Assembly (NCBI GenBank): GCA_003156715.1
Contig: PMHO01000038.1
Coordinates: 21,891 to 61,717 of the forward strand
Direction: 5' to 3'
Length of the DNA stretch: 39,827 nucleotides
Origin: Vulcanimicrobiota bacterium
GTDB taxonomy: Bacteria; Vulcanimicrobiota; Vulcanimicrobiia; Vulcanimicrobiales; Vulcanimicrobiaceae
The notes below the pieces were generated by a model, which saw nothing but the letters and a program-made list of their open reading frames with translations, had not been told where the DNA came from and searched no databases. Positions within the stretch are counted from its first letter, which is position 1. The number at the start of each line of letters is the position of its first letter. The translations under genes were made by a program, and so were the position numbers. Shown one piece after another: positions 1 to 39,827 of this stretch.

Positions 1-475
1 GCCCGCCCCAAACGACGGTGTGGGGCGGGCCGTCGGTCGTCGCGTGGCCGATCATTCGCGCCTCGAGCGCTTGCATCGCGTAAAAGCAAGCCGTTCCAAA
101 GTGGTTCGAGTTGCGAACGGCGACGACGCCCACGCCATGTTGCGTGGCAAGCTCGATCGCGCGCTGCATCCCGAAACGCGCCGAAACCAAGCCCAAGCCG
201 TTATCCGCGTCGAGCACCGCGGTAGCGCCCCGGCCGCCGACGAAGGCCAATCTCGGCCGCGCGTTGACGAGACCTTTGGCCAAACCACGGAGATAACGCG
301 GCACAAAACGCGTACCGTGACTGTCCATTCCGCGCAGATCGGCGAGAACGACGATCTCGGCAATCCCGGCGGCTTGCATGGGAGGCACTCCGGCGCAGAC
401 GAAGAGCTCCGCAACGTAGCTCTCGAGCTCTTTGTGATCCACCATCCGCGCCGCAGACTCGCTCGTTTGCATCAT
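1..475 (-). CDS. Ldh_2-family (malate/L-lactate/sulfolactate/ureidoglycolate-type) NAD(P) dehydrogenase, N-terminal 158 aa only; the gene runs off the left edge
   Basis: Hand translation of the - strand in the frame starting at ATG 475-473 gives MMQTSESAARMVDHKELESYVAELFVCAGVPPMQAAGIAEIVVLADLRGMDSHGTRFVPRYLRGLAKGLVNARPRLAFVGGRGATAVLDADNGLGLVSARFGMQRAIELATQHGVGVVAVRNSNHFGTA... This is typical of the Ldh_2 fold. It is missing from the ORF track because there is no stop codon inside the window. The upstream half of track ORF 20..1528 is antisense to this gene. Confidence 0.75.
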   Translation of the reverse strand, partial: MMQTSESAARMVDHKELESYVAELFVCAGVPPMQAAGIAEIVVLADLRGMDSHGTRFVPRYLRGLAKGLVNARPRLAFVGGRGATAVLDADNGLGLVSARFGMQRAIELATQHGVGVVAVRNSNHFGTACFYAMQALEARMIGHATTDGPPHTVVWGG

Positions 476-628
476 CGCCGTATCCCCATAAGCTGCACCA
501 CGTCGACTTTCCGAGCATTTCCGGCAGCGTGCGAGCGACACCTTGACATCGGAATGGTCGTAAAGTACTTTGGTCTGACCAACACGCCGGCCGCGTCTGC
601 GCGCGCGGCCGTTGAGAGAGGCTGTGCA

Positions 629-1528
629 ATGGGCGAGCAGATCGGTGTCGCGGGCCTCGGGAACATGGGCGGCGGCATGGCGCGCAGGCTGCTCTCGAGC
701 GGCTACGACGTCATCGGCTATGACCCGGTCGCGGCGGCGTCGCGCACCTTTGAGGAGGCCGGCGGAACGAGCGTCGCTTCGGCGGCCGAGCTCGCGGCGC
801 AGGTCTCCGTGCTGATCAGTTGCTTGCCCGATCCGGCCGCGGTGCGAGCGCTCTTTCTCGGCGAGAGCGGGATCCTCGCCGGCGCGGGGCCTGGCCTAAC
901 GGTCATCGAGACGAGCACGATCGATCCGTTAACGATCGGGGAGATCGCGAAGGCCTGTAACGATCGCGGCATCCAGCTCATCGACGCGACGCTGAGCGGA
1001 CAACCTCCACAGGCGGCAGCCGGCGAGCTCACCTTCATGGTTGGCGCCCCAGGTGCATTACTCGAAGCGCAACGCCCACTTCTTGAGAAGCTCGCAAAGC
1101 AGATTCACCACACGGGCGGCGTCGGCACGGCCAAGACGGTGAAGCTGGTCAACAATCTGATGGCGCTGGGAAATATCGCGGTGGCAGCCGAGGCGTTTCT
1201 GCTCGGCCTGCGCTGCGGAATGGACGCGAAAAAACTGTACGACGTCCTGTCGACTTCCGGAGGACGGTCGCATCACTTCAACTACGATTTTCCACGCGTC
1301 ATCGAAGGCGATTTCCGGCCCGGATTCAAGACGCAGTTGGCTCTTAAGGATATCCGTCTGATCATCGATCTGGCAGACAAGGAAGACTATCGCGTCGTCC
1401 TGGCCCCCGTGCTCGAGTCGCTATACGCGGTTGCGGTGGAAAGCGGACACGGCAACGAGCACTTCGCCTCGGTCATCAAGGTCTATGAATCCTGGTCGAA
1501 CCCGAAGACGCCGGCTCCGCACCGATGA
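629..1528 (+). CDS. HIBADH-family NAD(P)-dependent beta-hydroxyacid dehydrogenase (3-hydroxyisobutyrate / tartronate-semialdehyde reductase type)
   Basis: The internal ATG at 629 begins MGEQIGVAGLGNMGGGMARRLL (a Rossmann GxGxxG N-terminus). Further in are GAPGALLEAQRPLLEKLAKQIHHTGGVGTAKTVKLVNNLM and KDIRLIIDLA, both typical of HIBADH/GarR/MmsB. The track ORF 20..1528 is a 5' over-extension. Confidence 0.85.
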   Translation: MGEQIGVAGLGNMGGGMARRLLSSGYDVIGYDPVAAASRTFEEAGGTSVASAAELAAQVSVLISCLPDPAAVRALFLGESGILAGAGPGLTVIETSTIDPLTIGEIAKACNDRGIQLIDATLSGQPPQAAAGELTFMVGAPGALLEAQRPLLEKLAKQIHHTGGVGTAKTVKLVNNLMALGNIAVAAEAFLLGLRCGMDAKKLYDVLSTSGGRSHHFNYDFPRVIEGDFRPGFKTQLALKDIRLIIDLADKEDYRVVLAPVLESLYAVAVESGHGNEHFASVIKVYESWSNPKTPAPHR

Positions 1529-2712
1529 GCGGCGCCGGGCCTTGCCGCATCTTCCTTGTAGCGCTGGGCGCCGACGGCGACGGAGCGGCCGCGCGACTGC
1601 AGACGGCCCTCGAGAAGGCGACGATCGATGCGACGTATCGTTCGGATTCTGCGGGCGCACGGGAGTCGGCTGCAGCGTTGGGCGGCGCACGGGACGTTCC
1701 GGTCCTGGTCGATCCGCGTCTGCGCGATCTGGACGCGACGCGTGGCGAATCGGTCGCCGGCGCTCTCGAACGCGCGTGGCCTGCCTTTTGCGAGCTGGCC
1801 CGCGCACACCAAGAAGGGACGGTTCTGGTCGTCAGCCACCCTGCGATCGTACAGGCCCTGCTGTGCTCCGTAACGGAGGCGGGCGAACCCAACTATCAGC
1901 GTTTTGCCGTAAGGCCGCTGGGTCTGACGATGGTGGAGGTCGGAACCGACGGGCGCGGCGTTTTGCGCGCGCTAAACGCGAACCTCGACCCGAATGCGAT
2001 CGCGCGAAAGGCACCGGCCACGCGCGTGCTAATGATCCGCCACGGGCACGCGATGAGCGTTGAAAAAGGCGCCCCGGCGTACAGCCACAACCCCATACCG
2101 CTGAGCCGGCTGGGAGAGGAACAGGCGATGCGGGTGGCAGCAGCCCTGAGCACCGTCCAGGTCGACGGCATTTTCAGCTCGGATATCGTGCGAGCGCGGC
2201 AGACGGCGGAATTCTGCGGACGCGCTCTTGGGCTGGAAGTCGTAACCGACCGTAGCCTGCGCGAGCTTGCGCTCGGCGAATTTGAAGGAATGACTCTCGA
2301 GCGCGTCCATGCCTCCCATCCGGCGTTCATCCCGTGGCTCGAGGTCGTCTTTCGAAACCGTTTCCCCTCGGCTGACTTCCATCACCCCGCCGACCTGCGC
2401 TTCCCGAACGGGCAAAGCGTGCTCGACGTCCATGACAGCTCGCTGGCGGGCGTTCTTCGCATCCTCGAGACCGAACGCGGACGAACGATCCTCCTCGTTT
2501 CGCACGGCTGGGTTCTGCAGCCGCTGATCTGTCACATCGTTGGCGCCGATCCGCAGGCATACTATCGCTTCACCCTTCCGACCGCTACCGTAGCGATGGC
2601 GGAGGTGGAAGCCGACGGTCGCGGCGTACTCGAAATCTTCAACGGGGGCGTCGCCCTCGAGGACCTGCCAAAGCTCACCGGCGCCGATGGGAGACTTGCC
2701 GATGTCCGCTGA
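1525..2712 (+). CDS. Tandem histidine-phosphatase (phosphoglycerate-mutase superfamily) protein. The N-terminal repeat is degenerate and the C-terminal repeat is catalytically intact.
   Basis: The second half has RVLMIRHGHAMS (the RHG motif), SSDIVRARQTAE and LLVSHGWVLQPLI. The first half starts CRIFLVALGADGDG, so it has no RHG, but it keeps LVVSHPAIVQALL. The start overlaps the upstream stop as ATGA at 1525-1528. Confidence 0.8.
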   Translation: MSGAGPCRIFLVALGADGDGAAARLQTALEKATIDATYRSDSAGARESAAALGGARDVPVLVDPRLRDLDATRGESVAGALERAWPAFCELARAHQEGTVLVVSHPAIVQALLCSVTEAGEPNYQRFAVRPLGLTMVEVGTDGRGVLRALNANLDPNAIARKAPATRVLMIRHGHAMSVEKGAPAYSHNPIPLSRLGEEQAMRVAAALSTVQVDGIFSSDIVRARQTAEFCGRALGLEVVTDRSLRELALGEFEGMTLERVHASHPAFIPWLEVVFRNRFPSADFHHPADLRFPNGQSVLDVHDSSLAGVLRILETERGRTILLVSHGWVLQPLICHIVGADPQAYYRFTLPTATVAMAEVEADGRGVLEIFNGGVALEDLPKLTGADGRLADVR

Positions 2713-3331
2713 CGTAAGCGACGAGAAGACCTACGCGGTTCTCACCGCCATCTTGCTCAAGAAAGTGAGCGACGCGAGCGCGCTGTCGGAGGCGACGGGA
2801 CTGCCACTCGACGATACCGGGCGCATCCTGGGCGAGCTCGAGAAGAGGCAAGCCGTTTTCTCCATGAACTCGAGCGTCATGGCGACCGAAAGCGGGACGG
2901 CGCTCGTCAAGGAGATTGCGGCACGCAACTACGGCGAACTGCGAGGCGACCCCGAACTCGAGCGCTGGCACGCGCGCTTCGAGCCGCTCAACCGGCAGTT
3001 CCTGAGCGCCGTCACCGCGTGGCAGACCGTCGATGTCGGTGGTACGAAACTGAGCAACGATCACAGCGACAGCGAATACGACGACAAGGTACGCTCGCGC
3101 CTCGATGGCCTCGTCAATAAGATGAGCCACCTGCTCGAGGAGATCGGCGCCAAGGTCCCACGCTTGCTGCGCTATCGCGACCGGCTAAACGGTGCGCTCG
3201 ACAAGAGCTATGCGGGCGACTCGCGATTCATCTCCGACGTGCGCGTCGATTCCTTGCACACCGTCTGGTTCGAGATGCACGAAGACGTTCTGCTGGTGCT
3301 GGGTAAGGAACGGACCGATGCCGGCGGCTGA
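2687..3331 (+). CDS. Hypothetical protein, about 210 aa; the start may instead be ATG 2702
   Basis: It overlaps the end of the phosphatase gene by 11-26 nt and the start of the PPDK-like gene by 14 nt, which suggests translational coupling. The N-terminus (TYAVLTAILLKKVSDASALSEATGLPLDDTGRILGELEKRQ) looks winged-helix-like, and I recognise no catalytic motif. Confidence 0.5.
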   Translation: MGDLPMSADVSDEKTYAVLTAILLKKVSDASALSEATGLPLDDTGRILGELEKRQAVFSMNSSVMATESGTALVKEIAARNYGELRGDPELERWHARFEPLNRQFLSAVTAWQTVDVGGTKLSNDHSDSEYDDKVRSRLDGLVNKMSHLLEEIGAKVPRLLRYRDRLNGALDKSYAGDSRFISDVRVDSLHTVWFEMHEDVLLVLGKERTDAGG

Positions 3332-5888
3332 CGCGCCGCCGGTCGCGCCGGACCAGCAGCAGCCGGCGCGCGTGCTGACCTTCGAAGCGGGAGACCACCA
3401 CAACGTCGACCTGCTCGGCGGAAAGGGCGCGGGGCTGGTGCGCATGACGGCGGCCGGTTTACCCGTGCCGCCGGGCTTCATCATCACGACCGAAGTTTGT
3501 CGCGAGCGACAACGTGAGGGCCGCTTGCCGTCCGATCTGCTCGACGAGATCGCTCGGTACATGCGGGTGCTCGAAGGACGAACCGGCCGAGGTTTCGGCC
3601 ATGGCCCGGCACCGCTGCTCGTTTCGGTCCGTTCGGGCGCGCCCGTCTCGATGCCAGGCATGATGGAAACGATCCTGAACCTCGGCCTCAACGCGCAAAC
3701 CGCCGAGGCGCTGGCGCGCGAGACGGGCGATCCGCTCTTTTCAGCGACCGTTTTCGTGCGCTTCATGCGCATGTACGGCGAGATCGTCCTCGGCGCAACC
3801 GGCGAGGCAGTCGATCGTGCGGCCGCGCCGCTGCTGGCGACGTTGCGTGACCGTCCCGATGCTGTCTCGATGCGGGCGCTTTCCGATGCCTGCCAGGCCG
3901 CGTTGCGCGAGGACTGCGGCGACGAGGTTCCCGCGGATGCCTTCGAGCAAGTCGCCGGGGCAATCGGCGCCGTTTTCGATTCGTGGAACTCGCGGCGCGC
4001 GATCACCTACCGTAATTTCCACGGGATCGCGCACGATCTCGGAACGGCGGTCGTGGTGCAGGCCATGGTGTTCGGCAATCTCGGTACGCCGTCCGGGACC
4101 GGCGTCGCGTTCTCGCGCGATCCGCTGAGCGGCGAACCGACCCTGTTCGGCGAGTTCCTCGAAGGCGGCCAAGGTGAAGACGTCGTGGCGGGAACGCTAA
4201 CGCCGCAGAAGATTGCGCAGGCCGCCGCGCGCTTTCCGGAACTGTTCGCCGAGTTCGAGGGCGTCGCGCGCCGCCTCGAAGAGCTGTACCGCGACGTCGT
4301 CGACATTGAATTCACCGTCGAGCGCGGGAAACTGTTCATCCTACAGGTGCGATCGGCGAAGCGCACGGCCCAGGCGGCACTGCGCATTGCGGCCGACTTC
4401 CTTACGGAAATGCGCTTGAGCGAGGCCGACGCGCTGCGCAGCGTTACGCTTGCGCAGGTGCGACAGGTCGGGCGGCCTGGTTTCGAACCCGCCGCGGTCG
4501 CGCGCGCAAAGTCCGAAGGAAGGCTGCTCGGCTCCGGCATCGGCGCGTCGCCTGGACAAGTGAGCGGCCGGGTCGCCCTCGATCCCGACCGGGCCGAAGC
4601 TGCAGCAAAAGGATCGAACGGGGCGGGCTCGATCATCTTAGTGCGCCCGACGACGAGCCCGCACGACCTTCACGGCATGATCGCGGCGCGAGGCATCCTG
4701 ACCTCACTGGGAGGCGCGACCAGTCACGCCGCCGTGGTCGCGCGCGCCCTCAACAAGGCGTGCGTCGTCGGCTGCGACCGTTTGACGATCGACGCGGAAA
4801 AGCGCCGTTTCCGCCTCGACCAAACATGGTTCGACGAGGGGGACGAAATCTCGATCGACGGCGCCACGGGCGAACTTTTTGCGGGCGCTCTCCCGGTCGT
4901 CCCGGGCGGCGCGTCGACGCCGCAGATCGAGGCATTGCTGGCCGTTGCCGATCGGCTCGCGCGCTGCCGCATCTTCGCCCGAGTCGCAACCACCGCTCAG
5001 ATCGCGACCGCGCTTGCGTGTGGCGCGACGGGCGTCGCGATCCGCTTGGGCGACGTCTTGACGACGTCCGGCAAGCTCGGCGAATTTATCGACGCGGCGC
5101 TGGCACAACGCGAGGGCAGTTCGGCCGTCGTCCAGATGGCGCAAACGCTCGCGGATTTGCTCGCGCCGCTGCTGGCCGCGTCCGGCCACGCCGACTTCGC
5201 GCTGCGCGCGGTCGATCTCGCTACCGGAGAGGCCACCGAACTCTTGCGAACGGTCGATCTGTTCGCACGCGAGCCGCGGCTGGCGCTGCCCCTGGGCGTA
5301 CCGGAGTTGATCGAGGTGCAGGTGCGGGCCATGGCGCTTGCGATCGAACGCGCGGGCTACGGCGGCAGCGCGCAGTTCATCGTACGGCATATCAACGATC
5401 CAAGCGAAATGCGCGAGCTGCGGCGCATCGCAAGCGCTGCCTCGGGGAGCGGGCGCGCCGCCATCGCGGCAGGCGCCACAATGACGAGCGTTCACGGCGC
5501 CCTGCTCGCATCCGAAATCGGCCGGCATGCCGACGTGCTCTGGCTCGAAGCGCGCAGCCTGATCGCCAACGCCCACGGTTACCCTTCCACGCTGATGCTG
5601 ACCGCCGATCCGCTCGACGACTACCTGCGCCGGGGCCTCTTGAGCGCGGACCCGCGCACGACCCTCGACGAATCGATGACGCGGCTTTTTCTCAGCGTGG
5701 CGGGCGCTGCCGTGAGCAACCCGGAATGTCGCATCGGCATCCGCCTTTCGGGGCAGCTTTCGGAGCAAATGGTGGCCACTCTCTTCCGCAGCGGTTTCCG
5801 TTCCTTCATCGTCGATCCGGACGAGGTTCGCGTTGCCCGCGTCGCGCTCGGACGCGAAGCCGCCGCGATGAACCCGGCGAACGGGTAA
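3318..5888 (+). CDS. Pyruvate,phosphate dikinase-like PEP-utilising enzyme. It has a canonical N-terminal ATP-grasp domain and phospho-His swivel domain, and a divergent C-terminal domain.
   Basis: Three PPDK hallmarks are present. LLGGKGAGLVRMTAAGLPVPPGFIITTEVC and PLLVSVRSGAPVSMPGMMETILNLGLN are PPDK_N hallmarks. GSIILVRPTTSPHDLHGMIAARGILTSLGGATSHAAVVARALNKACVVGC is the swivel domain with the catalytic His. The ~380-aa C-terminus lacks an obvious GTNDLTQ/Cys motif. The start is ATG 3318, and track residues 3192-3317 are not protein-like. Confidence 0.8.
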   Translation: MPAADAPPVAPDQQQPARVLTFEAGDHHNVDLLGGKGAGLVRMTAAGLPVPPGFIITTEVCRERQREGRLPSDLLDEIARYMRVLEGRTGRGFGHGPAPLLVSVRSGAPVSMPGMMETILNLGLNAQTAEALARETGDPLFSATVFVRFMRMYGEIVLGATGEAVDRAAAPLLATLRDRPDAVSMRALSDACQAALREDCGDEVPADAFEQVAGAIGAVFDSWNSRRAITYRNFHGIAHDLGTAVVVQAMVFGNLGTPSGTGVAFSRDPLSGEPTLFGEFLEGGQGEDVVAGTLTPQKIAQAAARFPELFAEFEGVARRLEELYRDVVDIEFTVERGKLFILQVRSAKRTAQAALRIAADFLTEMRLSEADALRSVTLAQVRQVGRPGFEPAAVARAKSEGRLLGSGIGASPGQVSGRVALDPDRAEAAAKGSNGAGSIILVRPTTSPHDLHGMIAARGILTSLGGATSHAAVVARALNKACVVGCDRLTIDAEKRRFRLDQTWFDEGDEISIDGATGELFAGALPVVPGGASTPQIEALLAVADRLARCRIFARVATTAQIATALACGATGVAIRLGDVLTTSGKLGEFIDAALAQREGSSAVVQMAQTLADLLAPLLAASGHADFALRAVDLATGEATELLRTVDLFAREPRLALPLGVPELIEVQVRAMALAIERAGYGGSAQFIVRHINDPSEMRELRRIASAASGSGRAAIAAGATMTSVHGALLASEIGRHADVLWLEARSLIANAHGYPSTLMLTADPLDDYLRRGLLSADPRTTLDESMTRLFLSVAGAAVSNPECRIGIRLSGQLSEQMVATLFRSGFRSFIVDPDEVRVARVALGREAAAMNPANG

Positions 5889-5894
5889 CGCGGC

Positions 5895-8177
5895 GTGCTC
5901 GTGCCGCAAGCGCTTCGTGCGCGTCCCAAACCCTCCCAGCCGGCCCGCATGTCGGCCGCCTCGATCGAACGCGCCTTGCGCAGGTTGGCGGTTGCGGCAG
6001 AGCGGGGCTACCATGTGTTGCTTAGCGAGGCGGAAGAAATATTTGCTGGACTGACCGGCTCGAAGCGCGCGCGCGTTTTTCTCTACGCCGGCGGCTGTTG
6101 GCGCGCGTGGGATTCGATTGAAAATGCGGCAGCAGACAACGCCGCGACGTGGCCGCAGTCCGAGCCGTCGACCTGGAACCGAATCGCCGAACTCAACGGC
6201 GACCAGTTCGTCCCGGTGCGCGCCGGGAGCCTTGCCGTGTTGCTCGAGGGGCCGCGCGGCGGTAAGGAGGGCGAGCACGTCGCGGGCATTGCCGCGGCTG
6301 CCTTCGACCTAGCGCTGACCGCTTGCCAGCGCCGTTCGCTCTCGAGCGACGAGAGCGACGAGATCGGCGTCATGCAGCGCCTGGCGATGCGCATTCTCAA
6401 GAGCCGCAACCTGCAAGAGATCCTGCTCCTGATCACGCACGAAACCAAGCAGCTGCTGGGGGCCGACATCTGCGGCATCATGCTGCGCGAAGGCGATGCG
6501 GTCGTGATGCAGCGCTGCGTCGGAAACTTTTCGGCCGATACGGCATCGCTGCGCATGCAGGCGGGTCAAGGCCTTGCCGGGCGCGTGTTCGAGACGAAGA
6601 AACCTTGTCACGTCGAGCACTACCTCGAGAGCAACCTGATCAGCAAAGACTTCATGCACCTGGCGCGCATCGAGATGGTGCGCTCGGCGCTCGGCGCACC
6701 GCTGCTCTCGCAGGACGACGCAATCGGCGTACTCGAGGTCTGGCGCCGCCAAATCTCGAAGTTCGACGAGCGCGACACGCGGCGGCTCGTCATGCTCGCG
6801 AACTTGACCTCGGTCGCGATCGAGAATGCCCGCCTCTCGCAAAGCCTCGAAAGCAACATGCTCGAGCTAGCCGCAGCCAACGCAGCGTTGATGGCGCGCT
6901 ACGAAGTGGTCCGCGCTTCGGCGGGCTTTCAACACGAACTGATCCGCTTGCTGCTCGAAGGCAAGAGCCTCGGCACCATCGCCGCCAAAGCGGCAGAGCA
7001 CGTCGATGCCGAGGTGCTGATCCTCGACGCGAACTTCGAGATCGAGGGTGCCTCGCCGGCGTGCGAGCGACTTTCCGACCGGCTGCGCGAACAGATCAAA
7101 GCGGCGCTGCGCAAGGCGCCTTCGAACGGTCCCGAGACGACCGCCGCAATGCTGGAAGGAAAGCCGGCGCTGCTCCAACCGGTCGTCGCCGCAACCGAGC
7201 GGCTCGGTGTGGTCGTCCTTCGACGGCAAACGCCGCTCGATCAAAACGCGCAGCTTGCGCTCAGCCAAATCTGCATCGTGACATCGCTGCACCTGATCGA
7301 GCGCCGCGCCGCCGCGCGCGCCCGGGCGGAGACGCTCGGTGCCGTCTTGTGGGACCTCTTGGAAGGGACCGATGACGTCCGGCGCTCGGCTGCGGCCCGC
7401 GCCCGCGACCTGCGCGTCGACCTCGAGGGAGGCCACCGCGTGTTCCTGTGCGCCCTCGACGGCATCGAACAGCAGGCCAATAGCGAGGGCTGGAGCCCGG
7501 GCGAAATCAGCGTACGGCGCAGACGCATCGCACAGACCTACCGCACGGTCGAAGACCTGGAAAAATCGGTGAAGCTCTCGGGCGCGCGCGCCAACTTCGT
7601 GGCGCTGGTTTGCGGGGGCGAGGCGGTTCGCGATGCGGAGCGTTTGGGAGCCAAGCTTGCGGCTGCCATCGCCGCGAACGTCACGGGACTCTCGGTCCAG
7701 GTCGGCATCAGCACGCCGTGTATCGGCCCGGCCTCTTTGAGCGCGGCGTATCGTGAAGCCAAAATATCGCTCGAGGTGGCCCGCCAGCGCGGCCGCGTCG
7801 CGGCGGCCTGTTACGAGGATGCAGGGATCGTCGGCATGCTGCTGAGCTTGCGCGCGGAGGCTGACGTCAAGAAAGTCGTGCACACGATCTTCGGGCCGCT
7901 GCTCGAGGAGAAAGCGCAGACCCGCGACCTGCTGTTCGGAACGCTCAAAGCCTTTTTCGAGCTAAACTGCTCGCGCCGAGCCGCCGCGAAAAAGCTTCGC
8001 GTCCACGAAAAGACGATCGTTTACCGGCTGGCGAAGATCGAATCGCTCACGGGTCTCGACTTCAGCAAGCACGAGAAGCGTCTCTTGGCGGACATCGCCT
8101 TGCAGATGTACGGCATGTCGGCGGAACGCGTCGCTTCAGGGCTTCCTTGGATCGATAACGACCTTCATCGCCCGTAA
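5895..8177 (+). CDS. Transcriptional regulator with a central GAF domain and a C-terminal PucR/CdaR-type HTH
   Basis: The C-terminus FGTLKAFFELNCSRRAAAKKLRVHEKTIVYRLAKIESLTG is a PucR-type HTH. The central region (MQRLAMRILKSRNLQEILLLITHETKQLLGADICGIMLREGDAVVM...) is GAF-like. Its 3' end overlaps the convergent ADH gene by 42 bp. Confidence 0.8.
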   Translation: MLVPQALRARPKPSQPARMSAASIERALRRLAVAAERGYHVLLSEAEEIFAGLTGSKRARVFLYAGGCWRAWDSIENAAADNAATWPQSEPSTWNRIAELNGDQFVPVRAGSLAVLLEGPRGGKEGEHVAGIAAAAFDLALTACQRRSLSSDESDEIGVMQRLAMRILKSRNLQEILLLITHETKQLLGADICGIMLREGDAVVMQRCVGNFSADTASLRMQAGQGLAGRVFETKKPCHVEHYLESNLISKDFMHLARIEMVRSALGAPLLSQDDAIGVLEVWRRQISKFDERDTRRLVMLANLTSVAIENARLSQSLESNMLELAAANAALMARYEVVRASAGFQHELIRLLLEGKSLGTIAAKAAEHVDAEVLILDANFEIEGASPACERLSDRLREQIKAALRKAPSNGPETTAAMLEGKPALLQPVVAATERLGVVVLRRQTPLDQNAQLALSQICIVTSLHLIERRAAARARAETLGAVLWDLLEGTDDVRRSAAARARDLRVDLEGGHRVFLCALDGIEQQANSEGWSPGEISVRRRRIAQTYRTVEDLEKSVKLSGARANFVALVCGGEAVRDAERLGAKLAAAIAANVTGLSVQVGISTPCIGPASLSAAYREAKISLEVARQRGRVAAACYEDAGIVGMLLSLRAEADVKKVVHTIFGPLLEEKAQTRDLLFGTLKAFFELNCSRRAAAKKLRVHEKTIVYRLAKIESLTGLDFSKHEKRLLADIALQMYGMSAERVASGLPWIDNDLHRP

Positions 8178-9182
8178 CGCCGCAAGCTCGGCGTATGCGC
8201 CCGGTGCTCCCTCAAACGACACCCGCGCGCCGACCACATCGCTCGGATCGAGCGCGCGGGTCCCCAAGAGCGCGAGCAAGGTGCGGCGCACGCGGATCGC
8301 GTCGCCGATTGCAAACGAGAACGAGATCTCGTCCGCGAAGCATTTCGCGAGCGGCAGCTCCCAGCGCTCGGCTGCGTGTGCGCCGACTGAAACGATCCGG
8401 CCGCGACGCCGGACGAGCTGCAACGCGCTCGTAAGCGCCGCATCGCGTCCGACCGCTTCGACGACCACGTCGGCACCGTCGCCGTCGGTCAGCTCTCGAA
8501 TTAGGCGCTCGGCATCCTCCGGCGCCGCGGCAAGCGCACCGTGCGCTTCTGCGAAGCGGCGCCGCTCTGCGCTCGGTTCGACCACGACGACAATGCCGGC
8601 GCCGGCCGCCTGGGCGCACATGCTGGCGAGCTGACCGACCGCGCCGCCGCCGATGACGGCCAACACTTCGCCCGGCGCAAGCCCGCTGCGCTCGATCGCA
8701 ACCCAGCCGGTCGGCAAATTATCGGCCAGCAGAATGGCGCTTTCATCCGAGCAGGCCGCGGGAACGCGCATGAGCGCGACGTCCGCAAACGGCACGCGGA
8801 CGAGCTCCGCTTGAGCGCCTGACAGCGGCGGACCGAAGGCTGCGCCCGTACCAAAAAAAGCGCGTTGCGCGCACTCCCAATGATCGCCGCGGTCGCACCA
8901 ACGGCATGCTCCGCAGGCGACGAAATCCGAGGCGAAGACGCGCTCGCCCGGCCTCACGTGCTGCACCGCCGAGCCGACTTCGACGACGCTGCCGACGAAT
9001 TCGTGTCCCAGCACGAGGCCCGGCTCGACACCGGGAAAGTCGCCGCCGATCAGATGCAGGTCCGTTCCGCAAATACCGCACAGGCTCGGGCGCACGAGCG
9101 CGTCGGTTGGGTCGACCAACGCCGGCTCGCGCACATCGTCGAGCCGAACCGAGCGCGAACCAGCGAAGACCACCGCGCGCAT
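8136..9182 (-). CDS. Zn-dependent alcohol dehydrogenase (MDR superfamily)
   Basis: It has the catalytic-Zn motif SLCGICGTDLHLIGGDF...GHEFVGSVVEVG, the structural-Zn Cys cluster CGACRWCDRGDHWEC, and the GxGxxG motif VIGGGAVGQL. It is the last gene of the - strand BMC operon, starting 2 nt after the MDH stop. Confidence 0.85.
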   Translation of the reverse strand: MRAVVFAGSRSVRLDDVREPALVDPTDALVRPSLCGICGTDLHLIGGDFPGVEPGLVLGHEFVGSVVEVGSAVQHVRPGERVFASDFVACGACRWCDRGDHWECAQRAFFGTGAAFGPPLSGAQAELVRVPFADVALMRVPAACSDESAILLADNLPTGWVAIERSGLAPGEVLAVIGGGAVGQLASMCAQAAGAGIVVVVEPSAERRRFAEAHGALAAAPEDAERLIRELTDGDGADVVVEAVGRDAALTSALQLVRRRGRIVSVGAHAAERWELPLAKCFADEISFSFAIGDAIRVRRTLLALLGTRALDPSDVVGARVSFEGAPGAYAELAALRAMKVVIDPRKP

Positions 9183-9184
9183 GC

Positions 9185-10576
9185 TTAGCGCGGCATGGCC
9201 TTGATGCGCTCGTCGATCGCCTTGGCGGACGCTGCCAGCTCCGCACGCTCGGCGGGGCGCAGGGCGAGGTCGACGATCCGGCGGACGCCCGTACGGCCGA
9301 GCAGCACCGGAAGACCAACGCGCGTGTCGATTAACCCATAGGCGCCGCGCGAGCGAACGCAGGCTGGGATCACTTCGTCGGAGTCGTCGACGATCGCCTG
9401 TACTTGTTTGGAAATCGCCGAGCCCGGCGAGAAAAACGCGCTGCCGCTTTGCAGCAGTTTCGTAACCTCGGCACCGGACTCGCGCGTGCGACGGACGATG
9501 CCGTCGAGCGTCGCGCTATCGAGCAGTTGCTCGAGCGGAACGTTGTTCGCCGTCGCTTGACTCAGTGGAATCACCATTTCCGCGCCGTGGCTTCCCAGGA
9601 CGAGCGCGCGAACGTCCTGAGCGCGAACGGCACCGGTAAGTCCGACCAGGGCGCGGAAGCGCGCGGTGTCGAGCACGCCGCCCATCCCGACGACGCGCTC
9701 GGGCGGAAAAGCCGTCAGCTCGCAAACGAGCTGCGTCATCTCTTCGAGGGGATTCGTGACGACAACGACGACCGCGTTCGGAGCAAGCTCTTTGATCGAG
9801 GGCGCAATCGAGCGTACGATCTCGGAGTTGGCCGCCGTCAAGTCGGTGCGCGACATGCCGGGCTTGCGCGGCCGCCCCGCCGTTATCACGATCACATCCG
9901 AACCCGCCACGTCGGCCATGCGGTGACTGCCTTCAACGCGCGTATCGAAGCCGCGCAGCCCGGCGCTGTGCCACATGTCGAGCGCGAGACCTTCGGCCAG
10001 CCCCTCGACGACGTCGATCAGCCGCACGCGCGCGAACCGGTCCGCTAAGGCGAGCGCGAAACCGGCACTCGCGCCAACGTGACCGGCACCGACGACCGTC
10101 ACCTGCGGGCGCGCAAGCGCCGCATCCGTCTGCCCGGCGCGCACGTTGCGCTCGCCCGCAGAGCCATATGCGCTGCGACGGTAGAGGGCACCCGAGCGCG
10201 GCAAGGCCGCGCTGCCGCTCGGGGCGGCGGCCTGCGCGACGCGTGGAAGTCCCGGGCCGACGCGCGCCGGGCCTGCCGGAGTCGTGCGCGCAGGTTGTTG
10301 CAGCACGCCGCGCTGCGCAGGCTGCGAAACGGGTCGCTGTACGAGCGCCGGGCTGACGTACGACGTCATGGTGCGTTGCGGCGGACCGCTCGCGCCGTCG
10401 CGTTCGATCGTGATGCCGAGCTCTTTCGCGCGGTCGAGCGCGAGCGGCGTCACCACGTCGAGCGGGCCGATGCGCAAGCTCCCCGAGGCCTGCTCCACGT
10501 CGCGAAGCGTGAAGACGCTTCTCGGCGTTTCCTCCTTTGACGACGCGCGACCGTTCGGAACGCCGGCCCCCTTCAC
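9185..10576 (-). CDS. mdh: LDH-like malate dehydrogenase carrying a ~150-aa N-terminal extension (a small folded motif followed by a Pro/Ala/Gln-rich linker)
   Basis: The C-terminal ~310 aa match LDH/MDH: VTVVGAGHVGASAGFALAL, DVIVITAGRPRKPGMSRTDL and VLGSHGAEMVIP. The Arg in the GRPRKPG specificity position points to malate rather than lactate. The N-terminus (MKGAGVPNGRASSKEETPRSVFTLRDVEQASGSLRIGPLDVVTPLALDRAKELGITIERDG, then a low-complexity PAQ-rich stretch) is absent from ordinary MDHs. The start overlaps the BMC-T stop by 4 nt. Confidence 0.85.
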   Translation of the reverse strand: MKGAGVPNGRASSKEETPRSVFTLRDVEQASGSLRIGPLDVVTPLALDRAKELGITIERDGASGPPQRTMTSYVSPALVQRPVSQPAQRGVLQQPARTTPAGPARVGPGLPRVAQAAAPSGSAALPRSGALYRRSAYGSAGERNVRAGQTDAALARPQVTVVGAGHVGASAGFALALADRFARVRLIDVVEGLAEGLALDMWHSAGLRGFDTRVEGSHRMADVAGSDVIVITAGRPRKPGMSRTDLTAANSEIVRSIAPSIKELAPNAVVVVVTNPLEEMTQLVCELTAFPPERVVGMGGVLDTARFRALVGLTGAVRAQDVRALVLGSHGAEMVIPLSQATANNVPLEQLLDSATLDGIVRRTRESGAEVTKLLQSGSAFFSPGSAISKQVQAIVDDSDEVIPACVRSRGAYGLIDTRVGLPVLLGRTGVRRIVDLALRPAERAELAASAKAIDERIKAMPR

Positions 10577-11193
10577 TCGCGTCCCTCGAGAGCGGCCAGG
10601 GCGGCGACGGCGGCGTCGCGCGCGGTCCGCACGTCGCTCTCGCTTCCGGAAACGAACAGCCGGCCGAAGCGGCCGACGGCGCGCACCTCGATCAGGCTGA
10701 TCTCGGCCGTTTTCTCCGCCTCGTTGGCTGCCAGCGTGACGTAGGCCGCGGGCGAAACCTCGAGAACGAACAAGCTGCTGCGCGGCAAGAGCAGATTTCC
10801 CTTGCGCCAGCGATTGATCAGCTGCGCTTGATACGGGTTCACGTTGGTCACGAATTGCGAGGACGCCACTTTCGGCTTGAGGCGATCGGCTTCGCCGATC
10901 CCGAGGTACTCGAGCACCGCTTGCCCGGCGGCGATGACTTCGGCTTGCGTTCGCGAGTGCACCTCGAGCAACCCGAATTCGCGCTCGACGATCTGAAGGG
11001 CGGGGCGAACGTCGGCCGCTTTGAGGGCCACGTCCGCGCAGCGGAAGATTTCGTTACCCGGGGCAACCTCGATGAACAACTCCGACATTCCGGCCACCGG
11101 GACGTCGCCTTGGCAAGTGGCCGCAACGTGTGCCGCCGCTTGCGGCTGCATGCGATCGATGAACGCGTACGTGCGCAACTCGACGCCGGCCAT
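10573..11193 (-). CDS. BMC-T shell protein (tandem, permuted BMC domains; EutL/PduB-like)
   Basis: From the internal ATG 11193 there are two BMC-like repeats: ...MSELFIEVAPGNEIFRCADVALKAADVRPALQIVEREFGLLEVHS and ...SLFVLEVSPAAYVTLAANEAEKTAEISLIEVRAVGRFGRLFVSG. There is a GAGGGG RBS about 11 nt upstream. The track ORF 10573..11454 over-extends by 87 codons. Confidence 0.72.
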   Translation of the reverse strand: MAGVELRTYAFIDRMQPQAAAHVAATCQGDVPVAGMSELFIEVAPGNEIFRCADVALKAADVRPALQIVEREFGLLEVHSRTQAEVIAAGQAVLEYLGIGEADRLKPKVASSQFVTNVNPYQAQLINRWRKGNLLLPRSSLFVLEVSPAAYVTLAANEAEKTAEISLIEVRAVGRFGRLFVSGSESDVRTARDAAVAALAALEGRE

Positions 11194-11230
11194 CAGTTCG
11201 CCGCCCCTCGGCACGCTTCGTCGCCGCGTT

Positions 11231-12631
11231 TCACTTGAGATCGTACAGCGAGCGCCACGGCCGGATCTCGTGTGCGATGCGCTTGATGTTGATGAGATGC
11301 AGCGGCGTAACGTTGTCGGAGACGATCGATCCGCTCCAGGTTCCGGTGCCCAGCATGAACGACGGATCCGTGGCAGCGCTGAAGCCCATTCCGCCGAACA
11401 AGCTCGGCGTATTGCAAAGAATGCGTGCGGCCGGGAGGGACGCGAACTTGGCAATCACCGCGTCGTCGCCCGCGTGGAGGCCGAGCGTGTGGCCGGCGCC
11501 GCCGAAATCGAGAACCTGCCGGCAGCGTTCGTAAGCGGCGTCCGCGTTCTTGGCGCGATAGAACGACAGAACCGGGCCGAGAATCTCACGCGACAACGGG
11601 GTTTGCGGCCCGACGTCGTGCAGCTCGGCGGCGAGCACGCGGCAATTCGCTTCGACGCGCGCCCCGATCCGGTCCGCCAGAACGCGCGCCGATTGTCCGA
11701 CCGACTGCGGCCGCAGATCGCCGCCCTCGGTAAAGAGAAGCGACGCCAAGCGCTGCGCCTCCTCCGCACCAAGAAAGACGGTGCCCTGCGCTTCGAAAGC
11801 CGTAAAGGCGGCGTCGGCGATAGGCTCGTCGAGGACGACCGATTGTTCGGCGACGCAGGCCGTTCCGTTGTCGAAGGCTTTCGAAGTGACGATCATCGTC
11901 GCCGCTTCGAGCAGGTCCGGGACGGAGCGATCGATGTATGCCGGCACGTTGCCGGGCCCGACTGCCAGCGTCGGTTTACCAGAAGAATAGGCAGCGCGCA
12001 CCATGCCGGCGCCGCCGGTTGCCAGGACCATCGAGACGGCCGGATGGCGCATCAACTCCTGCGTCGACTCGAGCGTAACGCTCTCCAGACACGAGATCAG
12101 GCCGCGCGGCGCCCCAGCCCGCTCGGCCGCGCGGGCCATGATCTCGGCCGTGCGCGCGCAACAGCGCACCGCGCGCGGATGCGGCGCGCAAACGATGGCA
12201 TTCCCCGACTTGACCGCCGCCAGGCATTTGAACAGGACGGTCGAGGTTGGATTGGTGACGGGGATGATGGCGGCCAAAACGCCCATCGGTGAGCCGACGG
12301 CCGCCATCCGGTTCGGCTCGTCGACCCACAGAACACCGAGCGTGCGCATCTCCAGCATCGCTTGGGCCACGAAGCGCGCGTTGTAAAGATTCTTGTAGAC
12401 CTTGTCGGCGACGACGCCGTAGCCGGTCTCCTCGACGGTGAGCCGGGCGAGTTCTTCGGCCGCGGCCGCCCCGGCGTTTGCCATTGCGCTCACGATGCGG
12501 TCGACCACCGCTTGCGTGGCGCCGTCGAACGACTCGAAGGCGGCCCGTGCGTCGCGCGCTTTCGCGCGCGCTTCAGCGAGCGCGATCAGGTCGGAATCGG
12601 CTTCGAGCGCAGCCATCGCGCCCCCAGGCAC
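11231..12631 (-). CDS. CoA-acylating aldehyde dehydrogenase (PduP/EutE family)
   Basis: The ALDH fold is clear. VGPGNVPAYIDRS and TSKAFDNGTACVAEQSVV match the PduP/EutE catalytic-Cys motif, and the C-terminus (...VTPLHLINIKRIAH) is EutE-like. A GTG start at 12631 sits 9 nt downstream of a GGAGGA RBS. No long N- or C-terminal extension is evident. Confidence 0.9.
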   Translation of the reverse strand: MPGGAMAALEADSDLIALAEARAKARDARAAFESFDGATQAVVDRIVSAMANAGAAAAEELARLTVEETGYGVVADKVYKNLYNARFVAQAMLEMRTLGVLWVDEPNRMAAVGSPMGVLAAIIPVTNPTSTVLFKCLAAVKSGNAIVCAPHPRAVRCCARTAEIMARAAERAGAPRGLISCLESVTLESTQELMRHPAVSMVLATGGAGMVRAAYSSGKPTLAVGPGNVPAYIDRSVPDLLEAATMIVTSKAFDNGTACVAEQSVVLDEPIADAAFTAFEAQGTVFLGAEEAQRLASLLFTEGGDLRPQSVGQSARVLADRIGARVEANCRVLAAELHDVGPQTPLSREILGPVLSFYRAKNADAAYERCRQVLDFGGAGHTLGLHAGDDAVIAKFASLPAARILCNTPSLFGGMGFSAATDPSFMLGTGTWSGSIVSDNVTPLHLINIKRIAHEIRPWRSLYDLK

Positions 12632-12661
12632 GATCGATTATCCTCCGGGATCCCGCGGTCG

Positions 12662-12964
12662 CTACTTGAGCTTGCCGAGAATCAGGTCCACGTCTTCGTG
12701 GGGCCGTGGGATCACATGCACCGAGATCACCTCGCCGACCTTGCCGGCCGCAGCCGCGCCGGCATCGGTCGCGGCCTTGACCGCCCCGACGTCGCCGCGG
12801 ACCATGACGGTGACGAGGCCACCCCCGATTTGCTCTCGGCCCATCAGCCGGACGTTGGCTGCTTTGACCATCGAATCGGCCGCCTCGATCGCTGCGACGA
12901 GGCCCTTTGTTTCGATGAGACCGAGCGCGCCGCCCGGGGACTCCGAGCTACCTGGTGCTGCCAT
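12662..12964 (-). CDS. BMC-H shell protein (single BMC domain; PduA/EutM/CcmK-like)
   Basis: [77 protein letters not shown] is a canonical BMC domain. An AAAGGGGGG RBS lies upstream. Confidence 0.9.
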
Positions 12965-12988
12965 GACACTGACCCCCCTTTTGCTTTA

Positions 12989-13294
12989 CTACTTGACGAA
13001 CGTGGTGCGCGAATCGAGCCGGGCACTGTCGACGATGGCGACGATGGCGGCATCGGTCGGAACGCGCGCCGTGCCCTCGTCGACGCGCGCGGCGCCGCCG
13101 TGCGCGACCAAAACGATCTCGCCCTCGCCGACGCCGACCAGGTCGATGGCGGCATACACCGCGGCGCTTGCATCGCCGTCGCCGCCAAGCGGATCGCGCG
13201 GATCGACCTCTCGAACCAACAAAAGTTTGTAGCTCGACAGACCGTCGGCTTTGACCGTGGCGACGACGTTTCCGCACACCCGCCCTAGGCGCAT
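12989..13294 (-). CDS. BMC-P vertex protein (EutN/CcmL/PduN family)
   Basis: From the internal ATG 13294 the sequence runs MRLGRVCGNVVATVKADGLSSYKLLLVREVDP...AAIDLVGVGEGEIVLVAHGGAAR...AAIVAIVDS. An AAAGGG RBS lies upstream, and it is the first gene of the - strand operon. The track ORF 12989..13429 over-extends by 45 codons. Confidence 0.85.
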   Translation of the reverse strand: MRLGRVCGNVVATVKADGLSSYKLLLVREVDPRDPLGGDGDASAAVYAAIDLVGVGEGEIVLVAHGGAARVDEGTARVPTDAAIVAIVDSARLDSRTTFVK

Positions 13295-13470
13295 CGTTTG
13301 GAACCCTTTCGTAGCTTGGCCCCCACTATAGGTTCGGGACCGCCACGCCGTCATGCTCGCGACCGGATAAAAAGCTCCGCCAACTTCTATCCGCACCGCC
13401 CGTAGCGCCTCGAGCCTCATCGTGGACAATTGAGAGCACGGGCGGCGCGGCCGTCCGAGGAGGATTCGTT

Positions 13471-14493
13471 TTGATCCAAGATGCGGATGCGGACTTTCAC
13501 GGGCGCGATTCGAGCGACCCCACCTGGTCCGAAACGAACTACTTCGCCTTCTACGAGCCGCAGTCGCGTTTAAACGTCGGTCTGTACGCGCTTTTCCGGA
13601 CGACCCTGGGAACGGTCGGCTCGACGATCTGCATCAATTCCGGCCGGTCTTTGACGCCGTGGGAAGCCGATTTCTGCGACATGCGCTCCTCGCTGCCGAT
13701 TCCGAAGCCCTACGACCTGCGCGCTTACAAGCTCGCCAACTCGCTCGCGGTCCGTACGATCGAGCCCAACCGCGTCTGGGATCTGCGCTACGATGACGGC
13801 GAAGGTACGCGGGTCGACGTGCGCTGGGAGGCGCTGATGCCGGGCTTCGACATCCACGATCCGGCCGAAGATCCGATGGCGGCGGCGGCGAGTCACGCGC
13901 AGGCCGAGGGCAAGTTCGCCTGGGGAACCGCCTACAACGGCCATTTCGATCAAACGGGGCGCGCCCACGGTACGGTCGCCGTTCGCGGCAAGGCGTATGA
14001 AATCGACTGCGTTTCCACCATGGACCACAGTTGGGGTCCGCGCCCCGAGCGCGGCGCCCCGCCGATGTGTTGGCTCGGCGCCCATTTTTCAAAAGATTTC
14101 GCGATGCATGCCATCTTCAGCTTCGATCCGGCCCAGAACCCGACGGGGCTACGCTTGACGCACGGTTACGTCCTCGAGCGGGGGAAGGTTTTCGGTCTTA
14201 AAGCGGGGAGTGGCCGCACGGTGCGCGGGAGCGACCGTTACGCCGAGACCATCGAGCTCACCGTAACCGACCGGGCCGAACGCACGTGGAACTTCTCCGG
14301 CGCCGGCTTGACGACGTTTCCCTGGCTATGCTGGCCGAATATGGTCGGCTTCAACGTCCTGACGCGTTGGGAGTGCAACGGCTTGACGGGCTACGGCGAG
14401 ATCTACGACTTCTACGAGCTGCCGCTGCTCGCGTCGCTCAACGGCTCGCCCGCGACCCGCATCGCATCGAGGCCGGCCTCCGTGAACGCCTGA
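13471..14493 (+). CDS. Hypothetical protein (340 aa), Trp-rich and probably a beta-rich fold; function unknown
   Basis: A TTG start is preceded by a strong GAGGAGG RBS 6 nt upstream. It is transcribed divergently from the BMC shell operon across a 176-bp intergenic region. I recognise no family motif with confidence; any resemblance to AttH/CrtC-type lipocalin hydratases is vague. Confidence 0.55.
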   Translation: MIQDADADFHGRDSSDPTWSETNYFAFYEPQSRLNVGLYALFRTTLGTVGSTICINSGRSLTPWEADFCDMRSSLPIPKPYDLRAYKLANSLAVRTIEPNRVWDLRYDDGEGTRVDVRWEALMPGFDIHDPAEDPMAAAASHAQAEGKFAWGTAYNGHFDQTGRAHGTVAVRGKAYEIDCVSTMDHSWGPRPERGAPPMCWLGAHFSKDFAMHAIFSFDPAQNPTGLRLTHGYVLERGKVFGLKAGSGRTVRGSDRYAETIELTVTDRAERTWNFSGAGLTTFPWLCWPNMVGFNVLTRWECNGLTGYGEIYDFYELPLLASLNGSPATRIASRPASVNA

Positions 14494-14497
14494 GCCG

Positions 14498-15487
14498 ATG
14501 CCGCCGCGCGCGATCCTCTTCGACTTCGACGGCACCCTCGTTCAAACGCGCGAGGCTTCCTGGGAGCTGTTCGCTCAAACCAATCGCGAGTTTGGCCTGG
14601 GCATCGAGGATCGCGACGCTTTTTTCGATCTCTTTAACGACAACTTTTTCCGGGCTCTCGCCGCCCGTTGCCCCGACAAGACGAAGCTCGATGCGGCCAA
14701 GCACCACTTTCTCGAGCTCCTTCGCACGCAGTACACGCCGCCGCTGGTACCGGGCCTGGCCGACGTGGTGCGAACCCTGGCGAGCCGCTGCACGCTCGTC
14801 GTCCTCTCCACCAACACGATCGCAACGATTCGACGCGTGCTGAGCGAAGCCGGCGTGGCGACGTGTTTCGCGCACGTCTTCTCGGGCGACGTGGAACCCG
14901 ACAAGAGCGTCAGCATGCGGCGCTTCCTCGCCGACGCAGGTTACGGCGTCGGACGGCGCTGCTCGCCTGCGTACGACGAGCTCAACGGCGCGCGCGACGA
15001 AGGCGGCGTAGCACTGATTACCGACACGGCAGGCGACGTGAAGGAGGCGTTGGCTTGCGGCGTTCGCGCCATCGGCGTCGCGTGGGGCATGCACGGCGAA
15101 TCCGAGCTGCTTGCAGCCGGCGCCGAAACGGTGGCGGTTTGGCCGCAAGAGCTCATCGCTTGGCTTGCGTCGGGCGAGCCCGCGCCTGGTGCGACGGCCT
15201 GTTTGCTTCCTCCCAAGGGCGCCTGCGCATGCGAGGGCGCTACCTCGACACCGTGCGCTTGTCCGCACGAACCGGCCGCTACGGCAGCCGAGCGCGTTGC
15301 CGCCGCCGCGCGCGTGCGCCGCGCGCGCAACTCCGAGCGCTTGGAGGAGGCTCGCCGCACCCGGTTTTGGGATCGCAGCGAATCCGTGCTTCGCTCGGAG
15401 CCGCCGCCGGCCGTGCCGCGCGCGCCACCGCCGTCAGAACCCGAACTGCTGGCGACGCTGCGGCGTCTGCGTCACATCCAGGTTTGA
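14498..15487 (+). CDS. HAD-superfamily phosphatase (phosphoglycolate-phosphatase-like) with a ~100-aa C-terminal tail
   Basis: The N-terminus ILFDFDGTLV is HAD motif I, and later motifs are VVLSTN and GDV...D. The tail has a Cys cluster (CLLPPKGACACEGATSTPCACPHEP), an Ala/Arg-rich segment, a Pro-rich segment (EPPPAVPRAPPPSEPE) and ends LLATLRRLRHIQV. It starts 4 nt after the upstream stop. Confidence 0.8.
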   Translation: MPPRAILFDFDGTLVQTREASWELFAQTNREFGLGIEDRDAFFDLFNDNFFRALAARCPDKTKLDAAKHHFLELLRTQYTPPLVPGLADVVRTLASRCTLVVLSTNTIATIRRVLSEAGVATCFAHVFSGDVEPDKSVSMRRFLADAGYGVGRRCSPAYDELNGARDEGGVALITDTAGDVKEALACGVRAIGVAWGMHGESELLAAGAETVAVWPQELIAWLASGEPAPGATACLLPPKGACACEGATSTPCACPHEPAATAAERVAAAARVRRARNSERLEEARRTRFWDRSESVLRSEPPPAVPRAPPPSEPELLATLRRLRHIQV

Positions 15488-15518
15488 ACGTGCATCTTCG
15501 CTGAGGAGGACAGAAGCA

Positions 15519-15935
15519 ATGACAGTTTTAGCCGAAGGTTACAACGCCTTCGAAACACCCAAATCGCCGACCGGCGTCGTCAAGTACCTCGGTGACCCGA
15601 CTGCGGTTATCGCGCTGATCTCGAGCGGCAAACTGCAAGACCACATCATCCTGGCGCAGGGCGGAACGACGACCTTCCTGTCCCCGGCGCTCACCATGGG
15701 ATGCCTCGGCGTCATCACGCTCTCGGGTGCGCCCGAGTCCCATCTCGGCATCCTGTCGCGCGAGTTTCAAATCCCGTGCATCATGACCGCCTATCAGCCG
15801 AACACCGAAACCCGCTACGTCACGGGCGGCAACAACGACGAGCACTTCAAGCAAATGATTGCAGCTCTCGACGGGAAGAAAGTCCGTCTCAAGTGCGACC
15901 ATCACGACGTCGCGCAGGTACTCCTCGAAGACTGA
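15519..15935 (+). CDS. Stand-alone PEP-utilising-enzyme mobile (phospho-histidine swivel) domain protein, 138 aa
   Basis: ATG 15519 follows a GAGGAGGA RBS. The sequence LQDHIILAQGGTTTFLSPALTMGCLGVITLSGAPESHLGILSREFQIPCIM resembles the GG.TSHAAI.ARE.GIP swivel motif, with a candidate catalytic His in ESHLG. Confidence 0.7.
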   Translation: MTVLAEGYNAFETPKSPTGVVKYLGDPTAVIALISSGKLQDHIILAQGGTTTFLSPALTMGCLGVITLSGAPESHLGILSREFQIPCIMTAYQPNTETRYVTGGNNDEHFKQMIAALDGKKVRLKCDHHDVAQVLLED

Positions 15936-15986
15936 CCCTCGTAACTTCACGTCTTACGCAGCGCTCAAGACAAGAGAGGAAACGCG

Positions 15987-17408
15987 ATGATAGATCATAT
16001 GGCCGGTTATTTGAAGCGGTACGAACCCGACGACAACGGGCTGCGCTTCCAGGACCTGGTCTACCAAGGCAACTTCAAGGGGATGGAGCCCGTTCCCGAC
16101 GGGATTCTCGGCGACAAGATCATGCGCCAGCGCGCAAAGAGCAAGGTCCTCGAGAAAGTCAGCCACCAGGACGTGCTCAGAGACAACTTCACGATCGACG
16201 AGCTCAACGATCTCAACAACTACCTGGCCTGGAACATTTGGGACGTGCTCGTCATGCGCGCGACCGAGGGCGTGTCGGGCATGATCCCGCGCCAGGAATA
16301 CGAGATCTTGGCGTTTATGCACGAGTTCTACCGCTGGCCGGAGATCCTGCGCATGACCAACGATGAGGTTGGAGCACAAGCGATCATCGACATCGGCAAG
16401 AGCGCCCGGCGCGAGATCGGAACGAAGGTGAACTGCGTTCACGACTGGTGCATCGGCGCGGTCGGATTCGGCATGGGCCGCTGCGGACTGCTCGCCCTCG
16501 AAGTCATCAAACCGCAAGATTTCGTCGAGGAAAGCAACATCATCCTCAAGTTCATGCAGCGCGTTCTGTGGGGCAAGCGCCAAGACGGCTACATCCTCAA
16601 CTCGCAAGATCGCTACCGCTGCTTGATCCACGACCAAGATTTCCTGGACACGCTGACGCCGCAGCTCGAGGAGATCGAGGCAGGCAGTGAAAAGCACGAC
16701 GCTTTCGTCCGCTTCAACGCGACCGCCGAGCTGCTCGCCTTCCTCGACCACTACGACTGCCGCCTCGGTCTAGGGGACACCGGGCCCTATCCACTTCCGG
16801 ACGGAAAGGTCTTGATCGTTCGCGACCTTTTCTGCAACGAAGAAGTCTACCACTGGAGCGACGTGTGCGATCACGAGAAGGTCCCGCACGCGTACACGAT
16901 GCTGGTCGTCCTGGATGCGGCCAAGATGGGGCTCGAGGAAATTCGGGTCAACGACATCTCGACGACCTTCACCCGGCCCAAGAACTACATCCCGTATATC
17001 ACCGCAGGCGCGGTGTTCGTGCGCGAGAAGTGGAACACGCCCATGTCCGAGGTGTACTCCGTTCCCATCAAGGATCTCGCACCGCGGCTGCATGGCGTGC
17101 AGCAAGCCACGCTCAAGCTCTACACCAAGACCTCGCGCATGTCGCGCCGCCAGTTGATCACCAACGGAATGTACGATTACTACATCGAGATGATCTTACC
17201 CCACTTGCGACTGGCCGGAACGTACGAGAAGGCGTGCAAGGAGTACGACTTCTGGGAGATCGACCATCGCATCTCGGATTACTACTACGACATCACCAAG
17301 CGCGGCTTCGCACAGGCAACCGTGCCGCAGAAGATCTTCTCGGGCGAAGGCTACCTGCCGTTCCCGGACAACGTCGATCCGCGGCGTTCGAAGTACTTCT
17401 GGGATTAA
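15987..17408 (+). CDS. Hypothetical protein (473 aa), Cys/His-containing, with Asp/Glu/Lys/Tyr-rich composition; function unknown
   Basis: It has an AGAGAGG RBS. This is a long clean ORF whose amino-acid composition and apparently lower GC differ from its Ala/Arg-rich neighbours. It lies between the swivel-domain gene and the second BMC-H. I recognise no family motif. Confidence 0.6.
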   Translation: MIDHMAGYLKRYEPDDNGLRFQDLVYQGNFKGMEPVPDGILGDKIMRQRAKSKVLEKVSHQDVLRDNFTIDELNDLNNYLAWNIWDVLVMRATEGVSGMIPRQEYEILAFMHEFYRWPEILRMTNDEVGAQAIIDIGKSARREIGTKVNCVHDWCIGAVGFGMGRCGLLALEVIKPQDFVEESNIILKFMQRVLWGKRQDGYILNSQDRYRCLIHDQDFLDTLTPQLEEIEAGSEKHDAFVRFNATAELLAFLDHYDCRLGLGDTGPYPLPDGKVLIVRDLFCNEEVYHWSDVCDHEKVPHAYTMLVVLDAAKMGLEEIRVNDISTTFTRPKNYIPYITAGAVFVREKWNTPMSEVYSVPIKDLAPRLHGVQQATLKLYTKTSRMSRRQLITNGMYDYYIEMILPHLRLAGTYEKACKEYDFWEIDHRISDYYYDITKRGFAQATVPQKIFSGEGYLPFPDNVDPRRSKYFWD

Positions 17409-17477
17409 CGCCGTTTGGCCGGCATCGGGGTTACGTACGGTAGCGTGCGTAGCCCCAATGCGGCCGGCGAGAGCGCG

Positions 17478-17774
17478 ATGATTGAGACGTTTGGGGTTGA
17501 GGCTCTGGGGCTGGTCGAGACCTTCGGCCTGGCAGCGGCCGTGGAGGCGGCCGATGCGATGGTGAAGACCGCGAGCGTCCGCGTCATTACCAAGCAGCAG
17601 CCAGGCGGCGGGCTCATCGCCATCATGGTGACCGGGGAAACGAGCGCCGTGCAGTCCGCGGTCGATGCCGGCGTCGCAGCGGCCGAGCGCGTCGGCCGCG
17701 TCGTCAGCCGGCGCGTCATCGCCAGACCTGACGCAGACATTCTCGACCTGCTCGAGCGGCCGCCGGTGCGTTGA
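17478..17774 (+). CDS. BMC-H shell protein, second copy (satellite)
   Basis: From the internal ATG 17478 the sequence runs MIETFGVEALGLVETFGLAAAVEAADAMVKTASVRVITKQQPGGGLIAIMVTGETSAVQSAVDAGVAAAERVGRVVSRRVIARP, a canonical BMC domain. Confidence 0.85.
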   Translation: MIETFGVEALGLVETFGLAAAVEAADAMVKTASVRVITKQQPGGGLIAIMVTGETSAVQSAVDAGVAAAERVGRVVSRRVIARPDADILDLLERPPVR

Positions 17775-17830
17775 GCGGCACCCCCGCGCAAAGGCGCGGG
17801 AGCTGCCGGGGTAGGCAAGAAGGTAGCCGC

Positions 17831-18730
17831 ATGAAGCGGCCTACCTCCTTGCGCGCGGCTCGGAAGCCGCCGCTCTCGAAAAAGGCCGCCTCGCATCGTC
17901 TCACGGGCTCGACGGCGGCGGCTTCCAAACCGGCGTTCAAGCCCGTTCTCCACCGCCGGGCTTTTGAAGACGTCATCTTCCAGATCGAGGAAGCGATCTT
18001 GGACGGGCGGCTCGCCGTCGGCGACCGGCTGCCTCCGGAGCGCGAGCTGGCCGAAGCATTTCAGGTAAGCCGCCCATCCGTGCGCGAAGCCTTGCGCGTG
18101 TTGGAGGCGTTTGGAATCTTGAGCGCGCGGCGCGGCGCGGGTTCCGAATCCGGTTCGGTCGTGCGCGGCGAAAACAACCAGGGCCTGGCCAACACCCTGC
18201 GGCTGTACGTCTCGCTGCTGCGCATACCGCTGCTCGATTTGCTTGAGATTCGAGAAGCGCTTGAGACCTGGTCTTTTCGCGGCGCGGCGGCCCGGGCGAC
18301 GCCCGACGCACTCACGCGCCTCGGACGGCTAGTCGACCAGATGGACGCCGCGCTCGATCCCGAGGTTTTCTTGGAACGCGATACCGAATTCCACGTAGCG
18401 ATCGCGAAGATGTCGGGTAACGCGGTGGCGCCGCTGTTCACCGAGGCCTTGCGCGAAGCGATCGCGCGCCAAATTCTCGACGCGTTCCGAAAACTCGACG
18501 ACTGGCCTGCCGAGCACGCGTGGCTCGTCGCCGAGCACCGCGGTTTGGTGGCGGCGATTCGATCCGGCGTGGCGGAAAAAGCGGCCGGTGCCGCAAGCGA
18601 TCACATCCGCGACTTCTACCGGCGGATGTTCGGTCCGCAGCCGAGCGTGGCCGCGCCGGCGCGCCCCGCACGGGCATCCCTTGGACGGCGCAAACGCAAG
18701 GCCGGCGGCGGGAATTCGCGTTTGGCCTGA
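17831..18730 (+). CDS. GntR-family transcriptional regulator, FadR/FCD subfamily
   Basis: The HTH is LPPERELAEAFQVSRPSVREALRVLEAFGIL, followed by a helical FCD-like C-terminal domain. The start is ATG 17831; the longer TTG 17771 start would overlap the BMC-H stop. Confidence 0.8.
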   Translation: MKRPTSLRAARKPPLSKKAASHRLTGSTAAASKPAFKPVLHRRAFEDVIFQIEEAILDGRLAVGDRLPPERELAEAFQVSRPSVREALRVLEAFGILSARRGAGSESGSVVRGENNQGLANTLRLYVSLLRIPLLDLLEIREALETWSFRGAAARATPDALTRLGRLVDQMDAALDPEVFLERDTEFHVAIAKMSGNAVAPLFTEALREAIARQILDAFRKLDDWPAEHAWLVAEHRGLVAAIRSGVAEKAAGAASDHIRDFYRRMFGPQPSVAAPARPARASLGRRKRKAGGGNSRLA

Positions 18731-18787
18731 CCAATCTTACGGTTTACCAGAACTCGGGCGAAACGGTCTTAGAGATGGGAGCGAACG

Positions 18788-20185
18788 ATGAGCCGAGTGC
18801 TAGAGACCCCGCGCAAACGTGACAGCCTTCCCTACGGCGGTTACTACCGTCACGACGACGAGTCGGTTCCCAAGTCCGAGCGGGAGCTGACGCACGCCGG
18901 CCCGGGCAGCCCGATGGGCGAATACATGCGCCGTTTCTGGCAGCCGGTGTGCCTTTCGCAGGAGCTTACCGACGTCCCGAAAGCGATCCGCATCCTTCAC
19001 GAGGACCTGGTCGTCTTCAGAGACCGCAGCGGCCGCATCGGCCTGCTGCATCTGCATTGCAGCCATCGCGGGACGTCGCTAGAGTTCGGCATCGTGCAGC
19101 AACGCGGCATTCGCTGTTGCTATCACGGCTGGCTGTACGACGTCGATGGAACGGTCCTGGAAATGCCGTGCGAGCCGAGCGACACGCGCCTCAAGCAGAC
19201 CGTTTGCCAAGGAGCCTATCCAGCGTTCGAGCGCGACGGTATCGTCTTTGCATACATGGGGCCGCCCGAAGCGAAACCGGTCTTCCCGGAATACGACGCG
19301 TATCGGATGCCGGCCGGAACGCGCCTGGTCCCCTTCTCAAACCTCTATGCCTGCAATTGGCTGCAAGTCTACGAGAATCTGATCGACCACTTTCATTCGG
19401 CCGTTCTGCACAACAACATGACGGTCGATAGCATCGACGCGGAGCTCGCGGCCGGCCTGAACTTAGGGGAAGGCTTCCGCGAGATGCCGGTCATCGAATG
19501 GCATGCAACGCGCAACGGCAACGGTCTGATCTTCTCCGCGGCGCGGCGCGTGGCCGACGACCGCATTTGGATTCGCATCACCGAGCAAAACTTCCCCAAC
19601 TTCGTTGCCACCGCGTCGCTGGTCCCTTCGGCCGCGCGCTTGCGGCACACCACCGTCGCGATGTCGCGCTGGCAAGTACCCGTCGACGACGAGAACATGA
19701 TCGTTCTGGGGTGGCGGCACTTCAACGATGAGATCGATCCCGACCACATGGGATGCGCGGAAGACTGCGGCGTCGACCGCATCGATTTCCTCGATGGGCA
19801 AACGCGGCACCGCACCTACGATGAGAAGCAGCGCGCGCCGGGCGACTACGAAGCGATGACAAGCCAACGCCCGGTCGCCCTCCATCATCTCGAACATCCC
19901 GGTAAGTCGGATGTGGGCGTCTACACCTGCCGGCAGCTTTTGCGCGACGCGGTCCGCGGCAAAGCGTCCTCGAACGGTCACGCGCCCGCCGGCGAGTCGC
20001 TGCCCGTGTACACCTCCGATTCCGTGCTGCGCCTGCCGCGCCGGGAGGGACCGGAGGACCGCGAGCTGCTCGTGCAAACCGCGCGCCGCGTCGTCGAAAT
20101 CATGCGCGAATGCGACGAGTTACCTTCCGCGGAGCGCAACGAGCACGCCTTGAAGCGCCTCGACGAACTCGACGGCGGCTTGTAG
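18788..20185 (+). CDS. Rieske [2Fe-2S] non-haem-iron oxygenase alpha subunit
   Basis: The Rieske motif is CSHRGTSLEFG...CCYHGWLYD (CxH...CxxH). The C-terminal catalytic domain is His/Asp-containing, and there is a GGGAG RBS. No reductase or ferredoxin partner is present in this window. Confidence 0.85.
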   Translation: MSRVLETPRKRDSLPYGGYYRHDDESVPKSERELTHAGPGSPMGEYMRRFWQPVCLSQELTDVPKAIRILHEDLVVFRDRSGRIGLLHLHCSHRGTSLEFGIVQQRGIRCCYHGWLYDVDGTVLEMPCEPSDTRLKQTVCQGAYPAFERDGIVFAYMGPPEAKPVFPEYDAYRMPAGTRLVPFSNLYACNWLQVYENLIDHFHSAVLHNNMTVDSIDAELAAGLNLGEGFREMPVIEWHATRNGNGLIFSAARRVADDRIWIRITEQNFPNFVATASLVPSAARLRHTTVAMSRWQVPVDDENMIVLGWRHFNDEIDPDHMGCAEDCGVDRIDFLDGQTRHRTYDEKQRAPGDYEAMTSQRPVALHHLEHPGKSDVGVYTCRQLLRDAVRGKASSNGHAPAGESLPVYTSDSVLRLPRREGPEDRELLVQTARRVVEIMRECDELPSAERNEHALKRLDELDGGL

Positions 20186-20371
20186 TCAGTCGAGGTCGAA
20201 GCTAAGCGCGTCGAGCGCAGCTTTCTCTTGAAGCGTCGCAGTCGAGCACGGGAAGCGCAACGCGATGTAGTCGCAAGCGCGACAGACTTCCATGCCGCGA
20301 AAATCTTCGTGCATGTCCCGGCGATGTCCGCAGCGTTCACACGGACGCGGATCGGCTTGTGCTTGCTGCAT
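20186..20371 (-). CDS. Small zinc-ribbon-like protein, about 61 aa (weak call)
   Basis: MQQAQADPRPCERCGHRRDMHEDFRGMEVCRACDYIALRF contains two CxxC pairs. It is convergent with, and abuts, the Rieske gene. It could be spurious. Confidence 0.3.
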   Translation of the reverse strand: MQQAQADPRPCERCGHRRDMHEDFRGMEVCRACDYIALRFPCSTATLQEKAALDALSFDLD

Positions 20372-20663
20372 CGCGACGACTCGCTTCGGTAGGCGTCGAC
20401 CCTCCTTCTCCACCAGCGCGAACGCACCCGGTCCGGGGCATGCCTCGCTAGGCCCTTGACGCGGTTGTCCGGCTGATCGACTTCGCCAAGCGCTGCCGGA
20501 GCGCACGCGGCGGCGACCGAGCCCCGGGACCCGGCAGATAACCGTCGAAGCCGCTACTCTCCGGTTACGGTTCGCAGTTCAAACCCGTCGCCGCAGCAGG
20601 TACCGCTCTACGGAGCGGGCCTCGACTTTCAGTGTCGTTACCGCGCCAAGAAAGGAACCTCTG

Positions 20664-22298
20664 ATGAAGGCTCGATTTGGTTTCGTGCAAGGAGCACTCG
20701 TACGAACGCTCGTTGCCGCCGTAGCATGCGCGGCTTTCGCCGTCGCGCACCCGCTCGCCGCCGGCGCGAGGGGAGTGCTTGCCGCTCCGGCGACACGCGT
20801 CCTACCGGCGAACGGACTCGAGGTCTTGACGCATGACGGCTGGGTTCGCGGCAAGACGCTCGATGGAATGTCCGCTTTCCTCGGCATCCCATACGCGCAA
20901 CCGCCCGTCGGAAGCTTGCGCTGGCGCGCACCGCAGCCCCACCCGCCTTGGGCCTCGCCGCTCGATGCGAGGCATTTCGGGTCGCCCTGCCCGCAAGTCA
21001 AATCTCCCTTCGGCGTGAAGAGCTCGAATGAAGATTGCCTGTTCCTCAACGTGTTTCTGCCCCAGAACAGCAGCAGCACGTCCCGGCGCTTGCCGGTGAT
21101 GGTTTGGATTCACGGCGGTGGATTCGTCGTCGGGGCGAGCAATTTGTACGACCCCAACCGCATCGTGCCCCAGGGCGTCATCGTCGTGACGATCAACTAC
21201 CGCCTCGGCCTGCTCGGATTCTTCGCACAGTCGGCGCTCGACGCAGAGCCGGGCCTGCACGTTAACTACGGCTTGATGGATCAGCAGCTCGCCCTCGCGT
21301 GGGTGCGGCGCAACATTGCAGCCTTCGGCGGCGATCCGGGCTCGATGACGGTTTTTGGTGAGTCGGCGGGCGGACTCAGCGTCTTCTCACAGCTGGCCTC
21401 GCCGCTCGCAAACGGTCTGTTCGATCGGGCGATCATCGAGAGCGGCTCGTATCAAATCGCTGCCTTGCCGTCGCTGCAGACCTCGGAGGCGACCGGCAAC
21501 GCCCTGGCGATGACCCTTGGCTGCTCGAACGAGCGCGTCAAGTGCCTGCGCGGCGTGCCGGTCAGCGCTCTCCTGGCGCAGACACCGTCGGAAGAGACGC
21601 CGACGATCGACGGTAAGCTTCTTCCGACGATGCCCGCTACCGCATTTGCGCAAGGAACCTTCAATCGCGTGCCTGTCATCGACGGAACCAATCACGATGA
21701 GTTCCGGCTCTTTATTGCAGAAGACTTCGACCTCAGTGCGAACGGACCGGTGCAACCGGCGCAATACGCACCGCTCCTGCAAGGCGAGTTCGGCTCGCTG
21801 GCCCCCAAGGTGCTCAGGAAATACCCGCTCGCGAACTACCCGAGCCCCGATTTGGCGCTGGCGACACTGTTGACCGACTACGTTTTCAGTTGCCAGGCAC
21901 TTTCCGCCAACGACTCGCTCTCGCAATGGGTGCCGACGTTTGCCTACGAGTTCTACGACGAAAACGCGCCGGAGGAGTTCCTTCCACCGGTCAGCTTCCC
22001 GTACGGCTCAGCGCACGCGAGCGAGCTGCAATTCTTCTGGGACGAATTCTCCCATTCGGAACCGAGCCAGCTCAGCTCGATCGAGCTGCAGTTGGCAGCG
22101 CAGATGATCTCGTACTGGACGACCTTCGCTGCCACGTCGAACCCTAACGGGTCCAGCACTTCCTACTGGCCCTATTTCGTCGGCAACTACGACGACGTGA
22201 ACTCGTTCGTTCCACCGACGCCGGGCGTGGTCCGGGACTTCTCAAAAGAGCATAACTGCAATTTTTGGAAGCCGTTCCCGCCGCCCGCATTTGCCTAG
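20664..22298 (+). CDS. Secreted type-B carboxylesterase (PF00135-like)
   Basis: It has an N-terminal signal peptide (LVAAVACAAFAVAHPLAAGA), then GIPYAQPPVGSLRWRAPQP, the oxyanion-hole motif VWIHGGGF, and the nucleophile elbow GESAGG. An AAAGGAA RBS lies upstream. Confidence 0.85.
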   Translation: MKARFGFVQGALVRTLVAAVACAAFAVAHPLAAGARGVLAAPATRVLPANGLEVLTHDGWVRGKTLDGMSAFLGIPYAQPPVGSLRWRAPQPHPPWASPLDARHFGSPCPQVKSPFGVKSSNEDCLFLNVFLPQNSSSTSRRLPVMVWIHGGGFVVGASNLYDPNRIVPQGVIVVTINYRLGLLGFFAQSALDAEPGLHVNYGLMDQQLALAWVRRNIAAFGGDPGSMTVFGESAGGLSVFSQLASPLANGLFDRAIIESGSYQIAALPSLQTSEATGNALAMTLGCSNERVKCLRGVPVSALLAQTPSEETPTIDGKLLPTMPATAFAQGTFNRVPVIDGTNHDEFRLFIAEDFDLSANGPVQPAQYAPLLQGEFGSLAPKVLRKYPLANYPSPDLALATLLTDYVFSCQALSANDSLSQWVPTFAYEFYDENAPEEFLPPVSFPYGSAHASELQFFWDEFSHSEPSQLSSIELQLAAQMISYWTTFAATSNPNGSSTSYWPYFVGNYDDVNSFVPPTPGVVRDFSKEHNCNFWKPFPPPAFA

Positions 22299-22311
22299 GA
22301 TCTGACGGATA

Positions 22312-22347
22312 GCGGCGCCGCCGGCCCACGGCGGCGCCGCACTCTTT
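22312..22347 (+). terminator. Candidate intrinsic terminator downstream of the esterase gene
   Basis: gcggcgccgcc / ggcccac / ggcggcgccgc is a perfect 11-bp stem with a 7-nt loop, followed by actcttt. Confidence 0.45.
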
Positions 22348-22358
22348 GGGGCCGGACC

Positions 22359-22691
22359 TTGAAATGCCGCCGGACGGGGGGTATTCTTGGGGAGTGGTAC
22401 ATTTGGCCAAAAAGAGTGGAGCCCGTTGTGACTTTCGACCAATGGATTGATGCCGTGAACGCCCAGGTCCGCGCCAAGCTGGGAGACGCCGTCCGCGCTG
22501 AGGAGATCTCGTGGGATTCGGCGATCTGGGTCAGCCGCGCCGGAACGGCGGTGGCAACGGCCGCCGACGACGGGGTCACCGCGCGCCTGTGGTTCGACGG
22601 CGGCGAGAAGCTCGTCTTTCCGGTGGGAGACCCGGCCGCGGCGCCCGAGCTCGTCGGACAAGCCATCGCGGAGCGTCTCACCGTCCGATAA
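22359..22691 (+). CDS. Hypothetical small protein
   Basis: An ORF with protein-like composition (VTFDQWIDAVNAQVRAKLGDAVRAEEISWDSAIWVSRAGTAV...). No motif is recognised, and the start is uncertain. Confidence 0.3.
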   Translation: MKCRRTGGILGEWYIWPKRVEPVVTFDQWIDAVNAQVRAKLGDAVRAEEISWDSAIWVSRAGTAVATAADDGVTARLWFDGGEKLVFPVGDPAAAPELVGQAIAERLTVR

Positions 22692-22734
22692 ACTCACAGT
22701 CATTCACCGCTTTCACGGTCCGCTGGGCCGGCCG

Positions 22735-23139
22735 TTGGACCGTTGTCGGATGCGCCGGCGCGGGCCAGGCGCTAGCGTTGCGGGGATGGCACGAAGCGAG
22801 CCGCTGAAGCTGCTAGACCTGACCGTATCCCTTTACCGAGCCCTCGGGCCGAGCGTCGTCTTGAGGCGCGAAGCCCAGGGTGCGAGCTGGACGTTCGACG
22901 GGCAGTCGGCTTTCGTCGAGATGCAGTCCGGCGGAATCGCGGCGCGATTCGTCGACCGGCCCGCGATCGATGCGGTTTCCTCGTCGCGCGCGGCCGCCGT
23001 TTATTGCGTCCCCGAGTTGTACGCCTTGAACGCAGCCGGTTGCGAGCGCATGGTCTGCGACCTGCTCGCGTTTTTCTGCGGAACGCGCGAACCGCGCTTC
23101 CGCTTTAGCGGCGCGGAGGCGTTCGAAGCCGCCGGCTAA
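22735..23139 (+). CDS. Hypothetical protein
   Basis: An ORF with moderate protein-like composition. Its start may instead be at MARSEPLKLL (22786). The 3' end overlaps the stop of the convergent epimerase-family gene. Confidence 0.3.
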   Translation: MDRCRMRRRGPGASVAGMARSEPLKLLDLTVSLYRALGPSVVLRREAQGASWTFDGQSAFVEMQSGGIAARFVDRPAIDAVSSSRAAAVYCVPELYALNAAGCERMVCDLLAFFCGTREPRFRFSGAEAFEAAG

Positions 23140-24026
23140 CCCGCGTAGGAACCGCGCTCGAGGTCGTCAAGGATCGTGGTGCTGCGCACCGTCCAGCCGA
23201 GCCGCTGCCGAGCGCGCGCCGAAGTCAGTCGCTGGTCTAAGACGAGCGCGTCGGCAAAGGGTCCGAGTTCCTTGCGCGCTTCATCAAGCGGCCACGAGTG
23301 CACCGCGCCGCCACGGCCGGCCCCGCGGCTGGCCGCTTCCGCCATCTCGCGCACGGAAAATGCCGTCTCGTCGTTCGCGTTGAAGAGATCGCCGCCGCTT
23401 GCGCCGTCGAACATCAGAACGTACAGGCGCGCGAGATCCTCGACGTGGACCACCGCCCACCGATTGCGCCCGTCCCCGACGAAGGACGCCGCACCGCGAT
23501 CGCGGGCCGAGCTGACGAGCATCGCCGGGATTCCGCGCCCTTCTCCGTAGACGTCACCGGGCCGTACGACGCTCGCTCTGACGCCGCTGTGCGCGCCGTC
23601 GAGCGCGATGCGTTCGAGTTCGGGCCGCCGCGCGACGAGCGCGGGCGGATTCAACGGCGCATCCTCGTCGGCCACTCGCTCGCCGGTGTCGCCGTATGCC
23701 CAGGCGCCGCTCGTATAGACGAACGGTTTACCGCTGTTTGCCAAGCCCTCGACGATGGCACGCAGCGCGAGCGACTCGATATCGAAGGCGTTGGGGGCGT
23801 AGAGCTGCACCGCGTAGATGACGCCATCCGATTGCGCGGCAAGCGCCGCGACCCGCGACGATTGGTCAACGTCGCCCGCAACCGGCTCGTGGCCGGCAGC
23901 TCGAAGTTTGGCAGCCGCCTCCTCCGAGCGTGCCAAACCGGTAACGGCGTGCCCGGCGGCGGCGAGCTCTCGGCAAACTGCCGAGCCGATATAGCCGGTC
24001 GCTCCGATAACGAGAACGTTCATCAT
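23136..24026 (-). CDS. NAD(P)-binding epimerase/dehydratase-family (NmrA/SDR-extended-like) protein
   Basis: The N-terminus MMNVLVIGATGYIGSAVCRELAAAGHAVTGLARS is a Rossmann GxxGxxG motif. Confidence 0.75.
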   Translation of the reverse strand: MMNVLVIGATGYIGSAVCRELAAAGHAVTGLARSEEAAAKLRAAGHEPVAGDVDQSSRVAALAAQSDGVIYAVQLYAPNAFDIESLALRAIVEGLANSGKPFVYTSGAWAYGDTGERVADEDAPLNPPALVARRPELERIALDGAHSGVRASVVRPGDVYGEGRGIPAMLVSSARDRGAASFVGDGRNRWAVVHVEDLARLYVLMFDGASGGDLFNANDETAFSVREMAEAASRGAGRGGAVHSWPLDEARKELGPFADALVLDQRLTSARARQRLGWTVRSTTILDDLERGSYAG

Positions 24027-24138
24027 GCAATCCTCTTCGAACCCTGGTGAGGTAGTCCGTGATTCATCAGGACAACCGCTTTTACGACCGTGCCGGTTTC
24101 CGAAATCGTGGATCGCATCGTTGTTTCAGCAGGCTTTC

Positions 24139-25158
24139 TCACGTCGCGGCCTTGCCGGCGCGGGGCCGGAATTGCAGGCGGTAACCGACCGGCATCAGCG
24201 CAATGCCGAAGCGATCGCGCAGCGCCCCCCAGATGCCGCGCGGCAGAAACAGCGAGAAGAGCAGAGCGCAAGCGCCGAGGCCGACGAGATACCACACCCC
24301 GCTGCCGCCGAAGAACGTCTCGATCGCGAAGAAGATGACCGCTCCCAGGACGGGGCCTTCGAACGTCCCCAGCCCCCCGACCAGCGTCATGAAGATCATA
24401 TACGCAGTCCACTGAACGCTGAAGTACGTTTTCGGCTGGAAGCTGATCAGCGTGGCAAGCGTCAGCGCGCCGGCAGCGGCGCAGCCCACCGCGGCCAGAA
24501 CGAAGATCAAGCACTTGGTGGCCATGACGCGCACGCCAACCGAGGCAGCGGCTTCCTGGTTGTCGCGGATTGCCTGAATCGACGCGCCGACGCGGCTCCG
24601 CAATAAAAGGAACACGGCCGCCACGAGCACCGTCATGACCGCGAGCGCGAGCCAGTAATTGAGCGCGCGCCGCGTATCGGGCGCGAATGCGGAGAGCGCG
24701 ATCAGCGACGTGCCGGTCTCGCCTTGCACGAGCCCGTCGAGGTTGACCAACAGGTGCGCGAGCTCGGCGAAGACCCACATACCGATCGCGAACTCGCCGC
24801 CCTGCAACCGAAGGGCGAACGTTGAAAGCGGCACCGACACGAGCCCCACCAATAGCGGCGCTAGGATGAGAGCGAGGTACGCCTCCAGCCCCGCGTGGGA
24901 AAGCCGGATGGCGGCGTAGGCACCAAGGCCGAAGAACGCCTGCTGGCCGACGGAAACCAGGCCGCCGTATCCGGCCAGCGCGTTCCACATGGCCGCCATG
25001 ATCACGTAAATCAAGAGCGTGGTGAGCCGGTCCGTGAGATACGGACCCAAATAGAACGGACCGAAGGCGAGCAGGACCAAGAGCGCTCCCAAGCAGCTCA
25101 TCGCCCCGATCGAAAGTGGGCTCCAGCGCTGGACGACGATGCCCGGGCCGCCGCTCAA
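24139..25158 (-). CDS. Branched-chain-amino-acid-type ABC transporter permease (LivM-like)
   Basis: It is a multi-TM protein (LTTLLIYVIMAAMWNALAGYGGLVSVGQQAFFGLGAYAAIRL). The proposed TTG start at 25158 overlaps the LivH stop as TTGA. The longer track ORF has a non-protein-like N-terminus. Confidence 0.7.
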   Translation of the reverse strand: MSGGPGIVVQRWSPLSIGAMSCLGALLVLLAFGPFYLGPYLTDRLTTLLIYVIMAAMWNALAGYGGLVSVGQQAFFGLGAYAAIRLSHAGLEAYLALILAPLLVGLVSVPLSTFALRLQGGEFAIGMWVFAELAHLLVNLDGLVQGETGTSLIALSAFAPDTRRALNYWLALAVMTVLVAAVFLLLRSRVGASIQAIRDNQEAAASVGVRVMATKCLIFVLAAVGCAAAGALTLATLISFQPKTYFSVQWTAYMIFMTLVGGLGTFEGPVLGAVIFFAIETFFGGSGVWYLVGLGACALLFSLFLPRGIWGALRDRFGIALMPVGYRLQFRPRAGKAAT

Positions 25159-26057
25159 ATGGGGGCCCTCCGCAGCGCTCCGAACAGCGTACGCGGATCG
25201 CGGCCGGCGAGGACGAATCGCGCGGCAAGCACGACGAAGAACACCGCATGTCCCGCAATGAGGAAGCCTCGCGGGCTCACCTGCGACCCGAGATTCTGCG
25301 CCACGCCGAGCACGATGCCGCCGATGAGCGTTCCCCACAAGGATCCCGTTCCGCCGATAACGATCGCCTCGAATGCGAAGATGAGCTGAGCCGGGCCGGT
25401 GTAGGGATCGAAGGTCGCCCGCATGCCGAGAAAGGTACCCGCGATCGCGACCGTCGCGATCGCGATGGCCGCGGCTGCCGCGTACACCCGGCGCGAATCG
25501 ATCCCGACCAGTTCGGCGGTATCGGCGTCTTCGGCCGTGGCGCGAATCGCGCGCCCCAGCGGCGTGCGATTGAGGAAGAGCTGCAGTCCGCCGAGCAATG
25601 CGAGCGCGACGCCGAAGGTCAGCAGCGCGAGTTGCCCGATCGTCACGCCCCCGCCAACGGTCCAGCTATTGAAGGCGAGATCCCCGATGTTGGGCGCAAG
25701 CGAGCGCGTGTCGGCCCCGAACTTCTCGAATAGCAGGTTGTCGAGCATCACCGCGAGCCCGAAGGTACTGAGCAACGGCGTGAGCGCACCCGAACGCAAG
25801 CTCCGCTCGAGCACCGTGCGTTGCAGCAGCCAGCCTGCGGCCGCCATCGCCGGGACGATCGCGACGAGCGCCAAGAAGGGCGAGACGTTCCACCGATCGG
25901 CCAGCATCCAAACCAGGTAGGCCGAGAGTACCGCGATGCTGCCGTGCGCCAGATTGATGATGCGCAGCACGCCGAACATGAACGACAAGCCGCACGCGAT
26001 CAGCGCGTAATAACCGCCAAGGAAGATTCCTTGGACGATTTGATCGGCCCAGATCAC
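25155..26057 (-). CDS. ABC transporter permease (LivH-like)
   Basis: QIVQGIFLGGYYALIACGLSFMFGVLRIINLAHGSIAVLSAYL is LivH-like. The GTG start at 26057 overlaps the upstream ATPase stop as GTGA. Confidence 0.8.
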   Translation of the reverse strand: MIWADQIVQGIFLGGYYALIACGLSFMFGVLRIINLAHGSIAVLSAYLVWMLADRWNVSPFLALVAIVPAMAAAGWLLQRTVLERSLRSGALTPLLSTFGLAVMLDNLLFEKFGADTRSLAPNIGDLAFNSWTVGGGVTIGQLALLTFGVALALLGGLQLFLNRTPLGRAIRATAEDADTAELVGIDSRRVYAAAAAIAIATVAIAGTFLGMRATFDPYTGPAQLIFAFEAIVIGGTGSLWGTLIGGIVLGVAQNLGSQVSPRGFLIAGHAVFFVVLAARFVLAGRDPRTLFGALRRAPI

Positions 26058-26782
26058 GACACGGCGCTTCCCGCGTCCGGCCGCCGTAGACCGAAGTACG
26101 CTTCGGTCACCCGCTCGCGGGTCATGTCGGAAGCCTTCCCTTCGAGGACGATGCGGCCTTCGAGCATGCACGCGACGCGGGTCGCGATCCGCAAAGCACG
26201 CGACAGATCCTGCTCGACGAGCACGATCGTCGCGCCGCCGGCGATGACGCCTTGCAGCGATTCGTACACCATGTTGACCGCGACGGGCGACAATCCGAGC
26301 GATACTTCGTCGAGCAGCAGAACGCGAGGGTTGGTCATCAGCGCGCGCCCGATCGCGGCCGCTTGCTGCTGGCCGCCCGAAAGGTCGCCGCTGCGCCGCC
26401 GCAGGAGCGGGCGCAGCATCGGAAATGCCTCGAGCACCGTCTCGAGGTTCCAGTGCCCCCTGCGCCGCGTCTCTCCGGCAACGGTCAAGTTTTCCTCAAC
26501 CGTCATGCCTGCGAACAGACGCCGCCCCTCAGGCACGAGAGCGATACCCATGCGGACGCGCGCGCTGGCGCGAACCGCGCTGATGTCGGCCCCGTCGAAG
26601 AGCACGCGGCCGGCGGATATTCGATGGGCGCCCGATATCGAGCGCAAGAGCGTCGTCTTGCCCGCGCCGTTTGCGCCGACGAGCGCCAGGATCTCGCCCT
26701 CCGCAAGCGCGAAAGAGACGCCGCGAACGGCCTGCAGCAAGCCGTGGCGCGCATCGAGCTGCTCGACCGCGAGCAGGCTCAC
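26054..26782 (-). CDS. ABC transporter ATP-binding protein (LivF-like)
   Basis: It has Walker A (GANGAGKTTLL) and the signature motif LSGGQQQ. The GTG start at 26782 overlaps the LivG stop as GTGA. About 165 codons of upstream track extension are Arg-rich junk. Confidence 0.8.
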   Translation of the reverse strand: MSLLAVEQLDARHGLLQAVRGVSFALAEGEILALVGANGAGKTTLLRSISGAHRISAGRVLFDGADISAVRASARVRMGIALVPEGRRLFAGMTVEENLTVAGETRRRGHWNLETVLEAFPMLRPLLRRRSGDLSGGQQQAAAIGRALMTNPRVLLLDEVSLGLSPVAVNMVYESLQGVIAGGATIVLVEQDLSRALRIATRVACMLEGRIVLEGKASDMTRERVTEAYFGLRRPDAGSAVS

Positions 26783-27513
26783 GTCACCCCGCTGCCGAGG
26801 TAGGCCTCGATCACGGCCGGATGCGCGAGCGCCTCGTCGGGAAGACCTTCGGCGATGACGCGCCCTGCATCCATGCAGACGAGCCGTTCGACGACCTGCA
26901 GCAAAACGTGCAGGATATGTTCGATCCACACGATCGCGATATGACGGCGGCGCAGCTCGCGGATGATCGCCACGAGCTCGGCCGCCTCGCCGTCGGTCAG
27001 ACCTGCACCGATCTCGTCCAGCAGCAGCACTTTGGGATCCGTCGCGAGCGCGCGCGCCAGTTCGAGCCGCTTGCGATCGAGCAGACCGAGCGTCTCGGCC
27101 GGGCGGTTCGCGACCTCGAGCATGCCGCAGAGGCGCAGCGACTCGATGCTGCCGTCGTAGGCGCGCGCACCCTTGTGGCCGCCCCCCATCGATGCAGCCA
27201 CGAAGACGTTTTCGAACACCGTCATGTCGCCGAAGGGGCGCGGCACCTGATGAGAGCGCGCGATTCCCAACCTGCATCGCGAAGCGGCGTCCAGCCTGGA
27301 AACGTCGGCGCCTTCGAACGTCACCGTACCGGCCGAGGGCCGGTAGGTTCCGGCCAGCACGTTGAGCAGCGTCGTCTTCCCGGCGCCGTTCGGCCCGACG
27401 ATGCCGACCGCTTCATCAGCGCCCAACCTGAAGTCGAGCTCGGCGACGGCCACGAACGCGTTAAAGCGCTTGACGATCCCGGCCGCGGCGAGCACGCTCG
27501 ACCCTTGCGCCAT
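26779..27513 (-). CDS. ABC transporter ATP-binding protein (LivG-like)
   Basis: It has Walker A (GPNGAGKTTLLNVLAG) and Walker B (LLLDE), with a LivG-like C-terminus. Confidence 0.85.
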   Translation of the reverse strand: MAQGSSVLAAAGIVKRFNAFVAVAELDFRLGADEAVGIVGPNGAGKTTLLNVLAGTYRPSAGTVTFEGADVSRLDAASRCRLGIARSHQVPRPFGDMTVFENVFVAASMGGGHKGARAYDGSIESLRLCGMLEVANRPAETLGLLDRKRLELARALATDPKVLLLDEIGAGLTDGEAAELVAIIRELRRRHIAIVWIEHILHVLLQVVERLVCMDAGRVIAEGLPDEALAHPAVIEAYLGSGVT

Positions 27514-27534
27514 CGGTGGCCTTCTTACGAGCGG

Positions 27535-28833
27535 TCAGCTATACGGCAGCAACTTCGCGGTGACGGGAACCTTCGGATCGTTCGCGTGTTCCGTGATGAC
27601 CATGTCGAAGGGGAACTTGCTGCCGGCCTTTGATTTCACCCATTGGGAACCGATGATGCTGGTGGGCGAAACGTTCGGAAACGGACCGGCCAAGAAGTCG
27701 ACTTTGCCCACGATCGTGATCGTGTTCAGCGCGCCGAGAGCCTTCGCCACAGCCGCCTTGTTCTTCGCCGCGGCGCTGTTCTTAAGCGCCTGGAAGCCCG
27801 CGTCGAACAAGGACAATGAGGCGCCCAGCTGCTGATTCCACTGTTTGCCGCTCGCGCGCTCGTAACCGTCGGCAAGTTCGCGCGAACTGACCCCGGTCAA
27901 CGACGATTTGTAGGGGAAGTCGCGATGCCAGTAACAGGCCGTCGCGAGCTTGTCCCCGAGCGAGCCGAGCGCTTCGACGTTCGAAGGAAACAGGCCGGTC
28001 TTGGCGATTTGCGCGATCTTCACGATCTTCGTATAGCCCTGTTGCGATGCTTGCCGCCAGAACGTTGCGAAGTCGGGCGGGATCGGGAACGTGTTGAAGA
28101 TTTCGCAGTTCTCGGCTTTGTATCTCGCGATTTGAGCCGAATAGTCGCTGGTGCCGTCTTCGTATGGTCCCGGGTCGATGACGGTAAACCCGGCTTTTTG
28201 CAAGTCGGGGATCAAGTGCTCGCGAATGGCGTTGCCGTCGGCGTCGTTCGGGTACAGCACGCCGACTTTCTTGTTGGTAGGCAATTCGTGCCATTGAGAT
28301 ACGTAGCAGTCGAAGAAATTCTTGACGCCGAAACTGAAATGATAGGTCCACTTGAACGGCGACGGTTGCCCGGGCTTTGCGCCACGCCCGAAGTACCACG
28401 CTTCCCAAGGCATGACGGTCGATAAGCACGGTACGCCGGCCGCTTCGCAAGCATCGGAGACCGGGTTGACCGTCTCGGGCGTCGAGGTGGTCAGCATGAA
28501 ATCGATCCCGTTGCCGTTGATCAGTTCCTTCGCCAATTGACCGGCGCGCGCCGGATCCGACTGCGTGTCCCGGTCGAGGATCTCGACGGCATAGCCCGTG
28601 CCGCCGGCGGAAAAGCCTCTGGCGAGGGACTTGCGCACGAGCTCGAGCACGTACGGGTCGCCTTCACCGAAGCCCGCCAACGGGCCAGTGCGGGGACTGA
28701 TGAAGCCGACCTTGAGCGCTTCGGCCGCGCGCGCCGATCCCCACAGCAAGGGCATTGCCCCAGCTAGCGCCGTGCCCCCGGCGGCGGCACCCACGCTCTT
28801 AACGAAGGTGCGTCGTGAACCATTGGTTGGCAT
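27535..28833 (-). CDS. Periplasmic substrate-binding protein of a Liv-type (type I PBP) ABC transporter, with a Tat signal
   Basis: ATG 28833 gives MPTNGSRRTFVKSVGAAAGGTALAGAMPL, a twin-arginine signal peptide, followed by a LivK/amide-binding-like fold. Confidence 0.8.
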   Translation of the reverse strand: MPTNGSRRTFVKSVGAAAGGTALAGAMPLLWGSARAAEALKVGFISPRTGPLAGFGEGDPYVLELVRKSLARGFSAGGTGYAVEILDRDTQSDPARAGQLAKELINGNGIDFMLTTSTPETVNPVSDACEAAGVPCLSTVMPWEAWYFGRGAKPGQPSPFKWTYHFSFGVKNFFDCYVSQWHELPTNKKVGVLYPNDADGNAIREHLIPDLQKAGFTVIDPGPYEDGTSDYSAQIARYKAENCEIFNTFPIPPDFATFWRQASQQGYTKIVKIAQIAKTGLFPSNVEALGSLGDKLATACYWHRDFPYKSSLTGVSSRELADGYERASGKQWNQQLGASLSLFDAGFQALKNSAAAKNKAAVAKALGALNTITIVGKVDFLAGPFPNVSPTSIIGSQWVKSKAGSKFPFDMVITEHANDPKVPVTAKLLPYS

Positions 28834-28983
28834 GAGAGCCCTCCAGCGTCGCCAGTTTCCTACCGTCGCAGCTTTGTCGCGGGCCCGCCCGTACCTTCGC
28901 GGCATTAGACCCGCTCCGACCGTCGGCTGCCGCTGGACATTCGCAGCGAGGACCTCGACGACGGTCTGGTATAGTCCAGCGCC

Positions 28984-30030
28984 GTGCGGGTCAACCTGAC
29001 GTACCAACGCTGCGGAATCGTCCTAGCGCCGGATGGTTCGCTCCTCGAAGCCGAGGGAGTTTTGAATCCGGGGATCGTTCGCGACCGCGGCGGCACGCTG
29101 CTGATGTATCCGCGCATGGTCGCGCCGGGCAACGTGTCGCGTGTCGGCTTGGCTCGCGCAGTCGAATCCGCGAACGGTATTGCATTCGAGCGCGAGGGGG
29201 TGGTTCTCGAACCGCGCAAGGGATACGAGCGACGTTCGGTTGCGGGCGGCTACGGGTGCGAGGACCCGCGCGTCACGTTCATTCCGCGCCTGGATGTTTA
29301 CGTGCTGGCGTACACGGCCTTTGGCCCGGAAGGGCCCCGCATCGCGCTTGCGATTTCCTCCGACGCCCATGCCTGGACGCGCTTGGGCCTCATCGAATTC
29401 GCCGACGATGCGTTCAACTACGTTCCGAATAAGGACGGGGCATTTTTCCCCGAAATCGTGAGCTCGCCGAGGGGCGTGCCCTCCTTCGCTTTCTATCACC
29501 GGCCGATGCTCAAGTCCAACGTCGAAGGGCAAGCACCGATCCCGCTTCTGCTCGCAATGCCGGCCGAACGCCGCGAAGTGATGTGCATCGCTTACGTGGC
29601 GGCCGAGCGCGCGCTTCGGGATGTCGACGGGCTGCGCTTCGTCATGGAAAGCGTGCGCGTGCTCGAAGTCGGCGAGCGCTGGGGCCGGCTCAAGAACGGA
29701 GCTGGGACGCCGCCGGTAAAGACGTCCGCGGGCTGGCTTTCGGTATTCCACGGCGTCGACTCGCTCGAACGCCCCGGCGGCGGCGCTTCGCTGCACTATC
29801 GTGCCGGCCTCGTGCTGCACGATTTGGAGCGGCCGCACGAGGTGCTGTATCGCTCGGAGGAGCCGTTCCTGCGACCCCAGACACCCGAAGAACGGCTGGG
29901 AATCGTGAACGACGTCGTGTTTCCGACCGGCATCGACCCACTCGACGAGGGTCGTTACGACCTGTACTACGGCGCTGCGGACGCCAAAGTCGCTCGGGCT
30001 CGGATCGAGGTTGCATTCCAGGATACCTGA
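28984..30030 (+). CDS. GH130-family glycoside phosphorylase/hydrolase-like protein (DUF377 fold)
   Basis: LNPGIV, GCEDPRVT, NGAGTPPVKTSAGWLSVFHGVD, YRAGLVLHDLERPHEVLYRSEEPFL and YDLYYGAADAKVARARI form a GH130-like beta-propeller pattern. The antisense track ORF 29023..30060 is Arg-rich and rejected. Confidence 0.75.
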   Translation: MRVNLTYQRCGIVLAPDGSLLEAEGVLNPGIVRDRGGTLLMYPRMVAPGNVSRVGLARAVESANGIAFEREGVVLEPRKGYERRSVAGGYGCEDPRVTFIPRLDVYVLAYTAFGPEGPRIALAISSDAHAWTRLGLIEFADDAFNYVPNKDGAFFPEIVSSPRGVPSFAFYHRPMLKSNVEGQAPIPLLLAMPAERREVMCIAYVAAERALRDVDGLRFVMESVRVLEVGERWGRLKNGAGTPPVKTSAGWLSVFHGVDSLERPGGGASLHYRAGLVLHDLERPHEVLYRSEEPFLRPQTPEERLGIVNDVVFPTGIDPLDEGRYDLYYGAADAKVARARIEVAFQDT

Positions 30031-30153
30031 AGGCCCTGCACGGCGGGGGCAAGGCAGCATAGCTTCCTTTTCAGCCGGGCTGTAGGGAAACGGTGGCTCT
30101 TCCGGCTAGCTAATGAAAAGAATGTTTTTGCCCCTCGGCCGCTGCTCGGCTGG

Positions 30154-31446
30154 ATGGTGGCAGGCTCAAGCGAAAGCGAGGCTACCTTGTCACGATCGCG
30201 TCTCGACCGCCGGACATTCCTCAAGGTGTCCGGTCTTGCTGCCGGCGCCGCGGCCGGCGTTCCGGTCTTCATTCCTAACCTGGGGCGCAGCGCCGACACG
30301 CTCAAGATCGGAGTCAGCGAGGAACTGACGGGCGTTTACGCTTACCCGGCGCGCAACGAAATCAACGGCATGCGCATGGCCGTCGACGACCGCAACAAGC
30401 GCGGCGGTGTGCTCGGCCGCCAGGTCGAGCTCGTCGTCGAAGACAACGCGAACAATCCCGGAACGGCTGTTGAGAAGGCCCGCAAGCTGATCCAGGTCGA
30501 CAAGGTGCTAGCGCTGATCGGCACCGTGAACAGCGCCGTCTCGATCGCAACCAGCGGCGTCGCGGCCGAGAACAGGATCCCGTTCATCGATTCGGGTGGT
30601 CATGCCGACCAGGTGACGGGCAGCGAATGTCGCTGGTCGACGTATCGCACGTGCCATAGCACGTGGATGGAAACCCATGCGACCGGTTACTCGATCGAGA
30701 AAAAGTTCGGTAAGAAGTGGTATTTCATCACGCCCGACTATTCTTTCGGGCACGCGCTTCTGACCGGCTATCAAGACATGCAATCCAGATTGGGCGTTCA
30801 GGTCGTCGGAGCGGATTTGACGCCGCTGGGCACGACCGACTTCAGCGCGTATTTGACGAAGGTCTTGGGCGCTAAGCCGGACGTGCTCATCCTGATGGTC
30901 CAGGGCGACGATCTGGTCAATGCTCTCAAGCAGGCCAATTCGTCCGGCCTCCTCAGCCGTCTTCCGGTCGCAGGCCCGCAGGGCGAGCTGGAAGTCTTCT
31001 GGTCGCTGCCCAAAGAAGCGCGCGTTGGGTATTGGGGCTTCGAATGGTATTACAATAGTCCGATCGTGCTCGGTGGTAACGCACGCGCAAAGCAGTTCGT
31101 GGCCGACTATACCGCAAAGCACAACGAGCCGCCAACGGCCCGCAGCGCGTTCGGCTACATCACGGTAACGCGTATGATGGACGCGTTCGCAGCGACCAAA
31201 GGAACCGATCCGGTGAAGGTTGCCCGTGCGATCGCCGGCCCCGTCGACGCGTTGTGCGGATCGCAGGCGCGTTATCGAGACGTCGACCATCAGTTGATTT
31301 GGCCGATGTGGTTCGGCGACGTTCGCGCCGACGGCACGCCGCACGATCCCAAAGACATCTTCAACGTCATCGACGAACAGCCCGGGGACCGCATCGAGCG
31401 CAGCGATGCCGAGATGCAAGGCATCTGCAAGATGGCCTACCCCTGA
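30154..31446 (+). CDS. Periplasmic substrate-binding protein, Liv-type, with a Tat signal (second system)
   Basis: It starts with a Tat motif (RLDRRTFLKVSGLAAGAAAGVPVF) and continues with a Leu/Ile/Val-binding-like fold (IGTVNSAVSIA...). Confidence 0.8.
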   Translation: MVAGSSESEATLSRSRLDRRTFLKVSGLAAGAAAGVPVFIPNLGRSADTLKIGVSEELTGVYAYPARNEINGMRMAVDDRNKRGGVLGRQVELVVEDNANNPGTAVEKARKLIQVDKVLALIGTVNSAVSIATSGVAAENRIPFIDSGGHADQVTGSECRWSTYRTCHSTWMETHATGYSIEKKFGKKWYFITPDYSFGHALLTGYQDMQSRLGVQVVGADLTPLGTTDFSAYLTKVLGAKPDVLILMVQGDDLVNALKQANSSGLLSRLPVAGPQGELEVFWSLPKEARVGYWGFEWYYNSPIVLGGNARAKQFVADYTAKHNEPPTARSAFGYITVTRMMDAFAATKGTDPVKVARAIAGPVDALCGSQARYRDVDHQLIWPMWFGDVRADGTPHDPKDIFNVIDEQPGDRIERSDAEMQGICKMAYP

Positions 31447-31453
31447 GCGTCCG

Positions 31454-32326
31454 GTGATCGAACGGCTCGCTCCGGAGGTCGTCAACGGGATCGTACTCGG
31501 CTCGTTCTACGCCATCGTCGCGATCGGGCTGTCGCTGATCATGAACCTTACCGGGACCATCAACCTGGCGCACGGTTCGTTCATGACGCTGGCGGGCTAT
31601 CTCGCGTTCGCCATCATGTCGCGCGGGGGGAGTTTTTGGGTGGCCCTCGGCGGCGCCGCGTTGCTCACCATGGTCGTCGGCGTTGCGGTCGAGCGATTGT
31701 TCATCGCACGGCTTTACAAGCGCATTCCGCTTTACAGCCTGCTCTTGACCTTCGGGTTGTCGCTGATCGCAGAAGAGTCGTTTCGCCTGATCTGGGGTCC
31801 GAGCTCCGTGCCCTTTGCGGTCCCGACAAACTTGCAAGGCTCGACGGCGCTCGGAAACATCGTGCTCCCCACCTATCGCCTGGTCATCATGGGAGCGCTC
31901 GTGATCGTAATAACCGCGCTGCTGCTCTTCCTGTACCGCACTCGGCTCGGCTTGCGCCTGCGGGGCGCGGTGCAGGACCCCGACATGATGGCGGCACTGG
32001 GAACGAATACTCGGGTCCTCTACACGGTGAACTTCGCAGTCGGCGTGCTGCTGGCGGCGATCGCGGGCATCTTCGCGGCCGGGTTGCTCGGGCTGCAGCC
32101 GACGATGGGCAACAGCCTACTCATGCCGGCCTTCATCACAGTCGTGATCGGCGGAATGGGCAGCCTTATCGGCAGCATCGTCGGGGGTCTTTTGATCGGG
32201 CTCACCGTCAGCATCACCACGCTTTATCTTCCGGCGGCTTCGGAGATCGTCATGTACGTGCTGATGGCGGTCGTTCTGCTGGTCAGGCCGCGCGGTCTTT
32301 TCGGCGAGGCCGGAATATTCGGATGA
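31454..32326 (+). CDS. ABC transporter permease (LivH-like), second system
   Basis: GTG 31454 begins VIERLAPEVVNGIVLGSFYAIVAIGLSLIMNLTGTINLAHGSFMTLAGY. Confidence 0.8.
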   Translation: MIERLAPEVVNGIVLGSFYAIVAIGLSLIMNLTGTINLAHGSFMTLAGYLAFAIMSRGGSFWVALGGAALLTMVVGVAVERLFIARLYKRIPLYSLLLTFGLSLIAEESFRLIWGPSSVPFAVPTNLQGSTALGNIVLPTYRLVIMGALVIVITALLLFLYRTRLGLRLRGAVQDPDMMAALGTNTRVLYTVNFAVGVLLAAIAGIFAAGLLGLQPTMGNSLLMPAFITVVIGGMGSLIGSIVGGLLIGLTVSITTLYLPAASEIVMYVLMAVVLLVRPRGLFGEAGIFG

Positions 32327-33345
32327 GGCTCCGTGCAAACGCCGTCGGGACGTCGCTGATCGCGATCGTGCTGCTCGCGTTGCCCTGGCTTCTCCCTGCG
32401 GCAAAGCTGAACATCTCGCTCGGGACGACGGTTCTGCTTTTCGCCTTGGCCGCCTCGAGCGTCAACATTCTGCTTGGCTATACCGGCCTCATGGCGTTTG
32501 GGAATGCGGCATTCTTCGGGGTCGGCGCCTACGCTTCGGCCCTGTTTGCCATCCATACCGTGCCGAGCTTGCTGCCGGCAGTTGCGGTCGGGTCGATCGC
32601 GGGGATGCTTAGCGCAATGCTCGTCGGCCCGTTTTTGATTCGCCGCCGCGGCATCTATTTCTCGCTCTTGACGATCGCGTTCGGACAGGTCTACTACTTC
32701 GTCGCGTATCGCTGGAACGACATGACCGGCGGTGAGGACGGGCTCACGGTTCAGCGGCCGCCTCTTGCCGCAGCGAAGGGCGTCGACGACGCCCAGTTCT
32801 ATTTCTTTGCGCTGGCAATCTTCGCACTCTTCATGGTCGTTCTTTGGTACGTGCTTCGATCGCCCTTCGGCTTGACGCTGCGCGCGATCGGTCAGAACGA
32901 GGTGCGGGCGCGCTACCTCGGCATCGACACCAATCGATTCGTCTACTTTGCCCTGACGCTCTCCGGCCTCTTCGCCGGGACGGCGGGCGCGCTGTACTCG
33001 ATGTCGATCAATTTCGCGTATCCGCTCTTGATGGATTGGCACCAATCGGGCGACTTCGTGATGATGGTCGTGCTCGGCGGGACCGGGACGCTGTGGGGGC
33101 CGCTCGTCGGAGCGACGATCTATGCGCTCGGCGCAAACGTCCTGAGCAGCGCCACCGAAGCCTGGCAGATCGCCATCGGTGCGCTGTTCGTCGCGTGCGT
33201 TCTGCTGTTCCCGCGCGGCCTGCTCGGGCTGGGATCGCGCTCGGGCGGCGCGGCGCCGCAATCGCTCGCAATGGAAGCCGGGGCCGAGCCGGTCGCGCTC
33301 GCCGCGCAAGGGTACGAGCCGGTCGCGCAGCGAGACCTCGGGTGA
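32323..33345 (+). CDS. ABC transporter permease (LivM-like), second system
   Basis: ATG 32323 overlaps the upstream stop as ATGA. The product (LGYTGLMAFGNAAFFGVGAYASALF) is a multi-TM protein. Confidence 0.8.
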   Translation: MRLRANAVGTSLIAIVLLALPWLLPAAKLNISLGTTVLLFALAASSVNILLGYTGLMAFGNAAFFGVGAYASALFAIHTVPSLLPAVAVGSIAGMLSAMLVGPFLIRRRGIYFSLLTIAFGQVYYFVAYRWNDMTGGEDGLTVQRPPLAAAKGVDDAQFYFFALAIFALFMVVLWYVLRSPFGLTLRAIGQNEVRARYLGIDTNRFVYFALTLSGLFAGTAGALYSMSINFAYPLLMDWHQSGDFVMMVVLGGTGTLWGPLVGATIYALGANVLSSATEAWQIAIGALFVACVLLFPRGLLGLGSRSGGAAPQSLAMEAGAEPVALAAQGYEPVAQRDLG

Positions 33346-34118
33346 GCGCCGCGCCGGTCATCCTCGAAGCGACCGGCGTGCGCCTGGCGTTCGGAGGCGT
33401 GCGCGCCGTCGACGGCGTCGATCTGCGCGTTCGCGAACGTGAAATCGCCGCGCTCATCGGCCCCAACGGCGCAGGCAAGACGAGCCTCTTCAATGCCCTG
33501 ACGGGCTTCTTCTACCCGGACGCGGGCACGGTCCGCTTTCGCGGCGAGGACGTTACCCGAATGCCGAACTGGCAGCGCATCAGCCGAGGCATCGGTCGCA
33601 CCTTTCAATCGCCGAGCATCTTCCCGGAGATGTCCGTTGCGCAGAATCTGACGATCGGCATCCAAAGCTCGTTTCGTCTGTCGCTTAGCCTTCGTCCGCC
33701 CTCCGCCGGCCGGCGCCGCGAACTCGAAGCGCGCCTCGTCGAGCTTCTCGGCTTCGTCAAACTCGAACGTTTACGGGATCGGCAAGTAGCGGAGCTATCG
33801 CACGGGGACCAGCGGCTCGTCGAGATCGCGATGAGCCTCTCGACGTCGCCGAAGCTGATCATGCTCGACGAGCCGACGGCCGGCCTCGCCGAAGCCGATA
33901 CGTCGCGCATCTTGAGCATCGTGCGCGACTTGCACGATCGCTTGGGACTCACCGTACTCTTCGTGGAGCACAACATGCGCTTCGTAGCGGCACTGGCGCA
34001 AACCGTCACGATGATGGACCGGGGCCGGGTCCTGCTGGATGGCCCGCCATCGGTCGTCCTCAAAGATCCTCGCGCGCGCGACGCGTACCTTGGCGCGGAA
34101 GAGTCCGTCCGTGCCTGA
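33342..34118 (+). CDS. ABC transporter ATP-binding protein (LivG-like), second system
   Basis: The GTG start overlaps the upstream stop as GTGA. It has Walker A (GPNGAGKTSLFNALTG), LSHGDQR and IMLDEP. Confidence 0.8.
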   Translation: MSAAPVILEATGVRLAFGGVRAVDGVDLRVREREIAALIGPNGAGKTSLFNALTGFFYPDAGTVRFRGEDVTRMPNWQRISRGIGRTFQSPSIFPEMSVAQNLTIGIQSSFRLSLSLRPPSAGRRRELEARLVELLGFVKLERLRDRQVAELSHGDQRLVEIAMSLSTSPKLIMLDEPTAGLAEADTSRILSIVRDLHDRLGLTVLFVEHNMRFVAALAQTVTMMDRGRVLLDGPPSVVLKDPRARDAYLGAEESVRA

Positions 34119-34839
34119 TGAACCGCTGCTGCGGCTCGACGGGGTCGACGCGTTTTACGGAAAGAGCCATGCGCTACGAGGGGTATCGCTCGAAGTGCAC
34201 GCGGGTGAGATCGTCGCTCTGCTCGGGCTCAACGGGGCCGGCAAGACGACGACGTTGCGAACCATCATGGGACTGCTGCCGCCGCGGGCGGGTACGATCC
34301 GTTTGCGAGGAAGGCGCATCGACGGCATGCCGGCCCACCGCGTGGCGCGGCTCGGCGTCGGATACGTCCCCGAAGGCAGGCGCATGTTCGCGAACCTGAC
34401 CGCCGGCGAGAATCTCGAACTCGCCGAACGCCCCGGCGGCGAGTGGTCGATCCAGCGCGTGTTCGAACGATTCCCGAAGCTGCGCGAGCTGCGCGGGCGC
34501 AAAGCCGGTAAACTCTCGGGCGGCGAGCAGGAAATGCTAGCCATCGGACGTGCGCTCGTCGGAAGTCCAGCCCTGCTGCTCATCGACGAACCCTCACAAG
34601 GGCTAGGCCCCATCATCGTTACCGACGTCTATCGAACCCTCGCCGAGCTCCGCGCCGGCGGCGTTGCGATTCTCCTCGTCGAGCAAAACGCATTGCTTGC
34701 CCTCAGGGTAGCGGAACGCGCCTACGTCCTCGATGATGGCCGCGTCGTCTACGCCGGAGCCGGCGCTGATCTCGCCCGCGACCGGGCTCGCATCGGCACG
34801 CTGATGGGGCTTCCGAGCGACGAGTTGCCGGTTTCGTGA
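34111..34839 (+). CDS. ABC transporter ATP-binding protein (LivF-like), second system
   Basis: GTG 34111 gives VPDEPLLRLDGVDAFYG, followed by GLNGAGKTTTL, LSGGEQEM and LLIDEP. Confidence 0.8.
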   Translation: MPDEPLLRLDGVDAFYGKSHALRGVSLEVHAGEIVALLGLNGAGKTTTLRTIMGLLPPRAGTIRLRGRRIDGMPAHRVARLGVGYVPEGRRMFANLTAGENLELAERPGGEWSIQRVFERFPKLRELRGRKAGKLSGGEQEMLAIGRALVGSPALLLIDEPSQGLGPIIVTDVYRTLAELRAGGVAILLVEQNALLALRVAERAYVLDDGRVVYAGAGADLARDRARIGTLMGLPSDELPVS

Positions 34840-34847
34840 CGTCCCTG

Positions 34848-35627
34848 CTAGTCAGCCGGCGGGAGCTCGCTGTCGAAATACGCATCGGGCACGCTCGCCG
34901 GAAAGTTGATATCGTTTAGATCGTCGACGACTCGCTCGGTCCTCGTCGATGAGCCCTCGCGCAGCGTGGCATCCGCCTCGATGTGAACGATGGTCCAGAT
35001 AGCAGCCGGCCCGATCGGTGCAAAGCGATACCATACGAGCGCGTGCGCGTGCTTTTCGTCGTATGGCCGATCGTACGTCAGCTGAACGATCTGGAAACTC
35101 GATTCCTCGACCCATAGCGCGCGCAACGGATAGCGGTCCGGATCGATCCGCGGATGCAGAACGAGGTGGTAGCAGAGCCGTTCGCCGACGAACTCTTCGC
35201 CGGCCAGCAAGACGTCGTAGACCTCGGCGCTGGCGGTCACGGTCGCTATCGTTTGCAGCGGGTCCGCAGTCAGGTTTGGAGGCAGCGACGGAAGCGGCGA
35301 TGCGCTGCCGTCGGGAAGCGCGCGGTAGAAGCCGAGCGGCGTGTCCAAGGGCCCGGCGATATAACCTCCGCGCAGCAGAACCTTCGATGCCGCCCCGGCC
35401 GCGACCGTCCGCGCATACGAGCGACCGTCGCTCATTCGAACGATGAATTCCACGCGATCGGTTTCGGAACAAAGCGACGCCAAGAACGTGTTCTCACAGT
35501 CGATCCGGAACGACAGGTACCCAGGGACGACACGAGCCTGCCAAACGCGCTGCGCCTGGCGAAAGATATCATCCGGCGACGGAGCCGTCGTCGCTTGGGC
35601 AAGCGCAAAGAGGGCCAGCTGGATCAT
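34848..35627 (-). CDS. Exported hypothetical protein (signal peptide MIQLALFALAQATTAPS...)
   Basis: There is a signal-peptide-like N-terminus from ATG 35627. The rest has protein-like composition and no motif I recognise. Confidence 0.5.
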   Translation of the reverse strand: MIQLALFALAQATTAPSPDDIFRQAQRVWQARVVPGYLSFRIDCENTFLASLCSETDRVEFIVRMSDGRSYARTVAAGAASKVLLRGGYIAGPLDTPLGFYRALPDGSASPLPSLPPNLTADPLQTIATVTASAEVYDVLLAGEEFVGERLCYHLVLHPRIDPDRYPLRALWVEESSFQIVQLTYDRPYDEKHAHALVWYRFAPIGPAAIWTIVHIEADATLREGSSTRTERVVDDLNDINFPASVPDAYFDSELPPAD

Positions 35628-35692
35628 TTGACTCGCTCGGAAGCATAGCACGAACGCGGACGCGCCACGATCTCGCCCCGAAATGAGAATAC

Positions 35693-37270
35693 GTGAGGAC
35701 TCCGAAGGCTTGGTGCGTGCACGCACCGAGCCGTCGCGCGGCGCTTTTTGTTGCCGTGCTGGCCGTTGCGGTCGTCGTCTTTCGCGGCCGCGCGTGGTTT
35801 TTTCCGTACGGTGATGCCTCGACGGGCTTGTACCTGCATATCGCGGCAGCTTTGCTTGACGGTCATCTGCCCTACACCTCGGCCTGGGATTACCGGCCTC
35901 CCGGCCTCTTCGCGCTGTACGCGGCGGCGTTGGCGCTCTTCGGCCCGCGGCTGGCGTGGAACGTCCTCACCTCGCTCGCTCTCGGCGCAACGGCGCTTGC
36001 AGTGGGGCTTCTCGCGCGGCGGCTGGACGCGCGAACGCCATCGAGCGCGGCCTGGTGCGCGGCGGCGTTCTTCGTGCTGCTGGCGCCCGAAAACGACGGG
36101 CTCTGGGGCAATACCGAGGTCGAGATTTCGGCCTTTGTCGCGTGGTCGCTTTGGTTCGCAATGTGCGACCGGCGCGGATTCGCGGCGCCGCTGGCGAGCG
36201 GCCTTCTGGCCGGGTGCGCTCTGCAATGCAAGCTCTCCGCGCTGCTCCTCACCTTGCTCCCTGCCGCTATCATCCTGCTCGGTAACGGCAATGCGGCGCT
36301 CAAATTCCGGCGCGCGTCTCTGTTCGTGGCAGGCTTCGCGGCACCGATCGCGGTGGAAGTTGCGGCGTACGTGCAGGCCGGCGTTTTGCCACTCTTGCTC
36401 TTCGCGACCTTTGATGCAACCTCTCGCCGAGCGCACGAGCTCAATCTCGACTACTATCGGGCAAACGTGCGCTGGCTCATCGGCCAGCTTTTCATTCTGG
36501 CTCCGCAGATCGAGCTCGCGCTTTTCGCACGGCCGGCATTCCCCGCCGCTGCGCTCGCATCATGGGGATGGCTGATCGCGGCCCTGGCCTCGATCGTCCT
36601 CGAAGGAGAGTTTTTCCACTATCATTTCATCTTGCTCGCCGCGCCTGTGGCGCTGCTGGGAGCGCTCGGATTCCTGCGGCTCCTGCGCAGGTTCGCCGGC
36701 AGTGCCGCACGACGCCGTGCGATTTGGATTGCCGTTTTCGCGCTGACGTTCGGGTTGCACGATTACTACGAGACGGTTCAGGGCGCTACGTTCGCTGTCC
36801 ACCGCCGGCTCTTACACGATGCAGGCTGGCGAACCGACCCGACATCGGCCTTGATCGCAGCTTTGCGGCGCGTAGCACCGGGGGAACGCTCGATTCTGCT
36901 CGTCGGACAGAGCCCGTTCGTTTACGATCTGCTAGGCGTCGCGGCGCCAACGCGCTTTACGGCTCCCGTCATCTGGCTCGACCCCCGTCTGTCAGCGATG
37001 GCCGGCAGTGACGCGCAGGGCGAGTTAGCCCGGCTTTTCCGGCTGCAGCCGAACGTCGCGGTCGTCTCAAAGCTCGACGATCCGACCTACGACCCAGGTC
37101 GAGTACGGTTGCTCAAACGGTGGCTGGGATTGAATTACCGTCCCGTTTTTGCCGCGACGGATTTCACGATCTTCCGCGCTATTCGAGCGACGCGGAGCGC
37201 GTCTCCTCGGATCGTATCGCGACTGGAACGGGCCTGCGCTCGATCGGAGAGGAGAGCACGACCAGGGTAA
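35693..37270 (+). CDS. GT-C-fold membrane glycosyltransferase (ArnT/PMT-like)
   Basis: There are multiple TM segments. The loop motif AALLDGHLPYTSAWDYRPPG is typical of PMT/ArnT-type enzymes, and the C-terminal domain is large and soluble. The 3' end overlaps the convergent Lrp gene by about 90 bp, so one of the two ends may be over-called. Confidence 0.65.
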   Translation: MRTPKAWCVHAPSRRAALFVAVLAVAVVVFRGRAWFFPYGDASTGLYLHIAAALLDGHLPYTSAWDYRPPGLFALYAAALALFGPRLAWNVLTSLALGATALAVGLLARRLDARTPSSAAWCAAAFFVLLAPENDGLWGNTEVEISAFVAWSLWFAMCDRRGFAAPLASGLLAGCALQCKLSALLLTLLPAAIILLGNGNAALKFRRASLFVAGFAAPIAVEVAAYVQAGVLPLLLFATFDATSRRAHELNLDYYRANVRWLIGQLFILAPQIELALFARPAFPAAALASWGWLIAALASIVLEGEFFHYHFILLAAPVALLGALGFLRLLRRFAGSAARRRAIWIAVFALTFGLHDYYETVQGATFAVHRRLLHDAGWRTDPTSALIAALRRVAPGERSILLVGQSPFVYDLLGVAAPTRFTAPVIWLDPRLSAMAGSDAQGELARLFRLQPNVAVVSKLDDPTYDPGRVRLLKRWLGLNYRPVFAATDFTIFRAIRATRSASPRIVSRLERACARSERRARPG

Positions 37271-37688
37271 TGATCTGACTCGACTGCGCCAGGTAGTCGA
37301 TCACTTCTTCCAGGTGCGCGACGTCGCGCAGGACGACGCGAGCGATGAATGAGACGTGACCCGTGACCCGATGGCATTCCAGAATCTCCGGCCGAGTTCG
37401 AGCAAGTGCGGCAAAGCGTGAATCCGGGCCGTTGGGTTGAATGAGAAGGAAGGCCGTTACCGGATAGCCGGTCTTGCGGCCCGCAATGTTGGCTTGATAC
37501 CCGAGGATGACCCCGTCTTCTTCTAACCGGCGTACGCGTTCGGTGACGCTCGTGGCCGAAAGGTTGACCCGCGCTGCAATTTTTGCGAACGGTTCCCGGG
37601 CCTTCTCCTGAAGCACTTCGACCAGGGCTGCGTCGATGCGATCGAGGCCTTGCCCTCCATGCGCCGAGCCGTTCCTTCGCGCATTCAC
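37179..37688 (-). CDS. Lrp/AsnC-family transcriptional regulator
   Basis: LDRIDAALVEVLQEKAREPFAKIAARVNLSATSVTERVRRLEEDGVILGYQANI is an Lrp HTH, followed by an RAM domain. A GTG start near 37688 is inferred because the longer track N-terminus is not protein-like. Confidence 0.7.
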   Translation of the reverse strand: MNARRNGSAHGGQGLDRIDAALVEVLQEKAREPFAKIAARVNLSATSVTERVRRLEEDGVILGYQANIAGRKTGYPVTAFLLIQPNGPDSRFAALARTRPEILECHRVTGHVSFIARVVLRDVAHLEEVIDYLAQSSQIITLVVLSSPIERRPVPVAIRSEETRSASLE

Positions 37689-37781
37689 CTTATTCTGGGA
37701 AGCCACAGCAATCAGGGGCTTATTCCGTGGATTGTGTCTTCCCTCCGAGCCGCGGTACTCGTACGCTCCGTAACGCACCGC

Positions 37782-38633
37782 ATGCTCGACTGCATCATCG
37801 CAACCTGTTCAAGCGTTCCCGATCTTGACCCCGACGATCGTTTGCTGCTGCAGGCCCTGCGGGCGCGAGGGTTTGCGGTCGAGACGGGCGTCTGGAACGA
37901 TCCGTCCGTCAACTGGTCGGCGGCGCGCCTCTGCCTGCTGCGTTCGACTTGGGACTATCCCAAACGCTTCGAGCATTTCTCGCGTTGGCTCGACGCGACC
38001 AACCGGGCGACGCTCGTTCGCAACCCGGCCTGGCTCGTCCGCTGGAATAGCCACAAAGGATACTTACGTGACCTCGCTCGCGCGGGCATCCCGACAGTTC
38101 CAACCGCCTGGATACAGCGCGGATGCCGGGCCGATCTTGTCAGCCTGCTCGCGGACCGCGGTTGGAGCGAGGCCATCGTCAAGCCGGCGCTTGGAGCGGC
38201 CGGACTAAACGTGCTTCGGGTGTCGCCTGGCTCGATGGAGCACGCGCAAACTCACCTCACTTCCCTACTGAAGGACCAGGATGTTATGCTGCAGCCCTAC
38301 CTGGAAGCGGCCCCGCACCCGGAGCTCTCGCTCGTCTTCATTGCGGGAACGTATTCCCACGCGGTTTCCAAGAAAGCTTTCGATACGAAGCTTGCCATCG
38401 GAGATGCCGCCGCGCGGCGCGTCGCGCCGACGGAACGCGAACGGGACGTGGCCGCCCGAGCGATCGACGCCGTGCCGGGCGGGCCGCCCCTCTACGGGCG
38501 CGTCGACATCTTTCGAAGCGGCAACGGCGCCGTCTTCGTAAACGAAGTGGAGTTGATCGAACCCGCGCTGTACCTCGGCGCCCACCTACCGGCAGCAGGC
38601 CGCCTCGCCGACGCAATCGCACGCGAACTTTAG
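37782..38633 (+). CDS. ATP-grasp-fold protein (RimK/glutathionylspermidine-synthase-like ligase)
   Basis: From ATG 37782 the product contains YLRDLARAGIPTVPTAWI, AIVKPALGAAGLNVLRV, VMLQPYLE and GRVDIFRSGNGAVFVNEVELIEP, a pattern typical of ATP-grasp enzymes. Confidence 0.65.
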   Translation: MLDCIIATCSSVPDLDPDDRLLLQALRARGFAVETGVWNDPSVNWSAARLCLLRSTWDYPKRFEHFSRWLDATNRATLVRNPAWLVRWNSHKGYLRDLARAGIPTVPTAWIQRGCRADLVSLLADRGWSEAIVKPALGAAGLNVLRVSPGSMEHAQTHLTSLLKDQDVMLQPYLEAAPHPELSLVFIAGTYSHAVSKKAFDTKLAIGDAAARRVAPTERERDVAARAIDAVPGGPPLYGRVDIFRSGNGAVFVNEVELIEPALYLGAHLPAAGRLADAIAREL

Positions 38634-38829
38634 GACGAGAACCCGCTCGCAGCAAGCCCTGGAGAAAGGTTGGCGAAGTCCGTGGAATCCGCCGGCAAGA
38701 CGGGCATTCGCCGTGCATGCTGCGTATGCAAATGTCCCGCCGGGGGCTATCATCCACGCAAAGATAACCCAAGTCACACGCGACGCGAGGAGACCCCCTT
38801 TGCGCCCGTCACGTTCGTTGCCGACCCAG

Positions 38830-39753
38830 ATGACGCGCGCTCTCTGCCGCACGTTCGCCGCTGCATGTTATTTGGCACCGCTGGCTGCCTCGGCTCATGC
38901 AGGAACGGGGACAATGGGCCTCATCTACGTAGCGGATCCGTTCGCGCCGACGGGAAATGGCCCCGGCATCGTTTACGTCTTTCCGCAACGTGGAATCGAC
39001 CCGCAACCCATCGCAGAGATCCGAGACGGAATCGAAAGGCCGGAGGGCCTCGCGGTCGATGCAGACGGCACCCTCTACGTGGCCAATAACGGGGACAATA
39101 CGATAAAGGCCTATCGCGCAGGCGAGATGCGGCCGAGCAAGATCTATCAGATACCGCACCCTTACATGGGCGTCGACGACGTCGCGGTGGGACCCGACCG
39201 AACGGTCTACGCGTCGGGTTCGAGCCGCAAGGGGTTCATCGCGGAGTTTCCAAAGGGGTCGACGCAAGCCGGCCTCGTCATAAAGATGAACACGGACGCG
39301 ATCGCGGTCGATGCCGGCAATAACCTTTACGCCGTTCTCGCAGCGTCGCCCGCGCAGGTGTACGTCTTTTCTCCAGGATCGACGCGCGGAACGAGTCTCG
39401 ATTTCACGATGGGTCTCTCCTACGGAATCGCTATCGACGCGCAGCACCACATCGTCGTAGCGGACCTCGGCACACAATCGATCGAGATCTTCGCCGAGGG
39501 GTTCCAGCAGCCGTTGCGTACGATCACCGATGGCGTCGTCAACCCCGCGCGTTTGGCATTCGACGCCCGCGGAAACCATCTCTACGTTACGGTCGCCGAC
39601 GACTATTCCACGTGTCCGACCGGCGCTTGCCGCATCGTTGTCGGCTACGAGTATCCACGCGACCGGATTTTCTCCGCGTTCTTCTTCGCTAGCCCCGTGA
39701 TCGTCACGGGCTTCGCCTACGGGATCGCCTTGAGCCCAGCGGTGTATCATTAA
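38830..39753 (+). CDS. Secreted NHL/SMP-30-like beta-propeller repeat protein
   Basis: The signal peptide is MTRALCRTFAAACYLAPLAASAHA. Repeated LYVAN..GDNTI / LYAV... / HIVVADLGTQSI / HLYVTVADD blades follow. Confidence 0.65.
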   Translation: MTRALCRTFAAACYLAPLAASAHAGTGTMGLIYVADPFAPTGNGPGIVYVFPQRGIDPQPIAEIRDGIERPEGLAVDADGTLYVANNGDNTIKAYRAGEMRPSKIYQIPHPYMGVDDVAVGPDRTVYASGSSRKGFIAEFPKGSTQAGLVIKMNTDAIAVDAGNNLYAVLAASPAQVYVFSPGSTRGTSLDFTMGLSYGIAIDAQHHIVVADLGTQSIEIFAEGFQQPLRTITDGVVNPARLAFDARGNHLYVTVADDYSTCPTGACRIVVGYEYPRDRIFSAFFFASPVIVTGFAYGIALSPAVYH

Positions 39754-39827
39754 ACTCCGCCCGCCTGCAGTGGAGAGCGCGATGCGGTTCGTCCCGAAAG
39801 GTTTCCAAGGCCTGATGCCGGCGGCCG

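Follow-up and report, generated by a model that had tools for sequence, protein, structure and literature searches.

We lean towards the view that the protein annotated as pyruvate, phosphate dikinase (PPDK) in the window (the whole analysed stretch of 39,827 nucleotides) is not a pyruvate/PEP enzyme but belongs to a multi-component dikinase for small molecules, in which it would use ATP to provide the phosphoryl group. Its C-terminal TIM barrel would have been kept for structural reasons (dimerisation or docking) and perhaps to bind phosphate, and the acceptor chemistry would be carried out in trans by conserved partner proteins. The features are compiled in Table 1.

Table 1. Features of the window, with positions counted from its first nucleotide
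Feature	Position	Strand	Evidence or remark
HIBADH-like NAD(P) oxidoreductase	554–1528	+	co-transcribed upstream of the PPDK-like gene
Tandem histidine-phosphatase protein	1525–2712	+	co-transcribed upstream of the PPDK-like gene
~209-aa protein without Pfam domain	2702–3331	+	stop overlaps the PPDK-like start
PPDK-like dikinase gene	3318–5888	+	856 aa; ATG 3318, stop 5886–5888
ATP-grasp nucleotide-binding domain (aa 18–395)	3369–4502	+	PF01326; alignment to 1kbl
Swivel phospho-histidine domain (aa 396–530)	4503–4907	+	PF00391; motif GGATSH470AAVVARA
Remodelled PEP-utilizers_C TIM barrel (aa 531–856)	4908–5885	+	hhalign, HMM search, AF2, Foldseek
GAF/GGDEF-like/PucR-HTH regulator	5949–8177	+	Pfam
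MIC1-type BMC core, all genes	8136–13294	−	
Zn-ADH	8136–9182	−	BMC core
LDH-like MDH, 155-aa N-terminal extension	9185–10576	−	BMC core
BMC-Tdp	10573–11193	−	BMC core
Acylating AldDH	11231–12616	−	BMC core
BMC-H	12662–12964	−	BMC core
BMC-P	12989–13294	−	BMC core
DUF7064/DUF7065 (Rv3169-like) protein	13471–14493	+	first module gene; in all module loci
HAD-family hydrolase	14498–15487	+	~100-aa C-terminal extension
Stand-alone 138-aa swivel (PEP-utilizers mobile) protein	15519–15935	+	PF00391 3.8e-07
473-aa protein, predicted novel fold	15987–17408	+	many invariant Cys/His/Asp
Second BMC-H shell protein	17415–17774	+	PF00936 7e-25
Gene at the Mpe_B0554-adjoining position	18788–20185	+	identity from position beside a PDR/VanB-type reductase (PMC4517660, Table 7)

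The GC3 of the PPDK-like gene is 0.80, and the gene predicted independently on a metagenome contig of 100% identity (L011) begins at the same codon. In the Pfam scan of the protein, PPDK_N (PF01326, 1.3e-46) and the PEP-utilizers mobile domain (PF00391, 6.3e-21) were detected, and PF02896 remained below threshold. A phmmer search against the PDB aligned residues 19–575 with residues 4–558 of C. symbiosum PPDK (1kbl; 45% identity, E 1.5e-128); the alignment ends there, and a C-terminal stretch of ~280 aa (576–856) has no significant sequence match. The identity bears out the original prediction, which had described the ATP-grasp and phospho-His swivel domains as textbook PPDK. Lys36, Arg105, Glu331, Gln343, and Arg345 of the ATP-grasp domain are conserved (PPDK nucleotide-site residues used in the alignment to 1kbl: Lys22, Arg92, Glu323, Gln335, Arg337). 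Lys36, Arg105, Arg345, and His470 are invariant among 18 family members, as are Thr468 and Ser469 beside the histidine. Invariant columns account for 82 of 378 positions in the ATP-grasp and 28 of 135 in the swivel domain (together 110/513, ~21%), with mean identities of 54% and 56% in the family alignment. Judged by these alignments, both domains are textbook PPDK. Since they are complete and His470 is kept, the protein should be able to autophosphorylate from ATP.

The public annotations, all of which read pyruvate, phosphate dikinase, would make the protein an ordinary, if divergent, PPDK for the interconversion of pyruvate and PEP, possibly a source or sink of C3 acids for the malate/lactate-dehydrogenase-like neighbour; an LDH/MDH-family gene does lie within the locus. 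The cutoff of NF004531 (PRK05878) was passed (528.9 bits vs. 456). However, the 534 positions of this model comprise ATP-grasp and swivel domains only, and the PPDK-like protein matched it over 6–500. The pass thus accounts for the public name and has no bearing on the third domain. Hundreds of proteins of Actinomycetota, Dormibacterota, and Proteobacteria are labelled in this way via the two-domain model, and metabolic reconstructions using such calls would be wrong. The short mycobacterial 'PpdK' proteins described by the same model, which include M. tuberculosis Rv1127c, consist of ATP-grasp and swivel domains, whereas the window protein retains a barrel of ~320 aa. With the PPDK equivalog TIGR01828, the protein scored 597 bits, ~250 bits short of the cutoff of 843.45. 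TIGR01417 (PTS Enzyme I), with a cutoff of 342 bits, gave a score of just 18, and the scores with NCBIfam models of the RPH family were far under cutoff.

The C-terminal domain aligned colinearly with PEP-utilizers_C across 322 columns in hhalign (99.1%, E 6e-18). In an exhaustive HMM search, the family profile found canonical PPDK/EI, bona fide PF02896 proteins (E 1e-15 to 1e-26). Structure prediction gave a PPDK-type barrel (AF2, pLDDT 91.7), whose best Foldseek matches were PPDK (1vbg/1dik, TM 0.81). Profile comparison and predicted structure show that the domain is genuinely derived from the PEP/pyruvate TIM barrel and has the PPDK fold. A new domain in this region was ruled out by hhalign, the exhaustive HMM search, and the confident AF2 model. 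The region had been estimated at ~380 aa, which is too long, but the loss of the GTNDLTQ-type loop and the catalytic Cys was correctly recognised. FGTNDLTQ is replaced by LEARSLIA, GICGEH (Cys831) by GIRLSG, and MIEIP (Glu745) by MTSV. The resulting exchanges are E745 to S, N768 to R, D769 to S, and C831 to R, and the Mg2+ ligands E745 and D769 as well as N768 and the catalytic Cys831 are substituted across the whole family. The first barrel strand is alignable to PPDK, and the window protein retains the equivalents of Arg561 and Arg617 as the only two members of the PPDK catalytic set (Arg561, Arg617, Glu745, Asn768, Asp769, Cys831). Family-wide, the R617 equivalent (Arg630) is the only invariant PPDK residue for pyruvate/PEP catalysis. 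A clean alignment to all PPDK catalytic residues, which would point to an ordinary PPDK, was not obtained; the barrel aligns, but these four residues are replaced. Herzberg et al. (2002) reportedly established by mutagenesis that the C. symbiosum enzyme requires each of E745, D769, N768, and C831 for its partial reaction with pyruvate. With the TIGR01828 cutoff failed, PF02896 undetected, and all four residues exchanged, pyruvate–PEP interconversion is a highly improbable function.

Only 8 of the 316 barrel columns (2.5%) are invariant among the 18 family members, compared with ~21% in the other two domains, and the mean identity is 36%. Canonical PPDKs, used as a control, show mean identities of 58/58/59% for the three domains, without a drop in the barrel. 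As far as alignments can tell, the family barrel clearly evolves under relaxed constraint. These data separate two parts of the earlier proposal of a paralogue with another substrate: pyruvate/PEP is indeed very unlikely, but a re-tooling of the divergent domain for a new substrate is disfavoured by the homologous, weakly conserved barrel and by the absence of the actinobacterial Arg substitutions from the Methylocella and Pseudomonas members.

A self-contained dikinase, in which a new acceptor reacts at an active site within the remodelled barrel itself, is nevertheless possible, if doubtful. Candidate acceptors would be 2-oxo acids, hydroxy acids, phosphorylated compounds, or ketones that lack a carboxylate, such as acetone, and the product would be processed by the Ldh_2, HIBADH-like, and histidine-phosphatase neighbours. 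The barrel is retained and folds confidently in the prediction, and Arg630 is invariant. Inside Actinomycetota, the barrel is well conserved (mean column identity 55%, alignment A1), and the residues corresponding to N768 and C831 are Arg throughout; together with the R561 equivalent of the window clade, they would create an Arg-rich, metal-free pocket. Owing to this conservation and the confident fold, the actinobacterial barrel may bind an anionic ligand. The combination of PPDK-like, HIBADH-like, and histidine-phosphatase genes (plus Ldh_2) recurs in the window, at L006 and L018, and on a Methylibium plasmid. His_Phos_1 flanks the PPDK-like relatives at L006 and L018 as well, and the Methylibium counterparts are 55% (HIBADH-like, beside the PPDK-like gene) and 30% (tandem histidine phosphatase) identical to the window proteins. 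The Methylibium family member has no mini-swivel or ~470-aa gene within 12 kb; thus, at least one subclade may work alone. On the other hand, the putative pocket residues vary among members of the six-gene module described below (VRH to IGG or LSG; GVRLSG to GVDCGA), the Arg at the N768/C831 positions is not retained in those of Methylocella and Pseudomonas, and the partners are far better conserved than the barrel.

The full module comprises, in this order, genes for a DUF7064 protein, a HAD hydrolase, a 138-aa swivel-His protein, a ~470-aa protein, a ~206-aa protein, and the PPDK-like protein. Twelve distinct loci were examined, and 11 of them carry the PPDK-like gene as part of the module. 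The module neighbours were also found, with tblastn among the searches used, in Rhodococcus pRB98, Pseudonocardia, Subtercola, a Dormibacteraeota MAG, and other metagenome contigs; L006 and L018 carry a divergent version. In the window, the partner genes lie ~10 kb from the PPDK-like gene beyond the BMC core and do not form one operon with it. The two partners at this distance downstream (15519–15935 and 15987–17408) had not been linked to the PPDK-like gene in the original prediction. The 138-aa swivel protein is 60–68% identical in all module loci and has a conserved His motif, with the putative phospho-His75 located in GAPESH according to the alignment to the PEPS/EI motif. The 473-aa protein shows 75–85% identity across phyla; nothing matching was found in Pfam, NCBIfam, or the PDB, and its predicted fold has no structural relative in the PDB. 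It merits structural and biochemical study on account of this predicted novel fold and high conservation.

The gene directly upstream of the PPDK-like gene encodes the ~209-aa protein in 11 of 12 distinct loci; a HIT-family gene takes this position in Methylibium. The coupling of the two genes noticed before corresponds to a 14-nt overlap, the upstream stop codon being located at 3329–3331. The wHTH-like character assigned to the upstream protein corresponds to a Pfam hit with E 0.023 and MarR-type PDB matches with E ~0.2; significant matches were absent from both databases. Its C-terminal sequence DSxHxxWFEFHEDLLxxLGRxR is conserved (alignment A3).

In the favoured multi-component dikinase, the phosphoryl group would probably pass from the PPDK-like protein to the 138-aa swivel-His protein and then to a substrate on the ~470-aa protein; the ~206-aa protein would be indispensable for this delivery. 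The DUF7064 protein and the HAD enzyme would then process the phosphate ester. A point against this relay is that the PPDK-like protein has its own swivel domain, so that a second, free-standing swivel protein is not obviously required. Furthermore, we know of no precedent for His-to-His transfer between two PEP-utilizer swivel domains.

In a regulatory reading by analogy to EI-Ntr (PtsP), the PPDK-like protein might pass its ATP-derived His phosphate to the mini-swivel protein or the GAF-PucR regulator instead of a metabolite, and thereby control the BMC pathway at the level of expression or activity. The mini-swivel, being small and of the His-domain type, could be a phosphocarrier. The lost catalytic residues of the barrel are compatible with such a role. 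The regulator, predicted downstream of the PPDK-like gene and recovered there by Pfam, adjoins the module in most loci (window/L011, L001, L009, L013, L014, L015, L017). However, Pfam detected no receiver or PRD-type domain in it, phosphatases are recurrent at the loci, and the PPDK-like gene sits in operon-like order among catabolic genes (HAD, DUF7064, dehydrogenases). The ~470-aa partner is conserved to an extreme, enzyme-like degree with many invariant Cys/His/Asp. A regulatory phosphotransfer function is accordingly quite unlikely.

PPDK (EC 2.7.9.1; 1KBL/1DIK, maize 1VBG) shares domain order, size, nucleotide-site residues, catalytic His, and barrel fold with the PPDK-like protein. In contrast to PPDK, the latter has a dismantled pyruvate/PEP site and a relaxed barrel, is accompanied at module loci by a free swivel and two uncharacterised partners, and is encoded in catabolic/BMC loci and not with central-metabolism genes. 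PTS Enzyme I and EI-Ntr likewise combine a swivel His with a following PEP-utilizers_C barrel (dimerisation domain) and pass the phosphoryl group to a separate small protein, similar to the proposed relay. Enzyme I, however, takes its phosphate from PEP by means of a barrel with an intact site and lacks an ATP-grasp domain, whereas the window protein has such a domain but no functional barrel site and evidently depends on ATP as donor. The family represents a clean natural case of a swivelling-domain enzyme in which the charging half was kept, the acceptor domain decayed, and its role probably passed to new partners.

In the dikinases HpeHI (Rhodococcus), CreHI (Corynebacterium), and PpsAB(C) (Thauera), the swivel His and the ATP-grasp component that phosphorylates it reside on different polypeptides, and the phosphate is removed later in the Hpe pathway (PMC12167813). 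We propose a likeness to these catabolic systems of the rifampin-phosphotransferase lineage, which start with substrate phosphorylation and have accessory small subunits (PMC12167813). A separate swivel protein is encoded near the PPDK-like gene at module loci, which suggests trans-phosphorylation. In contrast to these systems, the window ATP-grasp protein is PPDK-type and keeps its own swivel and a dead barrel, and the presumed substrate-binding ~470-aa partner is unlike the rifampin-binding domain or any PDB entry. A homologue of the rifampin-binding domain joined to a swivel, as in the RPH, HpeHI, and PpsAB type, was absent.

The BMC locus, correctly placed next to the PPDK-like gene by the original prediction, fits the MIC1 definition (Sutter 2021, Supplementary Data 2); a PTAC-type gene was not seen among the window ORFs scanned. 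MIC1-type genes occur at eight module-family loci including the window, and the module is present without BMC genes in Methylocella silvestris BL2 and Pseudomonas sp. NFACC02. The 2021 catalogue contains 45 MIC1 loci without a listed signature enzyme, and its text and supplements make no mention of PF01326, PF00391, or a dikinase (Sutter 2021). For MIC1 loci (Axen 2014; Sutter 2021), both the link to the dikinase module and the recognition of the HAD tail are new in the present analysis. The HAD extension terminates in an amphipathic, encapsulation-peptide-like helix (PELLATLRRLRHIQV) and is limited to BMC-linked homologues, the Methylocella and Pseudomonas HADs being devoid of it. The module probably provides the missing signature chemistry of the actinobacterial microcompartment. 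In BMC-bearing actinobacteria, the HAD tail would direct dephosphorylation to the MIC1 compartment, the product would be oxidised by the Zn-ADH and the acylating aldehyde dehydrogenase, and the LDH/MDH-like enzyme would recycle NADH. The link gives studies of MIC1 a concrete starting point that can be tested, since the proteins and the His residue are defined and the HAD tail is a candidate for cargo targeting.

As to the substrate, the gene neighbourhood permits a speculative guess: an alcohol of the tertiary or allylic type, for instance 2-methyl-3-buten-2-ol. Phosphorylation might enable a 1,3-transposition to prenyl phosphate and prenol. Such a substrate would account for the MdpJ-type oxygenase and for methylcrotonyl-CoA-carboxylase/HMG-CoA-lyase genes, which adjoin the module in Pseudomonas and Methylocella. 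That the six-gene module is the MIC1 signature system and at the same time a new attack on unoxidisable tertiary/allylic alcohols is unlikely in this full form. It would convert a tertiary allylic phosphate into a primary one (e.g., prenyl phosphate from 2-methyl-3-buten-2-ol), the HAD phosphatase with its tail would free the alcohol inside the compartment, and the alcohol would be oxidised there via a reactive enal to the acyl-CoA. If true, the methylbutenol-to-prenol 'isomerase' of fuel-oxygenate and hemiterpene degraders would be identified. An MdpJ-type oxygenase is encoded in the window.

The PPDK-like gene starts with an ATG, ends with a stop codon at 5886–5888 and comprises 856 codons with a third-position GC content of 0.80; the gene call is identical on a metagenome contig of 100% identity. 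Pfam searches matched the ATP-grasp domain of PPDK at 1.3e-46 and the swivel domain of PEP-utilizers at 6.3e-21; the PEP-binding domain PF02896 was not detected. Among solved structures, residues 19–575 aligned with residues 4–558 of the C. symbiosum PPDK (E 1.5e-128), and the significant alignment stops there. The nucleotide-site residues and the motif GGATSH470AAVVARA are intact in this alignment, so that the original prediction of an ATP-grasp and a phospho-His swivel domain as in PPDK holds. As judged from these residues, the apparatus charging the histidine from ATP is intact. The coupling to the upstream ORF (an overlap of 14 nt) and the GAF-PucR regulator gene downstream were both confirmed.

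Against TIGR01828, the PPDK equivalog model, the protein scored 597 bits (cutoff 843), and it passed NF004531 with 529 bits (cutoff 456). The latter is an NCBIfam equivalog model of 534 positions spanning the ATP-grasp and swivel domains only. This explains why all public copies carry the name "pyruvate, phosphate dikinase": the protein passes a model that spans just its first two domains. Lacking the third, the model will therefore pass the PPDK name on to proteins that have no working pyruvate domain.

The divergent C-terminal region, initially estimated at ~380 amino acids, is actually about 280–320 amino acids long, and the PEP/pyruvate motifs are absent as noted (FGTNDLTQ is LEARSLIA, GICGEH is GIRLSG, and MIEIP is MTSV). 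An alignment of 25 diverse C-termini of the family (A1) was compared with three canonical PPDK C-termini from plasmid records using hhalign, which returned 99.1% probability and an E-value of 6e-18 over 322 colinear columns. In an exhaustive HMMER search, the A1 profile retrieved the family first (39 clusters at E <= 1e-30) and continued unbroken into PPDK-type proteins with a Pfam-confirmed PF02896 domain (E 1e-15 to 1e-26). The AlphaFold model of residues 530–856 is confident (pLDDT 91.7, pTM 0.90) and matched the PPDK structures 1vbg, 1dik, and 1kbl best (TM 0.81), followed by the barrels of PEP synthase and Enzyme I. These independent, concordant tests rule out a new domain unrelated to PPDK.

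The catalytic residues were mapped through the profile alignment of A1 and PPDK. R617 corresponds to the invariant Arg630, and R561 to an Arg present in the clade of the window protein only. E745 is replaced by Ser, N768 by Arg, D769 by Ser or a variable residue, and C831 by Arg809; therefore, the two Mg2+ ligands have been lost together with the acid/base Cys. On this mapping, the pyruvate site is dismantled. An ordinary PPDK, as which the protein passes in its first two domains, is highly improbable given these replacements.

Several arginines are invariant in A1, and the barrel looks re-tooled within Actinomycetota. A wider alignment added the Methylocella and Pseudomonas members, which belong to the same gene module, and the Methylibium plasmid copy. 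In the added members, the A1 arginine positions are lost (VRH to IGG or LSG, LTSPR to VQNVA, and GVRLSG to GVDCGA), and the Methylocella and Pseudomonas proteins rule out an Arg-rich new active site kept throughout the family. A clade-specific Arg-rich ligand site in actinobacteria is possible. Domain conservation was determined for 18 family sequences; three canonical PPDKs, drawn from across Actinomycetota and Alphaproteobacteria, served as the control. In the ATP-grasp domain, 82 of 378 columns are invariant (mean identity 54%, control 58%), in the swivel domain 28 of 135 (56%, control 58%), and in the barrel 8 of 316 (36%, control 59%). Thus, the constraint on the barrel is clearly relaxed, and only the R617 equivalent of the catalytic set is universal. 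We interpret the barrel as a remnant with a structural function in dimerisation or docking, which perhaps also retains some phosphate binding. The earlier proposal of a paralogue with a new substrate is partly right, since the protein differs from an ordinary PPDK. Its divergent domain, however, is a decaying homologue and is not likely to form a new active site. A self-contained dikinase for a novel substrate is regarded as rather unlikely.

The PPDK-like gene exposes a conserved, unstudied multi-component module. Neighboring genes were compiled for eleven family members from plasmid hits with annotation, among them pRB98 of Rhodococcus oxybenzonivorans, and from contig look-ups, with the tblastn table as summary; the set of neighbors is fixed. 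A protein of ~190–220 amino acids without a Pfam domain is encoded ahead of the PPDK-like gene in 11 of the 12 distinct loci examined, and in most cases the start and stop codons of the two genes overlap or abut; on the Methylibium plasmid, a HIT-family gene takes its place. Most commonly, this pair directly follows the genes for a stand-alone swivel protein (137–142 amino acids, one copy called at 179; His motif GAPESH) and a ~470-amino-acid protein. Sequence searches of PDB, Pfam, and NCBIfam gave no significant match for the latter (473 amino acids in the window) and nothing significant for the ~209-amino-acid protein, whose profile matches to 5k7v and 6vfh, both designed helical repeats, were treated as compositional. 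The DUF7064/65 and HAD hydrolase genes lie directly upstream of the four-gene set in Methylocella, Pseudomonas, and one BMC-linked contig (L014) and adjoin BMC genes elsewhere; a HAD gene was not seen on the Dormibacteraeota contig. In the window, the module is split: the BMC core separates the pair of ~209-amino-acid protein and PPDK-like genes (2702-5888) from the DUF7064, HAD, mini-swivel, and 473-amino-acid protein genes (13471-17408). Genes encoding a second swivel protein, a novel-fold protein, and phosphatases are obligatory genomic partners of the PPDK-like gene.

The plasmid copy of Methylibium petroleiphilum PM1 is without the mini-swivel and the large partner. It adjoins mdpJK and is flanked by Ldh_2/HIT genes on one side and HIBADH-like/histidine-phosphatase genes on the other. 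HIBADH-like and phosphatase genes are also located upstream of the PPDK-like gene in the window (55% and 30% identity to the PM1 plasmid counterparts). The window's histidine-phosphatase protein aligns twice (residues 14–117 and 165–356) to the 210-amino-acid Methylibium homologue, which suggests a tandem duplication whose N-terminal copy is degenerate. Its relatives in the contigs L006 and L018 are longer still (462–492 amino acids).

BMC genes adjoin the module in eight of the distinct loci examined (the window and the contigs L001, L009, L010, L013, L014, L017, and L019). Seven of these encode BMC-P, BMC-H, BMC-Tdp, an acylating aldehyde dehydrogenase that scores 497 bits against the EutE-type model, and an LDH-like malate dehydrogenase; the short Dormibacteraeota contig L019 carries BMC-H genes only. 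Where the contig is long enough, a Zn-ADH gene comes after the MDH-like gene, the GAF-PucR regulator adjoins in most BMC-linked loci, and a EutJ-like gene occurs in five of the eight, the window being without one. The BMC genes are of the MIC1 type, for which the 2021 BMC catalogue lists 45 loci but neither a function nor a signature enzyme (Sutter 2021). Its text and supplements contain no mention of dikinase, PF01326, or PF00391, and a literature search combining BMC with PPDK or dikinase found nothing relevant. The module gives MIC1 microcompartments a testable candidate for a signature system.

All BMC-linked homologues of the HAD hydrolase, and only these, carry a C-terminal extension of 85–110 amino acids, the end of which is a short amphipathic helix (PELLATLRRLRHIQV and ELLEAVRLLVGRG are examples); the homologues of Methylocella and Pseudomonas, which have no BMC, are without it. 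The tail is likely an encapsulation peptide, which suggests dephosphorylation inside the compartment. This hydrolase class is not listed as MIC1 cargo. The LDH-like malate dehydrogenase of the seven BMC-linked loci that encode it has an N-terminal extension of 110–155 amino acids. In this extension, the motif VVTPLAxxRAxELGV/I is conserved among BMC-linked homologues and precedes a linker rich in Pro and Ala; the extension may serve in targeting or in binding to the shell.

Features of the PPDK-like locus and its surroundings (window coordinates)
Feature	Position	Strand	Remarks
Histidine-phosphatase protein	1525-2712	+	395 aa
~209-aa protein and PPDK-like gene	2702-5888		
PPDK-like gene	3318-5888	+	856 aa
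LDH/MDH-like N-terminal extension	10110-10576	-	within gene 9185-10576; ~155 aa
DUF7064, HAD, mini-swivel, 473-aa protein	13471-17408		
HAD C-terminal extension	15200-15487	+	within gene 14498-15487; ~100 aa, low-complexity, helix PELLATLRRLRHIQV
GntR/FCD regulator	17771-18730		
Rieske oxygenase	18788-20185	+	
Carboxylesterase	20664-22298		
Region with two ABC transporter gene sets	23136-32326		
GH130-like ORF	28984-30030		

The proteins most closely related to that of the window are encoded on L006 (1-22568) and L018 (1-22541) in a divergent version of the module, whose large protein (417–418 amino acids) is only 29% identical to the 473-amino-acid protein. Neighboring genes encode a DUF455 (diiron) protein, a Rieske ferredoxin, a ferredoxin, an APH-type kinase, and an AMP-binding ligase; B12-dependent acyl-CoA mutases with MeaB and, in L018 only, a TPP enzyme are also nearby (2-hydroxyisobutyrate-type genes). 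This variant contains extra small unknown ORFs. L006 also carries a NuoF-like gene, and L018 a 95-amino-acid PPDK_N fragment ORF (9082-9369). The BMC-free copies in Pseudomonas sp. NFACC02 (L016, 1363-3315) and Methylocella silvestris BL2 (L015; CP001280, about 3.777-3.791 Mb) adjoin methylcrotonyl-CoA-carboxylase-like, hydratase, and HMG-CoA/citramalyl-CoA-lyase-like genes, and ADH, AldDH, and acyl-CoA ligase genes flank the module as well. Near the Pseudomonas module, a sigma-54 activator with a MimR_N domain is encoded; MimR is a regulator of acetone/propane monooxygenase.

On balance, we lean towards a non-pyruvate, partner-dependent phosphoryl donor. The PPDK-like protein would charge itself from ATP and pass the phosphoryl group on in trans, the ~470-amino-acid protein would hold the acceptor, and the DUF7064 protein and the HAD hydrolase would process the resulting phosphate ester, with ADH and AldDH acting next. 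HpeHI, CreHI, and PpsAB provide a precedent both for trans-acting ATP-grasp/swivel pairs and for catabolism that phosphorylates first and dephosphorylates later (PMC12167813). A phosphoryl relay with a regulatory role, conceivable next to the GAF-PucR gene, appears improbable.

For the partner-dependent donor, a tertiary or allylic alcohol such as 2-methyl-3-buten-2-ol is only a guess at the substrate. It is attractive because of the MdpJ-like Rieske oxygenase, the module-flanking genes in Pseudomonas and Methylocella, and the methylbutenol-to-prenol enzymes, which were uncharacterised as of 2016 (PMC4791888). The window oxygenase is 62% identical over 456 amino acids to the oxygenase at the mdpJ position of the PM1 plasmid; MdpJ is a tert-butyl alcohol hydroxylase and tert-amyl alcohol desaturase. 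A reductase of the MdpK type was not seen next to the window oxygenase. Literature searches on tert-butyl alcohol with dikinase and on Methylocella propane/acetone work gave nothing relevant. Two further ideas were rejected, namely enol-phosphate chemistry on acetone and the HAD hydrolase acting as a phosphonatase; neither agrees with the loss of the acid/base Cys or with the low PhnX-like score (31 bits vs 219).

The Rieske oxygenase gene is preceded by a GntR/FCD regulator gene and followed by a carboxylesterase gene. Further downstream, the two ABC transporter gene sets are of the branched-chain-amino-acid type (binding proteins, permeases, and ATPases), and the same region holds the GH130-like ORF and an NmrA/epimerase-like gene.

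Follow-up and report, generated by a model that had tools for sequence, protein, structure and literature searches.

A compact BMC locus of Vulcanimicrobiota, very likely of the MIC1 class, with a putative split-dikinase module

Gene content of the locus

The DNA analyzed here (the window) is a stretch of 39,827 nt from a Vulcanimicrobiota bacterium (GCA_003156715.1, contig PMHO01000038.1, positions 21,891-61,717, forward strand). Genes in the window were assigned using Pfam and NCBIfam profiles together with publicly available gene calls for the source contigs (Table 1). The window holds a compact, complete BMC locus with an enzyme set unlike those of PDU, EUT, GRM, PVM, RMM, and SPU. Every gene named in the first-pass annotation of this DNA was supported by these profiles and gene calls, with agreeing domain matches for the Zn-ADH, HAD, PPDK-like, swivel, Rieske, HIBADH-type, and Ldh_2 proteins and the regulators. 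The extended N-terminal ends seen in the HIBADH-like and PPDK-like open reading frames (ORFs) are ORF-calling artifacts, and a long minus-strand ORF (15528-15950) is a shadow of the swivel gene.

Table 1. Features assigned in the window
Feature	Position	Strand	Basis
Ldh_2, cut by window edge	2-475	-	domain match
HIBADH/6PGDH-like dehydrogenase	554-1528	+	Pfam; gene call
Tandem (PGAM-like) histidine phosphatase	1525-2712	+	Pfam; gene call
209-aa partner protein	2702-3331	+	tblastn, 27-39% identity in 16 loci; gene call
PPDK-like protein, 856 aa	3318-5888	+	PF01326, PF00391; PRK05878, 529 bits vs cutoff 456; start codon and RBS; gene call
GAF-PucR transcription regulator, 742 aa	5949-8177	+	PF13556, PF13185, PF17853
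Zn-dependent medium-chain alcohol dehydrogenase (Zn-ADH), 348 aa	8136-9182	-	PF08240, PF00107
LDH-like malate dehydrogenase (MDH-like), 463 aa	9185-10576	-	NF004863, 2e-98 from aa 155; Ldh_1_N from aa 158
BMC-T(dp), CcmP/CsoS1D-like tandem-domain protein, 206 aa	10573-11193	-	NF053796 (CcmP model), 1e-77; CsoS1D_N; PF27545 and PF00936
CoA-acylating aldehyde dehydrogenase (AldDH), 461-466 aa	11231-12631	-	TIGR02518, 4e-149
BMC-H hexamer shell protein 1, 100 aa	12662-12964	-	PF00936, 2e-29
BMC-P pentamer shell protein, 101 aa	12989-13294	-	PF03319, 2e-22; gene call
AttH-fold protein, DUF7065 and DUF7064, 340 aa	13471-14493	+	Pfam
HAD-family phosphatase, 329 aa	14498-15487	+	PF13419, PF00702
Stand-alone PEP-utilizers swivel (phosphohistidine carrier), 138 aa	15519-15935	+	PF00391, 30.1 bits vs cutoff 23.1; gene call
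Conserved 473-aa protein	15987-17408	+
BMC-H hexamer shell protein 2, 98 aa	17478-17774	+	PF00936, 7e-25; gene call
GntR-FCD regulator	17831-18730	+	Pfam
Rieske	18788-20185	+	Pfam

The complete shell reported in the first-pass annotation was recovered, with BMC-P, two BMC-H, and BMC-T found by PF03319, PF00936, and the CcmP model, respectively. The first BMC-H carries the canonical DSMVK and IPRPH motifs and is 75-92% identical to its counterparts in related loci; the corresponding motifs of the second are DAMVK and IARPD. BMC-P identity is 41-55% in 19 related loci, and BMC-T is 83% identical to the protein from the Methylibium petroleiphilum PM1 plasmid and 84% identical to that from a catalogued Bradyrhizobium locus.

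Three dehydrogenases accompany the shell. The PduP/EutE-type AldDH, confirmed by its TIGR02518 match, contains the catalytic Cys within FDNGTACVAEQS, lacks a terminal extension, and is 68% identical to the MIC1 AldDH of M. petroleiphilum PM1. In the MDH-like enzyme, alignment to the malate dehydrogenase 1guz showed that Arg102 is retained (in GRPRKPGMSRTDL). The N-terminal extension claimed for this protein was borne out by the late start of Ldh_1_N; it spans about 157 aa and, as aligned, consists of a conserved element of about 45 aa, a Pro/Ala-rich linker, and a SGALYRRGAPVP motif. The Zn-ADH (44-64% identity in related loci) belongs to a threonine/polyol-dehydrogenase-like subgroup, its top NCBIfam matches, IolM and Tdh, being below cutoff. 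In the scanned window ORFs and the 8.5 kb upstream, we detected neither a PTAC nor an acyl kinase, and there was no lyase for diols or ethanolamine, no glycyl-radical enzyme, and no aldolase; the first-pass annotation likewise recognized no PduL/Pta, acyl kinase, or classical signature enzyme.

Assignment to the MIC1 class

MIC1 (metabolosome with incomplete core) was described as a set of AldDH, an LDH/MDH-family dehydrogenase, a HAD hydrolase, and Zn-ADH that lacks both PTAC and a signature enzyme (Axen 2014, PMC4207490), and was re-catalogued with 46 loci (Sutter 2021, PMC8217296). The HMM table of the latter study includes MIC1-specific HAD_2, Zn-ADH, Ldh_1_C, and AldDH models and calls the N-terminal extension specific to BMC contexts (Sutter 2021, PMC8217296). 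A literature search found no experimental work on any MIC1 locus. The shell set of the window (two BMC-H, one BMC-T, one BMC-P) is that of MIC1 in Table S2 of Axen 2014, where each of three MIC1 genomes has two BMC-H (PMC4207490). Three catalogued MIC1 loci, from Bradyrhizobium macuxiense BR 10303 (L019; catalogue entry "bmcType=MIC1 (main)"), Rhodococcus oxybenzonivorans S2-17 (plasmid pRB98), and M. petroleiphilum PM1 (megaplasmid RPME01), are syntenic with the window and carry the same gene set, with protein-by-protein identities of 41-91%. Shared with these loci are a BMC-T of the dp type, AldDH without an encapsulation peptide, the extended MDH-like enzyme, Zn-ADH, HAD, the DUF7064/65 protein, the swivel, the 473-aa protein and its partner of about 200 aa, the PPDK-like protein, and GAF-PucR, in identical order inside two divergent operons. 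We conclude with high confidence that the window locus belongs to MIC1 as catalogued.

The first-pass annotation had instead put forward the locus as a candidate for a metabolosome type not yet described, with the MDH, PPDK-like, and phosphatase genes as its hallmark. Such a type would account for the unusual enzyme set, for the missing EutJ-like gene of typical relatives, and for the additional HIBADH, histidine phosphatase, and Ldh_2 genes. The synteny and orthology with three catalogued loci, the agreement of all defining MIC1 pfams and of the shell composition, and the conservation of the additional genes in no other locus all contradict it, and we rejected this highly improbable reading. 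The shell genes do cluster with a known type, MIC1, although this type likewise lacks a known signature enzyme. In 16-19 related genomes, which represent several phyla, the MDH-like, PPDK-like, and HAD genes adjoin shell genes, and the synteny of the module is kept in 16-19 of 21 loci from Proteobacteria and Actinobacteria; this conservation does not extend to the genes for HIBADH, Ldh_2, the PGAM-like phosphatase, GntR, and the Rieske oxygenase, which had been listed as flanking or nearby and are conserved in no other locus examined. The HIBADH-like and histidine phosphatase genes, each overlapping the next gene, head the plus-strand operon and are lineage specific. GAF-PucR is conserved with the locus (30-42% identity, 17 loci) and also occurs in a shell-free Methylocella cluster.

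The window is a MIC1 variant without the usual EutJ/MreB-like gene, which typically lies between AldDH and BMC-T and which 18 of 19 shell-bearing relatives have. In addition, the 209-aa and PPDK-like genes are located on the PucR flank rather than behind the 473-aa gene, the 209-aa gene following it in most loci; the second BMC-H comes after the 473-aa gene (in one relative, L033, it follows the PPDK-like gene); the HIBADH-like and histidine phosphatase genes are added to the operon; and the flanks encode Ldh_2, MFS, GntR, Rieske, and esterase proteins. Because the EutJ-like gene is lost and the locus rearranged, with the 209-aa and PPDK-like genes relocated, and given a partly decayed copy on the PM1 plasmid, the window could represent a decaying or non-functional MIC1 remnant. 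This is extremely unlikely: every gene is intact, third-position GC is high, junctions between genes overlap (and are thus coupled), identical proteins occur on many contigs of several metagenomes, another relative (L014) also lacks the EutJ-like gene, and EutJ deletion in Salmonella had no noticeable effect on Eut BMC assembly (PMC12487888).

MIC2 (Sutter 2021) resembles the window in several respects: AldDH, BMC-T(dp) as part of a minimal shell, a 6PGDH-superfamily dehydrogenase, and an enzyme of the LDH/MDH family whose N-terminal extension is EutQ-like. However, the 6PGDH-like gene of the window is not conserved in relatives, the glutamine synthetase (PF00120) of MIC2 is absent, and HAD, Zn-ADH, and a second BMC-H are present.

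Conserved neighbor genes and the HAD tail

The PPDK-like protein combines an ATP-grasp domain for nucleotide binding with a phosphohistidine swivel domain and a C-terminus of about 280 aa that had no match in a Pfam search. The first two domains are shared with PPDK, PEP synthase, phenylphosphate synthase, and rifampicin phosphotransferase. Unlike PPDK, this protein lacks the PEP/pyruvate-binding TIM barrel, and matches to PPDK in PDB end at about PPDK residue 559. The window additionally encodes a free swivel protein with the His retained in GAPESHLGILSRE, and the 473-aa and 209-aa proteins appear to take the place of the acceptor domain. The 473-aa protein, the best-conserved protein of the locus, was overlooked in the first-pass annotation and gave no family or fold match; the 209-aa protein has a wHTH-like N-terminus according to weak Pfam matches. 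Relatives of the 473-aa protein are fused to the swivel in P0162, P0170, P0172, P0179, and P0265 and to C-terminal 209-aa relatives in P0297, P0166, P0162, P0170, and P0172, so that domains of all three kinds are joined in distant relatives. Together, these four proteins look like a conserved split dikinase, with the 473-aa protein as the putative acceptor or catalytic subunit. Phenylphosphate synthase likewise has a multi-subunit or split organization.

The HAD phosphatase is extended at its C-terminus by a CxC-rich stretch, an RRxRR stretch, a linker, and, at the end, a helix with the motif ELLATLRRL. This tail was found in the window protein and in all 19 aligned shell-linked orthologs but in neither of the two shell-free orthologs compared. 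This distribution and the sequence pattern make it a candidate encapsulation peptide.

The shell might enclose no more than a generic core for aldehyde oxidation (AldDH, Zn-ADH, and MDH-like enzyme), with the dikinase, AttH-fold, and HAD proteins forming an independent cytosolic pathway whose genes simply accompany the shell operon and the aldehyde source encoded elsewhere in the genome, as was considered possible for the MIC1 signature enzyme (Axen 2014, PMC4207490). Shell-free copies of the module do indeed exist in Methylocella silvestris and Pseudomonas sp. NFACC02, its proteins other than HAD are equal in size whether shell linked or shell free, and the 473-aa and swivel genes are not in place at the PM1 MIC1 locus. 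We nevertheless regard this arrangement as unlikely, given that the genes closely adjoin the shell operon, mostly divergently, in 16-19 loci from different phyla, that the HAD tail is confined to shell-linked orthologs, and that the flanks contain no conserved alternative aldehyde-generating enzyme. On balance, the dikinase/AttH/HAD module probably feeds the shell functionally.

The AttH-fold protein is a candidate phosphate-ester lyase or isomerase. The comparison is with the 25-hydroxysteroid kinase/25-phosphosteroid lyase (25-PSL) system of Sterolibacterium denitrificans (PDB 9fzn), where a lyase is likewise paired with an ATP-dependent phosphorylating enzyme and where, as would apply to the window, an alcohol that is not directly oxidizable has its C-O bond cleaved at the expense of ATP. 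The tie to 25-PSL is at the fold level only: no sequence-profile relationship to this lyase was detectable, and the family profile matched no PDB sequences. The AttH fold also includes hydratases and Diels-Alderases, which counts against the lyase assignment, and the Sterolibacterium system differs in its APH-type (not dikinase) kinase, its steroid substrate, and the lack of a BMC. If a lyase already takes off the phosphate, it is not obvious why a phosphatase should be encapsulated as well. Kinase-plus-lyase chemistry is offered tentatively, and the idea that the substrate is a hemiterpene-type (tertiary or allylic) alcohol is a doubtful guess.

A proposed route into the organelle

In the mechanism we propose, the split PPDK-type dikinase (PPDK-like ATP-grasp/His protein, free swivel carrier, and the 473-aa plus 209-aa acceptor module) would phosphorylate a substrate hydroxyl using ATP. 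The C-terminal helix would take the HAD phosphatase into the shell, where a free alcohol or carbonyl compound would be released and converted by Zn-ADH and the acylating AldDH, via a reactive aldehyde, to acyl-CoA. The Zn-ADH subgroup usually acts on secondary alcohols, which counts against the proposal. The continuation from aldehyde to acyl-CoA is supported by the shell-free versions of the module in Pseudomonas and Methylocella, which adjoin a set of Aldedh, ADH, AMP-ligase, and carboxylase/hydratase/lyase genes. Against the proposal, the 10 kb around the shell-bearing loci contain no Liu-type carboxylase genes. Because there is no PTAC, acyl-CoA would exit the shell, perhaps via the CcmP-like BMC-T(dp).

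The MDH-like enzyme may be held by its N-terminal element and re-oxidize NADH with oxaloacetate, in place of the usual recycling by an alcohol dehydrogenase; the retained Arg102 speaks for this proposal. The first 45 or so residues of its extension align weakly (13 bits) with EutQ residues 4-50, a region including helices H1/H2 (residues 9-41), which bind the EutM/EutL shell interface (PMC12487888). A flexible linker follows the element in both proteins; however, the MDH-like enzyme has neither the cupin domain nor a counterpart of the H3/H4 cargo-binding region of EutQ, the element being joined to an MDH catalytic domain instead.

Alternatively, the PPDK-like system could, in the manner of PPDK or PEP synthase, act on a 2-oxo acid or ketone and convert its enolate into an enol phosphate, with the MDH-like enzyme acting in the pathway itself (2-hydroxy acid to 2-oxo acid) rather than as a cofactor recycler and HAD hydrolyzing this phosphate or an ester derived from it. 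The nearest characterized homologs, PPDK and PEP synthase, phosphorylate the pyruvate enolate, the dicarboxylate-binding Arg102 is retained, and the Pseudomonas cluster is under a MimR_N-type regulator, a kind linked to ketone sensing. Against this rather improbable scheme, an unrelated module of novel fold stands in place of the missing pyruvate/PEP-binding TIM barrel, the AttH-fold partner is left without a role, and the MDH-like gene is missing from the shell-free clusters and is therefore not part of the core pathway.

The preferred route, from hydroxyl phosphorylation to acyl-CoA, is similar in outline to RMM1, the aminoacetone-utilization microcompartment of Mycobacterium and Rhodococcus, where a kinase yields a phosphate ester from which a lyase produces the aldehyde for an acylating AldDH. 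RMM1 also has a BMC-T(dp) and no PTAC, and its AldDH is the nearest characterized relative of the MIC1/MIC2 AldDH clade (Sutter 2021, PMC8217296). The APH-type kinase, class-III aminotransferase-type phospholyase, and SDR of RMM1 are all absent from the window, which instead encodes the PPDK-type split dikinase, the AttH-fold protein, and HAD. Overall, we consider MIC1 identity combined with the proposed mechanism a likely best explanation of the locus, in which the conserved neighbor genes of MIC1 point to an ATP-driven, phosphate-ester route into the organelle.

Gene content of the locus and its assignment to MIC1

Genes in the window were assigned from Pfam and NCBIfam matches together with gene calls already public for this sequence. 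The DNA is 62–68% GC, so that long spurious ORFs are common, and third-position GC alone is ambiguous for gene calling in DNA of 65% GC. Pfam, NCBIfam, and the public gene calls bore out the gene inventory of the first-pass annotation, the Ldh_2 gene included. Shell folds are clustered, with three PF00936 matches (one of them tandem) and one PF03319 match, and gene junctions overlap in the upstream plus-strand operon. N-terminal extensions of ~200 aa on the HIBADH-like ORF and ~45 aa on the PPDK-like ORF were rejected as artefacts of choosing the longest ORF, and a minus-strand ORF at 15528–15950 (140 aa) was discarded in favor of the plus-strand swivel gene identified by Pfam and the public gene calls. 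This antisense ORF is open in relatives too, with tblastn matches at 35–49% identity; its apparent conservation is due to its being the shadow of the conserved swivel gene in GC-rich DNA, and antisense ORFs in the window can thus mimic conservation. Proteins identical to those of the window recur on contigs as long as 379 kb from metagenomes, including ENA ERZ28663326 WOOD18-1 scaffold_22, JGI 3300031525, and JGI 3300037217.

Genes of the shell locus and its upstream operon, with window coordinates
Feature	Coordinates	Strand and context	Assignment
Ldh_2 gene	2-475	minus; truncated by window edge	
HIBADH-like	554-1528	plus; upstream second plus-strand operon	
Tandem histidine phosphatase	1525-2712	plus; upstream second plus-strand operon	
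209-aa protein	2702-3331	plus; upstream second plus-strand operon	
PPDK-like protein	3318-5888	plus; upstream second plus-strand operon	
GAF-PucR	5949-8177	plus; upstream second plus-strand operon	
Zn-ADH	8136-9182	minus-strand operon	PF00107
MDH-like protein	9185-10576	minus-strand operon	PF00056/PF02866 family
CcmP-like BMC-T(dp)	10573-11193	minus-strand operon	Pfam/NCBIfam and public gene calls
Acylating AldDH	11231-12631	minus-strand operon	TIGR02518 at 4e-149
BMC-H (first)	12662-12964	minus-strand operon	Pfam/NCBIfam and public gene calls
BMC-P	12989-13294	minus-strand operon	Pfam/NCBIfam and public gene calls
DUF7065/7064 protein	13471-14493	plus-strand operon, divergent from minus-strand operon	
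HAD hydrolase	14498-15487	plus; divergent operon	HAD_2, PF13419
PEP-utilizers swivel protein (138 aa)	15519-15935	plus; divergent operon	
473-aa protein	15987-17408	plus; divergent operon	no family
BMC-H (second)	17478-17774	plus; divergent operon	

MIC1, a metabolosome with an incomplete core, is described by Axen et al. (2014) as lacking both PTAC and a signature enzyme (PMC4207490). The three MIC1 genomes of their Table S2 (Nakamurella multipartita, Pseudonocardia dioxanivorans CB1190, and Methylibium petroleiphilum PM1) each encode two BMC-H, one BMC-T, and one BMC-P, which is exactly the shell set of the window. Sutter et al. (2021) list 46 MIC1 loci and MIC1-specific HMMs for HAD_2, Zn-ADH, Ldh_1_C, and AldDH (Supplementary Data 6; PMC8217296). 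At our locus, AldDH (PF00171) is the sole core metabolosome enzyme, and both the PF00107 zinc-binding dehydrogenase and PF13419 HAD_2 are present, 61% and 52% identical, respectively, to their orthologs in Bradyrhizobium macuxiense BR 10303. As the first-pass annotation had noted for PduL/Pta, acyl kinase, and signature enzymes, no PTAC (PF06130 or PF01515), acyl kinase, or classical signature enzyme was detected in the scanned window ORFs or in the 8.5 kb upstream.

A search with the MDH-like protein, taking one genome per species, yielded 21 loci, 19 of which carry shell genes. These loci share a gene order that runs, on the non-shell side, through PPDK-like, ~200-aa, 473-aa, swivel, HAD, and DUF7064/65 genes and, beyond the divergence point, through BMC-P, BMC-H, AldDH, EutJ-like, BMC-T, MDH-like, Zn-ADH, and PucR. 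The PPDK-like, MDH-like, and HAD genes, the co-occurrence of which with shell genes the first-pass annotation had proposed to check, are thus conserved beside the shell. The 2021 tree file gives the label “bmcType=MIC1 (main)” to the BMC-P of B. macuxiense BR 10303, whose proteins are 41–91% identical to those of the window. The same gene set is found in the annotated MIC1 loci of the Rhodococcus oxybenzonivorans S2-17 plasmid pRB98 and the M. petroleiphilum PM1 megaplasmid, and the window AldDH is 68% identical to that of PM1 in the Axen supplementary alignment. Judged by orthology and synteny with these three catalogue-labeled loci (BR 10303, S2-17, and PM1), the locus is MIC1, in a variant without EutJ, and the window adds no new organelle type. 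The initial proposal of a new metabolosome type is therefore not supported: gene set, shell, and synteny all match catalogued MIC1 loci, and the shell genes cluster with this known type.

The EutJ/MreB-like gene, a MIC1 feature of Axen 2014, is present in 18 of the 19 shell-bearing relatives; tblastn with the EutJ-like protein of B. macuxiense found none in the window or in one related locus (L014), and the gap between AldDH and BMC-T in the window is only 37 bp. Assignment to the sister type MIC2 would call for a glutamine synthetase (PF00120), and none was found in the scanned window ORFs or the upstream gene calls; therefore, the locus is not MIC2. Likewise, the features of the RMM1/aminoacetone BMC, namely, APH kinase (PF01636), class-III aminotransferase phospholyase (PF00202), and SDR, were not detected in the scanned window ORFs.

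The genes for the HIBADH-like protein, histidine phosphatase, Ldh_2, MFS transporter, GntR, Rieske oxygenase, and esterase have a counterpart in no other locus examined and are lineage-specific neighbors. Other loci bear extra phosphatases of different kinds: a Pseudonocardia contig encodes Y_phosphatase3, and Rhodococcus encodes SurE. At the start of the window (2–2712) and in the 8.5 kb upstream, Ldh_2 and an MFS sugar-type transporter gene are divergent from the HIBADH-like and histidine-phosphatase genes, the latter two being joined by overlaps to the operon of the 209-aa and PPDK-like genes. These four genes are missing from the other MIC1 loci examined, and the set may adapt the pathway of this lineage to a different entry substrate. 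The second BMC-H gene is followed on the same strand (17831–22298) by GntR-FCD, a Rieske/LigXa_C-type oxygenase, and a carboxylesterase; near the R. oxybenzonivorans locus, an FAD oxidoreductase and an alpha/beta hydrolase take the place of the Rieske/esterase pair. Oxygenase and esterase pairs of this kind, differing from one MIC1 locus to another, might produce the alcohol on which the pathway draws. Further downstream are an epimerase gene and two separate Liv-type (branched-chain amino acid-like) ABC gene sets (24139–34839), each with its own periplasmic binding protein (one carrying a TAT signal) and with a GH130-family gene between them. Two plus-strand ORFs without a Pfam match, 35693–37270 (525 aa) and 37650–38633 (327 aa), are putative genes adjoined by a minus-strand LolA-like ORF (34848–35726) and an NHL/SGL-repeat protein (38713–39753).

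A conserved non-shell module resembling a split dikinase

The conserved module of non-shell genes resembles a split dikinase. Similarity of the PPDK-like protein to PPDK is confined to the nucleotide-binding and phosphohistidine swivel domains: NCBIfam PRK05878 scored above its cutoff, alignments to PDB PPDK structures stop at PPDK residue ~559, and the C-terminal 282 aa gave no Pfam match even at E ≤ 10. Pyruvate phosphate dikinase and PEP synthase possess a C-terminal PEP/pyruvate-binding TIM barrel (PF02896), whereas no match to this domain was detected in the PPDK-like protein. The free swivel protein retains the catalytic His motif. The 473-aa protein is the best-conserved non-shell protein of the locus (71–82% identity from Acidimicrobiia to Bradyrhizobium) and has more than 700 homologs, every one named “hypothetical,” with no Pfam, NCBIfam, or PDB sequence match. 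An exhaustive HMMER search identified distant relatives of this protein at 25–46% identity, several of which are fused: swivel, 473-like, and 209-like domains are joined in P0162, P0170, and P0172; 473-like and 209-like domains in P0166, P0297, P0190, and P0215; and swivel and 473-like domains in P0179, P0205, and P0265. Considering these fusions and the synteny, the swivel, 473-aa, and 209-aa proteins probably work together as a single unit to which a phosphohistidine passes phosphate, and the PPDK-like protein would be the obvious ATP-using donor.

The N-terminus of the 209-aa protein showed weak winged-helix matches (wHTH-PRTase_assc and HVO_A0261_N; TrmB in the Pseudonocardia ortholog), and its PM1 paralog (14261–14833 of L039, a region of the PM1 plasmid RPME01) is annotated as a MarR-family regulator; despite the winged-helix signal, relatives of the 209-aa protein are fused to the C-terminus of 473-like proteins. 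In two metagenome contigs (L031 and L032), distant swivel/473/209 relatives lie beside P450 and ferredoxin (and reductase), Aldedh, Zn-ADH, and APH-type kinase genes, in neighborhoods that also include Y_phosphatase3, MaoC and HpcH lyase, or acyl-CoA dehydrogenase and ligase. Members of the swivel/473/209 family seem to belong generally to oxidative catabolic clusters that also bear kinases and phosphatases.

The DUF7064/65 protein, the gene for which accompanies the 473-aa gene even in distant shell-free clusters (those bearing the module without BMC genes), adopts an AttH/CrtC-like double beta-barrel fold, and some of its UniRef homologs are named “AttH domain-containing protein.” Structural matches included an uncharacterized AttH protein (2ich; score 23.9), 25-phosphosteroid lyase (9fzn; 23.9, with 271 residues aligned at 18% identity, top among the matches), several fungal Diels-Alderases (~22), and kievitone hydratase (7a0q; 21.3). 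A profile of 24 family members matched no PDB sequence and so provides no link to 9fzn. The 25-phosphosteroid lyase has been proposed to act in partnership with an ATP-dependent kinase, the two enzymes together dehydrating a tertiary alcohol that is not directly oxidizable (PMC8449060, PMC11061730). The DUF7064/65 protein resembles a phosphate-ester lyase, a likeness at the fold level only. The 25-hydroxysteroid kinase was also considered as a dikinase and rejected, being an APH-type kinase, unlike the putative PPDK-type dikinase here.

Terminal extensions of the shell-linked HAD and MDH-like proteins

When the module orthologs from shell-linked and shell-free clusters were compared, a difference in size or ends was found in the HAD protein only. 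A C-terminal extension (window 15150–15487) is present in the window protein and in all 19 shell-linked orthologs aligned and is missing from both shell-free orthologs (Methylocella and Pseudomonas), which end before it. Within it lie CxC-rich and RRxRR segments, a variable Pro/Ala linker, and the closing motif D-x-x-L-L-x-S/A-L-R-R-L/I-R (ELLATLRRL in the window), with leucines spaced i/i+1/i+4/i+7. Encapsulation peptides as generally described agree with this tail in position, linker, and hydrophobic spacing. In a simple scan of hydrophobic moment, the motif did not stand out. Position, linker, spacing, and restriction to shell-linked proteins fit a candidate encapsulation peptide. The Cys-rich stretch ahead of the putative encapsulation helix reads ACACEGATSTPCACP in the window, with CGC, CxC, or CxxC in most shell-linked orthologs; both this stretch and the RRxRR segment are missing from the shell-free HAD orthologs and could constitute a metal-binding or redox-active site or make another contact with the shell.

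The N-terminal extension of the MDH-like protein consists of a conserved element of ~45 residues, a long variable linker, and a SGALYRRGAPVP motif. It is conserved in 17 shell-linked orthologs and missing from a non-BMC Rhodococcus homolog, and a Pfam search with the extension alone returned no match. In MIC2, an N-terminal extension of LDH/MDH occurs in BMC contexts only, with a similar domain in MIC1 proteins and detectable homology to the EutQ/cupin-like superfamily (Sutter 2021, PMC8217296). With a profile of the extension, the first ~45 residues aligned weakly (13 bits), N-terminus to N-terminus, with residues 4–50 of Escherichia coli EutQ, so that the MDH-like N-terminus faintly resembles the shell-binding helices of that protein: in Salmonella EutQ, helices H1/H2 (residues 9–41) bind the shell (PMC12487888). 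This alignment, weak as it is, together with the shell binding of H1/H2, makes the earlier description of a “targeting-like N-terminal extension” reasonable; the extension likely acts by shell binding, not as a classical encapsulation peptide. AldDH and Zn-ADH have no extensions, and the AldDH in this respect agrees with MIC2 AldDHs, which lack an encapsulation peptide (Sutter 2021 catalogue, PMC8217296). The MDH-like gene and the window-type Zn-ADH gene occur only with shells. The MDH-like enzyme retains Arg102 (GRPRKPGMSRTDL vs GLPRKPGMTREDL in Chlorobium MDH) and is read as a putative luminal NAD+ recycler that would use oxaloacetate, a function needed if both luminal steps yield NADH.

Shell-free clusters, a weak substrate lead, and the possible function of MIC1

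In two genomes, the module is embedded in a longer shell-free catabolic gene set. The Pseudomonas sp. NFACC02 cluster encodes a MimR_N-type sigma-54 regulator, Aldedh, Zn-ADH, AMP-ligase, the module, an outer-membrane channel, an MCC-like carboxyltransferase, enoyl-CoA hydratase, biotin carboxylase with a BT_MCC_alpha domain, and an HMG-CoA-lyase-like protein; that of Methylocella silvestris BL2 encodes AMP-ligase, Aldedh, carboxyltransferase, biotin carboxylase, MaoC hydratase, HpcH/CitE lyase, the module, and PucR. The two clusters have orthologous Aldedh, ligase, and carboxylase subunits (46–65% identity), and their hydratases and lyases belong to different families. This composition supports a putative conserved route from aldehyde to acid, acyl-CoA, carboxylation, hydration, and cleavage, resembling the leucine and acyclic-terpene pathways for 3-methyl-branched enoyl-CoAs. 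In R. oxybenzonivorans, the Aldedh/ADH/ligase trio is found together with the shell set. Within 10 kb of the shell-bearing loci, the flanks contain no Liu-type carboxylase genes; HMGL-like genes only are found, in the flanks of L011 (a related locus) and the B. macuxiense locus.

The MIC1 locus of PM1 resides on the megaplasmid RPME01, which carries the genes for MTBE and tert-butanol degradation. On the same megaplasmid, a diverged second copy of the module, flanked by IS elements, lies directly upstream of the 2-hydroxyisobutyryl-CoA mutase (hcm) genes, ~25 kb from the MIC1 locus (NC_008826.1, regions L040 at 443–458 kb and L039 at 480–493 kb). It contains DUF7064 (63% identity), a HAD fragment, a 473-like protein (30%), swivel, 209-like, and PucR genes. 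The PM1 MIC1 locus itself apparently lacks the 473-aa and swivel genes in the usual place; the PLSDB annotation is incomplete and may hide pseudogenes.

Synteny, domain fusions, fold similarity, and the distribution of the extensions lead us to infer the following mechanism. The split PPDK-type dikinase, with an acceptor module (473-aa and 209-aa proteins) of a fold not seen in any solved structure, would phosphorylate an alcohol that is not directly oxidizable, perhaps 2-methyl-3-buten-2-ol or another tertiary or allylic hemiterpene alcohol; the AttH-fold protein would act as a phospho-lyase or isomerase on the phosphate ester; and the encapsulated HAD phosphatase would free the product inside the shell, where it would be oxidized via a reactive enal to a 3-methyl-branched acyl-CoA while the shell-tethered malate dehydrogenase recycles NAD+. 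That the conserved non-shell genes are the missing signature system of MIC1, with this whole kinase/AttH/HAD/MDH scheme, we regard as unlikely. Methylbutenol-to-prenol isomerase activity has been described in Methylibium, Aquincola, and Pseudomonas, with the enzymes uncharacterized as of 2016 (PMC4791888). The dikinase, AttH-fold lyase/isomerase, and phosphatase could perform this conversion, with onward oxidation through prenal, the reactive enal, to 3-methylcrotonyl-CoA; such a role for the module fits the data circumstantially and is, in our estimate, a long shot. A literature search for functional or experimental papers on MIC1, dikinases in BMCs, and the Methylocella locus tags found nothing relevant, and the portions of the Axen 2014 and Sutter 2021 catalogue text available to us do not mention a dikinase.

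Since 2014, MIC1 has stood in the catalogues as a metabolosome without a signature enzyme or known substrate, and its hosts are soil Proteobacteria and Actinobacteria, including the pollutant degraders M. petroleiphilum PM1 and P. dioxanivorans CB1190. The analysis offers four handles on its function: a putative four-part dikinase with acceptor subunits of no known family or fold, its AttH-fold partner, a shell-targeting-like HAD tail present only with shell genes, and the N-terminus of the MDH-like protein. Were these leads borne out, they would establish the contents of the MIC1 shell and provide a new family of ATP-dependent alcohol-activating enzymes along with targeting tags for engineered compartments. 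Should the scheme as a whole prove true, it would represent a new enzyme family and a new mode of BMC loading, by a phosphate-tagged substrate, and possibly the methylbutenol-to-prenol isomerase of Methylibium, Aquincola, and Pseudomonas.

Follow-up and report, generated by a model that had tools for sequence, protein, structure and literature searches.

The locus described here raises the question of why a malate dehydrogenase (MDH) encoded among bacterial microcompartment (BMC) shell genes carries a long N-terminal extension, and whether this extension ties the enzyme to the shell. The window, by which we mean the whole stretch of 39,827 nucleotides that was analysed, contains a full open reading frame of 463 aa plus stop (9185-10576, minus strand) for an MDH-like dehydrogenase with an N-terminal extension, and the same 463-aa product has been called identically by JGI on 14 metagenome contigs. 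Its GTG start overlaps the stop codon (GTGA) of a CcmP/CsoS1D-like BMC-Tdp shell gene of 206 aa (10573-11193), which is accompanied on the same minus strand by an EutE-like acylating aldehyde dehydrogenase (AldDH; 11231-12631), a BMC-H shell gene (12662-12964) and a BMC-P (EutN/CcmL) shell gene called by JGI with 101 aa (12989-13294). At the other end, the MDH stop is overlapped by the start of a Zn-dependent alcohol dehydrogenase without an extension (Zn-ADH; 8136-9182, minus strand), and a GAF/PucR-type regulator (5949-8177, plus strand) is conserved beside this MDH/ADH pair in MIC1 loci. The plus strand also encodes a HAD hydrolase that has a P/A linker and ends in an amphipathic helix at its C-terminus (14498-15487), as well as a second BMC-H shell gene (17478-17774), and a His-phosphatase and DUF7064/7065 are found in the window as well. 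The helix of the hydrolase, EPELLATLRRLRHIQV, is a canonical tail resembling an encapsulation peptide (EP) and is conserved across MIC1 loci. The original prediction had placed the MDH in an operon with four shell genes, which we confirm as BMC-P, two BMC-H and BMC-Tdp. Peaks of AT skew elsewhere in the window were considered and correspond to ordinary ABC permease genes.

The locus encodes an LDH/MDH-Pfam protein with an extension, a Zn-ADH, a HAD hydrolase and a phosphatase, together with an incomplete core that has no obvious signature enzyme; no PTAC was found in the window either by phmmer with EutD (Pta) and PduL sequences or among the JGI Pfam calls. Since this gene content matches the description by Axen 2014 (PMC4207490) and the notes and HMM list of Sutter 2021 (PMC8217296), which includes HMM02866_2_mic12 and HMM13419hydrol_1_mic1, the locus is by its gene content a MIC1-type BMC, a metabolosome with an incomplete core. 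The same gene organisation occurs in Roseiarcus, Bradyrhizobium, Variovorax, Acidimicrobiales and others, and Roseiarcus fermentans DSM 24875, listed as MIC1 in the catalogue, was among the genome loci that we recovered. Compared with other MIC1 loci, the window has an extra 19-aa leader on the MDH and no MreB/EutJ-like gene. The latter sits between AldDH and BMC-T in two other loci (L085 and L086), and counts as accessory to MIC1, not as one of its defining genes. At 27 of 28 loci, the MDH start either overlaps the stop codon of BMC-Tdp or lies directly next to it.

The identity of the enzyme core (residues 156-463; 9188-10111, minus strand) was assessed from Pfam, NCBIfam, alignment and relatives in the PDB. 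A Pfam scan of the reading frame matched Ldh_1_N at residues 158-297 (E 2.9e-35) and Ldh_1_C at residues 302-459 (E 1.1e-21). The NCBIfam subfamily model NF004863 'malate dehydrogenase' was reached with 329 bits (cut-off 283), and the equivalog TIGR01763 gave 313 bits, under its cut-off of 351.85. The closest solved structures are the tetrameric MDHs of Chlorobium and Chloroflexus (1guz, 1uxh; E ~1e-78), which align over residues 158-461 with identical catalytic and specificity residues. As a residue test for an LDH-like MDH we used Arg102, which separates MDH from LDH, Arg109, Asp168, Arg171 and His195, together with the Asp behind beta-2 that specifies NAD; in the window the key residues are GAGHVG, D188, R237 (position 102), R243, D303, R306 and H330. 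The stretch around the specificity Arg reads ITAGRPRKPGMSRTDL, in which R237 pairs with the Arg of 'GLPRKPGMTRED' in 1guz, and 76 homologues show no variation at R237, R243, D303, R306 and H330 or at D188, which is of the NAD type. Judged by these residues, the core belongs to the NAD-dependent LDH-like malate dehydrogenases, all catalytic residues and the Arg-102-type specificity residue being in place, which bears out the claim with which the study began. The Arg at position 102 argues for a dicarboxylate or another anionic 2-oxo acid as substrate, not necessarily oxaloacetate. Unlike the BMC enzyme, the housekeeping MDHs of Chlorobium and Chloroflexus are ~310 aa long and have no N-terminal extension, and the BMC clade differs from them in signatures such as NPLEEMT and GSHG(A/P)EMV.

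The same architecture of extension and MDH is seen in >100 homologues, whose lengths are 400-485 aa. In the window the extension begins with a leader of 19 aa (residues 1-19; 10520-10576, minus strand) that is missing from homologues, in which an ATG start falls exactly at the following domain and overlaps the BMC-T stop; here, a Shine-Dalgarno-like AAGGAGG precedes codon 19 (AGA), where the Met of the homologues falls, by 8 nt. The domain itself (residues 20-60; 10397-10519, minus strand) is modelled by AF2 as a beta-alpha-beta-beta-alpha-beta unit with a pLDDT of 95-97 in the full-length model and 91.6 when the domain is modelled alone. In its TPLA.DRA.E core, T43, P44, L45, A46 and A50 are invariant in 76/76 aligned sequences, and D48, R49 and E52 are at least 90% conserved in the same alignment. 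Next come a disordered linker rich in Pro/Ala/Gln/Gly/Ser (residues 61-126, in which these five make up 67%; 10199-10396, minus strand), a conserved RSGALYRRSA motif (residues 127-136; 10169-10198, minus strand) and a second, variable linker (residues 137-155; 10112-10168, minus strand). Taken as a whole, the tether between mini-domain and core (residues 61-155) is ~95 aa of low-complexity, disordered sequence, with a pLDDT below 50 at residues 64-139; AF2 predicts no helices in it, and the GALYRR motif is its sole conserved element. The original prediction of about 60 structured residues followed by about 90 Pro/Ala/Gln-rich ones thus stands as regards the order of folded part and linker, but the folded part is nearer 40 aa and is preceded by the leader.

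The GALYRR motif inside the linker had gone unremarked in that prediction. Its R133 and R134 are invariant and Y132 is at least 90% conserved, and it is confined to MDH fusions. Docking of the motif on the MDH core was considered, and the AF2 monomer leaves it disordered. No second copy of either the mini-domain or the motif occurs elsewhere in the window, and scans of the extension with Pfam and NCBIfam returned no family, the only hits being sub-threshold noise to E3_binding and Kisspeptin.

Where, then, does the mini-domain come from? The profile and structure comparison proposed for the N-terminus was carried out: besides the fold predicted for residues 20-60, it gave an alignment of the mini-domain with residues 4-46 of E. 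coli EutQ (hhalign, E 3.7e-4, probability 36%). A profile built from MDH sequences only had reached E. coli EutQ with an E of 0.43; after iteration to 254 domain instances the E was 2.5e-5, and EutQ was the best match in a six-frame translation of the eut region. True EutQ-cupin proteins (PF06249) are also matched by the domain profile, at their N-termini. The suspected resemblance to the EutQ N-terminus is therefore borne out, and profile comparison shows the mini-domain to be a homologue of H1/H2 of EutQ, with a modest similarity to the enterobacterial protein. The two share the pattern ITxxDVxxA...vl...iiTPxARexAxxLGxxI and two short helices, and both are terminal, border on a flexible region and are encoded in BMC operons.

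In Salmonella, GFP is directed to Eut BMCs by EutQ(1-99), of which H1/H2 (residues 9-41) is the part that associates with the shell (Sci Adv 2025, PMC12487888). Without residues 9-41 EutQ goes to a cargo aggregate and without residues 62-99 it is still found on shell assemblies; the interaction of H1/H2 with the shell rests on such deletion and localisation phenotypes, and docking at the EutM/EutL interface has been proposed (PMC12487888). There are also differences. EutQ continues with the EP-binding helices H3/H4 and then an acetate-kinase cupin, both of which are missing from the MDH protein. Nor are the shell partners the same, being EutM and EutL in Eut and BMC-H with a CcmP-like BMC-Tdp in the MIC1 locus; EutL-type BMC-T is absent from MIC1 shells.

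The distribution of the domain was assessed by an exhaustive search of representatives, from which the fusion partners were taken; a word-indexed search with the 42-aa profile had given fragments of 27-81 aa alone. The domain was found in 399 cluster representatives, nearly always at the extreme terminus, and its partners include Ldh, EutQ cupin, PduL PTAC, RpiB, ADC, E1 and adenosyltransferase. On BMC enzymes other than the MDH (EutQ cupin, PduL, RpiB) and on small adapter-like proteins it can be N- or C-terminal. Among the ORFs in the window, it is carried by the MDH alone. Shell genes lie within 10 kb in 76 of the 80 genome loci with the domain. Shell genes were likewise present at 27/28 MDH fusions; the remaining locus (L055), on a 14-kb MAG contig, has none within 5-8 kb. 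The domain is essentially restricted to BMC loci and portable between enzymes. Because of the EutQ homology and the BMC-locus context, the reading of the extension as a BMC-targeting device is supported, and the mini-domain probably docks the MDH to the shell. It is not, however, a canonical amphipathic-helix EP. Like the EPs of PduP, PduD, EutC and EutE, it is terminal, is set off from the enzyme by a linker of low conservation and is found only on BMC-associated paralogues, whereas those EPs are single amphipathic helices of ~18 residues and the MDH domain is a 40-aa alpha/beta mini-domain; its predicted fold rules out the canonical type. The helix of canonical type in this locus belongs to the HAD hydrolase and not to the MDH.

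Putting these elements together, we consider it rather probable that the protein is the LDH/MDH-family dehydrogenase of MIC1, that its EutQ-like mini-domain docks to the shell and that it re-oxidises the NADH produced by AldDH. The mini-domain would dock on the inside of the shell, much as has been proposed for H1/H2 of EutQ at the EutM/EutL interface. That the MDH and BMC-Tdp genes are so tightly and conservedly coupled hints at a dock on the BMC-Tdp trimer or on its interface with BMC-H. An MDH that is presumably tetrameric would by such docking be captured during assembly and be kept near the shell on flexible tethers. Inside, it would most likely re-oxidise NADH from the co-encapsulated acylating AldDH, with oxaloacetate or a similar anionic 2-oxo acid as the compound that is reduced. 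Since a tetramer would have four docking domains, and since no other protein of the locus carries the domain, the MDH may also act as an organiser of shell and cargo; since its extension has no counterpart of the EP-binding helices H3/H4, an organiser role is not directly transferable from EutQ.

The MDH probably serves AldDH by recycling NAD+, as PduQ and EutG do in other systems. A cofactor-recycling role was proposed earlier by Axen 2014 (PMC4207490), who left undecided whether the recycler is the MDH-like enzyme or the Zn-ADH. PvmO, which is the lactate/malate-dehydrogenase-family protein of PVM compartments, and PduQ and EutG resemble the MDH in being NAD(H)-dependent, in being encoded in metabolosome loci and in their proposed regeneration of NAD+ for AldDH. 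PvmO has a profile of its own, HMM02866_1_pvmeut, distinct from the HMM02866_2_mic12 of the MIC1/MIC2 MDH (Sutter 2021, PMC8217296). PduQ and EutG, unlike the MDH, are Fe-ADHs, and the compound they reduce is the pathway aldehyde; the Arg-102 of the MDH would mean that a separate anionic 2-oxo-acid co-substrate is needed. Alternatively, the MDH could be a pathway enzyme acting on a 2-hydroxy- or 2-oxo-acid intermediate of the compartment itself, with the Zn-ADH recycling NAD+. The Zn-ADH is translationally coupled to the MDH, and the presence nearby of further hydroxy-acid dehydrogenases (NAD_binding_2, Ldh_2), of phosphatases and of kinase-like PEP-utilising proteins suggests hydroxy-acid or phospho-ester chemistry. 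Moreover, the TIGR01763 equivalog is not reached, the family has changes of its own, such as NPLEEM and GSHG, and the recycler question was left open by Axen 2014 (PMC4207490). Against this, the substrate-binding residues including Arg-102 are all invariant, no targeting extension was detected on the Zn-ADH, and in PVM compartments it is the LDH/MDH-family protein that is the predicted recycler (Axen 2014, PMC4207490). We regard a pathway role as rather unlikely.

Another possibility regards what the mini-domain binds. Instead of the shell, it could recognise other cargo, like a peripheral-subunit-binding domain, and recruit an enzyme such as AldDH or Zn-ADH to the MDH; encapsulation would then come about by piggy-backing on a partner with a classical EP, as has been suggested for EutG (PMC12487888). 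The TPLA[RA]DRAKELG of homologues (TPLALDRAKELG in the window) does weakly match Pfam E3_binding (PF02817) at sub-threshold E values of 0.005-0.08, two domain-bearing representatives match E3_binding as well, and the HAD hydrolase, with its conserved EP-like C-terminal helix, could be the primary shell-targeted cargo. The matches of the homologues, however, reach 17.4 and 13.7 bits, under the cut-off of 23.7, and span one helix, and the window sequence itself gives no such match. The homologous EutQ segment goes with the shell and not with cargo, and shows no chemical-shift change with EPs (PMC12487888); the gene with the conserved overlap, finally, is that of BMC-T and not of an enzyme. A cargo-cargo adaptor therefore seems to us improbable.

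Still less convincing is the idea that the mini-domain, as a relative of the EutQ cupin, binds small molecules or has a regulatory function and would sense a pathway ligand instead of targeting the enzyme. Such a ligand-binding, cupin-like reading was suggested in Supplementary Data 2 of Sutter 2021 (PMC8217296). Yet our match covers EutQ residues 4-46, upstream of the cupin (residues ~100-229), no Pfam cupin or EutQ model matches the extension, and the modelled 40-aa beta-alpha-beta unit has no obvious pocket. In BMC loci, moreover, many unrelated enzymes as well as small proteins that are not enzymes carry the domain at one terminus or the other, which is typical of an assembly module and not of an allosteric domain, and a sensor function would surprise us. 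That the extension is an annotation artefact, an over-long ORF of the kind that arises in high-GC genomes, as the unconserved residues 1-19, the upstream GTG as sole canonical start and a Shine-Dalgarno-like site before a non-start codon might suggest, is a negligible prospect and is refuted for residues 20-155, given that residues 20-60 and GALYRR are conserved in >100 homologues from several phyla, that AF2 confidence at residues 20-60 is ~95 and that the ATG of homologues stands exactly at the domain, overlapping the BMC-T stop.

Returning to shell docking by the mini-domain, a broader reading, which we put forward tentatively, is that the EutQ-N-like unit of ~40 aa is a general portable BMC shell-docking domain, and that in MIC1 the tetrameric MDH, being the one carrier of the domain, replaces EutQ as organiser of shell and cargo. 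It would serve cargo at either terminus in MIC1/MIC2, EUT, SPU and RMM-like systems, carried by MDH, EutQ cupin, PduL, RpiB, ADC, E1 and dedicated adapter proteins, and it would be distinct from the amphipathic-helix EPs and has no Pfam model.

How much of this is new? An LDH/MDH-family protein has been catalogued in MIC1/MIC2 loci (Axen 2014, PMC4207490; Sutter 2021, PMC8217296) and also in PVM loci, so the novelty that the original prediction implied for an MDH as BMC cargo is unfounded. The BMC-specific, EutQ-like extension of the MIC1/MIC2 MDH, the same as that of the MDH in the window, was noted in Supplementary Data 2 of Sutter 2021 (PMC8217296), where it was called ~70 aa long and cupin-related; we find instead a 40-aa domain like the EutQ N-terminus, which is not a cupin, a linker of ~95 aa and the GALYRR motif. 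Our literature search found no experimental paper on MIC1. Unlike the catalogued MIC1 loci, the window copy comes from an uncultured peat/soil organism, and its MDH and AldDH are ~53% and ~73% identical, respectively, to those of the nearest species genomes. With both the gene family and the extension already in published BMC catalogues, the window MDH is a further example, correctly read, of a published but uncharacterised gene family and not a new kind of cargo.

What the analysis adds is a different reading of the extension. The match to the EutQ N-terminus corrects the 'cupin-like, ligand-binding' interpretation of the catalogue, and it points to the MDH, and not to the untagged Zn-ADH, as the enzyme that would be physically tied to the shell. 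The mini-domain suggests a second, domain-type encapsulation tag for synthetic shells beside the helical peptides. MIC1/MIC2 compartments occur widely among Proteobacteria and Actinomycetota of soil, and the MDH extension, as a counterpart of the shell-association region of EutQ, would give a testable handle on how their cargo is loaded.

The malate dehydrogenase (MDH) is encoded at 9185-10576 on the minus strand by an ORF of 463 aa, and JGI gene calls give the same product on 14 metagenome contigs. Pfam places Ldh_1_N at residues 158-297 and Ldh_1_C at residues 302-459, and the protein reaches the NCBIfam model NF004863, 'malate dehydrogenase' (329 bits versus 283); with the stricter equivalog TIGR01763 it stays below the cut-off (313 bits versus 351.85). 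Among solved structures, tetrameric LDH-like MDHs from Chlorobium and Chloroflexus come closest (1guz and 1uxh; E ~1e-78, residues 158-461 aligned). R237, within ITAGRPRKPGMSRTDL, aligns with the MDH-defining arginine, at the established Gln/Arg lactate-malate switch of the LDH/MDH superfamily, and R243, D303, R306, H330 and the NAD-type D188 do not vary across 76 family members. The LDH-like core with its specificity arginine is thus as described in the original prediction. The sole canonical start is a GTG at 10576, overlapping the BMC-T stop (GTGA). Codon 19 (AGA), where homologues have ATG, is preceded at 8 nt by a strong AAGGAGG site. Relative to these homologues, a 57-nt insertion encodes a 19-aa leader (10520-10576, minus strand). 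Given that the BMC-T stop directly overlaps the homologous Met in 17 of 28 related genome loci, with a gap of 11-28 nt in 10 more, the gene start seems to keep this coupling, lengthened by the insertion. An artefactually over-long ORF was excluded, save for the first 19 residues.

Alignments of 20, later 76, homologues and an AlphaFold2 model (mean pLDDT 83.8) split the 155 residues N-terminal to the core into five parts. The leader (residues 1-19) is absent from all aligned homologues. It is followed by a conserved mini-domain at residues 20-60 (consensus SVITAxDVEKAxGVLxIGxxDVxTPLARDRAKELGVRIER), confidently modelled as beta-alpha-beta-beta-alpha-beta (pLDDT 95-97; 91.6 when predicted alone), a disordered stretch at residues 61-126 (P/A/Q/G/S 67%), the motif RSGALYRRSA at residues 127-136 (10169-10198, minus strand), in which R133 and R134 are invariant and Y132 is conserved in at least 90%, and a second variable stretch at residues 137-155. 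The earlier division into 60 structured and 90 low-complexity residues came close, but it overstates the folded part, which spans ~40 residues, and misses the GALYRR motif. The spacing between TPLA and the Rossmann glycine motif ranges from 73 to 159 residues within the MDH family, as would be typical of a tether. GALYRR itself is present in 110 of 120 family members, is confined to MDH fusions, lies ~25 aa upstream of the Rossmann fold and is disordered in the AlphaFold2 monomer model; it could conceivably serve as an inter-subunit arm or as a short linear binding motif.

The minus-strand operon around the MDH comprises BMC-P, BMC-H, an acylating aldehyde dehydrogenase (AldDH), BMC-Tdp (CcmP/CsoS1D-like), the MDH and a Zn-ADH, so that the earlier observation of an N-terminally extended MDH inside a shell operon stands. 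Diverging from it on the plus strand are genes for DUF7064/7065, a HAD hydrolase, a stand-alone PEP-utiliser mobile-domain protein of 138 aa (15519-15935), a protein of 473 aa that matches no Pfam family (15987-17408), a second BMC-H, a GntR regulator and a Rieske oxygenase. The other flank holds a GAF/PucR regulator, a PPDK_N/PEP-utiliser protein (3192-5888, plus strand), a His-phosphatase (1525-2712, plus strand) and a beta-hydroxyacid-dehydrogenase-like protein; no PTAC was found in the window. This matches the bacterial microcompartment (BMC) locus type MIC1, described with a dehydrogenase, an AldDH and two putative alcohol dehydrogenases, one with lactate/malate dehydrogenase and one with zinc-binding dehydrogenase pfams (Axen et al., 2014; PMC4207490). 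More divergent homologues (P0112 and P0119) belong to loci of this type as well, accompanied by the MreB/FtsA-like gene. The window therefore adds a new member, from metagenomic data, to an already catalogued BMC type. The 473-aa, 138-aa, PPDK-like and His-phosphatase genes are kept in MIC1 loci and hint at phosphotransfer/phosphatase chemistry in the pathway. Elsewhere in the window, strong AT-skew peaks at 24001-26000 and 32001-33000 fall on permease genes of Liv-type ABC transporters and look ordinary; a third, at 36001-37000, covers an ORF (35693-37270) without a Pfam match.

The HAD hydrolase (14498-15487, plus strand) carries a Pro/Ala-rich linker and, in its last 16 codons (~15437-15484), an amphipathic helix, EPELLATLRRLRHIQV, with similar helices on the orthologues of ~25 MIC1 loci (e.g. 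ELMSSLQRILREG, LLLASLRRLR and DELLRSVLAAIG). It looks like a canonical encapsulation peptide (EP), and since it is separate from the MDH extension, MIC1 appears to use two encapsulation devices. A targeting-type extension occurs on the MDH and not on the Zn-ADH, which leads us to favour the former as the encapsulated partner, a question left undecided by Axen et al. (2014; PMC4207490), although the Zn-ADH could still piggy-back. We propose that the mini-domain would dock the dehydrogenase, presumably tetrameric, on the lumenal face of the shell via a ~95-residue tether, where it would re-oxidise NADH for the co-encapsulated AldDH, the acceptor being oxaloacetate or a comparable anionic 2-oxo acid. 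That the MDH is a pathway step and not a recycler is a serious alternative, to which we assign the smaller but still substantial share of the probability.

The extension was scanned with Pfam and NCBIfam, and no model covers the mini-domain. With hhalign (profile versus sequence) it aligns to E. coli EutQ residues 4-46 (E 3.7e-4, probability 36%), and when 254 domain instances were used to rebuild the profile, this segment ranked first (E 2.5e-5) among the matches in the 25-kb E. coli eut region, translated in six frames. The MDH-derived profile also matches true EutQ-cupin proteins at their N-termini in two Chloroflexota loci (L060 and L073), as well as three PF06249 representatives. Together, these matches place the homology, at the sequence level, with the EutQ N-terminus and not with the cupin suggested by the catalogue wording, bearing out the likeness proposed in the original prediction. 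EutQ(1-99) alone targets sfGFP to Eut compartments; EutQ lacking residues 9-41 (H1/H2) goes with the cargo aggregate, and EutQ lacking residues 62-99 (H3/H4) remains on shell assemblies (PMC12487888, Sci Adv 2025). In the same study, encapsulation peptides touch only residues 63-99 by NMR, and EutM and EutL interact with full-length EutQ by MST. The mini-domain corresponds to H1/H2, and its two predicted helices (residues 24-29 and 44-53) fit. The EP-binding H3/H4 helices are missing from the MDH, so an organiser role like that of EutQ is only a possibility. A cargo-cargo adaptor, to which a sub-threshold E3_binding similarity would lend some credit, is at odds with the EutQ data. Broadened, the domain profile gives a weak second match in the eut region, at the EutT N-terminus (EGAEIHLPADSRLTPSARE; E 0.018; L004 18503-19306, minus strand), and the mini-domain also occurs on one Cob_adeno_trans representative.

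Scanning 185,579 species genomes for the pattern [VLI]TPLA[RA]DRA[KRT] gave 183 confirmed sites, from which 80 loci were fetched. The mini-domain is almost wholly restricted to BMC loci: shell genes lie within 10 kb in 76 of the 80, and three of the remaining four are contigs of 1.6-11 kb. MDH fusions in a MIC1-like context account for 28 loci, 27 with shell genes. The sole extended MDH away from them, L055, lies on a 14-kb Burkholderiales MAG contig that keeps the MDH/Zn-ADH/PucR module, with TonB-receptor and FecCD genes upstream; it could be a rearranged locus, a satellite locus or a mis-assembly. As the single case relevant to the refuting condition of the original prediction, extended MDHs outside BMC loci, it is weak evidence either way. 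The mini-domain is N-terminal on EutQ cupins, Caldithrix RpiB-type isomerases (L046 1044-1643; L065 8361-8990) and ~130-200-aa SPU6-type proteins, and it forms the very C-terminal end of SnoaL-like and flavoprotein-like proteins. Further fusions involve a PduL phosphotransacylase (C-terminal region; P0343), a 2-oxoacid dehydrogenase E1 component (P0315) and an acetoacetate decarboxylase (P0317). When 1.84 billion cluster representatives were searched exhaustively, 399 carried the mini-domain (E <= 1e-3), the match being almost always terminal. Among 125 of these scanned with Pfam, most had no domain; the others included Ldh_1_N (17), EutQ (3), ADC (2) and one each of PduL-type PTAC, E1_dh, RpiB, KARI_N, methyltransferase, Cob_adeno_trans and Flavoprotein. 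Taken together, terminal placement, varied partners that are typical BMC enzymes and restriction to BMC loci are the hallmarks of a module for assembly or targeting. A ligand-binding or regulatory unit, as the catalogue suggests, fits poorly with both this portability and the matched EutQ region.

Small proteins (~130-200 aa) in AldDH-plus-shell loci without an MDH, at locus positions ~9000-10100, combine an N-terminal EP-like amphipathic helix (ELRGLVREVLKEAM), a middle domain (VETVRI..DAEL.AFV.RL...LRF.L) and, at their very C-terminal end, the mini-domain. Such proteins are present in Aestuariivirga and other Alphaproteobacteria (L030, L034, L036-L038, L040, L044, L050, L058, L063) and in Actinomycetota (L016, L017, L033, L041, L042, L047, L048, L053, L054, L057, L071, L077, L079 and others), and look like dedicated shell-cargo adapters.

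Homology, context and the experimental precedent of EutQ support the predicted role of the MDH extension in BMC targeting. As a kind of finding it is not new, since the catalogue entries for MIC1 and MIC2 already contain MDH-family proteins whose extension is EutQ-like and BMC-specific; Sutter et al. (2021; PMC8217296) carry a further note within the MIC2 entry (Supplementary Data 2), and their HMM list includes HMM02866_2_mic12 and a MIC1 HAD model. Our additions are modest: the extension is assigned to the shell-association region H1/H2 of EutQ instead of the cupin, its parts are resolved as a domain, a tether and the GALYRR motif, the coupling of the BMC-Tdp gene to the MDH is conserved, and the evidence points to the mini-domain as a widely reused BMC module without a family model.

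Follow-up and report, generated by a model that had tools for sequence, protein, structure and literature searches.

The stretch of DNA analysed here, a window of 39,827 nucleotides, carries a MIC1-associated HAD-IA phosphatase gene (14498..15487, + strand) whose product extends past its catalytic core by a C-terminal tail of ~105 residues. Sequence comparison and structure prediction suggest that this tail is a compartment-specific addition which most likely packs the phosphatase into the MIC1 compartment, a type of microcompartment (BMC), through its terminal helix. The helix would act as a C-terminal encapsulation peptide (EP) whose hydrophobic face, as the compartment assembles, binds a shell protein or forms a bundle with other cargo, and the phosphatase would thereby end up in the lumen; we infer this from the anatomy of the tail together with its co-occurrence with shell genes. 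That the C-terminus might be an EP was the core of the original prediction, made from the DNA letters without database searches, and it is now supported computationally because the tail is conserved beside shell genes, is predicted to be helical at its end, and is absent or reduced in relatives outside BMC loci.

The phosphatase gene starts with an ATG, encodes 329 aa with a Pfam match to HAD_2 (5.9e-11), retrieved 722 homologues, and is probably translationally coupled to the DUF7064/65 gene upstream, whose stop lies at 14493. The original prediction of a normal HAD core holds: the core with its C1 cap (14498..15169, +; aa 1-224) has a pLDDT >90 in the AF2 model, Pfam HAD_2, Hydrolase, and HAD models cover residues 4-181, and the core ends with a helix at residues 216-224 ('WPQELIAWLA'). 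HAD motifs I (DxD), II (S/T), III (K), and IV (DD/DxxxD) are all kept, in the window protein as D9 and D11, S104/N106, K136, and D176/D180, and these residues are invariant in our alignment (A1). Foldseek matched the model to HAD-IA phosphatases with a probability of 1.00 and target-normalised TM-scores of up to 0.82, and its neighbours are ordinary HAD-IA phosphatases of 208-240 aa with no tail (e.g., 2ah5, 4ex7, and 2nyv). Judged by its motifs, the window protein is an otherwise ordinary, catalytically intact HAD-IA phosphatase.

With generic COG0546/Gph-type HAD-IA phosphatases (2ah5, AlnB 4ex7, Aquifex PGPase 2nyv, and CbbY 4uau) the protein shares the Rossmannoid core, the C1 cap, and the four motifs. 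However, these phosphatases are 14-23% identical to it, have no tail, and lack an insertion carrying R153, C155, and Y159, and their substrates cannot be transferred to the window HAD. The JGI name 'phosphoglycolate phosphatase' is not supported, with NCBIfam PGPase models scoring 17-32 bits against cut-offs of 180-368. A phosphonatase (PhnX-like) identity, which would make the HAD aldehyde-generating, has little support either, as the NCBIfam match covers aa 163-214 and scores only 31 bits where the cut-off is 219. The insertion itself is family-specific and lies between HAD motifs III and IV (14933..15007, +; aa 146-170, 'DAGYGVGRRCSPAYDELNGARDEGG'); Y149, R153, C155, and Y159 are invariant within it, and residues 154-166 have a pLDDT <50. 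All 231 long-tailed members of the family have C155, which is missing from 11/15 tail-less ones. Long antisense ORFs overlap the region (e.g., 14438..15268, − strand) and are the usual high-GC artefacts, since protein-level conservation sits in the + frame; GC3 in the frame of the HAD ORF is 0.67-0.83 throughout the tail.

By sequence, the HAD gene sits in a MIC1-type microcompartment locus. The shell genes of this locus encode a BMC-P (EutN/CcmL pentamer; 12989..13294, −; ~101 aa from an internal Met; Pfam PF03319, 2.2e-22), a first BMC-H hexamer (12662..12964, −; Pfam PF00936, 1.8e-29) with copies 73-92% identical in 76/80 loci, a second BMC-H hexamer (17478..17774, +; Pfam PF00936, 6.7e-25), and a BMC-T-like protein (10573..11193, −; ~206 aa) with a Pfam BMC match on its C-terminal half and a size that fits Tdp_denim_MIC1 proteins (209-214 aa). 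A CoA-acylating-type aldehyde dehydrogenase (AldDH; 11231..12616, −; Pfam Aldedh; NCBIfam TIGR02518, 4.4e-149) has no terminal extension, its NCBIfam alignment running from aa 12 and its C-terminus lying within ~3 aa of those of its orthologues. A malate/lactate-dehydrogenase-type (MDH-type) enzyme (9185..10576, −; Pfam Ldh_1_N/C; NCBIfam PRK06223, 329 bits) has a BMC-context N-terminal domain of ~40 aa followed by a Pro/Ala linker; the domain is conserved in 48 loci, and an N-terminal extension of this enzyme is mentioned for MIC1/MIC2 (Sutter 2021). Directly upstream of the HAD gene, here as always, is a gene for a DUF7064/DUF7065 protein (13471..14493, +; Pfam), which occurs in 78/80 loci and in every shell-less locus. 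Downstream lie a stand-alone PEP-utilizers 'swivel' phosphohistidine domain (15519..15935, +; 138 aa; Pfam PF00391; 62/80 loci) and a 473-aa protein (15987..17408, +) that is highly conserved and could be assigned to no family.

In terms of Pfam families, the shell/AldDH set comprises PF00936 three times, PF03319, and PF00171, the dehydrogenases are Ldh_1_N/C and ADH_N/ADH_zinc_N (Zn-ADH), and HAD_2 is the hydrolase. No PTAC family was found among the 30 ORFs scanned, and the MreB-like protein named for MIC1 by Axen 2014 (PMC4207490) was not seen in the window. MIC1 stands for "metabolosome with incomplete core", and Axen 2014 (PMC4207490) and Sutter 2021 count a hydrolase and a phosphatase among its components, the latter listing 'PF13419 HAD_2 HMM13419hydrol_1_mic1'. 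The window HAD belongs to the same protein family as this MIC1 'HAD_2 hydrolase' of Axen 2014 and Sutter 2021. The loci of Roseiarcus fermentans DSM 24875 and Bradyrhizobium macuxiense BR 10303, whose shell proteins are labelled bmcType=MIC1 in the Sutter 2021 shell trees, match the window at 71-73% identity for the AldDH, 88-90% for BMC-H, and 53% for the HAD, and the HAD orthologue AS156_18425 is separated by two locus-tag steps from AS156_18415, a BMC-P typed as MIC1.

In the predicted structure, the tail consists of a Cys cluster, a basic RR helix, a Pro/Ala-rich linker, and a terminal amphipathic helix. A Cys cluster had been part of the original prediction with the spacing C-x8-C-x-C-x8-C-x-C; the cluster is present (15200..15262, +; aa 235-255, 'CLLPPKGACACEGATSTPCAC'), but the cysteines at positions 235, 243, 245, 253, and 255 give C-x7-C-x-C-x7-C-x-C, and the earlier spacing was off by one. 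AF2 models the cluster as coil at a pLDDT of ~46-61. The 99% homologue P0001 keeps five of the five cysteines, yet four of the residues between them have changed. The long basic helix follows (15284..15382, +; aa 263-295; pLDDT ~79-83), in which R274 is invariant and R275 is present in at least 90% of alignment A1, and it leads into a poorly conserved Pro/Ala-rich linker modelled as coil (15383..15439, +; aa 296-314; pLDDT ~52-58). The terminal amphipathic helix, our candidate EP (15440..15478, +; aa 315-327, 'PELLATLRRLRHI'; pLDDT ~77-79), has a muH of ~0.5 and is followed by two residues (QV) and the stop, up to 15487; its DSSP helix is 13 residues only (315-327), at the short end of the EP range. 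The segments named in the original prediction, an Ala/Arg-rich one (258-295), a Pro-rich 'EPPPAVPRAPPPSEPE' (300-315), and a terminal 'LLATLRRLRHIQV' (317-329), match the translation, and the short amphipathic C-terminus that it proposed is indeed predicted to be helical, in the window protein as well as in the family, where the muH of the terminal helix has a median of 0.55 in 260 homologues versus 0.25 for 11-mers of the linker.

The tail is a family trait, kept across phyla. We analysed 288 unique homologous tails, with the chance level taken from shuffling residues inside each tail. CxC occurs in 251/288 tails, where 37.6 would be expected by shuffling, and the RR motif in 285/288, inside the predicted long basic helix with its family consensus A-A-x-hyd-R-R-x-R-R-L. 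A terminal helix motif, D-x-E-L-L-x-A-L-R-R-(I/L), is found in 272/288 tails; it starts a median of 13 aa before the C-terminus and has a conserved length of ~14-16 aa (positions -3 to +9/+11). The linker from the RR helix to the terminal helix ranges from 6 to 75 aa with a median of 23, contains 21% A, 12% P, 9% S, 8% G, and 7% T, and has zero conserved columns. The modules stand in the order Cys-RR-EP in 236/250 tails, with the EP-like helix last in 247/250. The whole tail has a median length of 103 aa, with a median of 4 residues beyond the terminal helix, and each of the top 120 homologues is tailed (120/120, 50-190 aa). The number of cysteines per tail varies from 1 to 9 and their spacing is variable across the family, in a region where AF2 confidence is low. 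Motif positions and order are kept in Proteobacteria, Actinobacteria, Chloroflexi, and Dormibacterota. Some homologues carry the terminal helix in two copies, as would be expected of an independent binding module.

The presence of the tail follows that of the shell. A BMC-H match is found in 76 of the 80 genome loci of the HAD family, and all complete shell-linked HAD orthologues in these 80 loci have a tail (74/74, 73-164 aa), so the tail is conserved beside shell genes as the original prediction expected. Eight loci carry the DUF7064-HAD-swivel-unk470 cassette with zero shell genes in the surrounding DNA, which extends no more than 10 kb to either side and leaves room for a distant shell locus in the genome. 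The HADs of these eight loci are tail-less at 216-248 aa or keep a 46-aa remnant (L039), with 7-46 aa after the core. Generic HADs (200-220 aa) also have no tail, and at 26-38% identity they are set apart by a sharp drop from the family itself, which stays at 41% identity at least. Homologues outside BMC loci are thus tail-less or reduced in 8/8 shell-less loci, and generic HADs likewise, in agreement with what the original prediction would require. The tail-less relatives were gathered through protein look-ups; in a metagenome pattern scan with 'FDLDGT' and 'VTDTVGD' back-translated, which was too generic, 79/80 among the matches listed were unrelated HADs at 21-30% identity. A neighbour-joining tree places a basal tail-less clade and a nested tail-less pair (P0132/P0286), which points to the tail having been gained with the shell and secondarily lost with the shell, on the basis of tail-less lineages that go back to only some two or three independent events in evolution.

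EPs are defined as terminal amphipathic helices of 15-20 aa that are joined by a poorly conserved linker and occur only in BMC-associated homologues (PMC4594438; PMC8217296). The hallmarks given for them by Kinney 2012 and Aussignargues 2015 are found in the HAD tail, namely the length and terminal position, the amphipathic helix, the variable small-residue linker, and the BMC-only presence. The EP of CcmN, for instance, is a C-terminal amphipathic helix of ~15-18 aa after a linker of 23-277 aa, often with a short hydrophilic end fragment (PMC4594438). The HAD tail likewise places a C-terminal amphipathic helix after a variable linker on a body with another job, but the two have no sequence homology, the CcmN body is a hexapeptide-repeat adaptor whereas here it is an intact HAD enzyme, and the CcmN linker lacks conserved modules whereas two, the Cys cluster and the invariant RR helix, are present in the HAD tail. 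The EPs of PduP, PduD, and EutC and the C-terminal EPs of type I AldDh and class II aldolases also resemble the HAD tail in being BMC-only extensions with an amphipathic helix and a small-residue/Pro-rich linker (PMC4594438; PMC8217296). In contrast to these, the HAD phosphatase would be a new cargo family, from a BMC type whose AldDH has no EP; its helix is strongly basic (R-R), and its extension is far longer and partly conserved. Cys-rich C-terminal extensions are present on PduK and on the GRM6 'H_pumpkin' BMC-H, but on shell proteins rather than cargo and with other spacing, and no homology is expected. No description of a BMC-targeted HAD or of a MIC1 tail was found in the literature searched. 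In the portions of Axen 2014 and Sutter 2021 consulted, neither the tail nor its modules are described, and nothing is said of its loss where the shell genes are missing; neither 'mic1' nor '13419' appears among 26 alphabetically early models of the EP-HMM library of Sutter 2021.

Ahead of the linker, the HAD tail has a conserved segment, which sets it apart from a classical EP extension, and the Cys cluster and RR helix are unexplained by the EP model. As such, targeting may be only part of what the tail does, or its role may be a different one. We would tentatively take the Cys cluster and the co-occurring core Cys155 to be, probably, a metal or disulfide site, and the RR helix to be, probably, a second contact to the shell or to cargo.

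One alternative is that the tail is a cargo-cargo scaffold that binds the AldDH or the MDH-type enzyme, with the HAD as an assembly hub whose contact with the shell is indirect if it exists at all. CcmN and CcmM are assembly hubs in beta-carboxysomes, and the HAD could be likened to them. The AldDH has no terminal extension of its own, and the three modules of the tail are separately conserved and sometimes duplicated. When a terminal-peptide HMM was run against six-frame ORFs of the 80 loci and the window, 70 HAD matches were obtained and elsewhere scattered noise only; a tag common to several cargo enzymes was rejected, the terminal peptide being confined to the HAD gene and found on zero other proteins in the 80 loci. 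DUF7064, swivel, unk473, unk214, and PPDK-like proteins have no C-terminal extension and are of equal length in loci with and without shell genes, their N-termini being assessed solely by gene-call lengths. Shell genes are always accompanied by the AldDH and, in most loci, by the MDH-type gene; the tail therefore co-occurs with these enzymes as well as with the shell, and co-occurrence cannot separate shell binding from enzyme binding. EPs have, moreover, been proposed to cluster cargo besides recruiting the shell (PMC4594438). Nevertheless, the MDH-type enzyme has a BMC-specific N-terminal domain of its own and need not piggyback on the HAD. We consider a scaffold unlikely, and it overlaps the encapsulation reading rather than excluding it.

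It is still less probable, and in our estimation quite improbable, that the tail is a regulatory element in which a redox- or metal-sensing Cys cluster and an autoinhibitory helix gate the activity of the enzyme. The conserved CxC does co-occur with the Cys of the core insertion, which lies near the active-site motifs, and the low AF2 confidence for both the Cys cluster and the insertion is as expected of a cofactor-dependent fold. However, gating of this kind leaves unexplained why the tail is lost without the shell although the cassette, presumably with the same chemistry, persists, and why a terminal amphipathic helix should stand after a variable linker. It is hardly credible that the Arg-rich helix binds nucleic acids as an arginine-rich motif, even though the family consensus 'RRxRR(L/Q)' resembles arginine-rich RNA-binding peptides, or that this Ala/Arg/Pro-rich region, overlapped by many spurious ORFs, has no function and is low-complexity read-through from a high-GC gene, given that the motifs hold their positions and order across the four phyla named above, the cysteines are kept while neighbouring residues vary, the tail is strictly tied to shell genes, and the locus has no sign of nucleic-acid metabolism.

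Encapsulation through the terminal helix is the reading that we prefer, and a phosphatase as cargo of a compartment that handles a phosphorylated substrate, as the original prediction had suggested, agrees with the adjacent dikinase-like genes. A more ambitious version, which we regard as conceivable yet doubtful, would make the tail a three-module organiser of MIC1, with a metal- or disulfide-linked Cys site bridging the tail to the C155 insertion, the RR helix binding cargo (e.g., the EP-less AldDH), and the terminal helix recruiting the shell, so that the HAD would play in MIC1 the part that CcmN or CsoS2 plays elsewhere. The cassette, with its PPDK-type ATP-grasp plus swivel protein, free swivel domain, 470-aa protein, and DUF7064/65 protein, would then produce, in the cytosol, a phosphorylated precursor for the HAD in the lumen to dephosphorylate, the reactive aldehyde arising only beside the AldDH. 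If this were true, the cassette and the HAD would between them account for the 'signature' chemistry that MIC1 has long been missing.

MIC1 is a BMC type with an EP-less AldDH and no named signature enzyme, and a shell-dependent HAD tail with a clean terminal helix points to a likely MIC1 cargo. The tail is also a possible targeting tag, both for MIC1 hosts and for engineering, for which the natural shell-less versions of the operon are ready-made controls. The dikinase-like cassette, at whose centre is the highly conserved 470-aa protein of unknown fold, accompanies the HAD with or without the shell, and since it travels with the HAD regardless of the shell, it narrows the search for the chemistry of the compartment. 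Finally, to judge from the Cys and RR modules, an encapsulation signal may comprise more than a linker and a helix.

The phosphatase gene (HAD; 14498-15487, + strand) has an ATG start and a 329-aa product, of which residues 4-181 match the Pfam HAD_2, Hydrolase and HAD models, and GC3 in its frame is 0.67-0.83 and is maintained through the C-terminal tail. Antisense ORFs overlapping the gene were rejected as ordinary high-GC artefacts. The catalytic residues are invariant in a 35-sequence family alignment. By structure comparison, the neighbors of the core are ordinary HAD-IA phosphatases of 208-240 aa, every one of which lacks the tail. The core ends at 'WPQELIAWLASG' and is followed by Cys residues at 235, 243, 245, 253 and 255, then by an Ala/Arg-rich stretch, 'EPPPAVPRAPPPSEPE' and the terminal 'LLATLRRLRHIQV'. 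The core end and the Cys, Ala/Arg-rich, Pro-rich and terminal segments quoted in the original prediction were all found in the ORF translation; the Cys spacing it gave, C-x8-C-x-C-x8-C-x-C, was wrong and should read C-x7-C-x-C-x7-C-x-C.

An AF2 model of HAD built from the family alignment (mean pLDDT 82.4) has a confidently folded core (pLDDT >90), coil across the Cys cluster at 225-262 (~46-61), a long helix at 263-295 (~79-83), coil in the Pro-rich region at 296-314 (~52-58) and a second helix at 315-327 (~77-79). The terminal 11-mers have a muH of ~0.5, and among 260 homologs the median muH is 0.55 for the terminal helix versus 0.25 for linker windows, bearing out the proposal of a short amphipathic C-terminal helix.

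Tails of 50-190 aa (median 103) are present in 120/120 homologs listed from the 722 that the first search found. A homolog 99% identical to HAD (P0001) keeps all five Cys and has four intervening residues changed. In the tail region of the 35-sequence alignment, every sequence has R274, and R275 and L317 reach at least 90% conservation. Among 288 unique tails, 285 contain an RR motif (consensus A-A-x-hyd-R-R-x-R-R-L), 272 contain the terminal motif D-x-E-L-L-x-A-L-R-R-(L/I)-x-G, starting a median of 13 residues before the end, and 251 contain CxC, versus 37.6 expected from shuffling residues inside each tail. Across the family, the linker joining the RR helix to the terminal helix is A/P/S/G/T-rich and 6-75 aa long, and a median of four residues follows the terminal helix, which is the last module in 247/250 complete tails. 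The order is Cys cluster, RR helix, terminal helix in 236/250 and RR helix, Cys cluster, terminal helix in 11/250. Because the first two modules are reversed in these 11 tails (L049, L054, L077, L078 and seven more), the modules are separable units. A subgroup of tails (P0008, P0009, P0027 and P0058, as well as P0011 and P0048 in the family alignment) has two terminal amphipathic helices ~25-40 residues apart.

HAD is flanked by two shell-gene blocks. Upstream and divergent, all on the - strand, are genes for a BMC-P (12989-13294), a BMC-H (12662-12964), a CoA-acylating-type AldDH (11231-12616), a BMC-T-like protein (10573-11193), an MDH/LDH-type enzyme with an N-terminal extension (9185-10576) and a Zn-ADH (8136-9182). 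On the + strand, HAD is accompanied by a DUF7064/65 protein (13471-14493), a free PEP-utilizers swivel domain of 138 aa (15519-15935), a 473-aa protein without a family (15987-17408) and a second BMC-H (17478-17774). Farther upstream are a 214-aa unknown, a PPDK-type ATP-grasp plus swivel protein and a PucR/GAF regulator. The locus is of the MIC1 type. According to Axen 2014 (PMC4207490), MIC1 loci encode an AldDH, dehydrogenases of the LDH/MDH and Zn types, and 'a hydrolase, a phosphatase', with neither a PTAC nor a signature enzyme. Sutter 2021 (PMC8217296) lists 'PF13419 HAD_2 HMM13419hydrol_1_mic1' and labels Roseiarcus fermentans DSM 24875 and Bradyrhizobium macuxiense BR 10303 as bmcType=MIC1 in its shell trees; both have loci orthologous to ours (L021 and L023, respectively), and the Bradyrhizobium HAD (AS156_18425) is two locus-tag steps from the MIC1 BMC-P (AS156_18415).

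Several other features of the region were recorded. Unlike most BMC AldDHs, the MIC1 AldDH (11231-12616, -) has no N- or C-terminal extension able to serve as an encapsulation peptide (EP). In 48 loci, the N-terminal ~155 aa of the MDH/LDH-type enzyme (9185-10576, -) comprise three elements before the core, namely a conserved ~40-aa domain (V-I/V-T-A-x-D-V-E...D-x-x-T-P-L-A-x-D-R-A-K-E-L-G-V-x-I-E), a variable Pro/Ala linker and a conserved 'PPSGALYRRGA' motif; this extension is called EutQ/cupin-like in Sutter 2021 (PMC8217296). Upstream, at 20-2712 (+), are a gene resembling 3-hydroxyisobutyrate dehydrogenase (true start near 629) and one for a 395-aa protein with His_Phos_1 matches, whose N-terminal half (~165 aa) resembles a degenerate second copy of that domain. 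Each of the two occurs with MIC1 genes in only 2/80 loci, and they therefore probably lie outside the conserved locus. Two branched-chain-type ABC transporter gene sets (periplasmic binding proteins, permeases, ATPase) with a GH130-like gene between them occupy 24139-33345.

We then compared tail and shell across 80 genome loci from Burkholderiales, Bradyrhizobium, Roseiarcus, Pseudonocardia, Amycolatopsis, Nakamurella, Chloroflexi and others. HAD has nearby a DUF7064 protein in 78, a BMC-H in 76, an AldDH in 75, a PPDK-like protein in 66 and the 473-aa protein in 65; of the four loci lacking a BMC-H match, three are contigs of <4 kb, and contig ends truncate two shell-linked HAD ORFs. Each of the 74 shell-linked ORFs that are complete has a tail, 73-164 aa in length, so the tail is conserved in orthologs beside shell genes. 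A core-only search of the whole library found the family at ≥41% identity, then a sharp break to generic HADs of 200-220 aa (26-38% identity), and it also turned up short family members. Eight loci (L039, L083, L164-L169) have the same DUF7064-HAD-swivel-470-aa protein cassette with no PF00936 or PF03319 gene within ≤10 kb on each side, often followed by the ~200-aa unknown and PPDK-like protein or by a Rieske oxygenase. Their HADs are 216-248 aa long and extend 7-27 residues past the core, and that of Methylocella silvestris TVC (L039) has a 46-aa tail remnant without Cys cluster or RR helix; the expectation that homologs outside BMC loci would lack the tail thus held within this range. In a neighbor-joining tree of cores, most tail-less proteins form a basal clade and one tail-less pair (P0132/P0286) is nested in a tailed Burkholderiales group, which implies that tail and shell were acquired together and that at least one later loss of the tail accompanied loss of the shell. 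The C-termini of the other cassette proteins are the same with or without a shell, and an HMM of the terminal peptide found it on no other gene in the 80 loci.

By the published definition (PMC4594438; PMC8217296), an EP is a short amphipathic helix at a terminus, joined by a linker that is poorly conserved and has many small residues or Pro, and is found only on BMC-associated homologs. The terminal HAD helix agrees with this definition at every sequence-level point, and for that reason we consider the tail likely to be an encapsulation extension of the MIC1 HAD phosphatase, with targeting, a shell or cargo partner and the enzyme's substrate presumed. The earlier EP reading is supported both by these sequence features and by the co-occurrence of tail and shell. 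The closest arrangement is that of CcmN, in which a C-terminal helix follows a long variable spacer and precedes a short terminal fragment.

Two conserved modules, the Cys cluster and the RR helix, occupy the region that is only linker in classical EP extensions. HAD motifs III and IV are separated by a family-specific insertion (aa 146-170; 14933-15007) in which Y149, R153, C155 and Y159 are invariant. C155 is present in 231/231 long-tailed members and absent in 11/15 tail-less ones, the four exceptions being three recently tail-less proteins and one truncated ORF; deep tail-less lineages are without it. This co-occurrence of C155 with the tail Cys cluster points to a metal or disulfide site that the two form jointly, or to a docking site. 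The RR helix and terminal helix have 'hyd-R-R-x-R' in common, with weak cross-matches of the terminal-helix HMM on the RR helix, and judging by these likenesses the RR helix may be a diverged duplicate and second binding element.

HAD could also be an assembly hub of MIC1, because the MIC1 AldDH lacks an extension, although the MDH-type enzyme has its own conserved ~40-aa N-terminal domain. A purely regulatory redox or metal role for the tail is less likely, as it leaves the loss of the tail alongside the shell unaccounted for. Nucleic-acid binding, also less likely, finds no support in the gene context.

The full cassette consists of the DUF7064/65 protein, HAD, the free PEP-utilizers swivel domain, the 473-aa protein, an unknown of ~200 aa and the PPDK-type ATP-grasp plus swivel protein. 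Its genes stay together in shell-bearing (MIC1) and in shell-less loci (L039, L083, L164-L169), and in the window they occupy 13471-17408 and 2687-5888. Its PPDK-like protein scores 529 bits against NF004531, a truncated PPDK model (cut-off 456). As a whole, the cassette resembles a split phosphotransfer system of the dikinase type and is a candidate for the signature chemistry that is missing from MIC1. A Rieske/LigXa_C-type oxygenase (18788-20185, +) recurs by the cassette at 59-67% identity, in the window, three other shell-linked loci and 4/8 shell-less loci (L006, L012, L056, L164, L165, L167, L168), and may act on the pathway substrate. In the shell-less L166 (JGI Ga0256612_1492803), a sigma-54 activator with MimR_N, an AldDH, a Zn-ADH and an AMP-binding ligase lie ahead of the cassette, a gene set that hints at the breakdown of some small alcohol or ketone.

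The MIC1 locus type and the HAD hydrolase within it are already known. We found no description of the tail, of its modules or of its dependence on the shell in the searchable literature, in which the EP models of Sutter 2021 were covered in part. What would be new is a candidate encapsulation peptide on a new cargo family, a HAD phosphatase, together with extra conserved modules. While unsurprising in principle, the HAD tail makes MIC1 assembly and cargo testable, and the shell-less cassette loci are natural controls.

Follow-up and report, generated by a model that had tools for sequence, protein, structure and literature searches.

A candidate split dikinase-type module, with a free-standing swivel domain and a 473-residue core protein, in a MIC1 microcompartment locus

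What do a stand-alone phospho-histidine swivel domain and a large protein without recognisable family do beside the shell genes of a bacterial microcompartment? This question is raised by a 39,827-nucleotide stretch of DNA from a Vulcanimicrobiota bacterium (the window, taken at its full length), in which a complete MIC1 locus occupies positions 8136-17774. MIC1 has been described without a signature enzyme (PMC4207490; PMC8217296 Supplementary Data 2) and without a PTAC (PMC4207490). A reading of the letters alone, hereafter the sequence-only reading, had proposed that the two proteins form, with a PPDK-like protein encoded 10 kb away, a split phosphotransfer system associated with the compartment.

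[quoted passage not shown] A divergent operon on the reverse strand (8136..13294) encodes a Zn-ADH (8136-9182), an MDH/LDH-like protein with a 155-aa N-terminal extension (9185-10576), a CcmP-like BMC-T (10573-11193), an acylating AldDh (pfam00171; 11231-12631), a BMC-H (12662-12964) and a BMC-P (12989-13294), and the locus is syntenic with 41 other shell-containing loci. The window ORFs scanned, a set that takes in only part of the small ones, yielded no PTAC, neither a PduL nor a Pta domain. The BMC-H on the forward strand (17478..17774; PF00936, E 6.7e-25), which had been taken for a satellite gene, is instead the second hexamer gene of this complete locus, whose BMC-P, BMC-H, AldDh and BMC-T are encoded on the reverse strand (10573-13294); in proteobacterial MIC1 loci, the second BMC-H follows the PPDK-like gene, at +4.5 kb. 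The shell proteins of Pseudonocardia thermophila DSM 43832 and Burkholderiales BGO13 are labelled MIC1 in the catalogue trees, and both the P. thermophila locus (L049) and P0149, the swivel protein of BGO13, match genes of the window, which gives orthology with catalogued MIC1 members; these carry the module as well. The published descriptions differ from the window in that they do not mention the swivel, 473-aa, 214-aa and PPDK-like genes, the last two being displaced here by 10 kb. No function has been assigned to this module in the literature searched, which covered microcompartments, MIC1, PEP-utilizing enzymes and dikinases, Methylocella, hemiterpene and tert-amyl alcohol degradation, Rv3168/Rv3169 and Bradyrhizobium.

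The 138-aa protein (15519..15935, forward strand, start ATG at 15519), whose reading frame holds GAPESHLGILSREFQIPCIM, had been identified as a stand-alone swivel (PEP-utilizer mobile) domain, and profile searches bear this out: PF00391 is its sole match (30.1 bits vs a cut-off of 23.1, E 3.8e-7, residues 49-95), and is present in all its homologues among the 120 matches listed. The protein has the fold of a swivel domain, and the conserved His on which the sequence-only reading had made its case depend is present and invariant in the alignment. This residue, His75, the predicted phospho-acceptor, sits in a G-x-x-(S/T)-H motif; the swivel His of the PPDK-like protein, the motif GGRTSHAAIVSRELGIPCVVG of PEP synthase 8a8e and His189 of Enzyme I all line up with it. 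A 51-nt spacer separates the swivel gene from the 473-aa gene (15987..17408, forward strand, start ATG at 15987), which is followed by a shell gene, as had been noted. Strong Shine-Dalgarno sites precede both ATGs, 15519 and 15987 (GAGGAGG; AGAGAGGAAA), and no terminator-like site was found at 14702-18581 on either strand.

The 473-aa ORF is clearly coding, because its GC3 is 0.83 vs a GC2 of 0.35, and the dip in GC to about 58-60% at this point is an effect of amino-acid composition. The protein had been put forward as a candidate novel catalytic partner unless it proved to be a well-known unrelated family, and no match was obtained in Pfam, NCBIfam, PDB sequences or PDB folds; nor was any nucleotide-, phosphate- or substrate-binding motif recognisable in it. 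Among the candidates scored, the family matched 708 proteins clustered at 90%, and a one-genome-per-species collection holds confirmed relatives in 169 stretches; B8ETI3 of Methylocella silvestris BL2 is a member, with orthologues in Pseudomonas sp. NFACC02 and P. abietaniphila. It is the most conserved gene of the module, with a median identity of 76% that is held between Actinobacteria and Proteobacteria, the corresponding values being 64% for the swivel, 52% for the HAD protein, 48% for the PPDK-like protein and 36% for the 214-aa protein. This cross-phylum identity, together with the lack of a Pfam model and of a solved or fold-matched relative, makes the 473-aa protein a strongly constrained candidate catalyst. 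Charged residues predominate among the positions conserved in the superfamily (D86, R91, E94, R102, E106, K147, H255, D257, R259, D264, R279 and R346). The earlier remark on its Cys and His content carries no weight, since His255 is the only one of these residues kept across the wider superfamily.

In 80 other genomes the genes follow the order DUF7064, HAD, swivel, 473-aa, 214-aa, PPDK-like. Every locus compared (78/78) has the swivel gene immediately before the 473-aa gene, 67/69 have a 214-aa homologue right after the latter, and HAD and DUF7064 genes are present in 65 and 64 of 70 loci, respectively. The 214-aa and PPDK-like genes of the window have moved about 10 kb upstream (2687-5888). 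Taking into account that the PPDK-like gene is found within 2.5 kb downstream of the module in 59/63 loci, this gap is a local rearrangement, and the earlier suggestion that the PPDK-like gene belongs with the swivel finds its support in these loci. In five gammaproteobacterial MAG loci with the module, the PPDK-like gene is not nearby.

The 214-aa protein (2687..3331, forward strand) is the component that the sequence-only reading overlooked, although the links it drew between the swivel, 473-aa and PPDK-like proteins are supported. This third subunit is winged-helix-like in appearance at its N-terminus and a helical bundle at its C-terminus, where the motif S-x-H-x-x-W-x-E-x-H-E-D is found in 81 of 81 homologues.

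The PPDK-like protein (3318..5888, forward strand), proposed here as the ATP-dependent phosphoryl donor, combines a nucleotide domain of the ATP-grasp type with a His swivel of its own and, at the C-terminus, a divergent TIM-barrel-like domain. The mechanical ORF begins at 3192, and the likelier start is the ATG at 3318, which overlaps the stop of the 214-aa gene (giving 898 and 856 aa, respectively). The protein matches PF01326 (PPDK_N; E 1.6e-46) and PF00391 (E 7e-21) and aligns to PPDK residues 4-558. It is not a PPDK proper: its TIGR01828 score (596.7 bits) lies below the cut-off of 843, and the Mg/PEP ligands of the barrel are replaced (MIEIPRA to YLTSPRA, GTNDLTQ to LEVRELQ, and loss of the Cys of VGICGE). 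PF02896 is not matched, and Pfam recognises nothing in the C-terminal domain of this protein or in the N-terminal extension of the MDH-like protein; only a profile of the former does hit the PPDK C-domain (E 1e-8), so that kinship with the domains of PPDK and Enzyme I that bind PEP or pyruvate is detectable. Kinship of the same domain with the 473-aa, 214-aa or DUF7064 proteins was considered and rejected (hhalign probability 0.1-0.2). The PPDK-like gene is followed by a regulator with GAF and PucR-type domains (5895..8177, forward strand), which travels with it and is also found right after it in Methylocella, Xanthobacter and Endobacter. Elsewhere among the neighbours, a Rieske protein gives weak Rieske matches in NCBIfam, and the 200-aa N-terminal extension of ORF 20-1528 was discarded as a targeting domain, as it looks like an over-extended ORF.

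Natural fusions bring the parts together. In Conexibacter, Solirubrobacterales and Pseudonocardia, single chains of 760-790 aa consist of swivel, 473 and 214 regions, and the next gene encodes ATP-grasp plus swivel. Three of these proteins (P0252, P0260 and P0262; 772-794 aa) hold swivel, 473-like and 214-like parts in one chain, and a fourth (P0269, 594 aa) joins the swivel to a 473-like domain; the swivel is detected by Pfam in all four. The window's 214-aa protein is homologous to the C-terminal ~190 aa of fused proteins (BLASTP 4e-11 with P0252, 6e-9 with P0260). P0252 has 439 relatives at E <= 0.001, and among the 120 of them listed nearly all are 700-840 aa long, match over their full length and contain PF00391. 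The AF2 model of the fusion predicts a confident, compact structure (pLDDT 93, pTM 0.82). What follows the fusion in Paraconexibacter, Solirubrobacterales and Conexibacter is a gene for ATP-grasp and swivel alone (509-526 aa); the barrel is absent, and would therefore be dispensable for the shared function.

On balance, the swivel and 473-aa proteins are probably subunits of one conserved multi-component phospho-histidine (dikinase-type) enzyme, together with the 214-aa and PPDK-like proteins. The split system that had been suggested earlier is supported, at the level of sequence, by the linkage, the fusions, the conserved His and the lack of a known family or fold for the 473-aa protein. As in PPDK and PEP synthase, an ATP-grasp domain is combined with a swivelling phospho-His domain between two active sites, and the His motif and its fold are conserved. 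In contrast to those enzymes, the acceptor site here would be the 473-aa plus 214-aa unit and not a PEP/pyruvate TIM barrel, the barrel of the PPDK-like protein lacks Mg/PEP ligands, and two swivels are carried by two polypeptides, one of them free-standing. Two swivel domains in one system are unusual, and we know of no case of His-to-His transfer between them. A parallel in the division of labour is phenylphosphate synthase (PpsABC) of Thauera aromatica, a split dikinase: ATP binding falls to one subunit, the His and the binding of a non-pyruvate substrate to another, and phosphorylation activates an unreactive hydroxyl at the start of catabolism. The present system would share with it the separation into subunits and the non-pyruvate substrate, but PEP-utilizer homology is not detectable in the part proposed to bind the substrate, and the system has, in addition, a 214-aa subunit and a second swivel. 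Rifampin phosphotransferase (RPH) and PigC/RedH-type enzymes differ in being single chains with another domain order, and the 473-aa core has no fold match to the RPH substrate domain.

Is this enzyme tied to the compartment? Shell genes accompany the module in conserved order in 41 of 47 full-length loci and are lacking in the other 6, so that the association claimed by the sequence-only reading is real, but the module is not compartment-dependent. These shell-less loci, and the absence of a compartment-specific or encapsulation tail from the swivel, 473-aa and 214-aa proteins when shell and shell-less loci are compared, would suit the view that the swivel and 473-aa genes are mere neighbours of the shell genes with no functional tie to them. 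This is highly improbable given the conserved order, the second BMC-H embedded in the module's operon and the behaviour of the gene just upstream of the swivel. That gene encodes a HAD-family phosphatase (14498..15487, forward strand; HAD_2 and Hydrolase domains) with a C-terminal extension of ~100 aa that ends in an amphipathic helix (PELLATLRRLRHIQV), a proposed encapsulation peptide. The tail of the HAD protein has a median length of 76 aa in shell-containing loci vs 12 aa in shell-less ones (53 vs 18 loci), ends in (D/E)ELLxA[IVM]RR or LLxSLRRL in the former, and is of the encapsulation type only there, exactly when shells are present.

The shell-less module sits in alcohol/aldehyde/acyl-CoA carboxylase (Liu/Atu-like) operons. 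In Methylocella, Pseudomonas, Xanthobacter and Endobacter these operons also encode ADH, AldDH and acyl-CoA ligase, and several of them further encode biotin carboxylase plus carboxyltransferase, a hydratase, which passes the cut-off of an AtuE-type model, and an HMG-CoA-type lyase. Such surroundings suggest that the product is turned into a beta-methyl-branched enoyl-CoA. The more specific guess of prenol or prenal arising from a tertiary allylic alcohol is, at most, an unlikely one, and the contexts in Nakamurella and in one gammaproteobacterial MAG did not narrow the substrate down.

A further constant companion, the DUF7065/DUF7064 (Rv3169-like) protein (13471..14493, forward strand; Pfam and NCBIfam matches), is proposed to act on the phosphorylated intermediate. 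Its family profile gave chance-level matches against the PDB, and in Paraconexibacter it is fused to an APH-type kinase beside the fused enzyme. In the RMM (aminoacetone/1-amino-2-propanol) compartment, an APH-type kinase and a PLP phospho-lyase process a phospho-ester to an aldehyde for AldDh. The fusion hints at related chemistry: the logic would be similar, a kinase-made phospho-ester yielding an aldehyde for the compartment AldDh, whereas here a dikinase-type kinase would be followed by DUF7064/65 and HAD.

The best reading is that the split dikinase-type enzyme phosphorylates a small neutral substrate and that the product is processed to an aldehyde precursor. In the proposed mechanism, the ATP-grasp domain would draw on ATP to phosphorylate a swivel His, and the phosphoryl group would reach His75 of the free swivel directly or by a His-to-His relay from the swivel of the PPDK-like protein. 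His75 would then swing onto an Arg/Lys/His/Asp-rich site formed by the 473-aa core, to which the 214-aa subunit would contribute its His-Glu-Asp motif, and where an alcohol or enolisable carbonyl would be phosphorylated. The DUF7064/65 protein and the HAD phosphatase would process the phospho-intermediate to an alcohol, to be oxidised to an aldehyde and then to acyl-CoA. In MIC1 loci, where the HAD protein carries its encapsulation-type tail, release and oxidation would therefore run inside the shell, and the signature system that MIC1 lacks would be this module. For one operon to encode both a kinase and a phosphatase looks futile unless a rearrangement takes place between the two, and such a step is postulated here. 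The phosphotransfer itself and its direction are inferred, as are the substrate and the place of the active site.

Other arrangements of the same parts have been weighed. Taking into account that the divergent TIM barrel is kept, the PPDK-like protein might have a substrate of its own, and it could then be a complete dikinase whose product, made at this barrel, is a PEP-like enol phosphate. The swivel, 473-aa and 214-aa proteins would use this compound as donor for a second substrate, much as PTS Enzyme I uses PEP. The protein's own swivel His and the detectable relationship of its C-terminal domain to PEP/pyruvate-binding domains fit such a pair of enzymes, which is nonetheless unlikely, given the replaced Mg/PEP ligands and the barrel-free partner of the fused family. 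Somewhat less likely still is a regulatory phosphorelay similar to the nitrogen PTS, driven by ATP or PEP and ending on the 214-aa protein, which would control expression of the operon.

The system might also run in reverse and conserve energy, making ATP from AMP and a phosphorylated or acyl-phosphate product, and so replace the phosphotransacylase/kinase pair absent from MIC1. PPDK-type reactions are reversible, and PPDK makes ATP from AMP in some anaerobes; the lack of a PTAC in MIC1 and among the window ORFs scanned agrees with this direction. It is, even so, very unlikely: the shell-less operons use a non-acylating AldDH and an AMP-forming ligase, from which no acyl-phosphate is expected, and the phosphoryl group would be lost to the HAD phosphatase that the operon also encodes.

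Since 2014, MIC1 has stood in the catalogues as a metabolosome without signature enzyme or known substrate, and the proposed split dikinase module is a concrete and the best candidate for that missing enzyme. It is widespread and so far undescribed, and its hosts include culturable, genetically tractable bacteria such as Methylocella silvestris BL2, Pseudomonas, Variovorax, Bradyrhizobium and Pseudonocardia. It is possible, if still rather doubtful, that it represents a new class of ATP-driven phospho-His relay enzyme, in which two swivels serve a novel-fold core that activates an unreactive, small, volatile alcohol or ketone, followed by dephosphorylation by an encapsulated HAD and oxidation via a toxic enal. 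If so, this would define the chemistry of MIC1 and of a shell-less version of the pathway in methanotrophs and pseudomonads. Swivel-domain phosphotransfer enzymes would gain a new substrate-binding architecture, and phosphorylation followed by dephosphorylation would be an added way to feed a microcompartment.

The swivel protein of 138 aa (15519-15935, plus strand, ATG at 15519), which contains GAPESHLGILSREFQIPCIM, is followed after 51 nt by the 473-aa protein (15987-17408, plus strand, ATG at 15987), as the sequence-only reading had placed both ORFs. Strong Shine-Dalgarno sequences precede the two start codons, and no terminator-like sites were found between these ORFs and the genes on either side. 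The 473-aa ORF is clearly coding, since its GC3 is 0.83 against a GC2 of 0.35. A GC dip over 15500-17500 (58-60% versus about 65-69% elsewhere in the window) is, given this GC3, due to the composition of the 473-aa protein, unusually rich in Lys, Asn, Tyr and Asp, and not to foreign DNA. The smaller protein, taken from sequence for a swivel domain only, has PF00391 as its sole match, above the curated cut-off. The lack of a recognisable motif in the larger one has likewise withstood a remote-homology check, with no match in Pfam or NCBIfam, permissive thresholds included, nor in the PDB by sequence and profile searches.

Among the candidates scored, 708 proteins matched the 473-aa family (259 clusters at 50% identity), and in a collection of one genome per species, 169 stretches contain confirmed relatives, from Bradyrhizobium, Xanthobacter, Methylocella, Variovorax and Pseudomonas, among others, to Pseudonocardia, Amycolatopsis, Actinomycetospora and Nakamurella. 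The window genes were compared by tblastn with 80 of these loci. The swivel gene lies directly upstream of the 473-aa gene in 78/78 loci and a homologue of the 214-aa protein (window ORF 2687-3331) directly downstream in 67/69, a PPDK-like gene being found within 2.5 kb downstream in 59/63; genes for a HAD protein and a DUF7064 protein are present in 65/70 and 64/70 loci, respectively. Gene order thus makes the pair part of a conserved four-gene module, whose 214-aa and PPDK-like (3318-5888) genes are normal operon members, relocated in the window lineage beside a PucR/GAF regulator. The link to the PPDK-like gene 10 kb away is therefore supported, the 214-aa gene before it having been overlooked. 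Translational coupling of the 214-aa and PPDK-like genes is suggested by ATG 3318, the probable start of the latter, which overlaps the 214-aa stop codon.

The 473-aa gene is the most conserved of the module, with a median identity of 76% (swivel 64%, PPDK-like 48%, HAD 52%, DUF7064 54%, 214-aa 36%, AldDh 66%). As this exceeds every other gene compared, its conservation stems from intrinsic constraint, not from the entire locus having been transferred recently. Residues conserved throughout the superfamily are mostly charged (D86, R91, E94, R102, E106, K147, H255, D257, R259, D264, R279 and R346) and would be compatible with a putative phosphate or metal site. In the 214-aa subunit, about 36% identical overall, the C-terminal motif S-x-H-x-x-W-x-E-x-H-E-D (3251-3286) is invariant in 81/81 homologues and all 67 aligned fusions, and is a possible site of a metal or phosphoryl group.

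Natural fusions also tie the parts together. Distant 473-aa relatives of 772-794 aa (about 35-38% identity) carry swivel, 473-like and 214-like regions in one chain; the N-terminal swivel keeps the same GAPESHLGILSRE motif, and the C-terminal region is homologous to the 214-aa protein (BLASTP 4e-11 and 6e-9), with SLHTVW.E.HED in common. A 594-aa form has the swivel and 473-like domain only. One full fusion, P0252, has 439 relatives at E <= 0.001 (Conexibacter, Paraconexibacter, Solirubrobacterales, Pseudonocardia, Actinomycetospora), nearly all of the 120 matches listed being full-length, of 700-840 aa, and its AlphaFold2 model is compact and confident (pLDDT 93.0, pTM 0.82). Outside the swivel, fold matches of the better fused model were all generic helical bundles of ~100 residues. 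DUF7064/Rv3169-type proteins, HAD and PucR recur near the fusion genes, and the product of the next gene in three genomes (about 510-526 aa) consists of ATP-grasp and swivel domains and lacks a third.

Over its ATP-grasp and swivel domains, the PPDK-like protein itself aligns with residues 4-558 of PPDK, and the profile of its last ~280 residues matches the PEP/pyruvate TIM-barrel (PPDK E 1e-8, Enzyme I E 4e-3). Since the Mg/PEP ligand motifs are replaced there and the fused family's partner proteins lack the domain, we read it as a degenerate barrel and not the main substrate site. Kinship of this domain with the 473-aa, 214-aa or DUF7064 proteins was considered and rejected, no relation being found. 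A His-phosphatase-superfamily protein (His_Phos_1, weak SixA-like match; 1525-2712), encoded immediately before the 214-aa and PPDK-like genes, could act on phospho-His or a phospho-intermediate; no comparable gene lies beside the module in any of the 80 other loci, a weak match in a single one being 26% identical and 10 kb away.

The BMC-H gene after the 473-aa gene is not a satellite, as had been supposed, but the second BMC-H of a complete locus, with Zn-ADH, MDH/LDH-like, CcmP-like BMC-T, acylating AldDh, BMC-H and BMC-P on the minus strand (8136-13294) and DUF7065/7064 (Rv3169-like), HAD phosphatase, swivel, 473-aa, second BMC-H and GntR/FCD regulator on the plus strand (13471-18730). This shell and enzyme set is that named MIC1 (Axen et al. 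2014, PMC4207490; Sutter et al. 2021, PMC8217296). Orthologues of the studied genes occur in the catalogued members Pseudonocardia thermophila DSM 43832 and Burkholderiales BGO13, and metagenome contigs of several samples (ENA, JGI, Logan) contain the identical window sequence. The MDH/LDH-like protein has a 155-aa N-terminal extension (10106-10576, minus strand) with no Pfam match, which may serve in targeting or docking; its ~40-residue segment SVFTLRDVEQASGSLRIGPLDVVTPLALDRAKELGITI, followed by a variable Pro/Ala-rich linker, is conserved in >30 MIC1 loci across the two phyla.

Of 47 full-length loci, 41 contain shell genes and six do not; nor do the separately fetched loci of Pseudomonas sp. 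NFACC02 and Methylocella silvestris BL2. The HAD C-terminal tail has a median of 76 aa in shell-containing loci versus about 12 aa in shell-less ones (53 vs 18 loci), and ends in an amphipathic helix: (D/E)ELLxA[IVM]RR[IV]C in Actinobacteria, LLxSLRRLR in Proteobacteria and PELLATLRRLRHIQV in the window, where the C-terminal ~105 aa (15171-15487) have counterparts in the 53 shell-containing loci but not in the 18 shell-less ones (loci L007-L085). Encapsulation peptides typically show such a distribution, so the tail is a putative one and the dephosphorylation step probably luminal. No shell-dependent tail difference is seen in the swivel, 473-aa or 214-aa proteins. In Methylocella, the HAD retains a tail of ~40 aa bearing a related motif, which may be a remnant.

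In shell-less loci, the module lies in operons with Zn-ADH, non-acylating AldDH and AMP-forming acyl-CoA ligase. Those of Methylocella and Endobacter add carboxyltransferase and biotin carboxylase, a MaoC-type hydratase and a CitE/HpcH-type lyase; that of Pseudomonas adds carboxylase, HMG-CoA lyase and a hydratase passing the AtuE (gamma-carboxygeranoyl-CoA hydratase) cut-off, and further encodes a porin for hydrophobic compounds and a sigma-54 activator whose N-domain is of MimR type. By gene content, these operons outline a Liu/Atu-type route (alcohol, aldehyde, acid or CoA ester, gamma-carboxylation, hydration, cleavage). In MIC1, the acylating AldDh stands in for AldDH and ligase. The module step would precede the alcohol: a neutral precursor would be phosphorylated, and the phospho-intermediate converted to the primary alcohol via the DUF7064/65 protein and HAD. 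A tertiary allylic alcohol (2-methyl-3-buten-2-ol, linalool), rearranged through an allylic phosphate, is a guess with at best a small chance of being right, made because it fits the chemistry and soil habitat. The DUF7064/65 family is linked to phosphorylation chemistry by the gene pair Rv3168/Rv3169 of M. tuberculosis, the former an APH-like kinase, and by an APH/EcKL-type kinase fused to DUF7065/DUF7064 in Paraconexibacter (locus L091, 12971-14941); this last adjoins a separate full-length Rv3169-family protein and the fused swivel-473-214 enzyme.

After the MIC1 locus lies a Rieske/LigXa_C-type oxygenase (18788-20185), for which an earlier step of the same pathway is a possible role. In five gammaproteobacterial MAG loci (L057, L061, L066, L067, L069), a protein ~65% identical to it comes after the 473-aa and 214-aa genes, where the PPDK-like gene would otherwise stand; its neighbours in L069 are two FMO/BVMO-like genes, an SDR and a GST. 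ORF 20-1528 resembles 3-hydroxyisobutyrate/tartronate-semialdehyde reductases; its first ~200 codons, Arg-rich and without homology, look like non-coding read-through, so its real start is probably near codon 180-205. At 24139-34839, two branched-chain-amino-acid-type ABC transporter sets with permeases and ATPases (periplasmic binding proteins 27535-29007 and 30154-31446, a GH130-family gene between them at 28984-30030) have no evident link to the module.

Other explanations have to be weighed. It is unlikely that the PPDK-like protein and the swivel/473/214 unit are two sequential enzymes. That the 214-aa protein, which is wHTH-like, is the end point of a regulatory phosphorelay is rather doubtful, given that the bundle matches are generic, dedicated regulators are already present and the HED motif is invariant. 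That the system runs in reverse, making ATP in place of PTAC, seems improbable, and a merely coincidental adjacency to shell genes very improbable.

The split phosphotransfer proposed in the sequence-only reading, with the 473-aa protein as novel partner, is thus supported and extended, phosphotransfer itself being what we infer. No published description of the module was found in the literature. Its phosphotransfer logic is of a known kind, that of swivel-domain dikinases; the putative catalytic core of 473 aa and the subunit architecture are new, as is the module's probable role as the signature module of MIC1.
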